Of a stretch of DNA of 64,000 nucleotides, positions 1 to 64,000 are shown piece after piece. This DNA is from Candidatus Parcubacteria bacterium (GTDB lineage: Bacteria > Patescibacteriota > Minisyncoccia > UBA6257 > 2-01-FULL-56-20), in contig DAIDJL010000004.1 in the NCBI GenBank assembly GCA_027450205.1, positions 75,932-139,931 of the forward strand. The letters are read 5' to 3'. The translations under genes were made by a program, and so were the position numbers. Each line of letters opens with the position of its first letter. The stretch's first letter is position 1. The notes under the pieces are model-generated. The model searched no databases. It was not told the DNA's origin and saw nothing but the letters and a program-made list of their open reading frames with translations.

Positions 1-2
1 TT

Positions 3-629
3 TTGACCGAGGCGCTCACGCACCGGTCGTACCTGAACGAATACCCTCGCTGGCCGCTTCCGCACAACGAGCGGCTGGAATATCTTGGCGACGCGGTCCT
101 CGAACTTCTCGTTTCCGAGGAGCTTTTTAAGAAATTTCCGTCGGAGCCGGAGGGGCAGCTTACCGTCTTCCGCGCGGCGCTCGTGAACTATCAGATATTG
201 GCAAAAGTGGCCGAGCGGATCGGCATGCAGAAATTCATCCTGATGTCGCGCGGCGAAAAGAAGGACACCGGCAAGGCGCGGGAGGTCATTCTGGCGAACG
301 CGATGGAAGCGCTGATCGGCGCGATCTATCTGGATCAGGGAATAGAAAAAATGCGGCCATTCGTCCATCAGTTCGTCATGGCCAATCTGGACGAGGTATT
401 GAAGAACAAGACGTATCGCGATGCCAAGAGTGAGCTGCAGGAAGTGATCCAGGAAAAATTGAAGCTCACGCCGACGTATCGGACGATCGAAGAGACGGGC
501 CCGGCGCACAAGCGCGTCTTTACCATGGGCGTCTATTATGGCGACAAATTGATCGCAAACGGCAGTGGTCCGTCAAAACAGGAAGCGGAGCTCGAGGCAG
601 CGAAGAACGCGCTCAAGAAACATAAGTAG
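3..629 (+). CDS. rnc: Ribonuclease III (5' end truncated by window edge)
   Basis: ERLEYLGDAVLEL RNase III signature, C-terminal dsRBD-like tail (GSGPSKQEAELEAAKNAL); ORF open to window start. Confidence 0.85.
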   Translation: MTEALTHRSYLNEYPRWPLPHNERLEYLGDAVLELLVSEELFKKFPSEPEGQLTVFRAALVNYQILAKVAERIGMQKFILMSRGEKKDTGKAREVILANAMEALIGAIYLDQGIEKMRPFVHQFVMANLDEVLKNKTYRDAKSELQEVIQEKLKLTPTYRTIEETGPAHKRVFTMGVYYGDKLIANGSGPSKQEAELEAAKNALKKHK

Positions 630-631
630 TC

Positions 632-2953
632 ATGTCATCTTCTGAATCCCATTTTCTCAAGCGGCTCGAACTGAACGGGTTCAAATCCTTTGCGGGGAAG
701 ACCGTACTGGAATTTCCGGCGGGAATCGTGGCGGTCGTGGGGCCGAACGGTTCCGGTAAGTCGAACATCGTGGATGCCCTGCGGTGGCTTTTAGGTGAGC
801 GCGACGCGAAGAACCTGCGTGGCGCCAGGGTGGAAGATCTGATCTTTGCCGGCACCCAGAAGCGCGCTCGCGTCGGTATGGCGCAGGCGAGCCTTTATTT
901 CGAGAATAAGAACAAATTTTTTCCGGTGGACTTCGAAGAGGTGGTCGTATCGCGCCAGATCTCGCGCGACGGCGCGAGCAAATATTATCTGAACAAGTCG
1001 GAGATCCTTTTGCGCGACCTCATTGATTTTTTTGCCAAAGCGCGGCTGGGAAGCAAGGGGCTGATCATCATCGGCCAGGGCGACAGCGATCTTTTTATCC
1101 GTTCCACGCCGCTTGAGCGCCGCGAGATGATAGAGGAAATTTTGGGCCTGCGCGAATATCAGATCAAGAAAGCCGATGCCGAGCGGAGATTAAAGAATTC
1201 TAAAATAAATCTTGACAAAGTAACCGCGCTCATTGAAGAGATCGAGCCGCATTTGCGTTCGCTCAAGCGTCAGACCGGCCGTTGGGAACGCCGTGGCGCG
1301 CTGGAAGAAGAGCTGCGTGCGCTTGAAAACGCTTTTTTCGGCTCGCAGCTTCACGAGCTTGGTGACAAGAGCGCGCAGGTGGACGGGCGCATGGCGATGC
1401 ACGCTGCAGAGTACGGGAAGCTGGAAAAGGAAAAGAAAGCGGCGGAAACGCGCCAGGCGGCCATTGAAGAGAGTCAGCCGGAGGAGCGTAAACGTCTCGC
1501 AAAAATAAAAGAGGAGACGGCCGCGCTTATGGACGCGCGCAGCAGGCTGCAAAAGGACGTCGGCCGCATCGAGGCGCAGATAGAGATGGCCAAGCGTTCC
1601 GGCGCCGCGGGGGGAGGCGGTTCGCGCGGCAGCGCCGATCGTTTGGCGGAACACTTCATTGACGTTTTGGAAAAGATCAAAGCCGAGCTTGAGGCGGTGC
1701 TGAACGAGGAACCGCTTGCGGTACAGGCAGCAATAGAGACCGTGCTTGAGGAGATCGGGTTTGCGTTGGAAGAAAAAGACGAAGCGCCGCGCGCCGAAAG
1801 CGTAAAAGAGGGCGCCGTGCCGGATTCACTGCGTCGCGAGTTCGAATCGGCGGCGCATGACCTCGCTGAGATGGAAAAGAACATCTCGTCCTTGCGCGCG
1901 AAAGAGAAAGACCTTGAATCCAGCCAGGAAGATTTTTATTCCACATTCAAAGGCGCGGTTGCCGATGTTCAGCAGGCGCAAGGCAGGCTTGATGCGTGGG
2001 AAAAGACCAATCGCGAATTGTTGCTCGAAAAAGAGCGCATCGATCTCCGCCGTGAGGAAGTGTTGCACCAGATCGACCAGGCCGGCCGCCGTGCGGAGGA
2101 GTTCCGTGCAGATATGAATGAGGGAATGTCGCTTCAGGATGCCATCTCTGCGACCGCCGCCAGTGGTCTATCAGGTTTTGGCGGCAGTCTGCAGGATATG
2201 GAACGCCGCATTTTCCGTCTGCGCGGCGATCTGGCCAGCATCGGCGAAGTGGATCACGCGCTCATGAAGGAAGCAGAGGACACCGCCAAGCGCCATGAAT
2301 TTTTACTAAAAGAATCGGAAGACCTTAATAAGGCGGTGGCGGACCTTGGCGCGCTCATGCATGAGCTGAACGAGAAGATAAAGACCGAGTTCGATAGATC
2401 GCTCCACAAGATCAACGACGAATTCGCAAAATTTTTTGCGCTCATGTTTGACGGCGGTTCGGCAAAGCTAAAAGTGCTGAAACCAAAAGGGGAGCGAACC
2501 GCCGACGAGGACGAAGAAGAGGAGGGTGAAGATGCCGCGGGAGGCGCGGCAGCCGAAGAGGCTGAGCCGACCGAGGATGAGCTTTATCAGGAGAAGAACG
2601 GCGGCGTGGAAATCGAGATAAAATTGCCGCGCAAGAAAACGACGTCGCTTGATATGCTATCCGGCGGCGAACGGTCCCTCGTCGGCATCGCCGCGCTCTT
2701 CGCGATGGTGTCCGTCAGCCCGCCGCCGTTCCTTGTGCTTGACGAGATCGATGCGCCGCTCGACGAGCGCAATGCCCGCCGTTTTGGCACCATGCTCAAG
2801 GACTTTTCCAAGCGCACGCAGTTCATCGTCGTCACGCATAATCGCGCCACCATGGAAGCCGCCAATATTCTCTACGGCGTGACGCTCGCCGAGGACGGCA
2901 GTTCGAAAGTGGTGTCGCTCAAGCTGGAGCCGGAAGAAATTGCTACAAAATAG
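632..2953 (+). CDS. smc: SMC-family chromosome segregation ATPase (short, 773 aa)
   Basis: N-terminal Walker A GPNGSGKSN, long Glu/Lys/Arg-rich coiled coil, C-terminal LSGGERSL signature and LVLDEIDAPLD Walker B/D-loop. Confidence 0.85.
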   Translation: MSSSESHFLKRLELNGFKSFAGKTVLEFPAGIVAVVGPNGSGKSNIVDALRWLLGERDAKNLRGARVEDLIFAGTQKRARVGMAQASLYFENKNKFFPVDFEEVVVSRQISRDGASKYYLNKSEILLRDLIDFFAKARLGSKGLIIIGQGDSDLFIRSTPLERREMIEEILGLREYQIKKADAERRLKNSKINLDKVTALIEEIEPHLRSLKRQTGRWERRGALEEELRALENAFFGSQLHELGDKSAQVDGRMAMHAAEYGKLEKEKKAAETRQAAIEESQPEERKRLAKIKEETAALMDARSRLQKDVGRIEAQIEMAKRSGAAGGGGSRGSADRLAEHFIDVLEKIKAELEAVLNEEPLAVQAAIETVLEEIGFALEEKDEAPRAESVKEGAVPDSLRREFESAAHDLAEMEKNISSLRAKEKDLESSQEDFYSTFKGAVADVQQAQGRLDAWEKTNRELLLEKERIDLRREEVLHQIDQAGRRAEEFRADMNEGMSLQDAISATAASGLSGFGGSLQDMERRIFRLRGDLASIGEVDHALMKEAEDTAKRHEFLLKESEDLNKAVADLGALMHELNEKIKTEFDRSLHKINDEFAKFFALMFDGGSAKLKVLKPKGERTADEDEEEEGEDAAGGAAAEEAEPTEDELYQEKNGGVEIEIKLPRKKTTSLDMLSGGERSLVGIAALFAMVSVSPPPFLVLDEIDAPLDERNARRFGTMLKDFSKRTQFIVVTHNRATMEAANILYGVTLAEDGSSKVVSLKLEPEEIATK

Positions 2954-2962
2954 TTTTATCAG

Positions 2963-3011
2963 TGGTGGACCCGGGGAGAATCGAACTCCCGCCTCAGCAA
3001 TGCGAATGCCG
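2963..3011 (-). other. Displaced 3' half of tRNA-Ala(CGC), anticodon arm through encoded CCA, with canonical TTCGATT T-loop
   Basis: reverse complement reads CGGCATTCGCATTGCTGAGGCGGGAGTTCGATTCTCCCCGGGTCCACCA; identical to the intact copy's 3' half except T-loop U55 and CCA. Confidence 0.6.
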
Positions 3012-3015
3012 ACCA

Positions 3016-3148
3016 ACGGTTTTGTTGCGGCTTACATTGTTGTGGACCCGGGGAGAATCGGACTCCCGCCTCAGCAATGCGAATGCCGCGTTATACCACT
3101 TAACTACGGGCCCAAAATTGGTCTCATAGTAAGCCGCAACAAAACCGT
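3016..3148. repeat. Perfect 20-bp inverted repeat (3016-3035 acggttttgttgcggcttac / 3129-3148 gtaagccgcaacaaaaccgt) bracketing the intact tRNA-Ala copy
   Basis: direct reading; arms are exact reverse complements. Confidence 0.85.
3041..3113 (-). tRNA. tRNA-Ala (anticodon CGC); G3:U70 identity pair, discriminator A, 7-nt D-loop; T-loop reads TCCGATT (C at position 55)
   Basis: manual cloverleaf fold of reverse complement GGGCCCGTAGTTAAGTGGTATAACGCGGCATTCGCATTGCTGAGGCGGGAGTCCGATTCTCCCCGGGTCCACA. Confidence 0.7.
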
Positions 3149-3182
3149 ATTAATCTGTTAATGTGCGCCTCTTGGGCGCAAC

Positions 3183-3200
3183 CCACTTAACTACGGGCCC
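3183..3200 (-). other. Displaced 18-nt 5' fragment of tRNA-Ala (acceptor 5' strand + D-stem/loop), followed on the minus strand by a GCGCC-N5-GGCGC hairpin (3165-3179)
   Basis: exact repeat of positions 1-18 of the intact copy. Confidence 0.6.
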
Positions 3201-3283
3201 TTATTACTGACTGATTATAAAGAAATTAAGAGGAATTTCAAGCTGCCGCATGTAAGCAATAGAGGTTTGCTATCATTAAATGA

Positions 3284-3610
3284 ATGGGAAGCAACCTGAT
3301 TTTGCCGGAGAATCCTACCTTGCGTGATCTGCAATCGTACGTCGCCGCGATGGTCAAAGAGCGGGGATTCGAGAAAGAGACCGTACCGGAGATCTTTATG
3401 CTGCTTATGGAAGAGTGCGGCGAGATGGCGAAGGCGGCGAGGAAGAGCCAGAACATTCACACCGACAAAAATTCGGAAAAATTCCATCTTGATCACGAGG
3501 CGGTGGATGTTCTCGTGTACCTGCTCGATATTTGTAACCATTTTAATATCGATCTCGAAAAAGCGTTCAGAGAAAAGGAGGAGATCAATAAGAAAAGAAG
3601 ATGGGAATAA
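3284..3610 (+). CDS. MazG-like nucleoside triphosphate pyrophosphohydrolase (small all-alpha NTP-PPase)
   Basis: EECGEMAKAARK ... EAVDVLVYLLDICNHFNIDLEKAF pattern typical of MazG/NTP-PPase domain. Confidence 0.55.
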   Translation: MGSNLILPENPTLRDLQSYVAAMVKERGFEKETVPEIFMLLMEECGEMAKAARKSQNIHTDKNSEKFHLDHEAVDVLVYLLDICNHFNIDLEKAFREKEEINKKRRWE

Positions 3611-3712
3611 TTTCCCTCACGGGTCCGATCCCGCACCCTCCATTTGCTATAATTAAATCAATACAAAAGGTCGATTTGTCGGACGGATTTTATAAAGATT
3701 TAATTAATTACC

Positions 3713-4396
3713 ATGGTTGTACAAAATTGGACGGATGTGGTGGTGGGTTCGCTTCAGAACCTCTGGTGGGGAGTTGTCAATTATCTGCCGAACCTGATCG
3801 GGGCACTTGTGGTGCTGATCATCGGCCTGATCGTGGCGGCGGGATTGGCGGCACTCGTGGAGAAGATCCTTGAAGCGTTCCGGCTGGATGTGTTCCTGGA
3901 GAAGATCGGGCTGAAGCCGATCTTTGAGCGCGCCGGGGTCAAGCTGCGCGCGGCGTACTTCTTCGGCAAGCTCGTGTACTGGTTCGTCATCGTTGCGTTC
4001 CTCGTGGCGATCACGGACAGTCTGCAGCTCTATGCGTTGTCGGTGTTCCTCGGGTCGGTGCTTAACTACTTGCCGAACGTGATTGCGGCGGTGCTCATCA
4101 TGCTTGCGGCGTTCATCGTGGCGCACTTCCTGCGCAAGCTCGTGACGGCGTCGGTGATGAGCGCGAAGCTTCACTCGGGACCGTTTCTCGGCATCGTCAC
4201 ATATTGGGCGATCGCCGTGTTCGGCGTTCTGACCGCGCTCGCGCAGTTGAACATCGCGACGGAGATCATTCAGACGATCGTCACCGGATTCATCGCGATG
4301 CTCGCGCTCGCCGGCGGCCTGGCCTTTGGCCTTGGCGGCAAGGACTATGCGAATCATCTGCTGAACAAGCTGAAAGATCGCACCGAGAATCATTAA
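3713..4396 (+). CDS. Membrane protein with repeated 'conserved TM helix' motifs (MscS N-terminal-like)
   Basis: two NYLPN(L/V)I..(V/L)..L repeats, 5-6 predicted TM helices. Confidence 0.5.
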   Translation: MVVQNWTDVVVGSLQNLWWGVVNYLPNLIGALVVLIIGLIVAAGLAALVEKILEAFRLDVFLEKIGLKPIFERAGVKLRAAYFFGKLVYWFVIVAFLVAITDSLQLYALSVFLGSVLNYLPNVIAAVLIMLAAFIVAHFLRKLVTASVMSAKLHSGPFLGIVTYWAIAVFGVLTALAQLNIATEIIQTIVTGFIAMLALAGGLAFGLGGKDYANHLLNKLKDRTENH

Positions 4397-4402
4397 GCAA
4401 AA

Positions 4403-4468
4403 AGTCCCTCTCTTTGAACGTAAATGCCACCGAGGGCGGTGAGCGTTCAAAAAGAGAGGGGCTTTTTG
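4403..4468. terminator. Bidirectional hairpin terminator between convergent genes
   Basis: agtccctctctttgaacg ... cgttcaaaaagagaggggct stem with inner ccaccg/cggtgg hairpin, followed by TTTTTGTTT. Confidence 0.6.
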
Positions 4469-4502
4469 TTTAGCCTTGTCATGTGTAGGATCGCCCGCAA
4501 AA

Positions 4503-5303
4503 TTAAAGGCGGACAAGTCTGAATTTGACGTCAGTTCCAAACCACTTCATCGATAATATTTTCGTCGCGGCCGTAAGGTCGGTGACGAGAAATTCGCGGC
4601 GCTTGTTCTTGCCCAATCTCTTTACTATTTTCGGATGCCGCCCGAGATAATCCGCAAGTTTTGCCGAGATAATTTCATCTTGAGAAATTACTTTGATATC
4701 CGGCCCGCATATTTCCTTTATCTGTTTTTTTAAGATAGGATAGTGCGTGCACCCCAAGATCAATGCATCGATATTTTTTCTCGATAGCGGCTGCAGATAC
4801 GAGTGCAATATCGGATCGGCGAACTCAATAGCGTTGCTTTCGATGAGCGGCACGAGCAGGGGAGCGGCTTGCTGGAAGATCGACACATCCGGGCGAATTT
4901 TTTTGAGTTCTCTTATATATGCGCGCGAGTCGACCGTTCCTTGTGTCGCAAGAACGCCGACTCGCTTTATTTTATGATCTTTTAATGCCGCCTCGGCCGT
5001 CGGAATAATGATTCCCAAAACTCTGCGTTTTGGATAGTGTCTCGGAAGATATTCTTGCTGTACTTTCCGAAGCGCCTCCGCGGATGCGGTATTGCAGGCG
5101 ACGATGATCAATTCGCAATCGTGAGCGAATAAATAATCCACCGCTTCTTTCAAAAATTTGTAGACCGTCTCGTGAGAGCGATTACCGTATGGCACCCGCT
5201 GGGTATCGCCAAGATACACATAATCATACTGCGGCAATTCTTTGACGAGCGCCTTTGTGACGAACAGCCCGCCCAGTCCAGAATCAAAAATCCCTATCTT
5301 CAT
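4503..5303 (-). CDS. murI: Glutamate racemase
   Basis: IGIFDSGLGGLFV ... VACNTASA ... LGCTHYP motifs. Confidence 0.9.
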   Translation of the reverse strand: MKIGIFDSGLGGLFVTKALVKELPQYDYVYLGDTQRVPYGNRSHETVYKFLKEAVDYLFAHDCELIIVACNTASAEALRKVQQEYLPRHYPKRRVLGIIIPTAEAALKDHKIKRVGVLATQGTVDSRAYIRELKKIRPDVSIFQQAAPLLVPLIESNAIEFADPILHSYLQPLSRKNIDALILGCTHYPILKKQIKEICGPDIKVISQDEIISAKLADYLGRHPKIVKRLGKNKRREFLVTDLTAATKILSMKWFGTDVKFRLVRL

Positions 5304-5345
5304 GTTGTTTATACTATAGCGAAGTAATCAATGGTGAGGAAGGCT

Positions 5346-5486
5346 GCCCGCATGAGCTTTGAAGGAGTTCGCGGAGGTGATGCCGGCTTGGTCGCTCATT
5401 CTTATGAGCGCGGCATCGCCGAGCGCACAGGCTGGCGCGCGCCGCAGGAGCGCGCGAACAGCCGGTCATTCAAAGCTCATGCGGGC
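5346..5486. repeat. GC-rich structured element, copy 1 (perfect 18-bp outer stem 5346-5363 / 5469-5486, nested inner helices); 43 nt upstream of murI start on the minus strand
   Basis: direct reading; homologous to 7372-7522 in inverted orientation. Confidence 0.7.
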
Positions 5487-5500
5487 AGAGTCCGTCATCC

Positions 5501-5529
5501 TTGACCTTTCGCGTCCATTTTGTATAATG
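5501..5529 (+). promoter_or_regulatory. Sigma70-type promoter TTGACC-17-TATAAT; the -10 box ends 6 nt before the rpsP ATG (leaderless transcript predicted)
   Basis: consensus hexamers with 17-nt spacer. Confidence 0.6.
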
Positions 5530-5535
5530 GAACCC

Positions 5536-5913
5536 ATGTTGGCCATTAAATTACAACGCATCGGAAAGAAGCATCAGCCGAGCTATCGCGTGGTTGTTGC
5601 GGAAAAACGCTCAAAGATGGCGGCTCCGCCGGTGGAGGATCTTGGTTCGTATGATCCGCGCACCAAGGCGACGACCGTCAATAAGGAGCGCGTTTTGCAC
5701 TGGGTAAAGATGGGGGCGCAGCCGACCGTCACTGCGCATAATCTTTTAATAAAAGGCGGGGCGATCACCGGAGCACCTCGTGCGGTAAAAATGCCGAAGG
5801 CGGTTGCCAAGCCGATAGCGGAGGAAAAAGCAGGGGCGCCTGCAGCGGAAGGGGCGGTTGTCGCGAAGGAAGTGTCCGTGGCAGAAGCAGCTCCGGAAGC
5901 CGCTGCGGGATAG
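5536..5913 (+). CDS. rpsP: 30S ribosomal protein S16 with Ala/Lys-rich C-terminal extension
   Basis: MLAIKLQRIGKKHQPSYRVVVAEKRSK ... GSYDP; start set at second ATG downstream of the -10 box (ORF track begins 5359). Confidence 0.85.
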   Translation: MLAIKLQRIGKKHQPSYRVVVAEKRSKMAAPPVEDLGSYDPRTKATTVNKERVLHWVKMGAQPTVTAHNLLIKGGAITGAPRAVKMPKAVAKPIAEEKAGAPAAEGAVVAKEVSVAEAAPEAAAG

Positions 5914-5935
5914 TTAACCGCGCCGCCGGCATCGT

Positions 5936-5964
5936 TTGACATATAACTTAATATACCGTATAAT
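5936..5964 (+). promoter_or_regulatory. Sigma70-type promoter TTGACA-17-TATAAT upstream of khpA
   Basis: consensus hexamers. Confidence 0.55.
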
Positions 5965-6039
5965 TCTATCATTCAATACTGTTTTCATGGCACGGTCATC
6001 GAAATGTAACGAAAAGGTCGCAAGATACACAGAACTTCA

Positions 6040-6354
6040 ATGACGAATTTATCTTCAGCAGACCAGGAATTTCTCGAGTATTTGGTAAAATCCCTCGTGG
6101 ATCATCCGGATGATGTGAAGGTCGACCGCAAGGTCGACGAGATGGGCGTATTGCTCTCGCTCCACGTGAACGCCCAGGATATGGGGCAGGTCGTCGGCCG
6201 ACAGGGTGCGACGGCAAAGGCTATCCGCTCGCTTTTAAGGATCGTCGGCGTCAAGAACAACGCCCGCGTGAACCTTAAGATCGAAGAGCCGGAAGGCGTT
6301 GCCCGCGCGCCGCGCGCGGATCGGCCGGTAATGCCGGAAGAGGGAACTGCATAA
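6040..6354 (+). CDS. khpA: KH-domain RNA-binding protein (KhpA/YlqC-like)
   Basis: DHPDDVKVD ... VGRQGATAKAIRSLLR (GxxG KH core); positioned after rpsP as in many bacteria. Confidence 0.8.
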   Translation: MTNLSSADQEFLEYLVKSLVDHPDDVKVDRKVDEMGVLLSLHVNAQDMGQVVGRQGATAKAIRSLLRIVGVKNNARVNLKIEEPEGVARAPRADRPVMPEEGTA

Positions 6355-6367
6355 TCTATTTTCCCTG

Positions 6368-6398
6368 AAAGCCGCCCGTCATCGGGCGGCTTTTGGTT
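6368..6398 (+). terminator. Rho-independent terminator
   Basis: gccgcccg-tcat-cgggcggc + TTTTGGTTT. Confidence 0.75.
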
Positions 6399-6463
6399 TG
6401 CTTGCTGATAAAGATAACTTTTGATACGATAGTGGACAGTAACTATCTTACCCAGAAAGGTAT

Positions 6464-6724
6464 TTGGTTCACATGTGCCTTATCAAGCAGAGCTTGGATC
6501 AAATCAATATCCTTGGCGTTCCGCTAATGGGACGTATTATTCTGGAGACACACACTCCGGAAACGAAGAAAGATCCCGCGTTGCGCCAGGAGATCAAGGA
6601 CACGGTATTGGGCGGACGCAATGACATGGCTCTTCACCTCGCTGGCTGCGATAAGTGCCAGGCAGAGATCGCGCGACGGCGTCAGATTCCTCGGGATGCT
6701 ATGCTTTCTCTGACAATTGCCTGA
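6464..6724 (+). CDS. Small hypothetical protein with H-x3-C-x2-C (zf-HC2/anti-sigma-like) motif
   Basis: HLAGCDKCQAEIARRR; no other recognisable domain. Confidence 0.4.
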   Translation: MVHMCLIKQSLDQINILGVPLMGRIILETHTPETKKDPALRQEIKDTVLGGRNDMALHLAGCDKCQAEIARRRQIPRDAMLSLTIA

Positions 6725-6744
6725 CCCCAAACAGGCACACGCAT

Positions 6745-6788
6745 TATGGGCAATCCGCATCCACGGGTTGCCCATAAATTTATTTATG
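6745..6788 (+). terminator. Rho-independent terminator (9-bp stem tatgggcaa/ttgcccata) followed by AATTTATTTATG
   Basis: direct reading. Confidence 0.6.
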
Positions 6789-6805
6789 CTATTATTACAA
6801 CCGTT

Positions 6806-7369
6806 ATGGCACTCGCATATACCGACTTAACCAAAGGAGTTTTGTTCATTATGGACGGCGCGCCGTACGAGGTCATCGAGACCCATTTCTTGCGCATGCA
6901 GCAGCGCAAGGCCGTCGTGCAGACCCGCATCCGCAACCTCATCACGGGCAAGCTTTTGGACCGCAATTTTCAGGCGAGCGATTCGTTCGAAGAGGCGGAG
7001 ATCGAGCGCAAGCACGCGATCTTCATCTATGAGAGCAAAGGACAATACTGGTTCCACGAAGAGAACAACCCGAAGGCGCGTTTCGCGCTCGAGGCAGACG
7101 TTCTCGGAGAACAAGGCCGCTTCCTCAAGCCGAACATCCGCGTGCAGACGATGGTGTTCAATGAAAAAGTGATCCAGGTGGAGATTCCGGTCAAAATGGA
7201 ATTCAAAGTGGTGGAAGCGCCGCCGTCGCTCAAGGGCAACACCGCGCAGGGCGGCAACAAGGTGGTGACGATCGAAGGAGGCGCAAAGATCTCCGCGCCG
7301 CTCTTCATCAACGAGGGCGACATGATCCGCGTGAACACGCAGACGGGGGATTACGTGGAACGGGTGTAG
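6806..7369 (+). CDS. efp: Elongation factor P
   Basis: YTDLTKGVLFIMDGAPYEVIETHF ... KAVVQTRIRNLITGK; start set at MALAYTDL (ORF track 6746 runs through the upstream terminator). Confidence 0.9.
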   Translation: MALAYTDLTKGVLFIMDGAPYEVIETHFLRMQQRKAVVQTRIRNLITGKLLDRNFQASDSFEEAEIERKHAIFIYESKGQYWFHEENNPKARFALEADVLGEQGRFLKPNIRVQTMVFNEKVIQVEIPVKMEFKVVEAPPSLKGNTAQGGNKVVTIEGGAKISAPLFINEGDMIRVNTQTGDYVERV

Positions 7370-7371
7370 GA

Positions 7372-7522
7372 GCTCTTTTCAAATCATTCTCTCGGAACCG
7401 GCGGTCCGCGCGCTCCTGCGGCGCGCGTCCGCCTGTGCGCTCGGCAATCCTGCGCTCATCGGAATGAGCGACCAAGCCAGGATTGCCTCCGCGAACTTCC
7501 TCGAGGATAATTTGAAAAGAGC
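7372..7522. repeat. GC-rich structured element, copy 2 (13-bp outer stem 7372-7384 / 7510-7522); inverted relative to copy 1; begins 3 nt after the efp stop
   Basis: reverse complement aligns to 5346-5486 with compensatory substitutions in three helices. Confidence 0.7.
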
Positions 7523-7789
7523 CGGGATTAAAAAAGGAAAAGGCGCGACATAATGCCGCGCCCCCTCTAACGAGATCCACGCAATAGAGGATTAGCTAAC
7601 GTTTCTCTATCGCAAACTTGATGCTGACCAGGGCCGTTGTCACAGCTAGTCCAGTTGCAAAACTGCAAAGTCTTACATTGTGGGAAATAGCAAAGTGGAT
7701 AGCGCAGGCGCTATTTATTCCCGCCAGCACTGCAAAGAGCGTTGATCGCATAAAACACCTCGCAAGAGTTATAGATTATAAACATAGAA

Positions 7790-8950
7790 ATGTCAAGTTT
7801 TCATAAAACGGTCTTCGTCGGGATGTCGGGCGGGGTGGACAGCTCCGTCGCGGCGCATTTGCTTAAAAAACAGGGCCATAACGTCGTGGGCGTGTTCATG
7901 AAGTGCTACAACATCGACGGGTGTGCCGAAACGGATGCGGAGGACGCGCGCCGCGTGGCGGAGCACATCGGCATCCCGTTTTACGTGTGGGATTTTGAGA
8001 CTGAATATAAGGATCGCGTGGTGCAATACATGATAGAGGGCTATCGCGCCGGGATCACGCCGAACCCGGATGTGATGTGCAACCGTGAGATCAAGTTCGG
8101 ATTGTTCTTGGAGAAGGCCCTCGCGAGCGGCGCGGACTACGTGGCAACGGGACACTACGTGAAGCTGAAGGCAGATACTCAAAAAATTAAGTCGCCGGCT
8201 TCGCATAAATCACAAAATGTGATTTATAAACTATACCAAGCGGACGATTCTAATAAAGACCAGTCATACTTTTTGTGGACGCTCGGGCAGAAGCAGCTTG
8301 CGCGTTGCCTCTTCCCGATCGGCGATTATGAAAAGCCGCGCGTGCGTGAGATCGCGCGGCGCGCTGGATTGCCGACGGCGGAAAAGAAGGACTCGCAGGG
8401 CATCTGCTTTTTGGGAAAATTCTCGCTGGATGATTTTTTGAAGGAATATATTCCGGAGCATCGCGGTGTGCTTATGACGACCGCAGGCGAGAAGATCGGT
8501 GAGCATTCCGGCGCGGAGTTCTATACCATCGGCCAGCGGCACATTGATGCGGACTTTGCGTTTCCAAAGACGGGGCCGACCGGCAACGGCGGTGCGGGCG
8601 CGGCGCGAAAGCCGCTGTACGTCGCACGCAAGGATGTGGCGACGAACACGGTCGTGATGGCGGAAGGGAGCGACGATCCGGCGCTGTATCGGAACGAAGT
8701 TGAACTTACACAAATGAATTTTATTTCCGGCGTGAAAATAGTCGGCGATGGAGCGGTTGGCGCTGGGTCGCTGCCGGTCCGCGCCCGCGTCCGCTACCGC
8801 CAGCCGCTTTCGGATGCGACGCTTTCGCGGCTGGAAAATGGGAATTATAAACTTGCCTTCGCGTCACCGCAGAAATTCGTGGCCGAAGGCCAGTCGGCGG
8901 TGTTTTATGGCGCGGACGGCGAGATGCTCGGTGGCGGAGTCATCCTTTGA
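7790..8950 (+). CDS. mnmA: tRNA-specific 2-thiouridylase
   Basis: VFVGMSGGVDSSVAA PP-loop, ... SQGICFLG ... Confidence 0.9.
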   Translation: MSSFHKTVFVGMSGGVDSSVAAHLLKKQGHNVVGVFMKCYNIDGCAETDAEDARRVAEHIGIPFYVWDFETEYKDRVVQYMIEGYRAGITPNPDVMCNREIKFGLFLEKALASGADYVATGHYVKLKADTQKIKSPASHKSQNVIYKLYQADDSNKDQSYFLWTLGQKQLARCLFPIGDYEKPRVREIARRAGLPTAEKKDSQGICFLGKFSLDDFLKEYIPEHRGVLMTTAGEKIGEHSGAEFYTIGQRHIDADFAFPKTGPTGNGGAGAARKPLYVARKDVATNTVVMAEGSDDPALYRNEVELTQMNFISGVKIVGDGAVGAGSLPVRARVRYRQPLSDATLSRLENGNYKLAFASPQKFVAEGQSAVFYGADGEMLGGGVIL

Positions 8951-8983
8951 TTCCGCGCGCCGTGAGTGCTAAAATATGCCTAT

Positions 8984-10210
8984 ATGCGCCAATCTCAATT
9001 GTTCTCAAAGACCGAGCGGAACGCTCCGAAGGACGAGGCGACCATAAACGCCCAGCTTCTGGCGCGGGCAGGGTTTGTTTCAAAGCTGATGGCCGGAGCA
9101 TATAGTTATCTTCCGCTCGGGCTGCGCGTGCTTAATAACATAGAGAACATCGTCCGCGAGGAAATGAATGCCGTCGGCGGCCAGGAAATTTTAATGCCGA
9201 TCATCCATCCAAAGAGCATCTGGGCGACGACCGGCGGCTGGGATAAGATCGATGTGCTGTTCAAGATAAAAAGCCGTACGGAAAAAGAGTACGCGCTCGG
9301 GCAGAGCGAGGAAGAGGTCGTTACGCCGCTCGTCATGAAGTATGTGAACACGTATAAGGACCTGCCGAGGGCGGTGTATCAGATCAACTGGAAGTTCCGC
9401 GACGAGCTGCGTTCCAAATCGGGATTGCTTCGCGGCGTGGAATTTTTAATGAAGGACATGTACAGCTTCCATGAAACACAGGCAGATTTTGAGCGGTTTT
9501 ACGCGGAGGTAAAGAAGGCATATTTCCGCGTGTATGAACGGATGGGGTTGGTGGCCAAGGCCACGGAGGCGTCCGGCGGTGCGTTCACGCAAAAAGTGTC
9601 ATACGAATTCATGGTGCTCACCGACGCGGGCGAGGATGATATTTTATATTGCGATGTGTGCGATTTTTGCGTGAACGCGGAGATCGCCAAAGAGAAGGAG
9701 GGCGGGCAGTGTACGCGCTGCGGCAAGGGAACGCTGGCGAAAGCACGGGCATCGGAGGTGGGGAATGTGTTCGATCTCGGACAGAAATTCGCAAAGGATT
9801 TTGATGTGACGTATACCGACAAAGAAGGCAAGAAGCAGCATCCGATCATGGGATGTTTCGGCATCGGCATTTCCCGTGCAATGGGCGTCGTCGTGGAAAA
9901 ATTCCATGATGAAAAAGGGATTATCTGGCCGGAGGCAGTCGCGCCGTTCAGGGTGCATTTGCTTGCGCTCGGGGGAGCCGATGGCGCGCATATTTACGAT
10001 TCTTTACAAAAAGCGGGCGTCCAAGTACTCTATGACGATAGGGAAATGTCCGCGGGCGAGAAGTTCGCGGAAGCCGATTTGATCGGTATTCCCTGGAGGA
10101 TCGTGGTCAGCCCGAAGGTCGGGGACGGCAAGGTGGAGGTCAAGCGCCGAACCGAAAAGGAGCCGCGCATCATGGACGTAAAGGAAGCGTTGGAACTCAT
10201 TAAAAAATAA
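8984..10210 (+). CDS. proS: Proline--tRNA ligase (short form without editing domain)
   Basis: class II aaRS motifs, anticodon-binding C-terminus, 'GIPWRIVVSPK'; start set at MRQSQLF. Confidence 0.9.
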   Translation: MRQSQLFSKTERNAPKDEATINAQLLARAGFVSKLMAGAYSYLPLGLRVLNNIENIVREEMNAVGGQEILMPIIHPKSIWATTGGWDKIDVLFKIKSRTEKEYALGQSEEEVVTPLVMKYVNTYKDLPRAVYQINWKFRDELRSKSGLLRGVEFLMKDMYSFHETQADFERFYAEVKKAYFRVYERMGLVAKATEASGGAFTQKVSYEFMVLTDAGEDDILYCDVCDFCVNAEIAKEKEGGQCTRCGKGTLAKARASEVGNVFDLGQKFAKDFDVTYTDKEGKKQHPIMGCFGIGISRAMGVVVEKFHDEKGIIWPEAVAPFRVHLLALGGADGAHIYDSLQKAGVQVLYDDREMSAGEKFAEADLIGIPWRIVVSPKVGDGKVEVKRRTEKEPRIMDVKEALELIKK

Positions 10211-10241
10211 TTAAACTATTACGCGACGGTTATCACACACA

Positions 10242-11285
10242 ATGGCACTTTTCGACAATGTATTCAAAGATATCGGCATCGACCTTGGTACGGCGAACTC
10301 GCTTATCTATTTAAAAAATAAAGGCATCGTGGTGAATGAGCCGTCTGTTGCGGCGATCAACACGAAGACGAACCATGTGCTCGCGGTGGGCGACGAGGCA
10401 AAGAAAATGCTGGGCCGCGTACCGCCGCACATCAACGTGGTGCGCCCGCTTGTGAACGGCGTCATTTCCGATTTTGAAATGACCGAAGAGATGCTGCGGC
10501 ATCTGCTGAGTCGTCCGAAAGCAAGTCCGATCATGTCGTATCGCCGCGCGATCCTTGCGATCCCGAACAATCTTACCGAAGTGGAACGAAAATCCGTGGA
10601 AGATGCGGCGCTGAACGCCGGCTGCTCGAAGGTATACCTCGTGGAGTCGCCGACGGCGGCCGCGCTCGGCGCCGGGCTGCCGATCATGACGCCGTCGGCG
10701 AGCATGATCATCGACATCGGCGGCGGCACCACGGACATTGCAGTGATCTCGCTCGGCGGCACCGTCGTCTCTCGTACGCTCAAGGTGGCAGGGGACAAGT
10801 TCAATGAGGACATCATCCGCTACGTGCGTGATGAGTTTCATCTTGCGATCGGCGAGCCGACGGCGGAGTTCGCCAAGATCGCGGTCGGTTCCGCGGTTCC
10901 GCTCGACGAGCGCATAGAGGTGCCGATCCGCGGACGGGACTATACGAGCGGCCTGCCGCGCGAAGTGGGTATGAAGAACAATCATGTGCGCACGGCGATC
11001 TCAAAATCACTCCGTTCGATCATTGATTCCGTTCATGAGGTCATCGAGGAAACTCCGCCGGAGCTGGCGGGCGACGTCCTGCGCGGCGGCATTGTGCTGT
11101 GCGGCGGCGGCGCACTCCTGCGCGGCCTGGATGAGCTGCTCGAAAAGGAGACCGGCGTCACCGTGACCGTGGCCGACGATCCGCTGACGTGCGTGGTGCG
11201 CGGGCTGGGGCAGATGGTGGATGACTTCGATGCGCACCGCGAGCTGCTCGATAATCCGCTGAAGCCGCTCTATATCAATCTATAA
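10242..11285 (+). CDS. mreB: Rod shape-determining protein MreB
   Basis: IGIDLGTANSLIY ... DIGGGTTDIAV actin-fold motifs. Confidence 0.9.
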   Translation: MALFDNVFKDIGIDLGTANSLIYLKNKGIVVNEPSVAAINTKTNHVLAVGDEAKKMLGRVPPHINVVRPLVNGVISDFEMTEEMLRHLLSRPKASPIMSYRRAILAIPNNLTEVERKSVEDAALNAGCSKVYLVESPTAAALGAGLPIMTPSASMIIDIGGGTTDIAVISLGGTVVSRTLKVAGDKFNEDIIRYVRDEFHLAIGEPTAEFAKIAVGSAVPLDERIEVPIRGRDYTSGLPREVGMKNNHVRTAISKSLRSIIDSVHEVIEETPPELAGDVLRGGIVLCGGGALLRGLDELLEKETGVTVTVADDPLTCVVRGLGQMVDDFDAHRELLDNPLKPLYINL

Positions 11286-11300
11286 CGGGATCTTCTTCTG

Positions 11301-12026
11301 ATGGGGCGACAGCGCATATCAAATAATCATTGGATCTCCGGCGCGCTCATTGTCATACTCGCACTCCTTATTTTTTTTGCCCCATCGTATGGCTGGAAGA
11401 TCCGCGCGTGGCTGAGTCCCTCGCCGGGCTGCCCCTCGGGAAGCAGCGCCGGTACATGTGTCTCGCCGTCGTCTTCGCAGGCCGATGGCCAATCGCTCGC
11501 CGCGGAAAATGATGCGTTGAAGGCGCAGCTCGCGCAGCTACAGGTGGTGGCGTCGCAGCTGCCCACGTCTACCGCCGGCGAGGTCCGCGCGATGGTGTAT
11601 TCGCGTTACCCGATGAACTTCAGGAACGAGCTGTTCGTGAATGCCGGCGCGAACGACGGTATCGGGCCCGGCGCGGCGGTCGTATTCCAGGGCATGCTGA
11701 TCGGCCAGGTGCGCGCGGTATTCCCGGATCAGGCGGTCGTCCAGACCATTTTTGACGATACGCTCAAGATGCCGGTGCGCATCGGGGCGGCCGGCGCGGA
11801 CGGGCTTCTGCAGGGCGGGTCGTATCCGTTCGTCGGTTCCATTGCGAACGCCGCGCCGGTCGCCCCGGGCGCAATCGTCTATTCCGCCGCGCCGGGCATC
11901 CCGTACGCGCTGCCTATCGCGACGGTGGCTGCGACGAGCACCTCGCCCGACAGCTTGTTCCAGCAGGCATCGCTCGATTTTCCGTACGACGTGAACAATA
12001 TACAAACGGTGTTCATCATAAAATAA
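11301..12026 (+). CDS. mreC: Rod shape-determining protein MreC
   Basis: N-terminal TM, coiled coil (ENDALKAQLAQLQ), beta-rich C-terminus; position after mreB. Confidence 0.75.
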   Translation: MGRQRISNNHWISGALIVILALLIFFAPSYGWKIRAWLSPSPGCPSGSSAGTCVSPSSSQADGQSLAAENDALKAQLAQLQVVASQLPTSTAGEVRAMVYSRYPMNFRNELFVNAGANDGIGPGAAVVFQGMLIGQVRAVFPDQAVVQTIFDDTLKMPVRIGAAGADGLLQGGSYPFVGSIANAAPVAPGAIVYSAAPGIPYALPIATVAATSTSPDSLFQQASLDFPYDVNNIQTVFIIK

Positions 12027-12043
12027 TTCTCACCCGGCATACC

Positions 12044-12478
12044 ATGCGACTGCGATTTATTCTCGCCATCCTTATTCTTCTCCTTGCGTGTGCGCTCCAA
12101 TTCTGGTTCGCCTCCGCGAACGTGTTCATCAATTTCATTCTCGCGGCGCTCATCGTGTTCGCACTCTTTTTCGATATCTGGGAGCTCCTCGTATTCATCC
12201 TCTTCGCGGTCTTCGTCGTCAACTGGGCTCCGGTTCCAAGTATTGATATCTTCGTGTTCGGAATCATTCCCATTGCGGCGCTCGTGTTCCATAACGTATC
12301 CGCCTGGACATCGTGGACGGCGGTGCCCGTAGCGATCATCTGCGGATTCCTTTTGCTCTACCTTGCCATCGCCCCCGCGGCATTTCTGGCAAACTGGGAA
12401 TTGTTCCTGGTGGATGTGTTCGGCGGCTTGGTGTTCGGCGGCTTGGTGTTCCTTACCTTGGACCGTCTGAAAGGATGA
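12044..12478 (+). CDS. mreD: MreD-like polytopic membrane protein
   Basis: synteny mreB-mreC-X-PBP2; entirely hydrophobic. Confidence 0.5.
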   Translation: MRLRFILAILILLLACALQFWFASANVFINFILAALIVFALFFDIWELLVFILFAVFVVNWAPVPSIDIFVFGIIPIAALVFHNVSAWTSWTAVPVAIICGFLLLYLAIAPAAFLANWELFLVDVFGGLVFGGLVFLTLDRLKG

Positions 12479-12487
12479 TCATCTTTA

Positions 12488-14416
12488 ATGAAAAAAAAAT
12501 CACAGGAGATACCATTTGAAGATTCACTGAACGACGACTGGGGCCATGATCTTGATATGGTGGAGGTTCCGCTTGGCGCCCGCCCCATGATCGCGCTCGG
12601 TGCGGTCATCACGGTCATCGCACTCGTCGTTTTCGGGCGTGTCGCATATCTCAACTGGAGCGGCGGCGCGTATTATGCCGCGCGCGCGGCGGACAACGCG
12701 GATCAGACGCAGGCGACGCCCGCACCGCGCGGGATCATCTACGACGCCGAGGGAGATCCGCTCGTGGAGAACAAGGCGGTGTTCGATGCCGTCCTTGATG
12801 CGCATCTTTTCATTTCCGATCCGGCGCTCCAGGGCGCTACGATCGCGGCGGCGCAAAGCATCCTTGGCATTCCGTCATCCACGGTATGGTCAATGATCGC
12901 CGCGAGCGAAGCGCAAGATTTTTCCACGCCGATCGTGCTTGCGCAAAATATCAGCCAGCCCGAGCTGGTGGACCTTCAGGCGCTCAGTTCATCGACCATC
13001 AGGATACAAAGCGATTTTCAGCGGTATTACCCGAACGGGCAGGTGTTCTCTTCGGTCATCGGATATGTCGGGCGGGTGAGTCAGGGCGATCTTTTAAAAA
13101 ATCCAACGCTGACCGCCGCCGATTTCGTGGGCAAGATGGGGATTGAAAAGGAATATGACGCGACTCTGCAGGGTACGCCTGGCGTGGACATTAAATTCAC
13201 CGATGCGTACGGAAAGGTGCTGGGAGAGGAGCAGCAGTCGGCTTCCACCATCGGCTCGCCGGTCCATTTGACGATCGATGGCGGTTTGCAGACCGATCTT
13301 TACAACAGTATAAAACAGGAACTCGCGCTGCTTGGCCGGCAGGTGGGCATCGGGCTTGCGATCGATCCGCAGACCGGTGCGGTCCTTTCGCTCGTCAATG
13401 TGCCGGGGTTTGATAATAACGCATTTGAGGCGCCGGCAAGCAGCACTGCCGAAATCAAGAATTATCTGACCTCGCCGGACGAACCGCTTTTCAACCGCAT
13501 CGTTTCCGGGCAGTATCAGCCGGGATCCACGATAAAGCCGCTCGACGCCGTTGCGGCGCTCAAGGAAGGGGTCATCACGCCGGATCGCCAGCTTTTTTCC
13601 CCGGGTTATCTCATGGTGCCCAACCCATACGACTCTTCCACCCCGACCAGATATGCGGACTGGGAACCGCATGGATATATCAATCTTGCGGCCGCGCTCG
13701 CGCAATCGTCCGATGTATACTTTTACATCGTGGGCGGCGGATCGCCGGAATATACCACACCGCCGCTCAACAATCCGGTCGATTATGGCATCAACGGGCT
13801 TGGTGCGGCGAAACTTTTCGATTGGTGGACCATGTTCGGCCTGGGAAAAAAGACCGGCATCGACCTGCCGAATGAGGCCGTAGGGTTTTTGCCGACACCC
13901 GCATGGTGGAGCACTGTCTCCGCGCGGCCATGGTCGCTGGGCGATACCTACAACGTTTCCATCGGGCAGGGATCGCTGGCCGTCACGCCGATCCAGCTGC
14001 TCAGTTATATCGATGCTATTGCGAACGGCGGGAAGATATATCGTCCGTTCCTGAACGCCAGCTCGACGCCATTTGTCAATGAAGACCTGACAAATCTTTT
14101 GCCGCAGATACAGCAGGTGCAGCAGGGAATGCTGGAAGCGGTGGCGGATCCGCGCGGCACCGCGTATACGATGAACGGGCTGCCCGCTCAGGCGTGCGCA
14201 AAAACGGGGAGCGCGCAGGTGCAGAACAACCAGGAAGAGAACGCGCTTTTTGTGGGATATTTCCCGTGCACCGATCCCCGGGTCGCATTGCTCATCCTCA
14301 TCGAAAACTCCAAACAGGGGAGCCTTAATGCGGTTCCTATCGCTAAGAACGTTTTTGATTGGTATTATTACAATAGGATGGTCGGCGGCGGGAATGCCAC
14401 GAGTACCACACACTAA
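12488..14416 (+). CDS. mrdA: Penicillin-binding protein 2 (transpeptidase)
   Basis: N-terminal TM, PBP dimerisation domain, STIKP active-site serine motif, KTGSAQV (KTG) motif. Confidence 0.85.
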   Translation: MKKKSQEIPFEDSLNDDWGHDLDMVEVPLGARPMIALGAVITVIALVVFGRVAYLNWSGGAYYAARAADNADQTQATPAPRGIIYDAEGDPLVENKAVFDAVLDAHLFISDPALQGATIAAAQSILGIPSSTVWSMIAASEAQDFSTPIVLAQNISQPELVDLQALSSSTIRIQSDFQRYYPNGQVFSSVIGYVGRVSQGDLLKNPTLTAADFVGKMGIEKEYDATLQGTPGVDIKFTDAYGKVLGEEQQSASTIGSPVHLTIDGGLQTDLYNSIKQELALLGRQVGIGLAIDPQTGAVLSLVNVPGFDNNAFEAPASSTAEIKNYLTSPDEPLFNRIVSGQYQPGSTIKPLDAVAALKEGVITPDRQLFSPGYLMVPNPYDSSTPTRYADWEPHGYINLAAALAQSSDVYFYIVGGGSPEYTTPPLNNPVDYGINGLGAAKLFDWWTMFGLGKKTGIDLPNEAVGFLPTPAWWSTVSARPWSLGDTYNVSIGQGSLAVTPIQLLSYIDAIANGGKIYRPFLNASSTPFVNEDLTNLLPQIQQVQQGMLEAVADPRGTAYTMNGLPAQACAKTGSAQVQNNQEENALFVGYFPCTDPRVALLILIENSKQGSLNAVPIAKNVFDWYYYNRMVGGGNATSTTH

Positions 14417-14417
14417 C

Positions 14418-15407
14418 ATGAGCGAGCTACGGCAAGATCTAACATCGGGGGATTGGGTGCTCATTGCGCCCGGACGCGCGACGCGTCCGAAATTTTTGGA
14501 TAAAAAAAGGCCGGCGCGCAAGCCCACGCCGAAAAGCACGTGCCCGTTTGAAGATCTCAAAAAGAACGGCAACTGGCCGCCGAGCTTCGTTTCTCCGGAC
14601 GAGAAAAATTGGAAGATCGCGGTGATCCCCAATAAGTATCCCGCCCTCGAGCGCGGCGCGGTCTGTTCTGTTCCGTTCCGGCATGGCATTTACCACGTAC
14701 GTACGGCGGTCGGGACGCATAATTTGCTTATCACCCGCGACCACAACAGGCATTTTACCGATCTTAGCAGGTCCGAGGCTGCGAACGTATTCGGGGTATT
14801 CCAGGCATTTCATGACATGGCGGCCAAGGATAAGTGCGCCGCGTATATTTCTACGTTCTACAATTATGGTCCGGATGCGGGCGCGTCCGTATGGCATCCG
14901 CATTATCAGATGCTTACACTTCCGATCATCCCGCCGCATAACGTCCGCTCGCTGCGCGGCGCGAACGAGTATTTCAAAAAATATGGGCGTTGTGTGCGGT
15001 GCGACATCATAAAAGTGGAGCGGAAAAAGAAAGCGCGCGTGGTTTTCGAGAACGAACATGCGATCGCCATCGCGCCGTACGCGTCCAAGCGGCCATTCGA
15101 AGTGAGCGTGCTTCCGAAAAAACACTGGGATTCGTTCCGCGATACCCCCCCTGCCGCCGTCCGCGATATCGCGCTCGCGCTCCAGGCCGTATTGCAAAAA
15201 ATGAAAAAATACCTGAGCGACCCCGATCTGAATTTTTTCGTGCATGATACGCCGCTCGACCACAGGGATTACCGCCATCATCATTGGCATATCGAAGTGG
15301 TCCCGAAAACCTCGTTGGAGGCCGGGTTCGAGTTTTCCACCAGGATCGATATCAATGTCGTGGATCCGGACATCGCCGCGGCGACCCTTCGCGGAAAGAA
15401 ATTATAA
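14418..15407 (+). CDS. Galactose-1-phosphate uridylyltransferase-like HIT-family nucleotidyltransferase
   Basis: HPHYQ (HxHxQ) motif, Cys pair CVRC, HHWHIEVVPK second half-site; start set at MSELRQ directly after mrdA stop. Confidence 0.65.
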   Translation: MSELRQDLTSGDWVLIAPGRATRPKFLDKKRPARKPTPKSTCPFEDLKKNGNWPPSFVSPDEKNWKIAVIPNKYPALERGAVCSVPFRHGIYHVRTAVGTHNLLITRDHNRHFTDLSRSEAANVFGVFQAFHDMAAKDKCAAYISTFYNYGPDAGASVWHPHYQMLTLPIIPPHNVRSLRGANEYFKKYGRCVRCDIIKVERKKKARVVFENEHAIAIAPYASKRPFEVSVLPKKHWDSFRDTPPAAVRDIALALQAVLQKMKKYLSDPDLNFFVHDTPLDHRDYRHHHWHIEVVPKTSLEAGFEFSTRIDINVVDPDIAAATLRGKKL

Positions 15408-15422
15408 CCTCGCCATTTTGAC

Positions 15423-15770
15423 ATGATAAAAAAGATAAAAAAATATCGCCTGGTCAGTTTGTTTTCTCTTGCGTCATTCGCGTTCGCCGCGGGAGGATTC
15501 TTCTGGGCGCTCGGCGAGCTCTCTGGCGCAGCCGGCGGGCCGCTTATCCTGCACTTCAACGACATGCAGGGGATCACGAGCATCGGCGATACCGGCACTC
15601 TGTGGTTCATGGGCGTGCTTGGTATCGCCATCACGGTCGTCAATTTTTTTCTCGCTATCGGGCTGGAAGAGCGGGATCGGGTTTTGGGCAAGGTTGTCGC
15701 CGCGATGACGCTCATCATGGCCATCTTGCTTTTTCTATCGTTCGCGGCTATAATCAAAGTCAATTATTAA
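15423..15770 (+). CDS. Hypothetical small membrane protein (3 predicted TM)
   Basis: hydrophobicity only. Confidence 0.45.
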   Translation: MIKKIKKYRLVSLFSLASFAFAAGGFFWALGELSGAAGGPLILHFNDMQGITSIGDTGTLWFMGVLGIAITVVNFFLAIGLEERDRVLGKVVAAMTLIMAILLFLSFAAIIKVNY

Positions 15771-15774
15771 ACCT

Positions 15775-16089
15775 ATGGCAAATGATTTTGCGGTGATCCA
15801 GACGGGCGGCAAACAGTACCGCGTCTCGCCTGGCCAGAAGCTAAAAGTGGAAAAGTTGGACGCCAAATCCGGCGATAAGGTGGTTTTTGACACCGTCCTC
15901 TTGACGTCCGTCGGAGACACGGTCAAGGTTGGCGCGCCGTATATTGCGGGAGCAAAGCTTGAGGCAAAAGTGCTCGGCGAGGGTAAGGGCAAGAAAGCGA
16001 TCGTCTTCAAGTATCATCCCAAGACCCGTTCACGCAAAAAGAAGGGGCACAGGCAGGAATATACGGAGTTGGAGATCGTTAAAATTTAA
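15775..16089 (+). CDS. rplU: 50S ribosomal protein L21
   Basis: FAVIQTGGKQYRV ... IVFKYHPKTRSRKKKGHRQ. Confidence 0.9.
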   Translation: MANDFAVIQTGGKQYRVSPGQKLKVEKLDAKSGDKVVFDTVLLTSVGDTVKVGAPYIAGAKLEAKVLGEGKGKKAIVFKYHPKTRSRKKKGHRQEYTELEIVKI

Positions 16090-16107
16090 TAAAAACGCAG
16101 AGATACG

Positions 16108-16138
16108 AAACCGCTCCTATGCACAGGGGCGGTTTTCT
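16108..16138 (+). terminator. Rho-independent terminator
   Basis: ccgctcct-atgcac-aggggcgg + TTTTCTTG. Confidence 0.6.
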
Positions 16139-16158
16139 TGGTGTGATACACTAAAGGC

Positions 16159-16389
16159 ATGAATATATTAAACACTGGTGGTGCGGGGTTGGCGGCCTTT
16201 GGGCCGTGGGTGCTGCTCCTTATTGTATGGAGCCTGTTCTGGAAAGGCCTTGCGTTGTGGCATGCCGGTCGCCGTGGCGAGCCGTGGTGGTTCGTGATCA
16301 TGCTTGTCATAAACACCGTCGGCATCCTGGAGATCATTTATCTGTTTGCTGTGTGCAAGCTGGGGTTTGGAGAACTATTCAAGAAATAG
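16159..16389 (+). CDS. Hypothetical small membrane protein (2 TM)
   Basis: hydrophobicity only. Confidence 0.4.
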   Translation: MNILNTGGAGLAAFGPWVLLLIVWSLFWKGLALWHAGRRGEPWWFVIMLVINTVGILEIIYLFAVCKLGFGELFKK

Positions 16390-16402
16390 CGATCGGGTCA
16401 AA

Positions 16403-17896
16403 TTAATTTATATAAAACACATCCGCACTTGGCGTTCCGGCCGGGATCGTGCTCGCTTGGTCGGGCAATAGATAATGGATGTTTGCCGCGGTCGCATCGG
16501 CGGCGGTGAACGAGTGCGTGATGAACATCGTCGTTTCGGCCGGGGTCGGGATGCCGCGCACGGGGACGCCCCCGGCGTTTACGATAACGTACTTCGGCGT
16601 GCTTGCGGGGAGCGCATTGATCGCGCGGCCGATGTCTACATAGTTTGCACTGAACGCGCCGGGGACATTTGGATTTTGAGCCCATATGACGAAGTAATCG
16701 TAGTAGCCCCATCCGGCGACGGTCACAATGAAGATGATCATGAGCGATTTCGCGAGCGCGACATTCCAATGTTTTTTAATTGCGCGATAGAGCCATACGC
16801 CGCCGAGCGTCGCAAAGATGAGCGCCGGCGCAAGCGCAAGGATGGAGCGCAACGCGTGGGGAATGCCCTCGTCCGATGCGGCGGCGGGCAGGATCCCGAA
16901 GATGAACCATGCGAACGTAAGCCAGATGCCGAACGGAGGGAATAGAGCCTCGTTTTCCGCGGTGACGTATTTCTTTCGCATGCGGCGGATGGCGTAATAG
17001 ATCGAAAGTGCGATGCCGAGCAGGAAGAGCAGGCCGACCGGCCAGAACAATTCCGGTGCGCCGCTCACGTTCTGCCGCCAGTTATAGTCGCCGTGCCAGT
17101 TGAACATCAGAAGTTCCTTTGTGATATTGACGACAAAGTCGCGCGCGGGATTGGATGCGGCGGTCACCGCGATCTGCGCGGTGCGGCCGAAGAAGCTGCC
17201 TGGCGTCGTGGCAAAGTACCATCCGATCGGCGCAGCCACGATGAATGTGGTGGCGATAAAGGTTGCGGTGCGCTTCCAGAATCCGGGATTTTTTCGGAAG
17301 AATGGGATGAACAATAGGAACAGTATTGGCGTGACGCGGTAAGCAATATAGGTATAAAAACCAAGGCTGTAGACGGTGCCGGCGGCAACCGCATAGAAGA
17401 TCGCCGTGCGTCTGTTGTCGTTGCGGAACGATCTCATGAGCAGCCAAAGCGCCCACACAAGCAGCAGCGGGGCCAGGATTGCGCGAAATCCGATCCGCGA
17501 GAAGATGATCCCCCAGAAACTGGTTGCCAGCAGGAATGCCGCAAGCAGCCCGGCGCCGGAGCCGAATAGTTCAGCGACCAGCAGATAGAAGCCCCATACA
17601 GTGAGGACTCCGGCGATGGCCGCGGGCAGGCGGACGACCCATGGCTCGGCGGCGTGGGTCGCATCGATGGCCAGTGCGACGAGGTTCACATAAAGCCCTT
17701 CGCGGCCGTTATCTTCCGGATAGAAAACCTTGAACTGTCCGGTTTCCGCGACCTCGGTGGCGTTGTTGCCGTTCATCGCCTCGTCCGGATAGAGGCCGGG
17801 AGGGACCGTTGTGAAATGGTAGAAGCGGAAGAAGGTTGCTATAATTAAAATGCCGATCAGAAGAACGTTCCGTTTGGTTCTCGTCATTCTATTCAT
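16403..17896 (-). CDS. GT39/GT83-family membrane glycosyltransferase (ArnT/PMT-like)
   Basis: N-terminal YPDEAMNG-like DE motif in first loop, ~12 TM helices. Confidence 0.75.
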   Translation of the reverse strand: MNRMTRTKRNVLLIGILIIATFFRFYHFTTVPPGLYPDEAMNGNNATEVAETGQFKVFYPEDNGREGLYVNLVALAIDATHAAEPWVVRLPAAIAGVLTVWGFYLLVAELFGSGAGLLAAFLLATSFWGIIFSRIGFRAILAPLLLVWALWLLMRSFRNDNRRTAIFYAVAAGTVYSLGFYTYIAYRVTPILFLLFIPFFRKNPGFWKRTATFIATTFIVAAPIGWYFATTPGSFFGRTAQIAVTAASNPARDFVVNITKELLMFNWHGDYNWRQNVSGAPELFWPVGLLFLLGIALSIYYAIRRMRKKYVTAENEALFPPFGIWLTFAWFIFGILPAAASDEGIPHALRSILALAPALIFATLGGVWLYRAIKKHWNVALAKSLMIIFIVTVAGWGYYDYFVIWAQNPNVPGAFSANYVDIGRAINALPASTPKYVIVNAGGVPVRGIPTPAETTMFITHSFTAADATAANIHYLLPDQASTIPAGTPSADVFYIN

Positions 17897-17905
17897 TATA
17901 TCAAA

Positions 17906-18325
17906 ATGGACCCATCACCATCATTTGAAAGCGCGTTGGAGGCGGACATGAAAACGCTTGCGGCGGAGATCCACCGCACGCAGGAAATGAAGGATAAAAA
18001 GAATGCGGAGGGGTTGGATGTGTTAAAGGAAGCGATCCGCGCGTTTCCGCAGCTCGATCACGAAGGCTCCGGTGGAAACGGCGTTCCGGTTGCGCCGGCC
18101 GTAGCTGCAGCGCAGTCGGGCAGCCCGCTTCCTGCGTACGCACAGAACGCGCCTGCGGAGATAAAACTGGAGATAGAGTATCTGCTTGATGTTGCGTTTC
18201 GCAAGGGCATCGGCGCGGCGCTTTCCGAATCCGCGAAGTCACCGTACTTCGTGCAGGACGCGTTCCATGACGCGCTCGCGGGGCGGTTGTATCCGGAGCT
18301 GCAGAAGCGCGGTGTGCTGAAATAA
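17906..18325 (+). CDS. Hypothetical protein
   Basis: ORF with no recognisable motif; immediately upstream of the coupling-protein-like ATPase. Confidence 0.4.
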   Translation: MDPSPSFESALEADMKTLAAEIHRTQEMKDKKNAEGLDVLKEAIRAFPQLDHEGSGGNGVPVAPAVAAAQSGSPLPAYAQNAPAEIKLEIEYLLDVAFRKGIGAALSESAKSPYFVQDAFHDALAGRLYPELQKRGVLK

Positions 18326-18326
18326 C

Positions 18327-20732
18327 ATGGCGACCTTTTATTTATTTCTAGGGATCGTACTCGGCGCGGTCATCGTGGCCGTGGCGTTCTTCATCATTCG
18401 TGCATTTGCCCGCCGCCGCATTTTCGACTCCCTGCAGACATCTCTTTTTTTGATAAGGATCCCGAAGGCGGCGCCGGCGGACCGGTCGCCCGCCGGCGGC
18501 GAGGGCAGCGACTTCAAGACGGAGCTTGCGCACTTCGAGCAGCTGCTTGGCGGCCTGTCTGCCATCAAAAAACCGATCGTGTTCGAGGTGGCGGTGCCGC
18601 ATATCGGCGAAGAGATCCATTTTTATATCGGTGTCCCGAAGCTTTCCGCCGAAGTGGCGATGAAGCAGGTCCAGGGATTATGGAACGGTGCGAGCGTTGA
18701 GCTCGTACAGGACGATTTCAATATCTTCAACGCGAACGGCGCGACCGTTGCGGCGTATGTGGCGCAGAAAGAGCATTACGCGCTGCCGGTGCGGACGTAC
18801 GCGGAGCTTGGCGTGGATTCATTCGAGTCTATCGTGGGTGCGTTCGCGAAGATCAGCGAGATCGGCGAGGGCGCATCGCTCCAGCTCGTGGTGCGCGCGG
18901 CATCGGGCGGCTACAAGAAGGAGATCTATCACTATATTGAGGCATTAAAGAAGGGCGAGCCGATCAAGAAAGTTCTGGGTAAGAGCATTGTCTCCGGCGT
19001 CAGCGCGTCCGACGTTGCGGACGTCTTCAATCCAAAAACAAAAGAGGAGCAAGCGGAGGAAAAAGCAAAGCGCGTGGTGGATGACGAGGCGGTGAAAGCG
19101 CTGCAACTCAAAGTGGCGAAACCGCTCTTTGAGGTGAACTTGCGGCTGGTGGCGTCCGCCGGGTCGCCATTCCAGGCAAACGATATCCTGGACGGGCTTA
19201 CGGCGGGGTTCAGCCAGTTCGGCAGCCCGATGCGCAACGATTTTCGGATCGTAAAGCCGCGCAATCCGAAAAATATCGTGAATGACTTCATCTATCGCAT
19301 GTTCGATGACGGAGAAAAAATGCTGCTGTCGAGCGAAGAGATCGCGAGCATCTGGCATCTGCCGATTTCGTCCACCGAGACGCCGCGTGTGAAGTGGCTT
19401 AAAGCAAAGGAAGCCCCGCCGCCGGACAACCTTCCGAACAAGGGCCTTCTTATCGGCGATGCGACGTTTCGCGGGGCGGCAAAGCCGGTGTACATCACGG
19501 ATGACGACCGGCGCCGGCATATATATGTGATCGGACAGACCGGCACCGGAAAATCCACTTTGCTCGGCAATATGATCATTGAGGATATCCAGTCCGGCAA
19601 GGGCGTGGCGATCATCGATCCGCACGGCGATTTGGTGGAGAACGCGCTCGGCTTCGTGCCGAAGGAGCGGCTGGACGACGTCATCTACTTCAATCCCGGC
19701 GACCTCGAGCGCCCGCTCGGGCTCAATATGATCGATTTCAATCCGGCGCGGCCGGAAGAGAAGACGTTCATCGTAAACGAGATGCAGAGCATCTTCAACA
19801 AGCTGTTTTCACAGGAAACGATGGGTCCGATGTTCGAGCAGTACATGCGTAATGCGCTGTTGCTCATGATGGAGGACGCCGCGAATGAACCCGCCACACT
19901 CGTGGAGGTGCCGCGCATCTTTACCGACGTGGAGTATCGCAAGCGCAAGCTCGCGCGTATCCATAATCCCGTCGTCATAGACTTCTGGGAGAAGGAGGCG
20001 GTGAAGGCCGGCGGCGAAGCATCGCTCGCGAACATGACGCCGTACATCACGTCAAAATTCAACAATTTCATCTCCAACGATTATATGCGGCCGATCATCG
20101 GCCAGCCCAGGTCCGCGTTCAACTTCCGCGACGTGATGGATAATAAAAAAATATTGCTTATCAACTTGTCGAAGGGAAAGATAGGGGACATCAATGCCGG
20201 TTTGCTCGGTATGGTCTTCACGGGGAAGATCCTCATGGCGGCACTTTCGCGCGTGGACATTGCGGACGCGGACAAGCGCACCGACTTCAATTTATATATA
20301 GATGAGTTCCAAAACTTCACCACCGATTCCATCGCGACGATCCTTTCTGAAGCGCGCAAGTACCGCCTGAATCTCACGATGGCGCACCAGTTTATCGCCC
20401 AGCTGGAGGAAAAGATCAAAGACGCCGTTTTCGGCAACGTGGGTTCCGAGCTTGTGTTCCGCGTCGGCGTGACCGATGCCGAATTTCTCGTGAAGCAGTT
20501 CGAGCCCGCATTCAACCAGAACGACCTCGTGAACATCGACAACCTCAACGCATACGCGAAGATCCTGATCAACGGGCAGACATCGAAGCCGTTCAACCTC
20601 AAGATCGGCACCACATCATGGGGCGGCGGCAATAAAGAGCTTGCGGAGAAATTAAAGCAATATTCGCGGATGAAGTATGGCCAGGACCGCCAGGCGATCG
20701 AGGATGATATTTTCAGGAGGCTGCGTTCGTAG
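18327..20732 (+). CDS. Fused membrane-anchored N-domain + TrwB/TraD/VirD4-type (FtsK-HerA superfamily) P-loop ATPase
   Basis: N-terminal TM helix; GQTGTGKST Walker A, IIDPHGD, VIYFNPGDLERPLGLNMI, LYIDEFQNF Walker B, LTMAHQFIAQL; N-terminal half homologous to 55031-56353, C-terminal half to 56381-58111. Confidence 0.7.
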   Translation: MATFYLFLGIVLGAVIVAVAFFIIRAFARRRIFDSLQTSLFLIRIPKAAPADRSPAGGEGSDFKTELAHFEQLLGGLSAIKKPIVFEVAVPHIGEEIHFYIGVPKLSAEVAMKQVQGLWNGASVELVQDDFNIFNANGATVAAYVAQKEHYALPVRTYAELGVDSFESIVGAFAKISEIGEGASLQLVVRAASGGYKKEIYHYIEALKKGEPIKKVLGKSIVSGVSASDVADVFNPKTKEEQAEEKAKRVVDDEAVKALQLKVAKPLFEVNLRLVASAGSPFQANDILDGLTAGFSQFGSPMRNDFRIVKPRNPKNIVNDFIYRMFDDGEKMLLSSEEIASIWHLPISSTETPRVKWLKAKEAPPPDNLPNKGLLIGDATFRGAAKPVYITDDDRRRHIYVIGQTGTGKSTLLGNMIIEDIQSGKGVAIIDPHGDLVENALGFVPKERLDDVIYFNPGDLERPLGLNMIDFNPARPEEKTFIVNEMQSIFNKLFSQETMGPMFEQYMRNALLLMMEDAANEPATLVEVPRIFTDVEYRKRKLARIHNPVVIDFWEKEAVKAGGEASLANMTPYITSKFNNFISNDYMRPIIGQPRSAFNFRDVMDNKKILLINLSKGKIGDINAGLLGMVFTGKILMAALSRVDIADADKRTDFNLYIDEFQNFTTDSIATILSEARKYRLNLTMAHQFIAQLEEKIKDAVFGNVGSELVFRVGVTDAEFLVKQFEPAFNQNDLVNIDNLNAYAKILINGQTSKPFNLKIGTTSWGGGNKELAEKLKQYSRMKYGQDRQAIEDDIFRRLRS

Positions 20733-20738
20733 GGTGTA

Positions 20739-20766
20739 TTGACAGAATAATGATATATGCTATACT
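20739..20766 (+). promoter_or_regulatory. Sigma70-type promoter TTGACA-16-TATACT
   Basis: consensus hexamers directly after the upstream stop codon. Confidence 0.6.
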
Positions 20767-20772
20767 GATAGC

Positions 20773-21038
20773 AGTATTATTTTTTTGGCTGGGCATTTTA
20801 GGGCTGTGTGTTCGCCGAATGATATTCTGGAATATCATTATCCGATGTCCATGCAAGCGTGCGCCTTGCCAATATGCGCACTGGTGAGGGAGGCGGGGCT
20901 CTCACTAACTTTGCCAACCGGCTGGACAATGGGTCAAGACCGGACCCTATCACCGATTTCCAGGATCGGGGATCCGTCCAAACTTCGCAGCATGCCGCAA
21001 GGGCAGCCACATTGGTGGCTGCCCTTTCTTATTTTCAG
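20773..21038 (+). ncRNA. Candidate structured small RNA (promoter-to-terminator transcript without credible ORF)
   Basis: bounded by consensus promoter and strong terminator; multiple internal hairpins; 10-bp perfect palindrome aatgatattc-tg-gaatatcatt at 20818-20839. Confidence 0.4.
21001..21038 (+). terminator. Rho-independent terminator (10-bp perfect stem gggcagccac/gtggctgccc + TTTCTTATTTT)
   Basis: direct reading. Confidence 0.8.
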
Positions 21039-21057
21039 CTCTTTCAATTCGCTATGT

Positions 21058-21087
21058 TTGACATTTCTTGTGTTCGTGTTATATAAT
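21058..21087 (+). promoter_or_regulatory. Sigma70-type promoter TTGACA-16-TATATAAT
   Basis: consensus hexamers; followed by AGGAGG SD and ATG 21123. Confidence 0.5.
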
Positions 21088-21122
21088 ATTCATCGGAACC
21101 TAATATATGCAGGAGGGGTGAG

Positions 21123-21584
21123 ATGGTCCAAAAGGCAATCCCTATTTGCGGAATTCCGGCGCGTGTTCGTCGCTGGGAATATTTACAGCAGCGGGCGTCT
21201 TTTGGGAATCTGCGCATCCCCGAAAGACTACTGAAACAAAAAGCGAGCGCCGATGCCCTCTTGAAGCTTTTTCAAGAGAAAAAACGCCGGCAAAAATTTT
21301 TGGATCAAGCACTGCATCGGTATAGCATCGTTTGTAACCAACTCGAGCAAATCTTGATCCTCTCCGATAGGATGAAGATCCTGGAGAGGGAGTTTCTCGC
21401 AATACCGTTCCGCGATGACATTTTCGAGAAGCAAAGGAGGCTTCGTTCGTTATTTTCCACGTGCAGGGGCCAGATTCGGGAAGGGAACGTGGCGGGTATC
21501 CAGTCTGCGATCGGTGAAATAGAAGCGGAACTCGCGGGCGTCAAAGTAAGCTATTTCCCCAGACGCATCGCTTCGGCAAAATAG
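21123..21584 (+). CDS. Hypothetical protein (153 aa)
   Basis: own promoter, SD and terminator; no recognisable domain. Confidence 0.5.
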   Translation: MVQKAIPICGIPARVRRWEYLQQRASFGNLRIPERLLKQKASADALLKLFQEKKRRQKFLDQALHRYSIVCNQLEQILILSDRMKILEREFLAIPFRDDIFEKQRRLRSLFSTCRGQIREGNVAGIQSAIGEIEAELAGVKVSYFPRRIASAK

Positions 21585-21600
21585 TTTCGTGGTCAAAACC

Positions 21601-21646
21601 GACGACGGGTTGCATGCAGTAATTGCATACCCGTCGTCTTTTTTTT
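21601..21646 (+). terminator. Rho-independent terminator (gacgacgggt ... acccgtcgtc + T8)
   Basis: direct reading. Confidence 0.8.
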
Positions 21647-21687
21647 GCGTGCGTGAATAGTTCCGGATATTTTGATAAACTAGGAGC

Positions 21688-22782
21688 ATGATCAAATATC
21701 TCAGTGCGGCCGGTCCGAAGGCGCTTGCGGGAACGGCATTGCTCCGTCTCGATTTTAATACCAAAGACGACTGGCGGATGCGTGCGGTACTTCCGACCAT
21801 TGCGCTATTATTGAAGCATTCGGGGAGGATCGTGGTCGTGAGCCATCGGGGCCGGCCGCAGGGGTTCGATGGGGCATTGAGCCTTCGCGGCGACGCGGTA
21901 AAGCTTTCAAGACTGCTTGGCGGAAAAAGAGTGACGTTCATCGACCATTTCCGTTTTGCGGAAATAAAGGCGCAGGTGGCCGCCGCGCCGCGTGGTTCGA
22001 TCTTCCTGCTCGACAATCTGCGATTCCTGCCCGGCGAGGAGAAGAACGATCCGGCGTTGGCGAGGCGGCTTGCCTCACTTGCGGATTTCTATGTGAATGA
22101 CGCTTTTGCCGTTTCTCATCGGGCGAATGCCTCGGTTGTCGCCGTTACGAAATGCTTGCCGAGCTATGCGGGCATTGAAATGGAAAATGAGATCGTGTCG
22201 CTCGGGAAGGCGACCATGCGGCCAAAGCATCCGGTGGTGCTCGTGCTCGGCGGCGCAAAGGCGGCTGATAAGCTCGGGGTCATTTCATATTTCAAGAATA
22301 AGGCGGACTGGTTCTTGCTCGGCGGCGGGAGCGCGAACACGATCCTGTGGCTGAAGGGGGTTGATGTCAAGAGATCCGTTAAGGACAGCGATCCGGATGA
22401 GCTCCCGGCGTTAAAGAAGGTCGCAGCGTATAAGAGCGTGATCTCGCCGTCGGATTTCGTGTGGAACAAGGAAATGATCCTGGATGTCGGCCCGAAAACC
22501 GTGCGCGCTTTCAGTAAAAAGATCGCAACGGCGCGGACGGTGATCTGGAGCGGTCCGCTCGGTTTTATTGAAAAAAAGCAGTATGCCAAGGCGAGCATCG
22601 CCATTGCGCGGGCGATCGGCAGGAATCGCCGCGCGTTTTCCATTTCCGGCGGCGGAGAGACCGTGATGTTCCTCAAGCAGTACAAGCTTGATAAAAAGTT
22701 CAGTTTTATTTCCACCGGCGGCGGCGCCATGATAGATTATTTGGCGGGCAAAAAATTACCCGGCATTGAGGCGCTGAAATAA
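21688..22782 (+). CDS. pgk: Phosphoglycerate kinase
   Basis: RLDFN ... SHRGRP, FYVNDAF.VSHRANAS, LGGAKAADK, GPLGFIE motifs. Confidence 0.9.
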   Translation: MIKYLSAAGPKALAGTALLRLDFNTKDDWRMRAVLPTIALLLKHSGRIVVVSHRGRPQGFDGALSLRGDAVKLSRLLGGKRVTFIDHFRFAEIKAQVAAAPRGSIFLLDNLRFLPGEEKNDPALARRLASLADFYVNDAFAVSHRANASVVAVTKCLPSYAGIEMENEIVSLGKATMRPKHPVVLVLGGAKAADKLGVISYFKNKADWFLLGGGSANTILWLKGVDVKRSVKDSDPDELPALKKVAAYKSVISPSDFVWNKEMILDVGPKTVRAFSKKIATARTVIWSGPLGFIEKKQYAKASIAIARAIGRNRRAFSISGGGETVMFLKQYKLDKKFSFISTGGGAMIDYLAGKKLPGIEALK

Positions 22783-22796
22783 GCCATTATAATAAT

Positions 22797-23705
22797 ATGA
22801 AAAGATCCCTCATAAAAAAATCATCGTCCACGGCAGGTGTCCCCAGACAGAAAATCATAGTTATCTATCACGGCAAGTGTCCCGACGGGTTTGGCGGCGC
22901 ATGGGCGGCGTGGAAGAAATTCGGCGCCGCAGCGGCATATGTTGCGGCGCGCGACCGCAGCGGCCCGCCGTTCCCGATCAAAAACAAGATCGTCTATATC
23001 ATCGACTATACCTATGATGCGCCGATCATCAAAAAGCTTATCAAAGATAATATCCGCGTGACGGCGATAGACCATCATATCAGCCAGGCGGAGTCCGTAA
23101 AACTCACCGAAAAATATCTGTATGATGTAAAACATTCCGGCGCGACGCTTGCGTGGCAGTATTTTCATCCCGGCAAAAAAATGCCCCAGCTCCTGCGCTA
23201 TGTGGAAGACCGCGATATTTGGAAGTGGAATGTGCCGCATGCGCGTGAAATGCTTATGCTCATCGATCTTGCGCCGTTCGAGTTCAAGGCGTGGAGCCGG
23301 CTTGCGAAAGATATTGACGACCCGCACACGCATGCAACGTATATAAAGAAAGGCGCGCTGCTCGCATTGCATTACCGCTCGCTCTATGAAAAGCTTTTGC
23401 CGAATGCCGAGCCGGTGCGGTTCGCGGGGCACAAGATCTATGCGCTCAACTGCCCGTATTATTTTGCGGATGACCTCGGGCATGAGCTTGCCGCCAAAAC
23501 GAAGACCTTCTCGCTCTTATGGAACGAGTCCGGCGGAAGGATCCGCGTCTCGCTCCGCTCCGCGGGCAGGATAGACGTCGCAAAGATCGCAAAAAAATAT
23601 GGCGGGGGAGGTCACAAGCAGTCGTCCGGATTCTCGTTCCGGGTCGGCGCGAAAACACCATGGAAGCTGTTGCCGGCGGCTTTTAGCAAGGAGCGCGCTT
23701 CGTAA
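22797..23705 (+). CDS. nrnA: DHH/DHHA1 phosphoesterase (NrnA-like oligoribonuclease/pAp phosphatase)
   Basis: DHH motif (AIDHHIS), C-terminal GGGH motif. Confidence 0.8.
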   Translation: MKRSLIKKSSSTAGVPRQKIIVIYHGKCPDGFGGAWAAWKKFGAAAAYVAARDRSGPPFPIKNKIVYIIDYTYDAPIIKKLIKDNIRVTAIDHHISQAESVKLTEKYLYDVKHSGATLAWQYFHPGKKMPQLLRYVEDRDIWKWNVPHAREMLMLIDLAPFEFKAWSRLAKDIDDPHTHATYIKKGALLALHYRSLYEKLLPNAEPVRFAGHKIYALNCPYYFADDLGHELAAKTKTFSLLWNESGGRIRVSLRSAGRIDVAKIAKKYGGGGHKQSSGFSFRVGAKTPWKLLPAAFSKERAS

Positions 23706-23727
23706 CCTCGCCATTGTGCCGCATATC

Positions 23728-24378
23728 ATGCCTGCAAAAAAGAAAAAATTTTATGCTTATTTCGTCCCGTCCTCCGGCGCAAAGGCGGCCGGTGCGGCGG
23801 GAAAACAAGGCATCACCGATGATTGGGCGGTGTGCGAGGAATTCGTTTCGGGCAAAGCCGGCGCGCGGTTCAAATCGTTCGACAGTAGGAATGATGCGGA
23901 GGCATGGCTTAAGCACGGCGCGCAGTATGAGGTAAAGGCCGCGGAGCCCGCGCCGCGGCTTGAGCGCGGCATTTATTTCGACGCGGGTACCGGCCGCGGC
24001 GCGGGAGTGGAGATCAGCGTGACCGACGAGCGCGGAAAAAACCTTTTACATAAAGTGATCGCGGCGAAGGGGTTGAACAGGTTTGGCAAGCATTTGCTTA
24101 ACAACGACGATGCGACCAATAACTATGGCGAACTGCTTGCGCTCAGTTACGCTCTTGTGATCGCTCGTGAGACGCACATCAAAAAGATCTTCGGTGACAG
24201 CAGGCTGGTCATAGAATTCTGGTCGCGGTGGCGCATGAAACGGAAAGCGCTGCCGGAGGAAACGGTTGCGCTCGCGGATGAGGTATCGCGCGCGCGAGAG
24301 GCGTTCGAGAAGGCTGGCGGGAGCGTTGAAAGGATCTCCGGCGATTTTAATCCCGCCGATCTTGGATTCCATAGGTAG
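23728..24378 (+). CDS. rnhA: Ribonuclease HI with N-terminal hybrid-binding (Cauli_VI-like) domain
   Basis: KKFYAYF ... DWAVCEEFV HBD; DEDD RNase H core (GIYFDAGT ... NNYGEL ... DS ... DFNPADL); start set at MPAKKKK. Confidence 0.8.
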   Translation: MPAKKKKFYAYFVPSSGAKAAGAAGKQGITDDWAVCEEFVSGKAGARFKSFDSRNDAEAWLKHGAQYEVKAAEPAPRLERGIYFDAGTGRGAGVEISVTDERGKNLLHKVIAAKGLNRFGKHLLNNDDATNNYGELLALSYALVIARETHIKKIFGDSRLVIEFWSRWRMKRKALPEETVALADEVSRAREAFEKAGGSVERISGDFNPADLGFHR

Positions 24379-24443
24379 TTGTGGTAGTGGATAAAAAAAT
24401 CGGCGGACGCATCATGATAGATGCGACCGCCGGGCCTTTCCTG

Positions 24444-24773
24444 CTATGTATGCCGTCTTTTGACCGCCTTTGGCATAAAGAGGGTGTGGAGATCGACGTC
24501 GAGCGCCACCGCGATGCGGATAAGTTCGCCAAGATCGGGATTTCCGTTTCCATCTTCGATGTCCCGAAGCGCATTGAGGGTAATGCCTATCCGGCGCGCG
24601 AACTCTTTTTGCGTAGGGGATGATCTCTCATCGCCGCCAAGGTGCCTTCGTCCATACCAGACGTTTTGTGCGAGTATATCGCTTGGTCCGGGGAGTGATC
24701 GCGGGCGGATGCGCGGAAGAGGTTCCGGTTCTGGTGCGTGGATCTCGGGTTTTTCGGGCGGGTGGTGTGGCAA
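24444..24773 (-). CDS. XRE-family helix-turn-helix transcriptional regulator
   Basis: SPTQKEFARRIGITLNALRDIEDGNGNPDLGELIRIAVALDVDL. Confidence 0.65.
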   Translation of the reverse strand: MPHHPPEKPEIHAPEPEPLPRIRPRSLPGPSDILAQNVWYGRRHLGGDERSSPTQKEFARRIGITLNALRDIEDGNGNPDLGELIRIAVALDVDLHTLFMPKAVKRRHT

Positions 24774-24841
24774 GATTTTTGACTCCGATCAGTGAGATAA
24801 AAAGCAGACCTTATGATATATCATTGATCCGGTATGTCAAT

Positions 24842-24875
24842 AAAAAAAGCCGGCGCTGGGGGATGGCGCCGGACT
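24842..24875 (-). terminator. Hairpin terminator (gccggcgc/gcgccggc) followed by T7 on the minus strand
   Basis: direct reading. Confidence 0.5.
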
Positions 24876-24897
24876 TTGGTGGGTGAGAGATCGGCGA

Positions 24898-25266
24898 TCA
24901 TTCGCCTTCGACAAATACAATGTGGATCCCCGCGCGAAGGAGATCCTCCAAAATGACCGCGGCGCCGCATGTCATCTCTTTTCCGTTCAGTCGGAACGAC
25001 AGATCGTAGCCGAATGTCCTGGCGAGCCGATAGAGCGTCTGGACGGTGACATGCTTTTTTGTGTGCATGCCTCGTTCGATGTGAACGAGGGTTTTCAAAG
25101 AGACCCTTGACCATCGCGACAGCCAAAGATTGCCAAACCCCCTGTTGCGCAGCACGTTGTTGAGTGTACCCGCCAATTCATGGCGCAGATAGCACTGTTT
25201 GTCGACACTGACATCCTTTGTTCTTTCGGGAAAGGTTCCTGCAATTTCGATCGCTACATCGGACAT
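24898..25266 (-). CDS. XRE-family helix-turn-helix transcriptional regulator
   Basis: LSRWSRVSLKTLVHIERGMHTKKHVTVQTLYRLARTFGYDLSF; start set at MSDVAIE (ORF track extends to 25344 into the rnpB promoter). Confidence 0.65.
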   Translation of the reverse strand: MSDVAIEIAGTFPERTKDVSVDKQCYLRHELAGTLNNVLRNRGFGNLWLSRWSRVSLKTLVHIERGMHTKKHVTVQTLYRLARTFGYDLSFRLNGKEMTCGAAVILEDLLRAGIHIVFVEGE

Positions 25267-25337
25267 TTTTTCTCCCTTCAGAATACGCCACCGTGGCGTT
25301 ACTATGCCGCTTTTTATCGTACAAATAAGCCCCACGA

Positions 25338-25366
25338 TTGTCAATAAATTTGTGATGTGCTACAAT
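25338..25366 (+). promoter_or_regulatory. Sigma70-type promoter TTGTCA-17-TACAAT for rnpB
   Basis: consensus hexamers ~7 nt upstream of predicted P1 5' strand. Confidence 0.6.
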
Positions 25367-25372
25367 ATTTCT

Positions 25373-25835
25373 GCTGGTCATTCAGACGGTCGCTGCGCCA
25401 TGCGATGCCCTTAAAAGCAGAGTTCGCGCAGAGGAAAGTCCGGACACCCTCCGGTGTCGCCATAACCGGCGCCGGATAAAAAGGTAGCGGCTAACGGCCG
25501 CCGTTTGCAAGAATAGAGGTGCGAGCAGTGACGCCCGCGGACGCATGTCCGCTTGATAGGCCGGAAACGGCCTGGGGGACCCCATCCCGAGCTAGAAGGT
25601 CCAATTCCGCCATAGGGACAAAAAAGCGGAAGTGAAACGGCAAAATCCTTACTGGGTGCAAGGCCGTGCTCTCGTGCGATCCGCAAGGAAAATACGGGAG
25701 AGTGCCGCAGCGGTTCCGCGCGCAAGCGCGGCACCCGAGCCCGCGAGCGATCAAGGGCACAGATAAATGACCGTCCATCGGTGAGCGCTTTTACCGGCGC
25801 CGCCGGTCGACAGAATCCGGCTTATGGATTGCCAG
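25373..25835 (+). ncRNA. rnpB: RNase P RNA (bacterial type)
   Basis: GAGGAAAGTCCGG (P4 5' strand), GGAAGTGAAACGG, AGATAAATGACCGTCCA and ACAGAATCCGGCTTA (P4 3' strand) universal elements; P1/P2 pairing between 25373-25399 and 25821-25835. Confidence 0.8.
25818..25835 (+). repeat. DR0: native 3' end of rnpB (GCTTATGGATTGCCAGCC), prototype of the islet direct repeat
   Basis: exact/near-exact copies at 26224, 28204, 29629, 31421. Confidence 0.85.
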
Positions 25836-25870
25836 CCTTAGACGTCCCAGCAATGGGGCGTTTTTGATTT

Positions 25871-25898
25871 ATTTGACAGTTCTTATAGATATGCTATA
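25871..25898 (+). promoter_or_regulatory. Sigma70-type promoter TTGACA-16-TATAAT (islet A)
   Basis: consensus hexamers just after the rnpB terminator. Confidence 0.6.
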
Positions 25899-26223
25899 AT
25901 TCTCAACAGTTCCTAAGACGGCTACGGTCTAAAGAACTGCTTTACGAGCGCTTCAGTGGCCGTTCCAAAAGACGTTTCTCGGTCTGCGGGATGTAATACA
26001 GGGATACTTCGGAAGCATGACGACTTCTTGGTGCCCGAGGGAATCTGTCGAAGTCAATCTGCGAGTGGTAGGAAAACCATCTCGCAGATGGCATCATATA
26101 TCTCATACATAAAAGGGCGCACCAGCACTATCTGGAGCGCCCTTTATCTTTTGTATATATTTCGAGCGGGGACACTGAAATCATTAAACCTGATTAAATA
26201 GCCGTTCCCCTTAAGTGAATCCG

Positions 26224-26241
26224 GCTTACGGATTGCCAGCC
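26224..26241 (+). repeat. DR1: GCTTACGGATTGCCAGCC (1 mismatch) with upstream ATCCG extension; followed by terminator hairpin
   Basis: direct reading. Confidence 0.85.
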
Positions 26242-26271
26242 TGAAACGTCCCAGTAATGGGGCGTTTTTGT

Positions 26272-26300
26272 TTGACTAGCCTCCAATATTTTTCTATAGT
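26272..26300 (+). promoter_or_regulatory. Sigma70-type promoter TTGACT-17-TATAGT (islet B)
   Basis: consensus hexamers; SD AAGAGGTGAGG + ATG 26326 follow. Confidence 0.55.
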
Positions 26301-26325
26301 CTACGCAGCAGAAAAGAGGTGAGGT

Positions 26326-26799
26326 ATGATTGGAGTTCAACCGAAAATTGATAAACCATACGCGGAAATTGACCGACGGGGCGGTCGTGCTGCTATTGTC
26401 GAGCCAAGCGGCAAGCTCTGGATTGTGGACATTGCTGACGGGAACCCGCTTCAGGACGGCGAAGGTGTCCATATGGGAATGTTCCTACAACCGGGGATGA
26501 CGCGCCTTGAGTTCAAGGAAGCTGGCGAATTCCCATTTGTAGCACTCATCAATTACATACGGCAGGCCTATTTTCAGGAGAGCTGCCTTATGATGGTCCT
26601 GTTGGCCATTGACCCTCATCTTGGTAGCGGGCTTCGTACGGAGGCGCTCACTATGGCAACAGCGTTTATGAAAACACCCGGTACCAAGGACTGGATTGTC
26701 CAGCGATTGGCCGAGATGCTCCCGAATCTGGACGCCGATGTCGCAGGGTTGCCCCATTGCCAATTGAAGACGCTCCTTCGGGGAGTGCAGCAAAACTGA
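26326..26799 (+). CDS. Hypothetical protein (157 aa), islet B cargo
   Basis: strong SD, own promoter, ends before conserved terminator module. Confidence 0.55.
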   Translation: MIGVQPKIDKPYAEIDRRGGRAAIVEPSGKLWIVDIADGNPLQDGEGVHMGMFLQPGMTRLEFKEAGEFPFVALINYIRQAYFQESCLMMVLLAIDPHLGSGLRTEALTMATAFMKTPGTKDWIVQRLAEMLPNLDADVAGLPHCQLKTLLRGVQQN

Positions 26800-26804
26800 C
26801 GCTA

Positions 26805-26886
26805 GGGGCGCGCCAGCAATAACCGGTGCGCCCTTTCTCTTTGCCCAACACTCAATAACCCCGTCTAAAAAGCGGGGTTTTTAGTT
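26805..26886 (+). terminator. Conserved double-terminator module M1 (GGGGCGCGCC-AGCAATAA-CCGGTGCGCCC TTTCTCTTTGCCCA ... CCCCG-N-CGGGG TTTTTAG)
   Basis: near-identical modules at 28844 and 30778; variants at 26118 and 29584. Confidence 0.7.
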
Positions 26887-26923
26887 GGGGATGTGCGGGA
26901 AAGCTGCAGGTGGGGGCTACCTT

Positions 26924-27565
26924 TTACACGCCGCTTACTTTTGGTTTTAGCTTTTTATATAAGCTAATAGTGTTCACAAAAAGGTTGATTTTCTTATTTC
27001 TGTTTAAAACATAGACGTAGGCATTGCCCTCAACGAAGCCGCAAAAGGCGGGAGCAATTGGGGTTTCAATAATCTCAAGCTTTGCGGTTCCATGCTCTAA
27101 GGCCGTTGCAATGATTTCCAGGCTATTAGCGCATGCGATTACACTAGAAAGAATATCGGCATTTTCCCCATAGAAGGATTCCCACGCCTTGATTCCTTGA
27201 CTGAACTCTGGCGACTTGGAGGCTTCCTCTGCGTTAAAATTCCGCATCTCTAGGTTTGGCAATGAACCATGCTGTCTGCTATTGATTATAAGGCGAAAAC
27301 CATCGCTATCGGCTAAAAATTTTTCGAAGTGTCTTAGCTCTTCTATGGCTACAGTTTCTCTCGTAAGGGCTGTCTGTTTTCTCTGTTCGGATATTTGAGC
27401 GAGGGCGTAGATTGCGATAGGAATCAATGAAATCTGGGCGGCGGCTGACAGCCCGGCAATCCACAGAGTTACGCTACTGTTAAGCGCCACAAAGGTTACG
27501 ATGCCACATATTATCCCTACGCAGATTCCTACGGCAACCGCTCTAATCGTACTCGTCACATTCAT
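26924..27565 (-). CDS. Hypothetical membrane-anchored protein (213 aa)
   Basis: two N-terminal TM helices then soluble domain. Confidence 0.5.
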   Translation of the reverse strand: MNVTSTIRAVAVGICVGIICGIVTFVALNSSVTLWIAGLSAAAQISLIPIAIYALAQISEQRKQTALTRETVAIEELRHFEKFLADSDGFRLIINSRQHGSLPNLEMRNFNAEEASKSPEFSQGIKAWESFYGENADILSSVIACANSLEIIATALEHGTAKLEIIETPIAPAFCGFVEGNAYVYVLNRNKKINLFVNTISLYKKLKPKVSGV

Positions 27566-27635
27566 GCTTCAATCCTACGCCCATGTTAGAGTTCGTCAAA
27601 CTTGCGGATTTTTGCCTAAGGCGTAAGCTTTTGGC

Positions 27636-28013
27636 ATGAACGACAAGAAGGAGGAAGAGCAATACCTACAAGAAGATAAGGACCTTTTGGAGGAGCTGGA
27701 AGCAATCGGACCAGCCAGCACGGGTACTGCAGCAACAATGCAGGCATACAAATTCGCACGACTACAAATCAAAGCATCACTGCGTAGCCGTAAGACCTCT
27801 AATGACCTCATCCGGTCAAACGAAAAGTTCTCTATCGCGCTCATTGCATTCGCATTTGCTCAGCTCATACTTGGCCTTTTTCAATTCCTTTTTGATGCAA
27901 GCACGTCCACCCATCAAATACTGGGATTTTTCTACGCGATTATAGCGGCAGGTATGGTGGTTTATGTATTTATATTGGGGGATTTTGATTTAGAAGCTGC
28001 TTTGTTATACTGA
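27636..28013 (+). CDS. Hypothetical protein with acidic N-terminus and two C-terminal TM helices (125 aa)
   Basis: ORF + hydrophobicity. Confidence 0.45.
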   Translation: MNDKKEEEQYLQEDKDLLEELEAIGPASTGTAATMQAYKFARLQIKASLRSRKTSNDLIRSNEKFSIALIAFAFAQLILGLFQFLFDASTSTHQILGFFYAIIAAGMVVYVFILGDFDLEAALLY

Positions 28014-28203
28014 ACCTAGTTGTTGTAACGGATTTCCAGTGGGCGGAGTTTGCCCATAAGCTCTACGGAGGAAATCGGAACATCGATACTGGAATGAAGG
28101 CAAGCAGCCCGGAGCTAGCTGGTAGGGTAACGGCCTACCTGGGCGATGATGGGTAAAAATGGGGCGATACCGCGTGCACACGGTCGCCCCCTTTAATTTT
28201 TTA

Positions 28204-28221
28204 GCTTATGGATTGCCAGCC
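28204..28221 (+). repeat. DR2: GCTTATGGATTGCCAGCC exact
   Basis: direct reading; followed by terminator hairpin acagcttc/gagctgt + T5. Confidence 0.85.
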
Positions 28222-28323
28222 GAGAACAGCTTCAGCAATGGAGCTGTTTTTGTTATAAAAACGTGCTAAATTAAATCCAGCAGATTCTCTGCTAGAGCCA
28301 CAATCTGTGGTAGGAGAATATCC

Positions 28324-28830
28324 ATGGAAAGAACGGAACCAGTTATGGTCGTGCCCCCCGTGTATTTACTTCCATCAATCGGACTTTGGCGTTGGTGCAA
28401 ACTTGGGGATGTCTGTGACCTAGTGCCAAACGTCGCAATGCTGGCTGGGAATACCTACGCACCTTCACTTGAGGAACTAGTGAGAGATTTCGCCGCACTG
28501 GTCCGACACAACGTAGCTCCCGAAGGTAGCCCTGCTGAAAAACCACCCGGCAAAAAAATGTTTCGTTATTCGTTTGGAGGAGATTTGCGTGCAACTGAGG
28601 TGTTGAGTCTTGGGCAAACCAACACCGACCCGCCGTACGTTCAGTTCAAACTTGATGACCCATTGAGTCGAGATATGTTTATTCCAGAGGGCTGGGCGCG
28701 AGATGTACTCCGCGCAATTCATGGTGGAGCAGTTGCGGCAGTTCAATGGGACAATCGACTTGTTGGATTTCCCGAGGATAAACAAAAAAGACTCATACCC
28801 CTCGGAAGGGCGAGAACGACGAAGGAGTAA
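28324..28830 (+). CDS. Hypothetical protein (168 aa), islet C cargo
   Basis: AGGAG SD; ends before module M2. Confidence 0.5.
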   Translation: MERTEPVMVVPPVYLLPSIGLWRWCKLGDVCDLVPNVAMLAGNTYAPSLEELVRDFAALVRHNVAPEGSPAEKPPGKKMFRYSFGGDLRATEVLSLGQTNTDPPYVQFKLDDPLSRDMFIPEGWARDVLRAIHGGAVAAVQWDNRLVGFPEDKQKRLIPLGRARTTKE

Positions 28831-28843
28831 TATGAGAACGCAA

Positions 28844-28917
28844 GGGGCGCACCAGCAACACCGGTGCGCCCTTTCTCTTTGCCCAGTCCTCAATCCTCCG
28901 GTGATGGGGGATTTTTG
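28844..28917 (+). terminator. Conserved double-terminator module M2
   Basis: GGGGCGCACCAGCAACACCGGTGCGCCCTTTCTCTTTGCCCAGTCCTCAATCC ... GGGGGATTTTTG. Confidence 0.7.
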
Positions 28918-28918
28918 A

Positions 28919-28947
28919 TTGACTGAGCTGCTCAATAATGATATATT
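28919..28947 (+). promoter_or_regulatory. Sigma70-type promoter TTGACT-17-TATATT
   Basis: immediately after M2. Confidence 0.5.
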
Positions 28948-28976
28948 ACCGATAGTTCCAAAACGCAGGAGGCGTT

Positions 28977-29249
28977 ATGGCTATTGGACCGCACGATGTT
29001 CGTAAATTGACTTCGGATGAGATAATTCACGTCGAGCGTCTGGAGAAGGAAATTGACGCATGTCTTCGGGCGCAGAACGGCAGAAGGGGAAAGGAAGCGT
29101 CCTTCTCATCTAAAGAAATTGTAAATCAGACAGTTTTGGATGAGCTCGCGTCCCGTTACAGGGCCGCAGGATGGAAAGAAGTGAATCCTACGCTGGGCAC
29201 TGTGGGTTTTGCAATTCGATTTGCGAACCCCGCGGACTATCTCGACTAA
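28977..29249 (+). CDS. Hypothetical protein (90 aa)
   Basis: AGGAGG SD. Confidence 0.5.
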   Translation: MAIGPHDVRKLTSDEIIHVERLEKEIDACLRAQNGRRGKEASFSSKEIVNQTVLDELASRYRAAGWKEVNPTLGTVGFAIRFANPADYLD

Positions 29250-29261
29250 AAAAGGAGGCGC

Positions 29262-29555
29262 ATGGAAGAAAAGGGATGCATGTATCGTCGCGTAGAAATA
29301 TCGTCAGAGCGCGGGGCGATATTCAAAAAAGTAGATTTCCACGGCACCCTCGCCGAATACAAGACGAACTTTGCATTACCGCACCTTGCACTAGCGGCGT
29401 GGAGTATTCGAAAAGCGGGGTACATATTGGTCTATCGTGCCGTGGAAGAATTTCCGTTTCTGCATGGCATCTTCGTACCGGATAGAGTTTCCCGCGAAGT
29501 AGTACTAAATCGGGTACGAGCAAGCTGGGGTGCGACGAGCCAATTACAGGACTGA
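29262..29555 (+). CDS. Hypothetical protein (97 aa)
   Basis: AAGGAGG SD. Confidence 0.5.
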   Translation: MEEKGCMYRRVEISSERGAIFKKVDFHGTLAEYKTNFALPHLALAAWSIRKAGYILVYRAVEEFPFLHGIFVPDRVSREVVLNRVRASWGATSQLQD

Positions 29556-29628
29556 TTCAGAATTGAGATGGGCACATAACAAGGGCGCACCAAGCAACAT
29601 GGCGCGCTCTTTTTTTGCCCCAGCTCCG

Positions 29629-29646
29629 GCTTATGGATTGCCAGCC
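29629..29646 (+). repeat. DR3: GCTTATGGATTGCCAGCC exact, with upstream CTCCG extension
   Basis: direct reading. Confidence 0.85.
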
Positions 29647-29745
29647 GAGAACAGCTTCAGAAATGAGGCTGTTTTTGTTTATCACTGTTTGATTTCTTAT
29701 AACTATCATTCTAGAATCCAGACAGTAATCCCACGAAAGGAATTT

Positions 29746-30072
29746 ATGGAAAACACGCTCAAAAAAGGCATTGATTACGTCGGCGTTACGGTGGTTTATT
29801 TTTGCCATGACGGGAATGGCAGGTTTGTGATGGCAAAGCGTAAGAACACCACCCGTGATGAATTTGGGCGGTGGGATATCGGTGGCGGAGGATTGGAATT
29901 CAACGACACAGTGGAAGGAACCCTTCGCAAGGAAATCAAAGAGGAATATTGTGCGGACGTCTTGGATTATGAATTCTTGGGCTACCGCGATGTTCACCGC
30001 GAACATGAAGGGAAGCCGACTCACTGGGTAGCGCTCGACTTCAAGGTCCGTATTGGAGCTGTTTTTGTTTGA
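29746..30072 (+). CDS. Small Nudix hydrolase (109 aa)
   Basis: Nudix box GGGLEFNDTVEGTLRKEIKEEYCA; start set at MENTLKK (track ORF 29530 runs through DR3); stop lies inside a terminator-like sequence. Confidence 0.6.
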   Translation: MENTLKKGIDYVGVTVVYFCHDGNGRFVMAKRKNTTRDEFGRWDIGGGGLEFNDTVEGTLRKEIKEEYCADVLDYEFLGYRDVHREHEGKPTHWVALDFKVRIGAVFV

Positions 30073-30098
30073 CATATCACATATTATAAATGTATAAT
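30069..30098 (+). promoter_or_regulatory. Sigma70-type promoter TTGACA-18-TATAAT
   Basis: consensus hexamers. Confidence 0.5.
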
Positions 30099-30151
30099 AT
30101 AACCAGCTTTTAACGTCGAGCGAATATTCTGACTCCTGGAGGGTCGACACC

Positions 30152-30763
30152 ATGGTTCATCTTTTTCAGAACGAAATCTTTATGGGATGGCTGGCAGTAG
30201 CTATTATGCTTGCTGCCTATGCATCCCAACTGTGGAAAACGTGGCTCGGCCGTTCAGAGCCACATCCAATCGCATGGTTCGGATTCGGTCTCCTTACGGG
30301 GGTCGGTTACCTTGTCCAAATACAAGAAGGCGCGGCCAGTGGAAGCTGGGTTATGGGATTTACTTCCATTTTCTGTTTTCTCGTAGGCGGCCTGAGTATG
30401 TATAAGAAGCGGTGGCGAATGGCCGACTTTAGCAAATGGGACTGGGGAGCGCTTGTCGCAGGACTCCTACTTTTTGTGTTCTATCTGAGTTCAAAAACGT
30501 TGTCATGGGGACCATTCTTGTCGGCTATCCTCGCAACATCTGCTGATGTGGTTCTATATATCCCCATCTTCAGAAGGACGTGGTCACATCCCGTCAAAGA
30601 AACCGCGACTGCCTATGGATTGAACAGTCTTAAATTCATTCCGTCGCTCTTTGCTATGGGAGCATATTCCATAGCGACATGCCTCTATCCTGCAACACTG
30701 ATAGTTGTGAATGCATCTGTGGTGGTATGGCTTGTGTGGCGTCGCCGTATGGTTGCCGCATAG
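30152..30763 (+). CDS. Hypothetical polytopic membrane protein (203 aa, ~6 TM)
   Basis: GGAGGG SD; hydrophobicity. Confidence 0.5.
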   Translation: MVHLFQNEIFMGWLAVAIMLAAYASQLWKTWLGRSEPHPIAWFGFGLLTGVGYLVQIQEGAASGSWVMGFTSIFCFLVGGLSMYKKRWRMADFSKWDWGALVAGLLLFVFYLSSKTLSWGPFLSAILATSADVVLYIPIFRRTWSHPVKETATAYGLNSLKFIPSLFAMGAYSIATCLYPATLIVVNASVVVWLVWRRRMVAA

Positions 30764-30777
30764 CATTCTTTCATACA

Positions 30778-30851
30778 GGGCGCACCAGCAACAACGGTGC
30801 GCCCTTTTTCTTTGCCAAGCCTGAGAACCCGCGCGAAAGCGCGGGTTTTTG
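30778..30851 (+). terminator. Conserved double-terminator module M4
   Basis: GGGCGCACCAGCAACAACGGTGCGCCCTTTTTCTTTGCCAAGCCTGAGAACCCGCGCGAAAGCGCGGGTTTTTG. Confidence 0.7.
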
Positions 30852-30939
30852 ATTGGCGCGCGCAGGAAAGCTTCAATGGCAACATTATTGACGATGACAC
30901 GTTCTTCCTTATAGACTCTTAGTAGTCGAGGAGGCCGTC

Positions 30940-31371
30940 ATGACGCGACCACTGCAAAAAGAAAACCTTCTTTGGAAGATAACCGCATGGCTCTCGCGCA
31001 ATGAGCCGCACGGGCACGAATTTTCGATCTGGGTCTCTCCATTGTTTCTTAAAACAGCAAAGCACCTTTCGTATGACGAGGAGCGGCTCCAGGCCTCCGT
31101 ACGGGCGCTTGCCGAAAAGGCCGGCATGAAGGTCTCGCAGGGATGCCGATATCTCTCCTTCGGAACATGGGGGCTTCAGGCGATAGATCTGCTTGATGGC
31201 GGACGATGCTTCCATTTGGAGATGTCATCCGAAGGAGGATTTATGTATACGGGCGGAAAGTGGGCGACGCATAACATCGATCACGCCGGGGACCAGTCTC
31301 TCTTGATGGCCATATGGCTCTTGTGGGCGCAGTTCGTCGAGGCGGAGATCGGTGCGCGTGGCAGTTCATGA
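30940..31371 (+). CDS. Hypothetical protein (143 aa)
   Basis: GAGGAGG SD. Confidence 0.5.
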   Translation: MTRPLQKENLLWKITAWLSRNEPHGHEFSIWVSPLFLKTAKHLSYDEERLQASVRALAEKAGMKVSQGCRYLSFGTWGLQAIDLLDGGRCFHLEMSSEGGFMYTGGKWATHNIDHAGDQSLLMAIWLLWAQFVEAEIGARGSS

Positions 31372-31420
31372 ATGCAGCACGGGCAGCTTCGAACACACGA
31401 GGCTGCCTGTTTTCTTTCTT

Positions 31421-31437
31421 GCTTATGGATTGCCAGC
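31421..31437 (+). repeat. DR4: GCTTATGGATTGCCAGC (17/18), distal boundary of the array
   Basis: direct reading; flanking sequence differs from other copies. Confidence 0.8.
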
Positions 31438-31690
31438 AACGGGCATGTGCGGGAGCGGCAGGCGGGGATTCATGAAGAAAATGGGTAGCGGGCTCGTGAG
31501 CCCGCTACCCATGGTACAGCAACCGGTGGAACAATGAGCAACCGCACGAAGCATCCAATGCCGTGTATGCATATTGTCCTCCTTTTCCGTAAAGTAGTTA
31601 CTGTTAATTCCATTATAGCAGAGCTGTCAATAGGTAAAATACGTTCTCCGGTCAACTCCGGGATCAAAAGAAACGAGAAGTTACTAAGAG

Positions 31691-32632
31691 TTAGAACAGC
31701 CGCCAGCTAAAGAGTCCCCATTGCTTTTGCTCTTGCACTGCAAGTTCCTGGAGGCGATTCTGTTCATTCGTCATCGTTTGGATCTGGGCCTGAAGCGTCG
31801 CTTTTACATCCGTCGTTGAGCTTGCCTGATTGAGCAACTGCGTTATTTGCGTGATACGCGCCTGGTTCTGGGCAACTTCCTGTTGTATCGCAGCAGCGTG
31901 AACCGCATCGCCGCCGAAGAAGAAGTGTGACAATGCACCGCGCGCGTTGATGGCCTGCTCCGCATTCGCTATCGCGCCCGAGGAATCATCTATTTGTCCC
32001 GCGATCGCCGCTATTTGCGAACCATTATTTCCGAGCAGGTTTTGCGCGGCGATGAGCGCATAGGCCGCCAGTCGTATCTGGTTCTGATTTTGTATGACGT
32101 TTTGTGCGGCGGCGGTGCTTGTGCTACCGGTACTGGTGGCTGCCTGTTCCATCTCGCGTTCCCGCTCCTGTATCATTTGATGCAGTTGGGATCCGTTCTG
32201 TGCGGTAGTGGAAGGAAGCTGCAGGTTGATGCGCACCTGTTCCTGTTCGCGGAAACGCTCTTGCCCACCGGGGCTCGTTGTTGAGATCGTTGAGGTTGTC
32301 GCGCCCATGATCACGCTTGAGGTGGTGCTTTGCTGAATGCGATCACGATCCCTCGTTTGCAATTGGTCAGGTTCCGTACCGGTGTGCGTGCTTGGATCCC
32401 GGATCTGGTCTTGGGTGCGAAGCTGATCTTGGGTTCCCAAACCTGCGCCGGTATTGACCGCAGCTCCCGTCGTGGCGGCGGCACTTCCACCACCACCGGC
32501 CCCTCCGCCTCCACCGCTACTTCCTCCACCACCGCCCCCTCCTCCTCCGGCCGCCAGCACGATGCTAAAACCAGCGAGCGTTGTCGCCAAGAAAAGGATG
32601 TACCCGGTGATTCTTGTATTTTTTATGTTCAT
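31691..32632 (-). CDS. Secreted/anchored low-complexity protein (Gly-run, Gln-rich coiled coil)
   Basis: N-terminal signal/TM, G9SSG5AG4 run, QN-rich repeats. Confidence 0.5.
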   Translation of the reverse strand: MNIKNTRITGYILFLATTLAGFSIVLAAGGGGGGGGGSSGGGGGAGGGGSAAATTGAAVNTGAGLGTQDQLRTQDQIRDPSTHTGTEPDQLQTRDRDRIQQSTTSSVIMGATTSTISTTSPGGQERFREQEQVRINLQLPSTTAQNGSQLHQMIQEREREMEQAATSTGSTSTAAAQNVIQNQNQIRLAAYALIAAQNLLGNNGSQIAAIAGQIDDSSGAIANAEQAINARGALSHFFFGGDAVHAAAIQQEVAQNQARITQITQLLNQASSTTDVKATLQAQIQTMTNEQNRLQELAVQEQKQWGLFSWRLF

Positions 32633-32823
32633 TGTTTTGTTTTATAAGGAGGCTGTTGCCTGCCCGTTGATTGTTACAGATAAATATGGTGAAATATTAC
32701 ATTTTTCAGGATGGCTCCGGGCGTAACATTTCGTTTTGTATTGCGTATCATGTACAATATGGATATGTAGGGTTGTGTATAAAAGGTCGAAACGAGAATG
32801 AATAAATCAGTAAAAAAATAAAA

Positions 32824-34176
32824 ATGCGTAAATTATTTTCTTTAGGTTCGGCATTGATGTTCGTCGCCGTCGCGGGGACGGCAGTGCTTCCTGTTGCCGC
32901 GTCCGCACAAACAACGACGGCGAGTTCCAGTATTCAGGCGCAATTGGATCTGATCGCCAGTTTGACCGCCCAGATCCAGGCGCTTCAGCAACAGATCCAG
33001 GCGCTTCAGCAACAGCAGCAGACGGCGACCGCGTCGCTCGTAAGTTCGCTTTCTCTCGGTTCGCAGGGCGATCAGGTAAAGGTCCTGCAGGCATTGCTTG
33101 CGGCAAATCCTAATATCTATCCGCAAGGATTGATCACGGGCTATTACGGCCCTCTTACCGAACAGGCGGTGAGGCGCTTCCAGCAGCAGAACGGCATCGA
33201 TCCGATCGGCATCGTCGGACCGCAAACGCGTGCGAAATTGAATGCGGAGATGGAAAACAATCCGATTTCTTTTGAGGATGCGTCCGGAACGTCCTCTGGC
33301 TCCATTTCCACAAGTACGCCGACCTTCAGCGTCAATGGGGGCGAAGGGGAAAATCAGAATCAGAATCAGAACCAGAACCAGAATCAGAACAATGATCAGA
33401 ATGGAAATGGCGAAGGAGATCATCGCCAGATATGCGCCATAGTTCCTCCGGGACATTTGATCGCGCCGGGATGGTTGCGGAAAGGCGAGGGAGAGAATGA
33501 GACCCCGATCATCCCTCCGTGCCAGACGCTGCCGCCGGGCATTGTGAATCAGCTTCCGACATCGACGCCCGTCACTCCGACGTCAACTCCGACGACCACG
33601 GTCGCACTCGCGATCTCCGGCGTGGCTGCGTCCGTGACGACGAGCACCGCGACGGTAAGCTGGACCACGAACGCGCAGGCGAATTCGCAGGTCATGTACG
33701 GGACGTCCTCCGCGTACGGTTCGAGCACCGAGCTTGATTCCGCGCTTGAGACTTCGCATACGGAAACGATCACGGGGCTCGCAGCGAGCACGACGTATCA
33801 TTTCCAGGTGGTTTCCGTGAACGCGTCGGGTACGGCTACGTCCTCCGATATGACGTTCACGACGAATGCGCTTCCCGTAGTTGTGACGTTGCCGGTGGTC
33901 TCGGCAGTCACTTCTTCTGCAGCGAGCACGACCGCCAGCGTCTCGTGGACGACTAACGTTCCTGCGACGAGCGAGGTTTATTATGGAACGGCGAATCCGC
34001 TTGATATCACAAGCACGAGCACCGCGTCCGTAAGCACCTCCACCCTCGTGACGAGCCATACGCTCGCGTTGTCGGGTTTGGCCGCCAGCACGACCTATTA
34101 CTTCGTTGTTCAGTCAGCCGATGCCTCGGCGAACATGGCGACCTCTTCCCAGATGTCGTTTGTGACGACGCAGTAG
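32824..34176 (+). CDS. Secreted protein with peptidoglycan-binding domain and two fibronectin-III-like repeats
   Basis: signal peptide; GDQVKVLQALL ... YGPLTEQAVRRFQQQNGI PG_binding_1-like; two ~90-aa repeats (ATVSWTTN ... TYHFQVVS / ASVSWTTN ... TYYFVVQS). Confidence 0.6.
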   Translation: MRKLFSLGSALMFVAVAGTAVLPVAASAQTTTASSSIQAQLDLIASLTAQIQALQQQIQALQQQQQTATASLVSSLSLGSQGDQVKVLQALLAANPNIYPQGLITGYYGPLTEQAVRRFQQQNGIDPIGIVGPQTRAKLNAEMENNPISFEDASGTSSGSISTSTPTFSVNGGEGENQNQNQNQNQNQNNDQNGNGEGDHRQICAIVPPGHLIAPGWLRKGEGENETPIIPPCQTLPPGIVNQLPTSTPVTPTSTPTTTVALAISGVAASVTTSTATVSWTTNAQANSQVMYGTSSAYGSSTELDSALETSHTETITGLAASTTYHFQVVSVNASGTATSSDMTFTTNALPVVVTLPVVSAVTSSAASTTASVSWTTNVPATSEVYYGTANPLDITSTSTASVSTSTLVTSHTLALSGLAASTTYYFVVQSADASANMATSSQMSFVTTQ

Positions 34177-34206
34177 AAAAGATCGGTTGTGCGCAAGTGG
34201 CGCCAT

Positions 34207-34249
34207 CAGACAGCAAAAACGCCCCTTCTTGGGGCGTTTTTGCTGTCTG
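34207..34249. terminator. Strong hairpin terminator (19-bp perfect stem cagacagcaaaaacgcccc/ggggcgtttttgctgtctg)
   Basis: direct reading. Confidence 0.8.
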
Positions 34250-34322
34250 ATTCGTTGACAATAAAAACAATAAAGGCTAGTCTTTTTTTGTATTTTGTAC
34301 CTTGATAAGGAGGAGTTCGGCC

Positions 34323-34853
34323 ATGAACGACTATTTCCGCTGGTCTTTGTCTCAGGTCTTTCGTTTTGGCGATACGAGATCCATGTTCGAACTTGCGTTT
34401 TGGATCTTGCTGATTCGCTGGGCCGCGTTCTTTCGTTTTTTTCACCGCCGGGTGAGGAAGGGTCCTATCCGCATGTCGGCGGGGTATATCGTGTGTGCGC
34501 TCACGTTCGCGCCCATTCTGGAGGAAGTGGAATTTCGTCTCCCGATCCTTTGGTTTGCGGACCATGGAAAAATGATGGCGGCGATCGGAACCATATTCGG
34601 GTCGGCGTTCGTTTTTGGGATCGTCCATTTTTTTGAAGAAGTGCGATATGTGGATGGGACGAGGCCCCGCGAATGGGCTTCTATCCTCAATACGGCCTTT
34701 GGAGGTTTTGTGTACGGTTCACTCACGCTGCTTTCCCGATCTATCTGGCCGGGCATATATCTCCATTATCTATGGAACGGTTCCGCGGTCATCTATCAGT
34801 TCCTGCCATTGGAGAGGCAGCGGACCGTGGCACGATTGTTCGGCGAAACGTAA
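34323..34853 (+). CDS. CPBP-family (CAAX protease/Abi) intramembrane metalloprotease
   Basis: EEVEFR, FGIVHF, HYLWNG motifs; start set at ATG after AAGGAGG (track begins at TTG 34302). Confidence 0.7.
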   Translation: MNDYFRWSLSQVFRFGDTRSMFELAFWILLIRWAAFFRFFHRRVRKGPIRMSAGYIVCALTFAPILEEVEFRLPILWFADHGKMMAAIGTIFGSAFVFGIVHFFEEVRYVDGTRPREWASILNTAFGGFVYGSLTLLSRSIWPGIYLHYLWNGSAVIYQFLPLERQRTVARLFGET

Positions 34854-34869
34854 ACTTGTTCCTGTGGAC

Positions 34870-34899
34870 GGGCCCCTGATGTAGGGGCCCGCTTTTTTT
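34870..34899 (+). terminator. Rho-independent terminator gggcccc-tgatgta-ggggccc + GCTTTTTTT, immediately followed by TATAAT (34902-34907) 10 nt before pyk ATG
   Basis: direct reading. Confidence 0.7.
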
Positions 34900-34916
34900 G
34901 CTATAATGGTCCTATT

Positions 34917-35963
34917 ATGCGCACTAAAATAATAGCCACCATCGGTCCGGTCTCAGATTCTGCGGAAATGATACGGCGGTTCGTCGACGAGGGCATGGAT
35001 ATTGCCCGCGTCAATTTTTCCCATTGCACCGAAAAGAACTTTCTTCTCTATAAGAAGCGCATCGCTGCCGCGTCGCGCGCCGCGGGGCGGAAGATCCCCA
35101 TCATGCAAGACCTCCAGGGTCCGCGAATACGCGTCGGCGAGCTTCCCGCGGAAGGATATCGGCTGGTCGAAGGGGATACGGTCGTTTTTTCGACAAAGAA
35201 GAACGACATTGAAAAGAACGGCGTGCGCGTGATCTTTGTGGACAGCCCAAAACTTCACGCCGATATGCGGACCGGCGAATTGATCTATCTTGCGAACGGC
35301 GATATGGAACTCGTCGTTACGCGCATTTCCGGAAACCGCATCTTTGCGCGTGTCGCGCGCGGCGGAACACTGTATTCGCGCAAAGGCGTGAATCTTCCGA
35401 ATACGAAGCTTTCCAACTCGGGCCTGACCGCAAAGGACGTCCACGACGTGGCGTTCGGCCTCGCGCACGGCGTGAAGATCTTTGCGATCTCTTTCGTGCA
35501 GTCGGCCGGGGATGTTGAAGCGCTTCGCAGGATCGTCGGGGTGTCCAATAAAGGAGTGAAGATCGTTGCAAAAATCGAGACGGCGCTCGGCGTCAGGAAT
35601 ATCGACAGCATCATTCATGCGTCTGATGCGATCATGATCGCCCGCGGCGACCTGGGCATCGAGATCGCGCCGGAAAAGATCCCGTTCATCCAAAAGAACT
35701 TGATCCGTCACGCAAGTTGGTATGGCAAAGGGAGCATCACCGCCACGCAGATGCTCACGTCGATGGTCGATCACCAGCGGCCCACGCGCGCCGAGGTGTC
35801 GGATATCGCAAACGCCGTCTGGGACGGAACCGACGCCGTGATGCTCTCCGACGAGACCGCGAGCGGCAGCTATCCGCTTGAATCGCTGAAGATGATGGTC
35901 CGCGTGGTCGCCCAGGCGGAATCCTCGCGTTTTGAACGGACGAATCCGCTGGGGGAGTGGTAG
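34917..35963 (+). CDS. pyk: Pyruvate kinase (short form, 348 aa)
   Basis: TKIIATIGP, ARVNFSH, MQDLQGP, MIARGDLG motifs. Confidence 0.85.
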   Translation: MRTKIIATIGPVSDSAEMIRRFVDEGMDIARVNFSHCTEKNFLLYKKRIAAASRAAGRKIPIMQDLQGPRIRVGELPAEGYRLVEGDTVVFSTKKNDIEKNGVRVIFVDSPKLHADMRTGELIYLANGDMELVVTRISGNRIFARVARGGTLYSRKGVNLPNTKLSNSGLTAKDVHDVAFGLAHGVKIFAISFVQSAGDVEALRRIVGVSNKGVKIVAKIETALGVRNIDSIIHASDAIMIARGDLGIEIAPEKIPFIQKNLIRHASWYGKGSITATQMLTSMVDHQRPTRAEVSDIANAVWDGTDAVMLSDETASGSYPLESLKMMVRVVAQAESSRFERTNPLGEW

Positions 35964-35980
35964 TGCGCGGTTTGGTCAGT

Positions 35981-37099
35981 TCATCGCACCGATCGGTATC
36001 CTCCCGGCACTCCTTCTTTCGATAAGACAACCTGCCATAGTTCGACGTTGCGCGCGCGGAAGGATCCGGCGCATGCGAGGAGATAATATTTCCACATGCG
36101 GTAGAATGTTTTTCCGTACTTGGCGGCGATTTCGGGCCAGTGCCCGTCGAAATTTTTGAACCACGCCATGAGCGTCTTGTCGTAATCGGCGCCGAAGTTA
36201 TGCCAGTCTTCCATTACGAACCGCATTTCTATCGCGCCGCCGATCTGCGCGATCGTGGGGAGCGCGCCATTCGGGAAAATGTATTTGTCTATCCACGCAT
36301 CAGTGGGCCCGTGGTCGGCGTTCGTGCCGATCGTATGGAGGAGAAAAAGCCCACCGTCCTTTAGATGATTGCGTACGACGTCCATATATTCTTCGTAATG
36401 CTTCGTTCCCACATGCTCGAACATGCCAAGGGAAACGATATGGTCGAACATGCCGGCAAGGTCGCGATAATCCTGCAGGCGGAATTCCACGGGCAGGCCT
36501 TTGCAGAGCTCGGCGCCAAGCGCCGCCTGCTCTTTGGAGACCGTGAGTCCCGTCACGCGGGCTCCATATTTTTCCGCGGCGAACTTTGCAAAACTTCCCC
36601 ATCCGCAGCCGATGTCCAGCACGTGTTGACCTGGCTTGAGGCCGATCTTGCGGCAGACAAGGTCAAGTTTCGCCTCCTGCGCTTCATCGAGCGTTTTCGC
36701 ATCCTTCCAATATCCGCAGGTGTAGGTCATGCGTTTATCGAGCATCCGCACAAAAAGATCGTTGCCGATATCATAATGATGTTTACCAATGTCGAATGCG
36801 CGGCGTTTCGCGCCGCGCCGGCCAGCGGTGAAGGCCGAAAGGTATGCCGTAACGTTCTTGAATGAAGCGCGCGCTTTGTCCGCGACGCGCGCGCGGAAAA
36901 GATGCGCAATGAGTTCGTCAACCGCATCGCTGTCCCAGTCTCCCGCCATATACGCTTCGCCGAACGCCAGGCTGCCGCCGCGCACGACCGACGCATAGAG
37001 GCCGTTGTTGTTCACGCGGACATCCCATGGCCGCCCACCGCCTATCGCTATGTCCGCCTCCTTGAGCAGCTCTTCGATCACTGCCTTTGCCCGGTCCAT
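35981..37099 (-). CDS. cfa: Cyclopropane-fatty-acyl-phospholipid synthase-family SAM methyltransferase
   Basis: VLDIGCGWG SAM motif, CMAS family N- and C-terminal conservation. Confidence 0.85.
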   Translation of the reverse strand: MDRAKAVIEELLKEADIAIGGGRPWDVRVNNNGLYASVVRGGSLAFGEAYMAGDWDSDAVDELIAHLFRARVADKARASFKNVTAYLSAFTAGRRGAKRRAFDIGKHHYDIGNDLFVRMLDKRMTYTCGYWKDAKTLDEAQEAKLDLVCRKIGLKPGQHVLDIGCGWGSFAKFAAEKYGARVTGLTVSKEQAALGAELCKGLPVEFRLQDYRDLAGMFDHIVSLGMFEHVGTKHYEEYMDVVRNHLKDGGLFLLHTIGTNADHGPTDAWIDKYIFPNGALPTIAQIGGAIEMRFVMEDWHNFGADYDKTLMAWFKNFDGHWPEIAAKYGKTFYRMWKYYLLACAGSFRARNVELWQVVLSKEGVPGGYRSVR

Positions 37100-37143
37100 T
37101 TTTTAATAATATCAAATTTGCCGAATCTGCTAAACTAATAGCA

Positions 37144-39690
37144 ATGGCCGATGAACTTTCGTTGGACGGGCTTGCAAAGAAAACTTCCGCCGATGTTTTT
37201 GCGGCGCTCGCGACCTCTGAAAAAGGGCTTTCCCCGCAGGAGGCCGCTGCGCGATTAAAGACCTATGGCTTGAACGAGTTTGCGGGGAAGAAAAAACTCC
37301 AGCCGCTTTTTATATTCCTTTCTAAATTCCGGAACCCGCTGCAGATCCTGCTGATCGTCGCGGCGATCATCTCGGGCATTTTGGGATCCCATATCGAGGC
37401 GGTCATCATTTTGGCGATCGTGTTCGGCAGCGCGTTCATCGATTTTCTCAATACATACAAATCGGCGCAGGCGGCAGAGGCATTGCGGGAAAAGGTGACC
37501 ATCACCGCTGCGGTGATCCGCGGCGGTGAATTGAAAGAGCGCAATATGCGCGAGGTGGTACCCGGCGATGTTTTTATCCTCGGGGCGGGGGACCTGGTGC
37601 CCGCCGACGCGATCGTCATAGAAGCAAAAGACCTGTTCCTGAACGAGGGCGTGCTGACGGGGGAGTCGTTACCGGTGGAGAAAACGGCGGATGCGGCCGG
37701 CGGGCGGACGGTGTTCCTTGGTACAAGCGTGGTTTCCGGGAAGGCCACGGCGGTGGCGGTGGCTACTGGTGCGCGCACGAGCGTGGGCACTATAGCGGAT
37801 AAATTGAAGCGTCCGGACGCGCCGACGGAGTTTGAAAAGAATCTCAAGGACTTCAGTATGTTCATTTTCCGGACGACACTATTTTTGGTGCTTGCCGTCA
37901 TTTTATTGAATATTTTCGTGATCCGGCGCGACCCGCTGGAGATATTCATTTTTGCCGTTGCGATCGCGGTCGGGCTCACGCCGGAGCTCCTTCCGCTTAT
38001 TGTCACGAGCAATCTCGCGAAAGGCGCCATTGAGATGTCCAAGAACGGCGTCATCGTCAAAAAATTGGCGGCCATCCATAACTTCGGCGGCGTGGATGTT
38101 CTGTGCACGGACAAGACCGGCACGCTCACCGAGGACCGCATCACGCTCATCAAGTGCGTGGACGCGACGGGCGCGGAGAGCGAGGAGACGAACCTCTGGG
38201 GGTATTTGAGCAGCAAAAATCTGACCGGCGTGCGCGGCGTGCTGGATGATGCGATCGAGAATTTTAAAAAAATGGACGTGAGCGGTTGGGAAAAAGTGGA
38301 CGAAGTGCCGTTCGACGCGGAACGCAAGCTGGAATCGGTGATCGTAAAAAAGGGGAAAGACACGGTGCTGATCGCGAAAGGAGCGCCGGAGGAAATTTTA
38401 AAAATATCGGATCATTACGACGGACATATTAGCGTTACCGGCAAGGCGATCAAGCCTAAAAAAATCACATCCGCATTGCGCGCGAAGATAACCAAAGAGT
38501 ATGAGGCGTTGAGCGCCGACGGTTTTCGCGTGCTTGCGCTCGGCATAAAAGAGGTCGCGCACAAAACAACGCCGTACGATAAAAAAGACGAGGCGGGCAT
38601 CTCGTTCGTCGGATTCCTCGCATTCCTTGATCCGCCTAAAAAAAGTGCAAAGGATACGCTCGCCAAGATGGCGGCGCACAACGTGGCGGTCAAGATCATC
38701 ACAGGGGACAACTATCTGGTGACAAAAAAGATCATGGACGAGATCGGTCTGCCGATCGTCGGGTGGTACAACGGCGATGCCATCGCCGCGATGCACGAGC
38801 ACGAGTTCAAGAAAAAGGTGGAGACGGCGAATGTTTTCACGCGCGTCAATCCGGAGCAGAAGGAGATGATCATCCGGCTCCTGCGCGAGAACGGCCATGT
38901 CGTGGCGTATATGGGCGACGGCGTGAATGACGTGCTCTCCATTAAAGAGGCGGACGTCGGCATCTCGGTTAACAACGCGGTGGATATTGCAAAGGAAACG
39001 GCGGACATCATTCTGCTGCGCAAGGGACTTGGCGAGATCATTGACGGCATTGTGGAGGGCCGCAAAACATTCGCCAACACGTTCAAATACCTGATGATGG
39101 CGCTCTCGTCCAACTTCGGCAACATGTTCAGCATGCCGATCGCGTCCATCTTTTTGCCCTTCTTGCCGATGACCGCACCGCAGATCTTGCTTAACAATTT
39201 TCTTTACGACTCGTCACAGCTCGCGATCCCGTTCGACCGCGTGGATACGGAGTTCCTCGCGCGCCCCAAGAAATTTAATATTGTTTTCATGAAAAAGTTC
39301 ATGTATATCTTCGGGCCGCTGTCGTCGCTTTTCGACTTCGCCACCTTTGGCGTTTTGCTCTATGTATTGCACGTGAACGGCATGGCGTTCCAGACCGGCT
39401 GGTTTCTGGAATCCATCGCCACGCAGACGCTCGTGGTGAACATTATCCGGAGCAAGTTCAACTTCTGGCAGAACGGGGGACCGAGCCGCGCGCTCGTTCT
39501 CGCCACGTTCGGCGCGGTCATGGTCGGCTGGGGTATCACGTACTCGTTCCTCGCGCCGGCGTTCGGCTTTGCGCGGTTCGGGATATATCCGGTGCTGCTC
39601 ATTTTGGCGATCGTCGCCGCGTATCTGTTGCTCGTGGAAGTGGCGAAAAAATATTTTTATAAGAGGTACGAGTATTTAATAGAAAAATAA
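37144..39690 (+). CDS. P-type cation-transporting ATPase (MgtA/PMCA-like)
   Basis: CTDKTGTLT phosphorylation motif, MGDGVNDVLSIKEADVGI hinge, 10 TM; start set at MADELSL (track 37087 overlaps cfa). Confidence 0.85.
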   Translation: MADELSLDGLAKKTSADVFAALATSEKGLSPQEAAARLKTYGLNEFAGKKKLQPLFIFLSKFRNPLQILLIVAAIISGILGSHIEAVIILAIVFGSAFIDFLNTYKSAQAAEALREKVTITAAVIRGGELKERNMREVVPGDVFILGAGDLVPADAIVIEAKDLFLNEGVLTGESLPVEKTADAAGGRTVFLGTSVVSGKATAVAVATGARTSVGTIADKLKRPDAPTEFEKNLKDFSMFIFRTTLFLVLAVILLNIFVIRRDPLEIFIFAVAIAVGLTPELLPLIVTSNLAKGAIEMSKNGVIVKKLAAIHNFGGVDVLCTDKTGTLTEDRITLIKCVDATGAESEETNLWGYLSSKNLTGVRGVLDDAIENFKKMDVSGWEKVDEVPFDAERKLESVIVKKGKDTVLIAKGAPEEILKISDHYDGHISVTGKAIKPKKITSALRAKITKEYEALSADGFRVLALGIKEVAHKTTPYDKKDEAGISFVGFLAFLDPPKKSAKDTLAKMAAHNVAVKIITGDNYLVTKKIMDEIGLPIVGWYNGDAIAAMHEHEFKKKVETANVFTRVNPEQKEMIIRLLRENGHVVAYMGDGVNDVLSIKEADVGISVNNAVDIAKETADIILLRKGLGEIIDGIVEGRKTFANTFKYLMMALSSNFGNMFSMPIASIFLPFLPMTAPQILLNNFLYDSSQLAIPFDRVDTEFLARPKKFNIVFMKKFMYIFGPLSSLFDFATFGVLLYVLHVNGMAFQTGWFLESIATQTLVVNIIRSKFNFWQNGGPSRALVLATFGAVMVGWGITYSFLAPAFGFARFGIYPVLLILAIVAAYLLLVEVAKKYFYKRYEYLIEK

Positions 39691-39773
39691 AAAGTGTAGC
39701 AATCTGCCACTTATAACAATTTATATAGGCAAGCTTGTGTCCCGTCCACGTGGAATAGAAAGACGTGTGCCGA

Positions 39774-39808
39774 CGGAGCTCTTGTAATGAGGGCTCCGTT
39801 TGTTTTTA
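39774..39808 (+). terminator. Rho-independent terminator ggagctc-ttgtaatga-gggctcc + GTTTGTTTTT
   Basis: direct reading. Confidence 0.7.
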
Positions 39809-39812
39809 TCCT

Positions 39813-40289
39813 TTATTTTCCGATATTCTTCTCCAGCGTCTCGCCCACGTTCAGCCGCCGCAGTAAGTATAAAAGTATTGCGATCATCACTGCCGCTGCG
39901 AACGCGAACTGCGTGAGCCCGACGCCGACGAGCGTGCCGATCGCGGCCGCGGTCCAGATGAGCGCCGCCGTCGTGACGCCGTGCGGATGACTGTCCGTTT
40001 TTATGATGAGCCCCGCGCCAAGGAAACCGATGCCGACCACGATGTTCGCGATCATCGTAAGGAAGCCGCTGTTGCGCGCGATGACGTCGGAAAGATTCCC
40101 GGTCTGCGCTGAAACGATGTAGGGGAGCGCGAGCGCGATCATGGAAAAGATCGCCGCGCCGCTCGTGACGAGCATCGTCGTGCGTACGCCGGCCGCCTCC
40201 TTGCCTACCAGTTCGCGCTCCAGCCCGAGCAGCGCACCCAGCACGAGCGCGATCGCGAACCGGGCGAACATTTGTTCAAACGTCAACAT
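39813..40289 (-). CDS. mgtC: MgtC/SapB-family membrane protein
   Basis: FARFAIALVLGALLGLERE MgtC signature; start set at MLTFEQMF. Confidence 0.75.
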   Translation of the reverse strand: MLTFEQMFARFAIALVLGALLGLERELVGKEAAGVRTTMLVTSGAAIFSMIALALPYIVSAQTGNLSDVIARNSGFLTMIANIVVGIGFLGAGLIIKTDSHPHGVTTAALIWTAAAIGTLVGVGLTQFAFAAAVMIAILLYLLRRLNVGETLEKNIGK

Positions 40290-40312
40290 TGTATTAATAT
40301 TAGCATAATCAT

Positions 40313-41716
40313 ATGAAAGAACGGACATACATTGGGGATTTGGCAGGCCACGTCGGTGAGGAGGTCACGATAAAAGGCTGGGTGGATGTCCGGCGGGATC
40401 AGGGCAAGCTCATTTTTTTTGATTTTCGCGATATGACGGGATATGTGCAGGGAGTTATTCTCCCCGCCGCTGCGGAGGCGCATGCGGTCGGTTCGAAACT
40501 TCGCCCGGAGTGGGTGGTGGAGGTGCGCGGAAAAGTGAACAAGCGTCCCGATAAAAATATCCAGGCAGAAAAGCAGAATGGCGACGTCGAGCTTGAAATT
40601 CTTTCCATTACCGTTTTGAACGAGGCCGAGACGCCGCCATTCGATGTTTCCGGCGACGGCCGCGACATCAGCGAGGACATCCGGCTGAAGTATCGTTATC
40701 TCGACCTGCGCCGGCCGCGGCTCCAGCGGAACATTCGCATGCGCGACAAGATCATTTCGTTCTTCCGCGACTACATGCATAAAAACAATTTCGTGGAGAT
40801 CGAAACGCCGATCCTCATGAAGGGTACGCCGGAAGGTTCGCGCGAGTATATCGTCCCGTCGCGCCTGGAGCAGGGAAAGTTCTACGCGCTTCCGCAGTCG
40901 CCGCAGCAATTCAAACAGCTTTCGATGGTGGCGGGATTTGAGCGCTACTTCCAGATTGCGCGGTGCATGCGCGACGAAGACACGCGCGGCGATCGCCAGC
41001 CGGAGTTCACTCAGCTCGATTTTGAGATGTCGTTCGTCGAGCAGGAAGATATTTTGCAATTTACCGAAGCGATGTTCGTGGAGATGGTGAAGGCGCTTTT
41101 CCCGGAAAAACATATTTCTACGATGCCGTTCCCGAGGGTCACCTTTAAGGAATCAATGGAGAAGTACGGCAACGATAAGCCCGATATGCGCAAAGACAAG
41201 AACGATCCGAACGAGCTGGCGTTCGCGTGGGTCATTGATTTCCCGATGTTTGAGAAGGCCGATGACGGCACTATCCAGGCCGCGCATCATCCGTTCTGCT
41301 CCATAAAAGAGGAAGATGTGGATAAGTTCATGAAAGGCGAGGATCTGTTCAGTATCCGCGCAAATTCATACGATCTCGTTTTGAACGGTTACGAGCTGAG
41401 CTCCGGTAGTATCCGTATCCACAAGGCCGACATGCAGCAAAAAGTTTTTGAACTGTTGAACATCAACCCCGAGATGCAGCAGAGAAAGTTTGGGCATATG
41501 CTTCAAGCGTTCAAATACGGTGCGCCGCCGCACGGCGGATTCGCTCCGGGCATCGACCGTACCGTGATGCTTTTAATGAACGAGCCGAACATCCGCGAGG
41601 TCATTCCGTTTCCGAAGACCGGCGAGGGAAAAGATCTTATGATGGGTTCGCCGTCGGAAGTGGACAAGAAGCAGTTGGATGAGCTAGGATTGGAAATAAA
41701 AATTAATAAAAAATAA
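40313..41716 (+). CDS. aspS: Aspartate--tRNA ligase (compact form lacking GAD insertion)
   Basis: OB anticodon-binding N-domain, class II motifs FRNE-like, CMRDEDTRGDRQPEFTQLD, GAPPHGGFAPGIDR. Confidence 0.85.
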   Translation: MKERTYIGDLAGHVGEEVTIKGWVDVRRDQGKLIFFDFRDMTGYVQGVILPAAAEAHAVGSKLRPEWVVEVRGKVNKRPDKNIQAEKQNGDVELEILSITVLNEAETPPFDVSGDGRDISEDIRLKYRYLDLRRPRLQRNIRMRDKIISFFRDYMHKNNFVEIETPILMKGTPEGSREYIVPSRLEQGKFYALPQSPQQFKQLSMVAGFERYFQIARCMRDEDTRGDRQPEFTQLDFEMSFVEQEDILQFTEAMFVEMVKALFPEKHISTMPFPRVTFKESMEKYGNDKPDMRKDKNDPNELAFAWVIDFPMFEKADDGTIQAAHHPFCSIKEEDVDKFMKGEDLFSIRANSYDLVLNGYELSSGSIRIHKADMQQKVFELLNINPEMQQRKFGHMLQAFKYGAPPHGGFAPGIDRTVMLLMNEPNIREVIPFPKTGEGKDLMMGSPSEVDKKQLDELGLEIKINKK

Positions 41717-41718
41717 CC

Positions 41719-42213
41719 ATGGAAAGATCATTGGTGTTGCTTAAGCCGGATGCGCTGGATCGCGGGATCGTGGGAGAGATCATCCAGCGTTTCGAGCGCG
41801 CGGGAATAAAGATCGTCGGGCTTAAGATGGTGGTGGCCAATGAGGAGACCGCGAAGAAACACTATACGGAAGATCTTGCCGTCCGGCGCGGGGAGGCCGT
41901 CCGGAACCTTATGATCAGTATGATCTCGTCGGGTCCGATCATCGCGCTTGCGCTTGAAGGTGTGGAGGTGGTGGAGGTGGTGCGCAAGATGGTGGGCGCG
42001 ACCGAGCCGAAATCGGCGGCGCCGGGAACGATCCGCGGCGATTTTGCGCACGTCTCATTCAAACATGCGGACGAGCACAAAATGGGCGTTTTCAATCTCA
42101 TTCATGCATCGGGCTCAAAAGAAGAAGGCGAGACGGAGGTTGCGGTGTGGTTCAAGCCGGAAGAGCTGGTTTCGCACAATCCTTCCTACACGAGCATCAC
42201 GTTGAAACAATGA
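41719..42213 (+). CDS. ndk: Nucleoside diphosphate kinase
   Basis: ERSLVLLKPDA ... NLIHASGS active-site His motif. Confidence 0.85.
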   Translation: MERSLVLLKPDALDRGIVGEIIQRFERAGIKIVGLKMVVANEETAKKHYTEDLAVRRGEAVRNLMISMISSGPIIALALEGVEVVEVVRKMVGATEPKSAAPGTIRGDFAHVSFKHADEHKMGVFNLIHASGSKEEGETEVAVWFKPEELVSHNPSYTSITLKQ

Positions 42214-42223
42214 TCGGTCCGCG

Positions 42224-42694
42224 ATGAAGCAAACCAATATTTGCTTCCTGCTGAAAGACGGGTGGGTTCTTCTTGGAATGAAGAAACGGGGTTTTGGCAT
42301 GGGAAAGTGGAATGGGTTTGGCGGGAAGGTAAAGGATGATGAAGATGTAAAGATCGCCGTTATACGGGAAATAAAAGAAGAGGTCGGCGTGGATGTCGCT
42401 ATTGATGACCTAAAGGAGATGGGAACACTCGATTTCCGCTTTCAGGCAGCTCCCGATTGGGACAATTTCTGTCATATTTTTATCGCCACCGCGTGGTCGG
42501 GCGAACCTTCCGAATCCGAAGAAATGCGTCCGCAATGGTACGGGATGGATAAATTACCGTTCGATTCGATGTGGGTCGACGATCCGTATTGGGTACCGCT
42601 CGTGCTTTCGGGAAAAAAAATAAAAGGCAGATTCCTTTTTGATGACAGCGGAAAGGAGATCCTTAATTTTGCGGTCTCCGAGGTTCACCCATAA
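42224..42694 (+). CDS. Nudix hydrolase (MutT-like)
   Basis: Nudix box GGKVKDDEDVKIAVIREIKEEVGV. Confidence 0.75.
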   Translation: MKQTNICFLLKDGWVLLGMKKRGFGMGKWNGFGGKVKDDEDVKIAVIREIKEEVGVDVAIDDLKEMGTLDFRFQAAPDWDNFCHIFIATAWSGEPSESEEMRPQWYGMDKLPFDSMWVDDPYWVPLVLSGKKIKGRFLFDDSGKEILNFAVSEVHP

Positions 42695-42729
42695 GGATCC
42701 GCCTTCTTGGATGCTCCTTGCCCTCCATA

Positions 42730-43458
42730 TTATTTTTGTTGTTGATCAAATGCCTTTACGATCGGATCGAACTCGCCCTCCAAAATTTTCTCAATATTGT
42801 GCCATTTCTTGCCGATGCGGTGATCGGTGATGCGGTCATCGGGGAAGTTGTAGGTGCGGATCTTTTCGGAGCGGTCGGCGGAGCCGATCTGGTCGCGGCG
42901 GGTTTCGGCGATGTTGCCGCTCGCGCGGACCTGCTCAATCTCGTAGAGCTTGGCGCGCAAAACATCCATTGCCTTTTCGCGGTTCGCGTATTGTGAGCGC
43001 TCCTCGCGCGAGGCGACGACGATGCCGGTGGGCTTGTGCAATATCCGCACCGCGGTCTCCACTTTGTTGACGTTCTGGCCGCCCGGCCCGCCGGCGCGCG
43101 AGAATGTCACCTCAAGGTCGTTTGGCGAGATATTCACCTCGCGCGCTTCCACGATCGGAAGAATTGCCACGGAAGCCGTAGACGTGTGTACACGCCCCGC
43201 TTTCTCTGTTTTTGGGATCCGTTGCACGCGATGGACGCCGGACTCGTGCTTAAGCGCCTCGTAGCACCCTTCACCCCTTACTTCGGCGGTGAGGCTCTTG
43301 TATCCCTGATTGTTCTCGCTGGAATCGAGGATTGAAAAGTTCCAGCCGCGCTTTGCCGCATAGCGTTGGTACATGCGCGCCAGGTCGCCGGCGAAAATAG
43401 AGGCTTCATCACCGCCGGCTCCGGCCCGTATCTCTATAATGATCTTATTGGTGGTCAT
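42730..43458 (-). CDS. Class I peptide chain release factor, RF1-like (PKT tripeptide), lacking N-terminal domain 1 (242 aa)
   Basis: [19 protein letters not shown] (PxT), [22 protein letters not shown] (GGQ); in-frame stop 10 codons upstream of ATG. Confidence 0.75.
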
Positions 43459-43512
43459 GGTGTTGTGGATTTCTATTTTTTCTCTGAATTATGGTATCAT
43501 AATAATACAGCA

Positions 43513-43902
43513 ATGGAACAAAAGCCACTCATTTTAGTAGTTGATGACGAGGAATCGTTTCGGGAGATCTTCAGTATGAAGCTCGTTGCGGATGGTTTTC
43601 GCGTGGAAACCGCAGAGAACGGGGAGACGGCGCTAATGAAAGCAAAAGAGATCAAGCCCGATTTGATCCTTATGGATGTTCGTATGCCGGTGATGGACGG
43701 ACCGACCGCGGTGCTTAAGCTTCGCGACGATCCGGAGATAAAAGATATCAGGGTGGCGTTCCTTACGAGCCTTGGTGATCCGCGCCAGGAGATGCAGGAG
43801 ATGAATGGCAAGTTTGCCCAAGATTTCGGCGTGCAGGGATATTTACGAAAGACCGACGACCTTGATCTTTTAAAGGAGCGCGTCAAGGCATTTCTTCAAT
43901 GA
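43513..43902 (+). CDS. Single-domain response regulator (REC only)
   Basis: LVVDDE ... D(54-equivalent) LILMDVRMP ... K; start set at MEQKPLI. Confidence 0.75.
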   Translation: MEQKPLILVVDDEESFREIFSMKLVADGFRVETAENGETALMKAKEIKPDLILMDVRMPVMDGPTAVLKLRDDPEIKDIRVAFLTSLGDPRQEMQEMNGKFAQDFGVQGYLRKTDDLDLLKERVKAFLQ

Positions 43903-44294
43903 GGGAGAAGCCGCTGATCCTTGTCGTCGATGACGAGAATGATCTCCGGGAGATCATATCAACAAAGCTTACCGCATCTGGTTTCGATGCGGTGGTTGCG
44001 TATAATGCGGCGGAGGCGGTTGATGCGGCGAAAAAGATCCACCCGGACCTTATTTTGATGGATATCCACATGCCTGGCCCTTCGGGAACCGATGCCGCTC
44101 TTCAGATCAAACAGGATCCGCAGACGGAAGATATCAAAATCGCATTCTTCAGCAACCTTAAGGATCCGTGGCCGCAGACGATGGCGCCACGCGATAATCT
44201 TACGAAGGCTTTGGGGATGGAAGACTTTATTGATAAGACCGAAGATCTTGATATCACCGTTTCAAAAGTAAAAGAGATCCTCGCGCGAAAATAA
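43899..44294 (+). CDS. Single-domain response regulator (REC only), overlaps previous by 4 nt
   Basis: LVVDDEND ... LILMDIHMP. Confidence 0.75.
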   Translation: MREKPLILVVDDENDLREIISTKLTASGFDAVVAYNAAEAVDAAKKIHPDLILMDIHMPGPSGTDAALQIKQDPQTEDIKIAFFSNLKDPWPQTMAPRDNLTKALGMEDFIDKTEDLDITVSKVKEILARK

Positions 44295-44298
44295 AAAA

Positions 44299-44330
44299 AT
44301 ACCCCGCCGGCAATGGCGGGGTATTTTTTT
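44299..44330. terminator. Bidirectional terminator accccgccgg-caat-ggcggggt flanked by A7/T7
   Basis: direct reading. Confidence 0.8.
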
Positions 44331-44335
44331 ATCCC

Positions 44336-44578
44336 TTATTGTTTTTTTACGCGAACCTTCTTCGGCTTCGGCTCAACCTTGGCGGCGCGGCGTGACTTGA
44401 ACTTCTCCACGCGTCCCGCGATGTCCATCAGTTTCTCTTCGCCGGTATAGAACGGATGGCATTGCGCGCAAATTTCGACGCGGATCTCCTCCTGGGTGGC
44501 GCCCGTCACGAACGTGTTGCCGCAGGCGCAGATGACCGTTGCCTTGGGGAAATATTTCGGATGAATATCTGTTTTCAT
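44336..44578 (-). CDS. rpmE: 50S ribosomal protein L31 (zinc-ribbon form)
   Basis: MKTDIHPKY ... CACGNTF ... [10 protein letters not shown]; start set at MKTDIHP. Confidence 0.85.
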
Positions 44579-44673
44579 GATGGTGTTCATTATATGCGAT
44601 AAAAATCGGTTAGTCAAATAAAGTGAATGGCCTCTCGGGGAGAGGCCATTGCGGGAGTCTGCGCGGCTCCTGC

Positions 44674-44841
44674 CTAAAAAAACTTGCCGGTCACCAGACC
44701 GTATGCCGTCAGGATAGCCACAATGATAAACCCGATGACGATGATTTTTTTTCCGACACGGAGGAACCGAGCATTTTGGAGCTCCTCCTCCGACATTTCT
44801 GCAGGCGCCTGCGGCGGGTCTACTTTTCCCTGATAGATCAT
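44674..44841 (-). CDS. Small membrane protein (55 aa, one TM)
   Basis: AGGAGG SD, single C-terminal TM; start set at MIYQGK. Confidence 0.4.
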
Positions 44842-44896
44842 GTGATCGCCCTCCTTAGGCGATAGCTGAAGCAATAGTAACATATATTATATAGTT

Positions 44897-44992
44897 TTGT
44901 CAATAGCACCAGTGCTGGCGCGGCGGGCAGGGTTCCCCGGCTCCAGGCAGATGACCGTTCGCCGGGGAACCCCGCCCGCCGCGCTATTGACA
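44897..44992. repeat. Long GC-rich inverted repeat (arms ~44897-44941 / 44961-44992) whose right arm contains the 16S promoter -35 TTGACA
   Basis: gcgcggcgggcagggttccccggc vs gccggggaaccccgcccgccgcgc (1 mismatch), plus mirrored gctattgaca/tgtcaatagc. Confidence 0.7.
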
Positions 44993-45014
44993 CCGTCCCA
45001 GCGTTTGCTACAAT
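44987..45014 (+). promoter_or_regulatory. rRNA promoter TTGACA-16-TACAAT
   Basis: consensus hexamers ~175 nt upstream of 16S. Confidence 0.6.
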
Positions 45015-45189
45015 GGACCTCGTTGTATCGAGCTGCCCCTTCACAATTGAAATGGTAAGATAACCAAAAGAGAGAGTTTTTTAGTTGTCCCAATTTATTC
45101 TTTTTGGCAACGTTAAGAAGTAATCAAATGTTGCAACAATAAAATTAGGATCAACGTCCAAAGTTTTTGAGACTTTGGACGATATCTTT

Positions 45190-46740
<1,551 letters not shown>

Positions 46741-46835
46741 ATTAAACTACTATTTGGATAAATAGTAACAGTCGAACTTTCTTCTCTTTGGCCGGCGATC
46801 GATCGCAGGCGAAAGCGAGGGAGGTAATTGGGACA

Positions 46836-46850
46836 ACTAAAAAGCTCTTT
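46836..46850 (+). other. 3' arm (aattgggacaactaa) of 16S precursor processing stem pairing with 45081-45095 (ttagttgtcccaatt)
   Basis: exact 15-bp complementarity across the 16S gene. Confidence 0.7.
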
Positions 46851-46869
46851 GTATGCTAGAATGAATACT

Positions 46870-47247
46870 ATGGCAGATTCGTTAAAAAAGATCATGATCA
46901 TCGAGGACGACCATTTTTTGTCGTCGCTTATGAAAGCCCGTCTTGAGAAGGAGGGATTCATGGTTGTGCAGGCCTTCGATGGCGAAGAGGCATTGCAAAT
47001 GCTCAAGGCTGAAATACCGGCGCTGGTCATCCTGGATCTCATCATGCCGAAGGTCACGGGATTCGAAGTGCTGCAGATGATCTCGATCACTCCGCAGCTG
47101 GATAAAGTGCCTGTCGTGATCGTGAGCAATCTTGCCCAGGATTCCGATATCGAGAAGGCTCGTCAGCTCGGCGCACGGGAATATTTCATAAAGGTGAAAA
47201 TATCCATAGACGACCTTGTTGGCAAAATTAAAAGTTTGGTGGTATAG
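46870..47247 (+). CDS. Single-domain response regulator (REC only)
   Basis: [10 protein letters not shown] ... LVILDLIMP; start set at MADSLKK. Confidence 0.7.
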
Positions 47248-47275
47248 TCTTCGAACAAAACATTCATACAAGAAA

Positions 47276-47578
47276 ATGATCTCAGAAGAAATCCTCAAAA
47301 AAATAAAACCTGGGGCGAAAGTGAAGGTATACGAGGGCAAGACCCCGTTTGCCGGTTTGGTGATCGCCCGCAAGCATGGTTCCGAGCCGGGTGCAACGTT
47401 CACGGTGCGTACCGTTCTTGCCGGTGTCGGCGTGGAGAAGGTCTATCCCATCCATTCGCCGTCCATCATCAAGATCGAGGTTTCCTCGAGCCCAAAGAAA
47501 GTGCATCGCGCAAAACTGTACTTTGTTCGCAAGGCATCCGCTTCGCGGATCCGGCAGAAGCTGGATGTGTCGATGTAA
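47276..47578 (+). CDS. rplS: 50S ribosomal protein L19
   Basis: [41 protein letters not shown] ... RAKLYFVRK; start set at MISEEIL. Confidence 0.85.
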
Positions 47579-47657
47579 AAAATAAATCGCGTAGCCTTTT
47601 CGCTCGTGCGAAGATGAATTCGTTCAAGGGCCAACCGGTTTATTTTTTTTACCTCAT

Positions 47658-48782
47658 TCAATCAATGGTGTCCGTGATAAGCGGCGGCGTGGAGCTGACG
47701 ATCACGACATTAAAGCGCAGTTGTCCCACGAGCTGGCCGGTCGGCAGTTTGACATTCACGCGCCACGCACCTGCGGTGATGTTTCCCACAAGGGAAAACG
47801 TGCGCCAGCCCTGACTGCCGCCGCCGGTCGTAGGAAGCACGATGCGCCCACGCGTGACCCATGCTTTTTGCGCGGGATCATAGGTTTGCCATTCATGGAT
47901 GACGCTGGTATTGAATGCAGTAGGGGAGAAGATGGCAGTATATGCATAGAGCGTCGCACCGGGTTGGACGTGAATGGTCGGGCTCCATTCAAAGAACGAG
48001 AGCCATCCCTGATTTTCCGCTTGCGCGGTATAGTTGCCGGGGCTGTTCACAGTAAACGATTGATAGATGCCGGCGTCCTTGAGCGAGATCGGCAATGGCG
48101 GGATAAGGTTCGCAAAATAGAGCGCATTTACGGTGACGAGGACGCCAGCGATGGAAAGTCCTGCTACCCACTTCGTCTTTTTGGGAAATGGTTCGCGCGA
48201 AAATATTTTAAGCACGCCGGCGAACGCGCCGATCGCGGCCAGTGCCACTGCGCCGCTCAAAAGGAATATCCCATGGTTGATCGCGTGGAAAAAGATCGGC
48301 AGGAGATAGATTGCGAACGCGTAATATGAAAGAAAGATGAGCGAGAGCTGGAACGCGAGCCGTGCGTAGTGCCGTTTGAACCGCTCGTTTGCAATGAACG
48401 CGGCGGCGAGGAGCGCAAGGAACGGCCAGCTGGAAACGATCGTGCCGCTTCGGAAGTAGAAGACGAGGAACGTGCTGAAGATGCCGCCGAAGAAGAACTG
48501 CATCACGTTCACCAGCCAGAAGTGCAGTTTCTCCGGATTCTCTTCGCCGCCGGGCTCGTTCTCTATAAGGTGGATGAGCAGTGCGCAAACCGTCACGATT
48601 GCAAGGTGTCCGACCACCCAGAAGTTTTCCCAGAACTCGTCCACGCGGGTGAGCGTTACCGCGTCGAATACGAATCCGGCGATAAGCGAGAGAGAAGAGA
48701 ACGGACCTTCGATACGCGCGTAGAAATGGCGTGCGTGGGTGAGGAGGTTTTTCTTTTTCGGTGTATCGGATGTGTCGGGCAT
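47658..48782 (-). CDS. Hypothetical polytopic membrane protein with C-terminal extracytoplasmic domain (374 aa)
   Basis: ~8 TM then beta-rich Thr/Gly/Trp-containing domain. Confidence 0.5.
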   Translation of the reverse strand: MPDTSDTPKKKNLLTHARHFYARIEGPFSSLSLIAGFVFDAVTLTRVDEFWENFWVVGHLAIVTVCALLIHLIENEPGGEENPEKLHFWLVNVMQFFFGGIFSTFLVFYFRSGTIVSSWPFLALLAAAFIANERFKRHYARLAFQLSLIFLSYYAFAIYLLPIFFHAINHGIFLLSGAVALAAIGAFAGVLKIFSREPFPKKTKWVAGLSIAGVLVTVNALYFANLIPPLPISLKDAGIYQSFTVNSPGNYTAQAENQGWLSFFEWSPTIHVQPGATLYAYTAIFSPTAFNTSVIHEWQTYDPAQKAWVTRGRIVLPTTGGGSQGWRTFSLVGNITAGAWRVNVKLPTGQLVGQLRFNVVIVSSTPPLITDTID

Positions 48783-48979
48783 GTATAGATATAGGATACC
48801 GCGTTTTAATGATTTTTTAATTGGCGATCTAATCTGCGAAACAAAATATGCGAAAGCCGAGACATTGAAATTATTGCTAAAGATGTATTATAATCCCGAA
48901 GTGGTTTGTCTATCTCGAAAGCGCGATAAGATAGAAAAAGCGTTGGCGGTGGAAGGGTATCACTTGTTTTCTTAAAAAT

Positions 48980-49060
48980 GCGCGGGTGGCGAAATGGCAG
49001 ACGCACTACCTTGAGGTGGTAGCGCCGAAAGGCGTGGAGGTTCGACTCCTCTCCCGCGCA
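48980..49060 (+). tRNA. tRNA-Leu (anticodon GAG), class II with long variable arm; no encoded CCA
   Basis: manual fold GCGCGGG-TG-GCGAAATGGCAGACGC-A-CTACC-TTGAGGT-GGTAG-CGCCGAAAGGCGT-GGAGG-TTCGACT-CCTCT-CCCGCGC-A. Confidence 0.75.
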
Positions 49061-49301
49061 CAAAATAAAAAGCTACAGCGGTTTCTCAAAAATCATCCAG
49101 GCATGCCTCCCAGATAATTTTGCGCTGTAGCTATCTCCTCCCCAGGGCTTCGAGGTACTGAATTGATAGGCAATCAACGGCGATGGATCGCCAGAGGGCG
49201 GAAAAGGAGGTTGGCCACCCCGATTCTCATCGTTCTTTATCATCACGAAGTCCTAAATGTTTTATACTCCAGAGTTCGAACATCGTCCAATCTGGCGTAC
49301 T

Positions 49302-49342
49302 GGAAAAAAAGAAAGCCCCGCACAGATGATGCTCGTGCGGAG
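49302..49342 (-). terminator. Rho-independent terminator on minus strand (ccgcac/gtgcgg stem + CTTTCTTTTTTTCC)
   Basis: direct reading. Confidence 0.6.
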
Positions 49343-49370
49343 CTTTTCTGTTGCGGGGTCGAGAAAATAT

Positions 49371-49616
49371 CTACAATGTTGCTTTGCAGGCGTCGAGCTT
49401 GACCAGTCTAAAATAAAGGATCGAGCCGACGATGACGATGTGCGATGCGTAGTTGGCCCATACAGGCACCCATAGGAGAGAGGGGGTTGATCGTGGAAAT
49501 TGATGGAGGAACTGCCAGTATATCAGCGTATCCAACACCATGATTCCAAGACCGAACAGACCCCCACCCCAGGCAGAGAGCAAGATTCTCAAAGCGAGAG
49601 GGCGATAGTCAGGCAT
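49371..49616 (-). CDS. Hypothetical small membrane protein (81 aa)
   Basis: ORF + 2 TM. Confidence 0.4.
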   Translation of the reverse strand: MPDYRPLALRILLSAWGGGLFGLGIMVLDTLIYWQFLHQFPRSTPSLLWVPVWANYASHIVIVGSILYFRLVKLDACKATL

Positions 49617-49792
49617 TTCAAACCTCCGGCTCTTTTATACATCAAAATTATAAACTAGTCAATTTTTTTATTAAAGCAGTTCTAAACGCGTCCAGGGTGG
49701 TGTACAAATTGCGGTAAACGCATTAAATAAAAAGTCTCAATAAAAGAACGGCCCGCAAGGATTTCTCCTAAACGGGTCGTGTTTGTTTGAAA

Positions 49793-50275
49793 TTAAATTC
49801 GTTGAGAAAGATTGCTCAATACTTGGGCGGCGTTCTCGTTTCCGCGTTTTCTCATGTGATCGGCGAGAAATCCCGCGAGGAGGCCAAATGCAACGAGCCC
49901 ACCTTTCTTCACTCGTTCCTTTCCCTCAGGTGTAAGTTTCTGATATGCCCGGTAGGCTTTCTTAGCTGGATAGTGGGAGGATTGCTTTGAGTTAAAACCG
50001 AAGAGCAAGGCCAAGATCGGCCCAATGGCAATCGAGAGCACTATCACTAAAAACATACCCCAGACCCCAAGGTCAATAAGGGGATTGTCCGTGCCGGTAG
50101 AGCGTACCACTTGCTGGGCAAGAAAGAGGGAAGCGCACATGGCAACACAGAAGATCGTCCAGAGAGTAAGGCCGATCATCGCCCGCCGTGCAGACCAAAA
50201 TCCCCAGATCCATGCCGCTAAGCAGAGGATTGCCATTACAATTTCGAGATCTTCCATATTTTCCTCCTGAAACAA
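49793..50275 (-). CDS. Hypothetical membrane protein (160 aa, 4 TM)
   Basis: ORF + hydrophobicity. Confidence 0.45.
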   Translation of the reverse strand: MFQEENMEDLEIVMAILCLAAWIWGFWSARRAMIGLTLWTIFCVAMCASLFLAQQVVRSTGTDNPLIDLGVWGMFLVIVLSIAIGPILALLFGFNSKQSSHYPAKKAYRAYQKLTPEGKERVKKGGLVAFGLLAGFLADHMRKRGNENAAQVLSNLSQRI

Positions 50276-50306
50276 CTTATAATATTATATAAGTTTTAAC
50301 CCAAAA

Positions 50307-50612
50307 ATGTCAAGTCCTTATTTGGTGCTGAAAATGTTACAATTTACCTATATGGATGAGCTTGGCCTTATAAAAGAAAAATTGAAGAAAGCACAGCTTT
50401 CCTCGGAGGAATTTGCCATGTGGTCGGCAATACTAGAGGTTATGGACGAAGATGACCTTCGGGCCTTATCAGCATTGGTTAATCTGGACGCAACCGCTAT
50501 TCGTGTCGCTACCAATAACCTCACCGCCAAGCAGAAATCTATTGATACAGAAAATATCGATGAGTGGAAATCCATACTAGAAAATGAAAGAAAAATAGTT
50601 GAGACTGTATAA
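50307..50612 (+). CDS. Hypothetical protein (101 aa)
   Basis: ORF only. Confidence 0.4.
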   Translation: MSSPYLVLKMLQFTYMDELGLIKEKLKKAQLSSEEFAMWSAILEVMDEDDLRALSALVNLDATAIRVATNNLTAKQKSIDTENIDEWKSILENERKIVETV

Positions 50613-50617
50613 TCTAC

Positions 50618-50941
50618 ATGAAATTCGAGATTCCGATCCAGGAAACCGCGGCGGAGAATTCAGAAGCGAAACGTCGAAAGCAAGGCACATATCTCAAGGG
50701 ATTGATTGCTCTCACGCATGGAGCCGTGCGAGCAAAAAGCAGCACCGACAAGGATTCAAGTTTTCTTCAAACGGCGATCAAAGAGGCAAAAGAAACATAT
50801 GCTGCGTTAGATGATTTAGAAAAGAAAATTGATCCAACTGGAAACTTGAGCGCTGATGTTGCGGAAATGACTAAGAATGGGCTGGGGCGCCTTTCTGGAT
50901 GGGCGAGAGAGCGTATAGGACATCAAAAACAGGAGGAGTAG
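50618..50941 (+). CDS. Hypothetical protein (107 aa)
   Basis: ORF only. Confidence 0.4.
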   Translation: MKFEIPIQETAAENSEAKRRKQGTYLKGLIALTHGAVRAKSSTDKDSSFLQTAIKEAKETYAALDDLEKKIDPTGNLSADVAEMTKNGLGRLSGWARERIGHQKQEE

Positions 50942-50995
50942 TTTATGGCTTATCCTCTAAAATAGGTTCGAACTGAGTCCAGCACCCCGCACAAC

Positions 50996-51577
50996 ATGGA
51001 AACCGAGATTGAAGCAAAGTTTTTGGACGTCGATCCCGAAGAGATACGGAGGCAACTTCGCGATCTTGACGCGGTGTTGGTCCACCCGGAAGTATTGATG
51101 AAGCGAAAGGTTTTTGACCATCCGACGAACAAACAGAGTGATTGGCTTCGGGTGAGGGATGAGGGGGACAGGGTTACGATGAGTTACAAGAAGGTCATTG
51201 ATCGGACGGTTCATGGGACAAAAGAGATAACGATCGAGGTTTCCGATTTTGATAACGCGTGCGCCATCCTGGCAGCTGCACAGCTTCGATCAGCGGCATA
51301 TCAGGAAACGCGAAGGGAGACGTGGAGATTGGATGATGTGGAGATTATGATAGACACATGGCCATGGATTCCCACATTCGTCGAGATCGAAGCGCCTTCT
51401 GAGGAAACATTGAAATCCGCGGCAAAAAAGTTAGGCTTGGAGTGGGGCGGTGCGTTGTTCGGCAGTGTGGAGCCGGCATACCAAAGATATTATGATGTGA
51501 CCGAAAAGGAGATTGATTCCTGGCCGGAAATAGTTTTTAGCCCCGTTCCGGACTGGCTCCTCGTGAGGAAAAAATAA
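50996..51577 (+). CDS. CYTH-domain protein (triphosphate tunnel metalloenzyme / class IV adenylate cyclase-like)
   Basis: N-terminal EIEAKF (ExExK) motif, acidic residues on alternating strands. Confidence 0.65.
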   Translation: METEIEAKFLDVDPEEIRRQLRDLDAVLVHPEVLMKRKVFDHPTNKQSDWLRVRDEGDRVTMSYKKVIDRTVHGTKEITIEVSDFDNACAILAAAQLRSAAYQETRRETWRLDDVEIMIDTWPWIPTFVEIEAPSEETLKSAAKKLGLEWGGALFGSVEPAYQRYYDVTEKEIDSWPEIVFSPVPDWLLVRKK

Positions 51578-51620
51578 ACCGGGCTTGTTCTTTTTTGACA
51601 ATCTGCTATAATCATTTTCA

Positions 51621-52874
51621 ATGAGGCGCCATCCAGGCCTATTTTTATCGCTTATCGTCATTCTCGCCATTATTGCGGGGGTGTTCGTTTACCCGAAGGG
51701 TATTGGAGAAAAAGTGGAGCCGTGGAAGCTCGGGCTTGATCTTGTGGGCGGCAGCCATCTTGTCTATCAGATCGATCTTTCCAATGTTTCCTCGACGAAC
51801 CAGGCATCCGTAGTGAATGGCTTGCGCAACGTCATTGAGAGGCGCGTGAATCTTTTTGGTGTCAGCGAACCGAATGTTTACACATCGCAGAGCGGCAATC
51901 AGGCCCAGCTTTTCGTGGATCTTGCCGGCGTAAAGAACATTAGCGACGCCATCAACCAGATCGGACAGACGCCGCTTCTGCAGTTCGAAGAAGTGCAAAC
52001 GGTGGGCTCCAGCACGCAATATATCCAGACGAACCTGACGGGTCAATATATCACCGGTGCGCAATTGACCTTTGATCCGACGACGAACGCGCCGCAGGTT
52101 TCCATTTCATTTAACAAGGACGGTACGCAGATATTTTCCGAAATGACGGCGGCGAATGTGGGTAAGCCGCTCGCGATATTTTTGGACGGACAATTGATCG
52201 AGGCGCCGACGGTTACTGAAGCGATCACGGGCGGACAGGCGGTCATCAGCGGAGGGTTCACGGTGGCATCGGCACAGCAGCTCGTGCAGCGGTTCAATGC
52301 CGGTGCCTTGCCTGCGCCGATCACGCTCGTGAGTCAGCAGACGATCAGCCCGTCGCTCGGCGCCGATTCAATGAAAGAGGTGATGATCGCCGGTCTTATC
52401 GGCACACTGCTCGTCATGCTCTTTATGATCTTTTATTATCGTCTGCTTGGCGTTTTTGCCGCACTTGCACTCCTTATTTATATCGCGCTTACACTCGGTC
52501 TTTTCAAGGCGATCCCGATCACGCTGAGCCTTGCGGGTCTCGCCGGTTTCGTCCTTACGATCGGCACTGCCGTGGACGCGAACGTGCTCATCTTTGAGCG
52601 CATCAAAGAGGAATTGAAGCGGGGATTGCCGAAATCGTCGGCGATCGAGGAAGGGTTCCGCCGCGCGTGGCCGTCCATCCGCGATTCGAATACTTCCACG
52701 ATCATCACGTCCATCATTCTCTATTTCTTTACCTCCAGTTTTGTGCAGGGATTCGCGCTCACCCTTCTTATCGGCACGCTTGTCAGCCTTTTCAGCGCTA
52801 TTACGACCACGCGGCTCTTCCTCCGGTTTTTCTTAAAAGACGCGAAACCGGCGACGGCATCCGTAAAAGCGTAA
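51621..52874 (+). CDS. secD: Protein translocase subunit SecD
   Basis: LGLDLVGG periplasmic head, six C-terminal TM (RND-like), synteny with secF; TATAAT 51607-51612 only 8 nt before ATG. Confidence 0.85.
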   Translation: MRRHPGLFLSLIVILAIIAGVFVYPKGIGEKVEPWKLGLDLVGGSHLVYQIDLSNVSSTNQASVVNGLRNVIERRVNLFGVSEPNVYTSQSGNQAQLFVDLAGVKNISDAINQIGQTPLLQFEEVQTVGSSTQYIQTNLTGQYITGAQLTFDPTTNAPQVSISFNKDGTQIFSEMTAANVGKPLAIFLDGQLIEAPTVTEAITGGQAVISGGFTVASAQQLVQRFNAGALPAPITLVSQQTISPSLGADSMKEVMIAGLIGTLLVMLFMIFYYRLLGVFAALALLIYIALTLGLFKAIPITLSLAGLAGFVLTIGTAVDANVLIFERIKEELKRGLPKSSAIEEGFRRAWPSIRDSNTSTIITSIILYFFTSSFVQGFALTLLIGTLVSLFSAITTTRLFLRFFLKDAKPATASVKA

Positions 52875-52887
52875 TTCATCTATCATC

Positions 52888-53787
52888 ATGCTTAACATCG
52901 TAGGACATAAAAAAATCTGGTTCACGATATCCATCGTTCTGGTAGGTATCGCTGTCGTCGCCATCGCCACGTTCGGGTTTAAGGAGAGTGCCGAACTCAA
53001 GGGAGGAACATTGTGGGAGTTCACCGTTTCCGGACAGAACCTTTCTGTTTCCGATGTTCAAAACGAGCTTGCCAACAATCTGCACATCGCCGATGCGCAG
53101 GTGAACTTTGATTCCGCCAACCAATCCTTCCTTGTGCGTTTTGGGAATGTGAACGAGGCGGCGCACCAGCAGTATGTGAACGAGCTTACGACCGCGTGGC
53201 CTTCGTTCCGCGAGTTAAGTTTCCAGTCCATCAGCGCGTCCGTGGGCGCGGATCTTCGCAATAAGGCGATCATCGCGATCATCCTCGTGCTCGTCGGCAT
53301 CTCGCTTTATATTGCGTTCGCGTTCCGCAAGGCGCAGCGGCCGATCAGTTCATGGAAATACGGATGGATCACGCTGCTCACCCTGTTTCACGACGTCGCC
53401 ATCCCGGCCGGCATGCTTGCCATCCTCGGTCACTTCGTAAACGTACAGATCGATTCCAACTTCATCGTGGCGCTGCTTGTCGTCATGGGATTCTCCGTGC
53501 ACGACACCATTGTTGTCTTTGACCGCATTCGCGAGAACCTCCTCAATCATCGCGGCAAAGTTCCGTTTTCCACGATCATCAACGACAGCGTCAACCAGAC
53601 GCTCGCACGCTCCATCAACACTTCCCTGACGCTTATTCTGGTGTTGCTTGCGCTCTATTTCGTCGGTCCCGCTGACCTTAAATATTTCGTGCTTACCCTG
53701 CTTGTAGGGGTCACAACGGGCATTTACTCGTCCATCTTCATCGCCAGCCCTGCATTGGTAATGGTGAGCTCGGATGAGAGCGTATAG
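52888..53787 (+). CDS. secF: Protein translocase subunit SecF
   Basis: SecF TM core (HDVAIPAG ... VHDTIVVFDRIREN). Confidence 0.85.
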   Translation: MLNIVGHKKIWFTISIVLVGIAVVAIATFGFKESAELKGGTLWEFTVSGQNLSVSDVQNELANNLHIADAQVNFDSANQSFLVRFGNVNEAAHQQYVNELTTAWPSFRELSFQSISASVGADLRNKAIIAIILVLVGISLYIAFAFRKAQRPISSWKYGWITLLTLFHDVAIPAGMLAILGHFVNVQIDSNFIVALLVVMGFSVHDTIVVFDRIRENLLNHRGKVPFSTIINDSVNQTLARSINTSLTLILVLLALYFVGPADLKYFVLTLLVGVTTGIYSSIFIASPALVMVSSDESV

Positions 53788-53935
53788 CCGGGTGCCGTGA
53801 GGGTTGACTGCGGTTGCGATATAGTTTAATATGAAATGCAATAGAACAGGATAAATTGTGCTGAAAGTCCAGTCTGGCGCAGGGGAATATTGACATTTAT
53901 ATATAAATAATATATTATATCAACGTTGTAAAAAC

Positions 53936-54967
53936 ATGGCATCGATCATCAAACTTATCACGACATCGCTCGCCGGTCTTAATCCTCGCCAAAAAGAGGT
54001 TATTACGGCTCGTTTTGGCCTGGATGGTAAGACCGACGGCGAGACCCTCGCTGCGATCGGCGACCGGTTGAATGTTACCCGCGAGCGCGTCCGCCAGATA
54101 GAGAATGGCGCGATTGTGCTCGTAAAGGCCAATATTGCAAAGAATCCGGAAGCGGGCGTTGTTTTGGAGAAGGTGAAGAAATTTATCGCAGCCCGCGGGG
54201 GCGTGTCCGGTAAGCCGGAAGTTGTCCGCTTTGCGGCAACGCTTGCGCACGGCGCGCGCGAGAACCATCTCGATTTCCTCGCCGAGGCGTCTGGCGTGTT
54301 CAATCTTCACCGCGAAGACGACGCCTTCCATCCTTTTTATTATGTTTCCGACAAGGATCTCAAGACGGCCAGCGCGTTCGTGAATGGCTGGGTAGGATTT
54401 TTGAAATCGCACAAAGAGAGGGTGTTCGCCGATTCGTATCAGGTCCAGCTTGCGAGCTTTCTTAAAACGAAGTCCGTTGCGCAGGAAGTCGCCGATAATT
54501 ATTTGAGCATTTCAAAGCAGATCGGCAGGAACCCGTACGGCGATGTGGGACTTTATGAGTGGCCCGAGATCAACCCTGCGACCGTCCGTGACAAGATCTA
54601 TCTCGTGCTCAAAAAGAAGGCGGAGCCGCTCCACTTTGAGGACATCGCGACGCATATCAATAAGGTTGGATTTGACGACCAGAAAGCGCTTGCGCCTACC
54701 GTACATAACGAGCTCATCAAAGACGGCCGTTTCGTGCTCGTCGGCCGCGGCATGTACGGTCTTAGGGAACATGGATACGAACCGGGTACCGCGCGGGAGG
54801 TGATCGCCAAGGTCCTTAAGACCAAGGGCCCGCTTAAACCGACCGACGTCGTGACGCACGTGAACGCGCAGCGTTTCTTTAAGCAGAACACGATCCTTAT
54901 CAATCTCCAGAATCGGAACTTTTTCGAACGCATGAACGACGGCAGATATCGCGTCCGCGAGTCCTAA
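53936..54967 (+). CDS. Sigma-70 region-4-like HTH protein with large uncharacterised C-terminal domain
   Basis: LNPRQKEVITARFGL ... ETLAAIGDRLNVTRERVRQIENGA (sigma70_r4 pattern) in first 60 aa only. Confidence 0.55.
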   Translation: MASIIKLITTSLAGLNPRQKEVITARFGLDGKTDGETLAAIGDRLNVTRERVRQIENGAIVLVKANIAKNPEAGVVLEKVKKFIAARGGVSGKPEVVRFAATLAHGARENHLDFLAEASGVFNLHREDDAFHPFYYVSDKDLKTASAFVNGWVGFLKSHKERVFADSYQVQLASFLKTKSVAQEVADNYLSISKQIGRNPYGDVGLYEWPEINPATVRDKIYLVLKKKAEPLHFEDIATHINKVGFDDQKALAPTVHNELIKDGRFVLVGRGMYGLREHGYEPGTAREVIAKVLKTKGPLKPTDVVTHVNAQRFFKQNTILINLQNRNFFERMNDGRYRVRES

Positions 54968-55030
54968 CCCGATCGGTACGCACGCCGTGCGCCGCAGATG
55001 CTTTGCAGTTTTCTCGCTCTCGGTTGATAA

Positions 55031-56353
55031 TTGATGTATATGGGTAATCTTTTTCCAGCCATCCAGGTCCCTTCCGTGCTCGCGGGCGTCATTCAGAGCA
55101 TTCTCGTGGTATGGGGAGCGGTCTGGTGGTTCGTACTGCCGCTCATCGCCGCCATGATCTTATGGGAGGCGTGGCTTTTGCACCTCCATTATCAGTTCGT
55201 TCACAGTATTAAATGGAAGCTGCTTGAGATCAAAGTGCCGAAGAATGTGCTCAAAACCCCGAAGGCGATGGAACAGATATTCGCCGCGGCGCATGCGCCG
55301 TATTCGTACGGGATCCCGTGGTATAAGAAGTACGTGGATGGACAGGAAGAATATTGGATGGTCTTTGAGCTCGTCGGCCGGGCCGGCGAGACGCATTTCT
55401 ATCTTCGTGTGCCGACGCAATACCGGAACATGATGGAGTCGGCGATCTATGCCGCATATCCGGAAGCGGAGATCACCGAAGCCGACGATTATTTGGAAGA
55501 ACTGCCGCAGGCGCTCCCGAACGAGACATTCGATCTTTCCGGGCTTGAAGAAGTGTTGCGGCATGAAAATTATCTGCCGATACGCACCTATCCGATGTTC
55601 GAGGAATCAGTGGAAGAACGGCGCATTGATACGATCGCACCGCTTATGGAGGCAATGTCCAAGCTGAAGAACAGCGAACAACTTTGGTTCCAGGTGCTCA
55701 TCAAGCCGACGGGCGAAGATTTTCGGAAGGAAGGGGAGGAGGCGATAAAAAAACTGTTGGGGATAGAAGAGGAAAAGAAAAAGAAACCGAGCCTGTTCCC
55801 GAAGTTTGATCTCGGCATTTCGATGGGCGAGGCGCTTCGCGCCCCGTTCGAGCATCCGGGTGAGGCAAAGTCGCACAAAGAAGAAAAGCAGGAAAAATTT
55901 CCCCGTTTTCTCATGACGCCGGTGGATAAGGAGCGTGCGGACGCTATCCATCTCAAGATATCCAAGATCGCGTTCGAGGCGACCCTGCGCTTTGTTTACA
56001 TTGAAAAGCGCGATGAGGCTGCGGAATCCGGCCACACCAATTCCATCCATGGGTTCATCCGCCAGTTCAATACGCAGAATCTCAATTCGCTCAAGCCGGA
56101 CAGCCCTACGAATACGGCGTCGTATTCGGTGAAGGGCCCGATCTTCAAGAAGATGCGCGTCCGGGCGCGCAAACATAATATGTATGAGCACTATCGACAT
56201 TTCATCCCGTCTCACCACGAATCGATCCTCAACATAGAGGAGCTCGCGACCGTGTTTCATTTCCCATTGGCGGTCGTTTCAACGACCGAGCTAGAAAAAG
56301 TGGAGTCGCGCAAGGGGAGTCCGCCGGCATCGCTTCCTATTATCGAGGAATAG
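55031..56353 (+). CDS. Membrane-anchored partner protein (homolog of N-terminal half of 18327-20732)
   Basis: N-terminal TM; HFYLRVP, WFQVLIKP, EELATVFHFPL match HFYIGVP, LQLVVRA, EEIASIWHLPI of the fused paralog. Confidence 0.6.
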   Translation: MMYMGNLFPAIQVPSVLAGVIQSILVVWGAVWWFVLPLIAAMILWEAWLLHLHYQFVHSIKWKLLEIKVPKNVLKTPKAMEQIFAAAHAPYSYGIPWYKKYVDGQEEYWMVFELVGRAGETHFYLRVPTQYRNMMESAIYAAYPEAEITEADDYLEELPQALPNETFDLSGLEEVLRHENYLPIRTYPMFEESVEERRIDTIAPLMEAMSKLKNSEQLWFQVLIKPTGEDFRKEGEEAIKKLLGIEEEKKKKPSLFPKFDLGISMGEALRAPFEHPGEAKSHKEEKQEKFPRFLMTPVDKERADAIHLKISKIAFEATLRFVYIEKRDEAAESGHTNSIHGFIRQFNTQNLNSLKPDSPTNTASYSVKGPIFKKMRVRARKHNMYEHYRHFIPSHHESILNIEELATVFHFPLAVVSTTELEKVESRKGSPPASLPIIEE

Positions 56354-56380
56354 CGGGATACTGTAATATATCTTTGACAT

Positions 56381-58111
56381 ATGGCAAACGGAAAATCACC
56401 AACAGACATCACGCCGATCGGATACCATAATTTTCGCGGCAACAGCGACCAGAAATTCGGCATCAAAGCGGATGATCGTCGGCGCCACATTTATGTCGTC
56501 GGAAAGACCGGCGTCGGAAAATCCACGTTGCTTGAGAATATGGCGATCGCCGACATTGAGGCCGGACGCGGCATTGCATTCCTTGATCCGCACGGCGAAT
56601 CCGCGGAGAAGCTCCTTGATTTCGTCCCGGAGGAGCGCCTGGATGACGTCATCTACTTCGATCCGTCGGACATGGAATATCCGATCGCATTCAATCCGAT
56701 GGAGCAGGTGGGCACGGAGTTCCGCCACCTGGTTGCCTCCGGTATCATGGGCGTGTTCAAGAAGATCTGGGTGGACGCCTGGTCCGCGCGCATGGAGTAT
56801 ATTTTGAACAATACGCTGCTTGCGCTCCTCGAGCTGCCGAACTCGACCTTATTGGGCGTTTTAAGGATGTTTGCCGAGCCGCCGTATCGCAAAAAAATAG
56901 TGGATAACCTGCAGGATCCCGTTATCAAGGCCTTCTGGCAGAACGAATTCGCACGATATTCGCAGAAGCTTGAGACCGAGGCGCTGGCCGCCATTCAGAA
57001 CAAGGTCGGGCAGTTCGTTTCAAATCCGCTGATCCGAAATATTCTCGGCCAGTCGCGCTCCACGATCAATATGCGCGATATCATGGATACGGGAAAGATA
57101 TTCATCGTCAATCTTTCAAAGGGAAAGATGGGGGAAGACAATTCGGCTTTGCTTGGCGCCATGATCATCTCGCGACTGCAGCTTGCCGCGATGTCGCGCG
57201 TGGATATTCCGGAGGACAAGCGCCGCGACTTTTTCATGTACGTGGATGAATTCCAGAACTTTGCGACGGATTCGTTCGCGAGCATTTTGTCCGAAGCGCG
57301 CAAATACCACCTTTCGCTTACCCTGGCCCATCAGTACATCGGCCAGTTGGTAACGAACGACGGCAACACGAAGGTGCGCGACGCGGTGTTCGGCAATGTT
57401 GGCACGATCATCACATTTCGCGTGGGCGCCGCCGACGGCGAATTTCTGGAAAAGGAATTTATGCCGGAATTCTTACAGAACGATCTTGTGAATCTGGCAA
57501 AGGCAAATATTTATATAAAACTGATGATCGACGGCGTGTCATCCAAGCCGTTTTCGGCAACGACGCTGCCGCCGCATATCCAGCCGCTCCAGTCGTACCG
57601 GGATATCATAATCAAAAATACCCGCGAACATTATGCGGTTCCGCGCAGGATCGTGGACGAGCGGATTGCGAGCGAGTGGAATGCCAGCAGTGAAGCGGCC
57701 ATCAATGAAAAGATCGGACGCCGGGATGAGAAGCCGCTTTCGCAGGTCTTGCGCCCGGGCGGCGGCACGGCGCCGCACACTTCCGACGTGCGTCCACGTG
57801 AACGCTATATGCCGCCGCGGCAATCCGTGACCTCATCGCCGACTCCGCCCGTTTCTTCTCCGCGGACGGCTTCCAACACTCCTCCTCCGTCCGTGCCGGT
57901 GATCGCTCCCGCTGCGCCGGCGGTTCGCGTGATGCGGCAGGAGCCGGCGGCGTCCGAGCCCGCTCCTGCTCCTGCGCCAAAACAGTTCGTCAGACCCAAG
58001 GTGGACATAGAAGCGCTCCGCCGTTCCATTAATGAATCGTTAAAAAAACAGGCGGAAGACGGTGTCGCGCCGATCGATCCCGTTAAGCCGCCTGACGAAT
58101 CCCCGAAGTGA
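56381..58111 (+). CDS. TrwB/TraD/VirD4-type (FtsK-HerA superfamily) P-loop ATPase with Pro/Ser-rich disordered C-terminus
   Basis: GKTGVGKST, FLDPHGE, VIYFDPSDMEYPIAFNPM, MYVDEFQNF, LTLAHQYIGQL; paralog of C-terminal half of 18327-20732. Confidence 0.7.
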   Translation: MANGKSPTDITPIGYHNFRGNSDQKFGIKADDRRRHIYVVGKTGVGKSTLLENMAIADIEAGRGIAFLDPHGESAEKLLDFVPEERLDDVIYFDPSDMEYPIAFNPMEQVGTEFRHLVASGIMGVFKKIWVDAWSARMEYILNNTLLALLELPNSTLLGVLRMFAEPPYRKKIVDNLQDPVIKAFWQNEFARYSQKLETEALAAIQNKVGQFVSNPLIRNILGQSRSTINMRDIMDTGKIFIVNLSKGKMGEDNSALLGAMIISRLQLAAMSRVDIPEDKRRDFFMYVDEFQNFATDSFASILSEARKYHLSLTLAHQYIGQLVTNDGNTKVRDAVFGNVGTIITFRVGAADGEFLEKEFMPEFLQNDLVNLAKANIYIKLMIDGVSSKPFSATTLPPHIQPLQSYRDIIIKNTREHYAVPRRIVDERIASEWNASSEAAINEKIGRRDEKPLSQVLRPGGGTAPHTSDVRPRERYMPPRQSVTSSPTPPVSSPRTASNTPPPSVPVIAPAAPAVRVMRQEPAASEPAPAPAPKQFVRPKVDIEALRRSINESLKKQAEDGVAPIDPVKPPDESPK

Positions 58112-58785
58112 TGCGTTTTCACATCCTTACTATCTTCCCCGGCATGTTCGATTCCTATATGGGGGAATCGCTTTTTAAGCGTGCCCAAAAAAAGAAGATC
58201 GTCTCCGTGCGCGCATTTGACCTTCGCTCATTTACCAAAGACAGGCACAAAAAAGTGGATGACCGTCCGTTCGGCGGCGGCCCGGGAATGGTGGTGAAGG
58301 TCCAGCCCGTCTGGGATGCGGTCAAAAAACTCAAAGCCCCCGGCTCAAAGACGTTAAAAAAACATAAAACGCGGATAGTCTTATTCTCGACGCGCGGAAA
58401 GCGTTTGGATGCGGCAATGGCACGGCGTCTTGCCGGGTATGACGATCTTATTCTGATTTGCGGGCGTTACGAAGGCGTTGATGAACGGGTGGCGGAACAT
58501 ATCGCCGACGAGGAGGTTTCGATCGGGGACTATGTTTTGTCCGGCGGGGAGATCCCGGCGCTCGTCCTCATAGAGGCGGTAAGCCGGCATGTCCCGGGAT
58601 TTTTAGGCAAGGAGGAGTCGTTGGAAGAGATCAATGGATCGTTCCCGACATATACGCGTCCGGAAGTTTTCTCTCCGGCAAAAGGAAAAAAATGGGGTGT
58701 CCCGCCGGTATTGCTCTCTGGCAATCATAAAAAAATCGACGCGTGGCGCAAAAAATTTGACGAAACTAAAAAAAATAGGATATAA
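58108..58785 (+). CDS. trmD: tRNA (guanine37-N1)-methyltransferase
   Basis: ILTIFPGMF, DDRPFGGGPGMV, SPOUT knot motifs. Confidence 0.9.
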   Translation: MMRFHILTIFPGMFDSYMGESLFKRAQKKKIVSVRAFDLRSFTKDRHKKVDDRPFGGGPGMVVKVQPVWDAVKKLKAPGSKTLKKHKTRIVLFSTRGKRLDAAMARRLAGYDDLILICGRYEGVDERVAEHIADEEVSIGDYVLSGGEIPALVLIEAVSRHVPGFLGKEESLEEINGSFPTYTRPEVFSPAKGKKWGVPPVLLSGNHKKIDAWRKKFDETKKNRI

Positions 58786-58826
58786 TCTTCCTGGAAGCTT
58801 GAAAATCCGATCCCGGAGAGGTTGTA

Positions 58827-59270
58827 ATGGCAGATTTCATCGTTCTTTCGTTGGCACGACTCCTTTCGCAAGTATATCGAAATTTACGAAAGAAGTTGGC
58901 GCTTTTTAATACGGCAAAACGCGTTGACGGGTACAAACCCAGCGTGCGGCGCCTTAATCTTCGTCGGGCACTTCTGCCCGAGTTGAGGACCCACGCACGG
59001 ACGATCAAGCGGTATCAAGAAAAGCTTGATTATTGGCGCCTTCAAAAGCGTAAAGAAAAATCCCGCATCAAGAGAAAGCATTGCGAAGACAATATCAATG
59101 CCATTAAAATTCTGATCTATAACCAAAGGCTCAAGTGTGAGAAAATTTGGAAACACCTCAAAGCGTACGACGCATTGCCGGTGGACTCTTCGACCAAGCG
59201 GCCATGGCAAAGCATAGATGCTTATATTGAGCATCTGAGCGTCGCCAAGAAAGAGGCATTGTATGCATGA
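58827..59270 (+). CDS. Hypothetical basic protein (147 aa)
   Basis: Lys/Arg-rich ORF; overlaps comEC start by 4 nt. Confidence 0.4.
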   Translation: MADFIVLSLARLLSQVYRNLRKKLALFNTAKRVDGYKPSVRRLNLRRALLPELRTHARTIKRYQEKLDYWRLQKRKEKSRIKRKHCEDNINAIKILIYNQRLKCEKIWKHLKAYDALPVDSSTKRPWQSIDAYIEHLSVAKKEALYA

Positions 59271-60769
59271 TGGTGCCTCACCGGCGCGACTCTTCAATGA
59301 GCCGCGCCATTTTTTATATTCTTTTAATCCCGCATGCGTATGATGGATGCATGTATATGCCCATAAGAGCGGGGGATATTTCTTTTTATGCCGCGGCGGC
59401 ATTCATGTCCGGTGTGTTTGCGGCGAATATGGGTTGGAATTTATGGATGCTCGGCACGGCGAGTTTTACTGCCGGCGCAATGCTCGTTCTATATACCCGG
59501 ATATCTTGGAAGTATGCCGTGTTTATTCTTTTCGCAGCATTTGCCGGCGCACTCTATTATTCTGCGTATGTCCACTGGAATGCGGCGCACATCAGGCTGC
59601 CGGGCGGGAAACATGCTGCATTCTTTGGAGTGATAAAAGAAGAGCCGAAGCAGGCGGGGAATTTTATCATGCTTGCCGTTTCGCTTTCGCGCCCGTATGC
59701 CGGCGCGGTAGATATTTTTACTATGCCGGGCATCACCTCATTTCATTACGGCGACGAGCTATGGGTGAACGGATCGGTGGATGCCTCAAAAGATCCTGGC
59801 GCGTCGCCGGCGGTATTCCTGCCGCGATTGCGCGTGGTCGCGCAACACGAAGGGTTTTGGCTCAGGGAGTGGCTTATCGATCTCAAGGAGGCCATCATAA
59901 GGAAGATCGTAAAGATGCTGCCGCCGGATCAGGCCGCGCTCCTCGCCGGGATCATGGTCGGTACGACGGGTACGATAAGCGCCGCGCTCAGAGCCCAGAT
60001 GGAGATATCGGGTACGACATATATCGTGAATATGTTCGGATACAAGATCGCGCTTATCACCGCCGCGCTCGCTGCGGTGCTCAAGGATCGCCTGCCGCGC
60101 CGGTGGCTTCTCGCGGTCACGCTTGGCGTGGTCGCACTTTTTGTGCTCGCGTCTGGCGCCGGCGTTTCCGCGGTACGCGCGGCGGTGATGGGGTCGTTCG
60201 CCGTCATCGCACGCGGGACGGGAAAGGTGTTCAGTCCGCGGCACGCAGTGGCGTTCGCCGCACTCGGTATGGTGCTTGCGGACGCGACACTCCTCACCGA
60301 TGCCGGATTCCAGCTCTCATTTCTAAGCTTCATCGGCATCTATTACCTTGCCGATCCGGTCAATAATCTGTTCCGTTGGACCGACGGGGGAGTGTTGCAA
60401 TGGAAAGAACACGCGATGCTTTCACTGACCACCAATCTTGCGATCCTGCCGGTCGTGATAAATACGTTCGGCGAGTTTTCGCTGACGTCGTTCATCTCCA
60501 ATGTTCTTATCATGATCCCGTGGCTCGCGGTGTTCGCATTCGGCGGGCTTACCACCGTGCTTGGCAGCATCTTCCCGCCGCTCGCGTTCTGTGCGGTACA
60601 GGTTGTGGGCGTGCTCATGCAATATGAACTTTTTGTCATCCATTTGTTCAGCATCGCCGCCGTGCCGATGCCGGCGGTATTCGGTTCGCCGTTCGCGATC
60701 GCATTCTATTACGGCGCACTCATTGTTTTTACCTATTACTATGGCGCGCCAGCGCAAAATAATAATTGA
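59267..60769 (+). CDS. comEC: ComEC/Rec2 competence channel, membrane portion
   Basis: DUF4131-like N-terminus + Competence domain TM core (LLAGIMVG ... YIVNMFGYKIAL ... LSFLSF); true start possibly internal. Confidence 0.7.
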   Translation: MMVPHRRDSSMSRAIFYILLIPHAYDGCMYMPIRAGDISFYAAAAFMSGVFAANMGWNLWMLGTASFTAGAMLVLYTRISWKYAVFILFAAFAGALYYSAYVHWNAAHIRLPGGKHAAFFGVIKEEPKQAGNFIMLAVSLSRPYAGAVDIFTMPGITSFHYGDELWVNGSVDASKDPGASPAVFLPRLRVVAQHEGFWLREWLIDLKEAIIRKIVKMLPPDQAALLAGIMVGTTGTISAALRAQMEISGTTYIVNMFGYKIALITAALAAVLKDRLPRRWLLAVTLGVVALFVLASGAGVSAVRAAVMGSFAVIARGTGKVFSPRHAVAFAALGMVLADATLLTDAGFQLSFLSFIGIYYLADPVNNLFRWTDGGVLQWKEHAMLSLTTNLAILPVVINTFGEFSLTSFISNVLIMIPWLAVFAFGGLTTVLGSIFPPLAFCAVQVVGVLMQYELFVIHLFSIAAVPMPAVFGSPFAIAFYYGALIVFTYYYGAPAQNNN

Positions 60770-61658
60770 CATCGGGAGCGCACTCGTCATTTTGGCGCTC
60801 ATTGTGCTTTCCGCGGCGGTAGGGGAAAGGATCTTTTTGGATGTTCGCACGCGGGCGAGCGGGAGCGGAGGAAATGGTGGCGGCAGTGGCAGCGCGGGCG
60901 CGTCGCACATCTATTTTTTCTCCGTGACACAGGGCGCGTCGTCGTTGCTTGTGTTGCCGGGCGGCATCACCGTGCTTACTGACGCGGGTTCCGATAATGC
61001 CATCGTGAACGAATTGCAAACAGTGATGCCGCCCAACGTCGGACAATACATTGACCTTGCGATCATTTCCTCCCCGCAATCTGCGGATTACGGGGGATAT
61101 CAATACCTTCTCGCGCACTATACCATTGGCGCGTTTTTATATAACGGCCGGAGCGATGCCGTGCATAAGACCGAGTGGCAGCAATTGATGACTGCGATCG
61201 TCACAAAACATATTCCACTCATCACTATAGCTGCGGGAGATCGTATTCGGTATGGCACCGATGCCGCTATAGACATTCTTTCGCCGGACGGCGATTTTGC
61301 GCATAGCGCGGACCCGAGCGATACCGGGATCGTCCAGCGGGTTGCAACGCCTGCATTCACCGTGTTGCTTGCTGCCGATATGGGTGCAAATGTTGAGAAT
61401 GCCTTGATTGCGCGAGGCAATGGCACGAACGCGACGGATTTGCGCGCAAACATCCTCAAGGCGCCGTTTCCCGGAGTGGGTACCGCCGCCGGAGACGTGT
61501 TCCTGCGCGCTGTTGCCCCCAAAACGGTGGTCGTTATGCCGGGAGTGAAGGGCACCGCGAGCGTGCCGACGAAGGCGATGCTCGCGCATCTGGCATCATC
61601 CACGAACGCGGCGATAGTGTCGCCCAAAGGCGGCTCTTTTTTGTTGTATAATAAGTAG
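60741..61658 (+). CDS. ComEC-associated metallo-beta-lactamase-fold domain protein (separate ORF, own TM anchor)
   Basis: TM helix then YFFSVTQGASSLLVLPGG ... DAGSD pattern of ComEC C-terminal MBL domain; start set at MARQRK. Confidence 0.55.
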   Translation: MARQRKIIIDIGSALVILALIVLSAAVGERIFLDVRTRASGSGGNGGGSGSAGASHIYFFSVTQGASSLLVLPGGITVLTDAGSDNAIVNELQTVMPPNVGQYIDLAIISSPQSADYGGYQYLLAHYTIGAFLYNGRSDAVHKTEWQQLMTAIVTKHIPLITIAAGDRIRYGTDAAIDILSPDGDFAHSADPSDTGIVQRVATPAFTVLLAADMGANVENALIARGNGTNATDLRANILKAPFPGVGTAAGDVFLRAVAPKTVVVMPGVKGTASVPTKAMLAHLASSTNAAIVSPKGGSFLLYNK

Positions 61659-61660
61659 AC

Positions 61661-63178
61661 ATGACACTCTTGATAAAGAACGTCCAGATCGTCGGCAAAG
61701 CGGGCGGCGTATCCGATCTCTTTGTGAGCGATAATAAGATATCCGCGATCGGGAATTTTCCCAATAAAAATGCCGCCGTGGTACTGGATGGGCAGGGAGC
61801 ATTTCTCAGTTCCGGTTTTATAGATTGCGACACCGCATCCGACCATTATCTTACCCTTTTTGACAGTCCAGGCCAGGAAGATTTCATACGCCAGGGGGTG
61901 ACGACAATCATGGGCGGGATGTGCGGCGCTTCGCTCGCGCCGCTTCTGTATGGTTCGCTCGAATCCATCCAAAAATGGGGCGACACGGATCGCATCAACG
62001 TCAACTGGCATACGATGGCGGAATTTTTTGCGGTGATGGACAGGCGTCCGGCGGCGGTGAACTTCGGGACGCTCGTCGGCCATTCGACCGTGCGTCGCGC
62101 GATCGTGGGCGAGTCGCTTCGTGACCTTACCAAAAACGAGCTTAGCGTTTTCGCGCGTACGCTCGAGGCTGCGCTACAGGAGGGTGCATTCGGATTGTCG
62201 ACGGGGCTTGGCTATGTGCATGCGCGCAAGACGCCGTATGCGGAACTGCGTCTGCTCGCGGAGATCGTAAAGAAATACCGGGGCGTGTATGCGACGCATC
62301 TTCGCCAGGACGGCGCCGGGGTCAGGGCGGCGGTGGAGGAAGCGATCAAGCTCGCAAAAGAGACCGGCGTGTCCACCCTTATCAGCCACTTCGGCCCGGT
62401 GCTCGGTGCGGAAAAGGAATATGAGTCAGCGCTTGCGCTCATCGAGGAGCTTCCTGCGGATGTCGACCTGCATTTTGATATTTCCCCGTCAACGAGCTCT
62501 CTCATGCCGATCTATACCTTCCTGCCTGAGTGGGCGCAGACAGGCGGGCTCAAGGTGATGGCCGCCAATATCCAGGATGAGTGGCTTCTGCCGCGCATCA
62601 TCAAAGACATTCCACCGCTCGACGAACGGAATTTTATCATCGCACAGGCGCCGGGAAACGATATTCTCGTAGGGCGGTCATTGAAGGAAGTCAGGGAAAT
62701 GTATGAGGTGAAGGACAGCCGCGACGCGCTCATACGCCTCATGCAGGCGTTGCAGCTGAAGGGGAGCGTGCTCTATAAGAATCTCGATGCGAACCTGATC
62801 GCGCGCGCGATCGAGAGCAAGCGGAGCCTCATCGCTTCCGCCGCGCCGAGCATCACCGCGGAGATGCCGGGAAAAAAGCATTTCAAGTCCGCGCGGACCA
62901 CCGCTACGTTCTCCTCGTTCCTTTCGCTCGCCGAGGAGCGGTCGCTTATGTCGTTCGAAGACGCCGTGCGGAAGATCACGCTGGATCCGGCAAAAAAATT
63001 CGGCATCGCGGGCAGGGGAGCCGTCGCGGAAGGGAATTTTGCGGATCTGGTGTGTTTCCGCCCCGGTGAAATAAAGTTCGCCGTCGTGAACGGTCGCGTG
63101 GTCGAAAAACAGGGCGAGTTCCAATCCGTGCTTTCCGGGAAAACACTTCGCCGTCCGGTGGGAAAAAAAATATCATAG
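61661..63178 (+). CDS. Amidohydrolase-family enzyme (D-aminoacylase/N-acyl-D-amino-acid deacylase-like)
   Basis: N-terminal LIKNVQIV ... GFIDCDTASDH metal-binding start, C-terminal FADLVCF ... NGRVV. Confidence 0.7.
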   Translation: MTLLIKNVQIVGKAGGVSDLFVSDNKISAIGNFPNKNAAVVLDGQGAFLSSGFIDCDTASDHYLTLFDSPGQEDFIRQGVTTIMGGMCGASLAPLLYGSLESIQKWGDTDRINVNWHTMAEFFAVMDRRPAAVNFGTLVGHSTVRRAIVGESLRDLTKNELSVFARTLEAALQEGAFGLSTGLGYVHARKTPYAELRLLAEIVKKYRGVYATHLRQDGAGVRAAVEEAIKLAKETGVSTLISHFGPVLGAEKEYESALALIEELPADVDLHFDISPSTSSLMPIYTFLPEWAQTGGLKVMAANIQDEWLLPRIIKDIPPLDERNFIIAQAPGNDILVGRSLKEVREMYEVKDSRDALIRLMQALQLKGSVLYKNLDANLIARAIESKRSLIASAAPSITAEMPGKKHFKSARTTATFSSFLSLAEERSLMSFEDAVRKITLDPAKKFGIAGRGAVAEGNFADLVCFRPGEIKFAVVNGRVVEKQGEFQSVLSGKTLRRPVGKKIS

Positions 63179-63181
63179 CGC

Positions 63182-64000
63182 ATGGCACGGACCAGACGAA
63201 CGAATGCAGGCACGCCGGATTATTTTTTGATGGCGGCGTTATGCATACTTCTTGTTTTTGGCCTTGCGATGCTGGCGTCCGCTTCGTCGGACCTTGGCAA
63301 GCAGCTTTTCAACAATAGTTATTATTATCTGGAGCACCAGCTTGAGTTCGGCCTTACGGTCGGCCTGGCGGGATTCCTTGTTGCCTATTTCGTTCCGTAT
63401 TATAAGTTCAAAAATATCGCATTCGTACTTTTGCTGGTCAGTATGGCAGCACTTGTGCTCGTGTTTACGCCGCTTGGTACGGCGGCCAGCGGTTCCACCC
63501 GATGGCTTCGGCTCGGCCCGCTCAGCTTCCAGCCCGCAGAGCTGATGAAGTTCACCTATATTATGTATCTTGCCGCGTGGCTTTCCAACTCGAAGAAGCG
63601 CGCCACCGATTTCCAGTCGGGACTCCTGCCCTTCGCGGTCATCTCCGGGCTTATCGCGGTCCTGCTCGTGTTCCAGCCGGCAACGAGCACTGTTGCGATC
63701 CTTCTGTGTTCCGGCCTCGTCGTGTACTTCGTAAGCGGCGCGCCGTTGAAATATATTTTGGGCATCATCGCGATCGCCGTTGCCGGAGTGGCAATTCTCG
63801 TTGTCGCGACGCCATATCGCCTCGCGCGCGTCACCGGGTTTCTTAACCAGAGCAAAAATACGCAGGGGCAGAACTATCAGCTGAACCAGGCGCTGATCGC
63901 GATCGGTTCGGGCGGGCTCACCGGACAAGGATACGGCCAATCGGCCACGAAAGACAGCTATCTTCCCGCGCCGATCGATGATTCTATTTTTGCGGTCGTG
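63182..64000 (+). CDS. SEDS-family peptidoglycan glycosyltransferase FtsW/RodA (3' end beyond window)
   Basis: hand translation: ... QPAELMKFTYIMYLAAWL ... ALIAIGSGGLTGQGYGQSATKDSYLPAPIDDSIFAVV; not in ORF track because no stop before window end. Confidence 0.75.
   Translation, partial: MARTRRTNAGTPDYFLMAALCILLVFGLAMLASASSDLGKQLFNNSYYYLEHQLEFGLTVGLAGFLVAYFVPYYKFKNIAFVLLLVSMAALVLVFTPLGTAASGSTRWLRLGPLSFQPAELMKFTYIMYLAAWLSNSKKRATDFQSGLLPFAVISGLIAVLLVFQPATSTVAILLCSGLVVYFVSGAPLKYILGIIAIAVAGVAILVVATPYRLARVTGFLNQSKNTQGQNYQLNQALIAIGSGGLTGQGYGQSATKDSYLPAPIDDSIFAVV

Follow-up and report, generated by a model that had tools for sequence, protein, structure and literature searches.

What has placed further copies of the 3' terminus of an RNase P RNA gene, rnpB, downstream of that gene, each separated from the next by small genes of foreign appearance? 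At this locus, within the 64-kb stretch of DNA analyzed here (the window), the rnpB 3' end is followed by a tandem series of at least eight units, small and self-contained, that carry genes of foreign character. They appear to form a new kind of gene-capture hotspot that has no recombinase of its own.

A sensitive Rfam search aligned positions 25374-25839 with the full length of RF00010 (model positions 1-367, 70.8 bits, E 2e-20), corresponding to an RNA of 466 nt with large insertions. No match reached the Rfam gathering score; RNase P RNAs from CPR bacteria usually score below threshold (PMC8172020). The gene retains the conserved GAGGAAAGUCCGG and ACAGAAUCCGGCUUA, and CUGGUCAUUCA pairs with GGAUUGCCAG in its P1 helix. 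The repeat is the P4-3'/P1-3' strand of rnpB, and copy 1, which lies within the Rfam placement, closes the gene, as the first-pass annotation had proposed. A span of 5.6 kb contains five occurrences of the terminus GCTTAYGGATTGCCAGC, against 0.06 expected by chance, and five copies were reached in none of 100 shuffles. A repeat search recovered the claimed copies of GCTTATGGATTGCCAGCC, which start at 25820, 26224 (one mismatch), 28204, 29629 and 31421 (A as the last base), and their spacings of 404, 1980, 1425 and 1792 nt. An ATCCGG extension, previously assigned to three copies, is present in two (25813 and 26217), copy 4 having CCGG alone. Copy 5 corresponds to the ancestral-type terminus GCCAGCAAC common to single-copy relatives. 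In copy 1, the inverted repeat AATCC / GGATT flanks a 7-nt spacer, GGCTTAT, and forms a putative core site.

Where four segments had been described, the array comprises at least eight units. Three extra junctions (26840, 28878 and 30811) consist of decayed short cores located 3' of a conserved GGGCGCACC...GGTGCGCCC hairpin. The features of the locus are as follows, with the supporting evidence in brackets.

24444-24773 and 24898-25344, minus strand: two Cro/C1-type HTH genes, divergent from rnpB
25374-25839, plus strand: rnpB, class A RNase P RNA (RF00010 match)
25813-25837, plus strand: copy 1, GAATCCGGCTTATGGATTGCCAGCC, the native rnpB terminus, last 25 nt (repeat search)
25838-26216, plus strand: unit 1, without a convincing ORF (promoter, fold, strain comparison); terminator T1-A 25842-25861, sigma70 promoter 25873-25900, HP1 (the GGGCGCACC hairpin) 26115-26142
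26217-26241, plus strand: copy 2, GAATCCGGCTTACGGATTGCCAGCC, the C variant (repeat search)
26242-26849, plus strand: unit 2 (ORF c2, terminators, cores); T1-A 26246-26265, promoter 26272-26300, HP1 26806-26833, decayed short core TTTGCCCAAC 26840-26849
26326-26799, plus strand: ORF c2 of unit 2, an orphan of 157 aa
26850-28203, no strand assigned: unit 3 (ORFs, terminators); terminator 26857-26879, 16S-like fragment 28108-28152, terminator hairpin 28161-28190
26924-27565, minus strand: unit 3 ORF, membrane protein of 213 aa
27636-28013: unit 3 ORF, membrane protein of 125 aa
28204-28221, plus strand: copy 3, GCTTATGGATTGCCAGCC, with a T-run directly 5' (repeat search)
28222-28886, plus strand: unit 4 (ORF c4, terminator, core); terminator T1-B 28226-28247, HP1 28845-28871, decayed short core TTTGCCCAG 28878-28886
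28324-28830, plus strand: ORF c4 of unit 4, an orphan of 168 aa
28887-29625, plus strand: unit 5 (ORFs, terminator, promoter); terminator 28892-28913, promoter 28919-28947, HP1 29583-29609, short core TTTGCCCCAGC 29614-29624
28977-29249 and 29262-29555, plus strand: unit 5 ORFs of 90 and 97 aa
29626-29646, plus strand: copy 4, CCGGCTTATGGATTGCCAGCC (repeat search)
29647-30054, plus strand: unit 6 (NUDIX ORF); T1-B 29651-29672, promoter 29689-29717, NUDIX ORF from 29746
30055-30821, plus strand: unit 7 (ORF c7, promoter, core); T1-B 3' half 30055-30068, promoter 30069-30098, HP1 30778-30804, decayed short core TTTGCCAAGCC 30811-30821
30152-30763, plus strand: ORF c7 of unit 7, membrane protein of 203 aa
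30822-31420, plus strand: unit 8 (ORF c8); terminator 30826-30847, promoter-like site 30888-30917, HP3 (GGCAGC...GCTGCC hairpin) 31381-31407 and TTTTCTTTCTT tail
30940-31371, plus strand: ORF c8 of unit 8, 143 aa
31421-31438, plus strand: copy 5, GCTTATGGATTGCCAGCA, followed by AC (distal array end)

Cassettes measure 0.4-1.4 kb and each is its own transcription unit, with a promoter, a 5'UTR bearing a strong Shine-Dalgarno (SD) sequence, one or two ORFs, or a small RNA in their place, and a terminator. Each of the junctions has a copy of the rnpB terminus, which spans 25, 21 or 18 nt or is decayed to 8-11 nt, and a weak junction-profile match lies at 28884-28924. An rnpB-type intrinsic terminator follows copies 1-4, as previously claimed, but not copy 5, and the conserved terminator module thought to end every unit is found in five units and not in the remainder. 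A promoter had been described for each segment; the promoter-like sites all lie directly 3' of terminators, and their total (10 versus 7.1 +/- 2.4) does not exceed chance, although two are perfect 12/12 matches to the consensus (units 1 and 7). Unit 1 encodes a candidate small RNA of ~245 nt (fold z = -5.06). Unit 6 is listed as the third member of family D1; its NUDIX ORF matches PF00293 over profile positions 4-87 of 134 and is cut at about 30054 by unit 7 (boundary 30055). Neither a known fold nor a known domain was found for c8.

The host belongs to the Patescibacteria and has a tiny genome. The strong SD sites noted earlier in the cargo are borne out: the longest match averages 5.4 nt there, compared with 2.1 nt in 45 backbone genes (p = 3e-6). 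Since the host 16S lacks an anti-SD and the backbone genes lack SD sites, this supports a foreign origin of the cargo, whose GC content (0.46-0.50, against ~0.55 in the flanks) also looks foreign. Elsewhere, c7 homologs reside on elements that bear an integrase, a relaxase or a serine recombinase.

The upstream synteny pgk-DHH-RNaseH-HTH-rnpB is kept at about a dozen related loci in Patescibacteria, where genes of the Cro/C1-type HTH kind take up the corresponding position, but the downstream units differ. Unit number and content vary among relatives, and apparently empty sites exist. In more distant relatives rnpB adjoins mgtA, as in L109 and L021; mgtA is 11 kb away in the window. Homologs of c8 occur in rnpB arrays of four lineages with terminators that differ from lineage to lineage, and some units of L142 have no adjoining core.

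The decisive comparison is with L157, a ~96-99% identical strain (rnpB 95.9%, c2 98.9-100%), and it reveals strain-level presence and absence of units with breakpoints at cores. L157 lacks the whole of unit 1 and carries unit 2 directly after rnpB, its native rnpB core being identical to the displaced copy 2 of the window (24/24). Unit 2 is 99-100% identical in the two strains from the -35 element to the terminator tail; homology stops at the short core, position 26842, beyond which L157 has a different unit. Although the promoter is 100% identical, the two strains have different terminators between it and the core.

As the first-pass annotation stated, no recombinase is encoded in or near the array: none was found in the 64-kb window, nor in any related array, and we found no circular form, phage attP or plasmid attP. 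Because both the cassettes and the window lack one, such an enzyme would have to be supplied in trans. With two arms around a spacer, the core GAATCC-GGCTTAY-GGATTG is laid out like a tyrosine-recombinase site, and this sequence pattern suggests an enzyme of the tyrosine type.

We consider it about an even call that the cassettes accreted at an rnpB-derived att site through a trans-acting recombinase. A circular cassette would carry an attP-like module, made up of a terminator hairpin with its T-tail, an rnpB-like core and a second terminator, that would recombine with the rnpB terminus. The incoming unit would provide the last bases of rnpB and a new terminator, thereby keeping rnpB intact, and the old terminus would be displaced distally and then decay, so that the newest unit would be the most proximal. 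A crossover in GGCTTAY would yield exactly the commonest identity block, 18-19 nt. Afterwards, homologous recombination or gene conversion between junctions could shuffle terminators and remove units. The serial integration proposed earlier agrees with the repeat identity, its array-specificity, the relatives, L157, the lack of a recombinase and the cargo; its site-specific step is the part that we infer. Several observations count against accretion by a trans-acting recombinase, among them the failure to find a recombinase, a circular form or an attP, the units of L142 that have no adjoining core, and a terminator and promoter style that is normal for this genome. The core-promoter terminator is not stably linked to the neighboring cassette (window versus L157; c8), so extra events are needed, either gene conversion or integration/excision cycles. 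The 8-11 nt short-core junctions lack the proposed overlap region and therefore need a secondary 11-nt slippage deletion or another crossover point. Outside L157, turnover is seen only between lineages ~20% diverged in Pgk.

A serious rival, which we regard as possible but on the unlikely side, dispenses with a dedicated recombinase and lets host homologous recombination move the units, as circles excised between two junction repeats or as linear DNA acquired by natural transformation. Re-entry would proceed by a Campbell-type single or by a double crossover in the 36-57-nt junction modules, and another mechanism would be required for the founding duplication alone. Recombination between these modules also explains much of the array geometry: the repeats are long enough (57 nt at 91%, 51 nt at 94%, 36/36 between strains), terminators are exchanged independently of cassettes, and junction modules within a genome are alike in pairs, as in concerted evolution. 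The missing recombinase, the variable length of rnpB identity at junctions (5 to 25 nt) and the presence of ComEC and two TraG/VirD4-like ATPases in the window also fit. However, the left boundaries of rnpB identity coincide among independent junctions and across genomes (GAATCC in four cases, GCTCCGG in two, (G)GCTTAY in four), whereas homologous crossovers would scatter them. Several junctions share 8-18 nt only, a poor RecA substrate, and neither the first duplication of the rnpB terminus nor the uniform unit architecture is explained.

Serial integration of integrase-bearing islands or prophages into rnpB, followed by deletion of the integrases and most other genes, is improbable and the least supported of the three options raised by the first-pass annotation. 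Serial accretion that leaves degenerate remnants in tandem is a familiar feature of tRNA/tmRNA genes, decayed cores exist and the truncated NUDIX ORF is a deletion scar. Yet roughly 25-30 units in about a dozen arrays contain no integrase fragment, and the units are uniformly neat transcription units (terminator, core, terminator, promoter), unlike the products of random deletion. In addition, the lone c8 unit of L146, about 0.8 kb, sits between rnpB and a decayed old terminus with the ancestral terminator, and two strains carry the c2 unit as a discrete module.

Very improbably, the copies arose by retro-copying of the rnpB primary transcript, each representing its 3' end with a 5' truncation, and were inserted into terminator T-runs between existing units, with variable 5' ends and a 3' end fixed at the terminator U-run. 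Each copy does lie after a T-run, starts at a differing point in rnpB and continues through the T-run of an rnpB-type terminator; the native rnpB terminators of L157, L022 and L027 are homologs of T1-B. Against this, copies are found downstream of rnpB alone and never dispersed, with none at other terminators within 64 kb; no reverse transcriptase was found in the window, and the presence or absence of whole units and the clustering of foreign cargo are left unexplained.

An origin unrelated to rnpB, as a generic repeat between genes or through an assembly artefact, is effectively refuted: although GCAA-loop terminator hairpins and T-runs touching the -35 box elsewhere in the window make the post-core terminators and promoters ordinary for this genome, the core coincides with the rnpB terminus and is specific to the array (five copies of TTGCCAGC lie in the array and one in the rest of the window, and a junction profile matched solely rnpB-downstream arrays in 150 records totaling 1.2 Mb), and independent NCBI, ENA and JGI assemblies, including long-read complete chromosomes, show the same architecture.

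The array resembles island accretion of the tRNA/tmRNA type, with integron-like features. In tRNA/tmRNA island arrays (Islander/TIGER class; Williams 2002; PMC7192596), each junction likewise bears a direct repeat of the target 3' end, the newcomer restores the target gene, older termini are displaced distally, and serial accretion is accompanied by scar decay. Here, in contrast, the target is the RNase P RNA gene, for which we found no such report in the searchable literature, and the 0.4-1.4-kb units lack an integrase. Surveys of such islands set a minimum of one integrase and a length of 2 kb or more, and would therefore miss this array. Prochlorococcus tycheposons (bioRxiv 10.1101/2020.12.28.424599) similarly occupy a streamlined host with few classical mobile elements, lie beside structural RNA genes, and have partial copies of the gene between successive insertions, newer elements pushing older ones deeper into the island; they differ in being multi-kb elements that target six tRNAs and tmRNA and carry tyrosine recombinases and replication modules, none of which applies here.

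Integrons share mostly single-ORF cassettes of about 0.5-1 kb and largely unknown function, a conserved hairpin-containing module at the cassette end, strain-variable content and cassettes without a recombinase. They rely on a common Pc promoter, whereas the rnpB cassettes have their own promoter and SD, are anchored at an RNA gene end and end in perfect intrinsic terminators with G-U pairs rather than attC features (GTTRRRY core, imperfect R/L boxes); no intI occurs in the 64 kb. CIMEs of the Streptococcus ICESt family, Xer-dependent IMEX and Acinetobacter pdif modules have recombination sites at their boundaries but encode no recombinase, the enzyme coming from a helper element or the host. 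The rnpB units are likewise site-bounded and devoid of a recombinase, and no helper element was found for them. Their core is 5-7-5 rather than the dif-like 11-6-11, with no sequence similarity seen, and, unlike the sites of CIMEs and Xer-dependent modules, it derives from an RNA gene.

The RNase P RNA gene (rnpB) of the window and the array of small gene units that follows it comprise these features, with the units numbered from rnpB outward:

24444-25344, - strand: two HTH genes of Cro/C1 type that separate RNase H from rnpB, immediately upstream of rnpB and divergent from the rnpB promoter
25374-25839: class-A bacterial RNase P RNA
25820, 26224, 28204, 29629 and 31421, + strand: copies 1 to 5 of the 18-mer GCTTATGGATTGCCAGCC
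25838-26216: unit 1, with no convincing ORF
25873-26152: perfect TTGACA-16-TATAAT promoter and terminator of unit 1
26115, 26806, 28845, 29583 and 30778: HP1 module, a unit-end hairpin, GGGCGCACCAGCAAcAnCGGTGCGCCC followed by TTTCTCTTT
28108-28152: 45-nt 16S-signature fragment in unit 3, between a 125-aa ORF and the terminator
29746-30072: NUDIX cassette, cut at about codon 103
30055: 3' half of a terminator and a perfect promoter, belonging to the next unit
30152-30763: c7, the cargo ORF of unit 7, a membrane protein
30940-31371: c8, the cargo ORF of unit 8 (143 aa)

The repeats that punctuate this array derive from the 3' end of rnpB. A search of the 64-kb window allowing up to three mismatches retrieved the 18-mer at the five array sites and nowhere else, against a chance expectation of 0.06, in agreement with the five copies counted in the first-pass annotation. 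A sensitive Rfam scan matched rnpB to RF00010 model positions 1-367 (70.8 bits, E 2e-20), covering the full covariance model, with GAGGAAAGUCCGG and ACAGAAUCCGGCUUA both present, as are the conserved P4 strands and the P1 pairing. This match is below the RF00010 gathering score of 100, and at gathering thresholds Rfam reported a 16S rRNA and two tRNAs in the window, not rnpB; CPR RNase P RNAs have insertions and missing helices that necessitate lowered thresholds (PMC8172020). The model alignment ends within copy 1 as ...ACAGAAUCCGGCUUAU-GGAUUGCCAGCCUU, and the repeat therefore corresponds to the end of the P4 3' strand plus the P1 3' strand, as had been proposed from the sequence. A 17-nt block is invariant across the five copies when these are aligned with their flanks. 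To the left, copies 1 and 2 match rnpB for another 7 nt and copy 4 for another 3 nt, and copies 3 and 5 match no further; on the right, copies 1-4 proceed with a C and a terminator hairpin, and copy 5 with an A and unrelated sequence. The rnpB-derived core is array-specific: of six occurrences of TTGCCAGC in the window, five are in the array.

Besides the full copies, the array contains decayed junctions. A degenerate remnant of the rnpB terminus (TTTGCCCAAC, TTTGCCCAG or TTTGCCAAGCC) comes after HP1 at three of its five occurrences, and then a terminator and promoter follow. The related loci L027 and L068 read TTTTCTTT-TGCCAGCC-TGAAACGTCCCAG... at the equivalent position, so these sites too are junctions of that kind, only with a shorter core; deletion of 11 nt by slippage between two TTGC motifs of the 18-mer could have produced such short cores. 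The half-terminator and promoter at 30055 interrupt the NUDIX ORF, whose Pfam match is limited to profile positions 4-87 of 134, and this truncation is a deletion scar inside the array. The HP1 short-core junctions and the cut at 30055 thus bring the array to at least eight units: the four segments of the first-pass annotation stand as intervals between full copies, but not as a count of units.

Seven units carry one or two ORFs each. The units have their own promoter-like sites right after the terminators, and two of these promoter-like sites match the consensus at 12/12 positions. The hairpins following the cores are ordinary intrinsic terminators, with GNRA-type loops and G-U pairs that are valid in the sense RNA only. 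As the same terminator style, including a T-run leading directly into a TTGACA -35 box, is found at ordinary loci of the window, we rejected the terminator/promoter modules as element-specific signals. The predicted 246-nt transcript of unit 1 folds much more stably than shuffled controls (z = -5.06), and this unit is a candidate small-RNA gene, or may code for a 31-aa peptide; an ORF-less unit of about 190 nt also occurs in L157, a 2-kb contig of a near-identical strain from another assembly. The 16S-signature fragment of unit 3 (AGCTAGCTGGTAGGGTAACGGCCTACC... helix, 29 bits, E 3e-5) differs from the host's 16S at the homologous position and may be a scrap of foreign rDNA.

Comparison with L157, whose rnpB part is 95.9% identical to that of the window, is decisive for insertion at the rnpB end. 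The native core of L157 is identical to the displaced copy 2 of the window over 24/24 positions, C variant included. L157 lacks unit 1, and c2, the cargo ORF of unit 2, directly follows its rnpB with a promoter and 5'UTR identical at 52/52 positions and an ORF identical at 469/474. Homology between the two strains drops to 48% exactly at the short core following the c2 hairpin, past which L157 carries a unit with a 245-aa ORF that is absent from the window. Near-identical strains thus differ by whole units, with the breakpoints at cores, and the units are therefore discrete modules. Two features of islands at the 3' end of RNA genes are thus present here: presence/absence polymorphism with breakpoints at att-like repeats (in L157 and the relatives), and direct repeats of the rnpB 3' end flanking inserts next to an intact rnpB. 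The single insert of L146 shows the same arrangement: rnpB and a decayed second terminus, CTTATGGATTACTAGTAACCAGAGA..., enclose one unit made up of a terminator, a promoter, a c8 homolog and a hairpin. This decayed terminus retains a resemblance to the L142 native end with its terminator, GCTTATGGATTGCCAGCAACCAGAGA.... The form GCCAGCA, often as GCCAGCAAC, is found in most single-copy relatives and likewise in the distal copy 5 of the window, and the rnpB-attached copy of the window reads GCCAGCC followed by a junction-type terminator. Judging from these termini, this is the pattern expected if the original terminus had been displaced.

Relatives extend this variability. A scan of a genome collection with the 17-mer returned mostly chance matches, with true rnpB ends at about 14 of 120 loci; these are Patescibacteria/Paceibacterota MAG loci, and extra copies are present in four of them. 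The upstream synteny pgk-DHH-RNaseH-(HTH)-rnpB is kept in five or six of these loci, and the downstream side is not. In L109, mgtA lies directly after rnpB, in L021 rnpB is followed by mgtA-mgtC-aspS-...-nudix-prfA, and the window has mgtA a further 11 kb downstream; the relatives thus show apparently empty sites and variable islets, for which a search of relatives had been suggested. The complete frame of L134 (rnpB, units, three accessory genes, cfa and mgtA) encloses 3.7 kb, compared with 10.1 kb in the window, and the two fills have one ORF in common. A metagenome scan and cargo-homolog look-ups yielded further arrays (L131/132, L136, L137, L139, L142 and L145-148) with PEMT/ICMT methyltransferase, NUDIX, dienelactone hydrolase, HAD hydrolase, CHAP, FAD oxidase and orphan genes as cargo. 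OY970358.1 and OY970175.1 are among the complete genomes with arrays. A profile built from 16 junctions matched rnpB-downstream arrays only, in 1.2 Mb that included about 105 unrelated bacterial loci, and located further junctions in L032, L139 and L007.

The rnpB end, GAATCC-GGCTTAY-GGATTG, forms a 5-bp inverted repeat around a 7-bp spacer, from which we infer the geometry of a putative tyrosine-recombinase core site. A crossover within GGCTTAY would leave an identity block made of the overlap and the rest of rnpB, (G)GCTTAYGGATTGCCAGC, which is the commonest repeat form. The points at which rnpB identity begins on the left form discrete classes, shared by independent junctions and genomes (J2-J5 denote the window junctions):

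GAATCC...: window J2, L068, L076 and L007
GCTCCGG...: window J4 and L137
(G)GCTTAY...: window J3 and J5, and L023 twice

Such recurrence favours a site-specific process, and we put the chances that the units were inserted by trans-acting site-specific recombination at about even. That homologous recombination between junctions is the engine is a possibility to which we give lower credence. A simple site-specific scheme is at odds with three observations. The terminator between core and promoter is unlinked to the cassette, differing between the window and L157 next to an identical promoter, and the c8 terminator is of a second hairpin type, HP3, in the window and L142 but HP1-like in L068 and L146. 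Junction modules within one genome are, moreover, alike in pairs. From the unlinked terminators and the paired likeness it follows that exchange between the 36-57-nt junction modules, by homologous recombination or by gene conversion, certainly plays a part; once a founding event had taken place it might even be the sole engine, but the recurrent discrete left boundaries speak against that and for a site-specific process. ComEC is encoded in the window. Decay of integrase-bearing islands is improbable, because about 25-30 units are free of any integrase remnant and uniformly neat. That the junction copies arose as retro-copies is more improbable still, and the ORFs of the 64-kb window include no reverse transcriptase.

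Nor do these ORFs include an integrase, resolvase or transposase; with no Phage_integrase or other recombinase domain in the window, the first reading that the array lacks its own recombinase holds over these 64 kb. The related arrays examined likewise contain no site-specific recombinase. A Mutator/IS256-family transposase fragment (274 aa; L023 3191-4015, - strand) at or just beyond the rnpB array is the sole transposase seen in any array. We rejected a phage attP, as scans of viral contigs with the 17-mer and with the putative core site gave seven matches each, all inside coding ORFs or without rnpB context, and an HP1 scan of the viral contigs gave one unrelated match only. A plasmid or phage origin was also rejected, since blastn of the whole array found no match in PLSDB or INPHARED.

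The array resembles integrative elements at tRNA and tmRNA 3' ends in its logic and tandem accretion. However, such islands encode an integrase beside the att site, which the array lacks in the window and in relatives, and target a tRNA or tmRNA, whereas the target here is rnpB and the only tRNAs of the window are at 3042 and 48980. With integrons the array shares cassette size, cassettes free of recombinase and content that varies between strains. Integrons, in contrast, have an adjacent intI tyrosine recombinase (attI), which no window ORF encodes; attC sites that are imperfect inverted repeats with a GTTRRRY core, where the array junctions have perfect GC-rich hairpins, T-runs and an rnpB-derived core, with no GTTRRRY boundary on direct reading; and promoterless cassettes under a common Pc, unlike units with promoter-like sites of their own. 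Membership of the island or integron families thus fails on defining features: element integrase, tRNA/tmRNA target, intI, attC and promoterless cassettes. IS200/IS605-type elements encode a Y1 HUH transposase of about 140 aa and make no target duplication, whereas the array junctions have 18-25-nt duplications; we rejected this assignment, as c8 has no Pfam match and a distant c8 member is not beside rnpB. Xer-dependent elements (IMEX/pdif modules) use a 28-bp dif-like 11-6-11 site at the module boundaries; nothing of that geometry was apparent at the array junctions on direct reading. Tycheposons carry a tyrosine recombinase and a replication module at a tRNA/tmRNA target, and the window has no such genes. 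We found no report of rnpB as an attachment site in the literature searched.

We tentatively consider a reading of the locus as an integron-like gene-capture platform of Patescibacteria, in which the rnpB terminus would be the fixed acceptor and the ~90-nt junction modules (terminator hairpin, rnpB-like core and terminator) the cassette sites. Mini-cassettes with their own promoters would be inserted and excised by an unlinked chromosomal recombinase and would pass from lineage to lineage, probably by natural transformation. If true, a cassette system would have evolved independently a second time, and it would be a main route of gene gain in genomes otherwise without mobile elements. The genomes of Patescibacteria (CPR) are very small, with few mobile elements that can be recognised, and the locus bears on how these bacteria gain accessory genes: it is a concrete, repeatable acquisition site whose units are cleanly modular and turn over at strain level, and its target is a defined 17-25 nt of an RNA gene that is universally essential. 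With it, the rule that integrative elements target structural-RNA 3' ends is extended from tRNA/tmRNA to RNase P RNA. The large surveys of islands admit only elements of at least 2 kb with an integrase and therefore exclude such arrays by design, so that a class of sub-2-kb, integrase-less units is revealed here that current island finders pass over. With the att-like sequence defined, the missing recombinase can be sought and tested for directly.

The truncated NUDIX aside, none of the cargo ORFs could be assigned with Pfam, PHROGs or PADLOC; three of them are membrane proteins by prediction. Defence-system cargo was rejected, with one weak NUDIX match in PADLOC and NUDIX only in PHROGs. A full-length NUDIX cassette (169 aa) adjoins the c8 homolog of L142, and a separate housekeeping-type NUDIX lies at 42224-42694 of the window. 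c8 belongs to an uncharacterised family of 54 clusters at 50% identity (about 125-150 aa; proteins P0053-P0105) with near-invariant F28, G78, N112 and D114 and no Pfam domain in 49 members. Its AlphaFold model is confident (pLDDT 81) and has no fold relative in PDB or BFVD. The nine close members are located in rnpB arrays in every case examined (ranks 8th, 3rd, about 3rd and 1st), and divergence in the family tracks the host. On the missing fold relative and Pfam domain, the distant member away from rnpB and this host-following divergence, we rejected c8 as a small HUH-type enzyme; it is probably an old founder cargo gene. In other genomes, homologs of c7 reside on elements with large serine recombinases, tyrosine integrases and relaxases:

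L141, 2461-3951, probably also Patescibacteria: large serine recombinase, coupling protein, relaxase and primase
L144: tyrosine integrases and an excisionase

L143 also carries a c7 homolog in a conjugative or integrative element context. These contexts show a cargo pool that the array shares with classical mobile elements, and provide no link to the rnpB site.

The other window ORFs are housekeeping or recognisable genes: RNase III, SMC, MurI, EF-P, MnmA, ProRS, MreBC, PBP2, Pgk, pyruvate kinase, Cfa, MgtA, MgtC, AspRS, Ndk, RF1, SecDF, TrmD, FtsW, ComEC (59267-60769) and two paralogous TraG/VirD4/HerA-like ATPases (DUF87, T4SS-DNA_transf, TrwB; 18327-20732 and 56381-58111). One of these ATPases lies in a conserved neighbourhood upstream of pgk, likewise in L145, and the ATPases and ComEC may be DNA-uptake machinery relevant to cassette transfer. 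The small genes upstream of rnpB were rejected as recombinase or excisionase, both being Cro/C1-type HTH proteins. L022, L027, L032, L068, L076, L142 and L145-148 have one to three small HTH genes at this position, and the array-less L100 seems to have none; these genes may have a regulatory connection with the array or with rnpB.

The cargo looks foreign by its composition and its translation signals. GC content is 0.46-0.50 in the array vs about 0.55 around it. Shine-Dalgarno (SD) matches reach at least 4 nt in 9/9 cargo ORFs and at least 5 nt in 7/9, compared with 5 nt in 4% of backbone genes; the longest match averages 5.4 nt in cargo and 2.1 nt in 45 backbone genes (Mann-Whitney p = 3e-6), which upholds the contrast between strong cargo and weak core-gene sites noted at first reading; three relatives show the contrast too. 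The host 16S gene (45189-46748; 3' end 46700-46748) ends in ...GGATCAATTAAACT instead of ...GGATCACCTCCTTA and therefore lacks the CCUCC anti-SD; correspondingly, the backbone genes are without SD sites. We found no literature report of anti-SD loss in Patescibacteria. A -10 box 4-14 nt before the start codon in 7/44 backbone genes, vs a 3% background, suggests leaderless mRNAs; cargo -10 boxes are 25-29 nt upstream. SD-bearing cargo in a host without an anti-SD raises the question of how, or whether, these genes are translated. Downstream of the 16S gene, protein-coding ORFs and a tRNA-Leu (48980) take the place of a 23S gene (window 45189-49061); unlinked rRNA genes have been reported for most CPR (PMC8172020).
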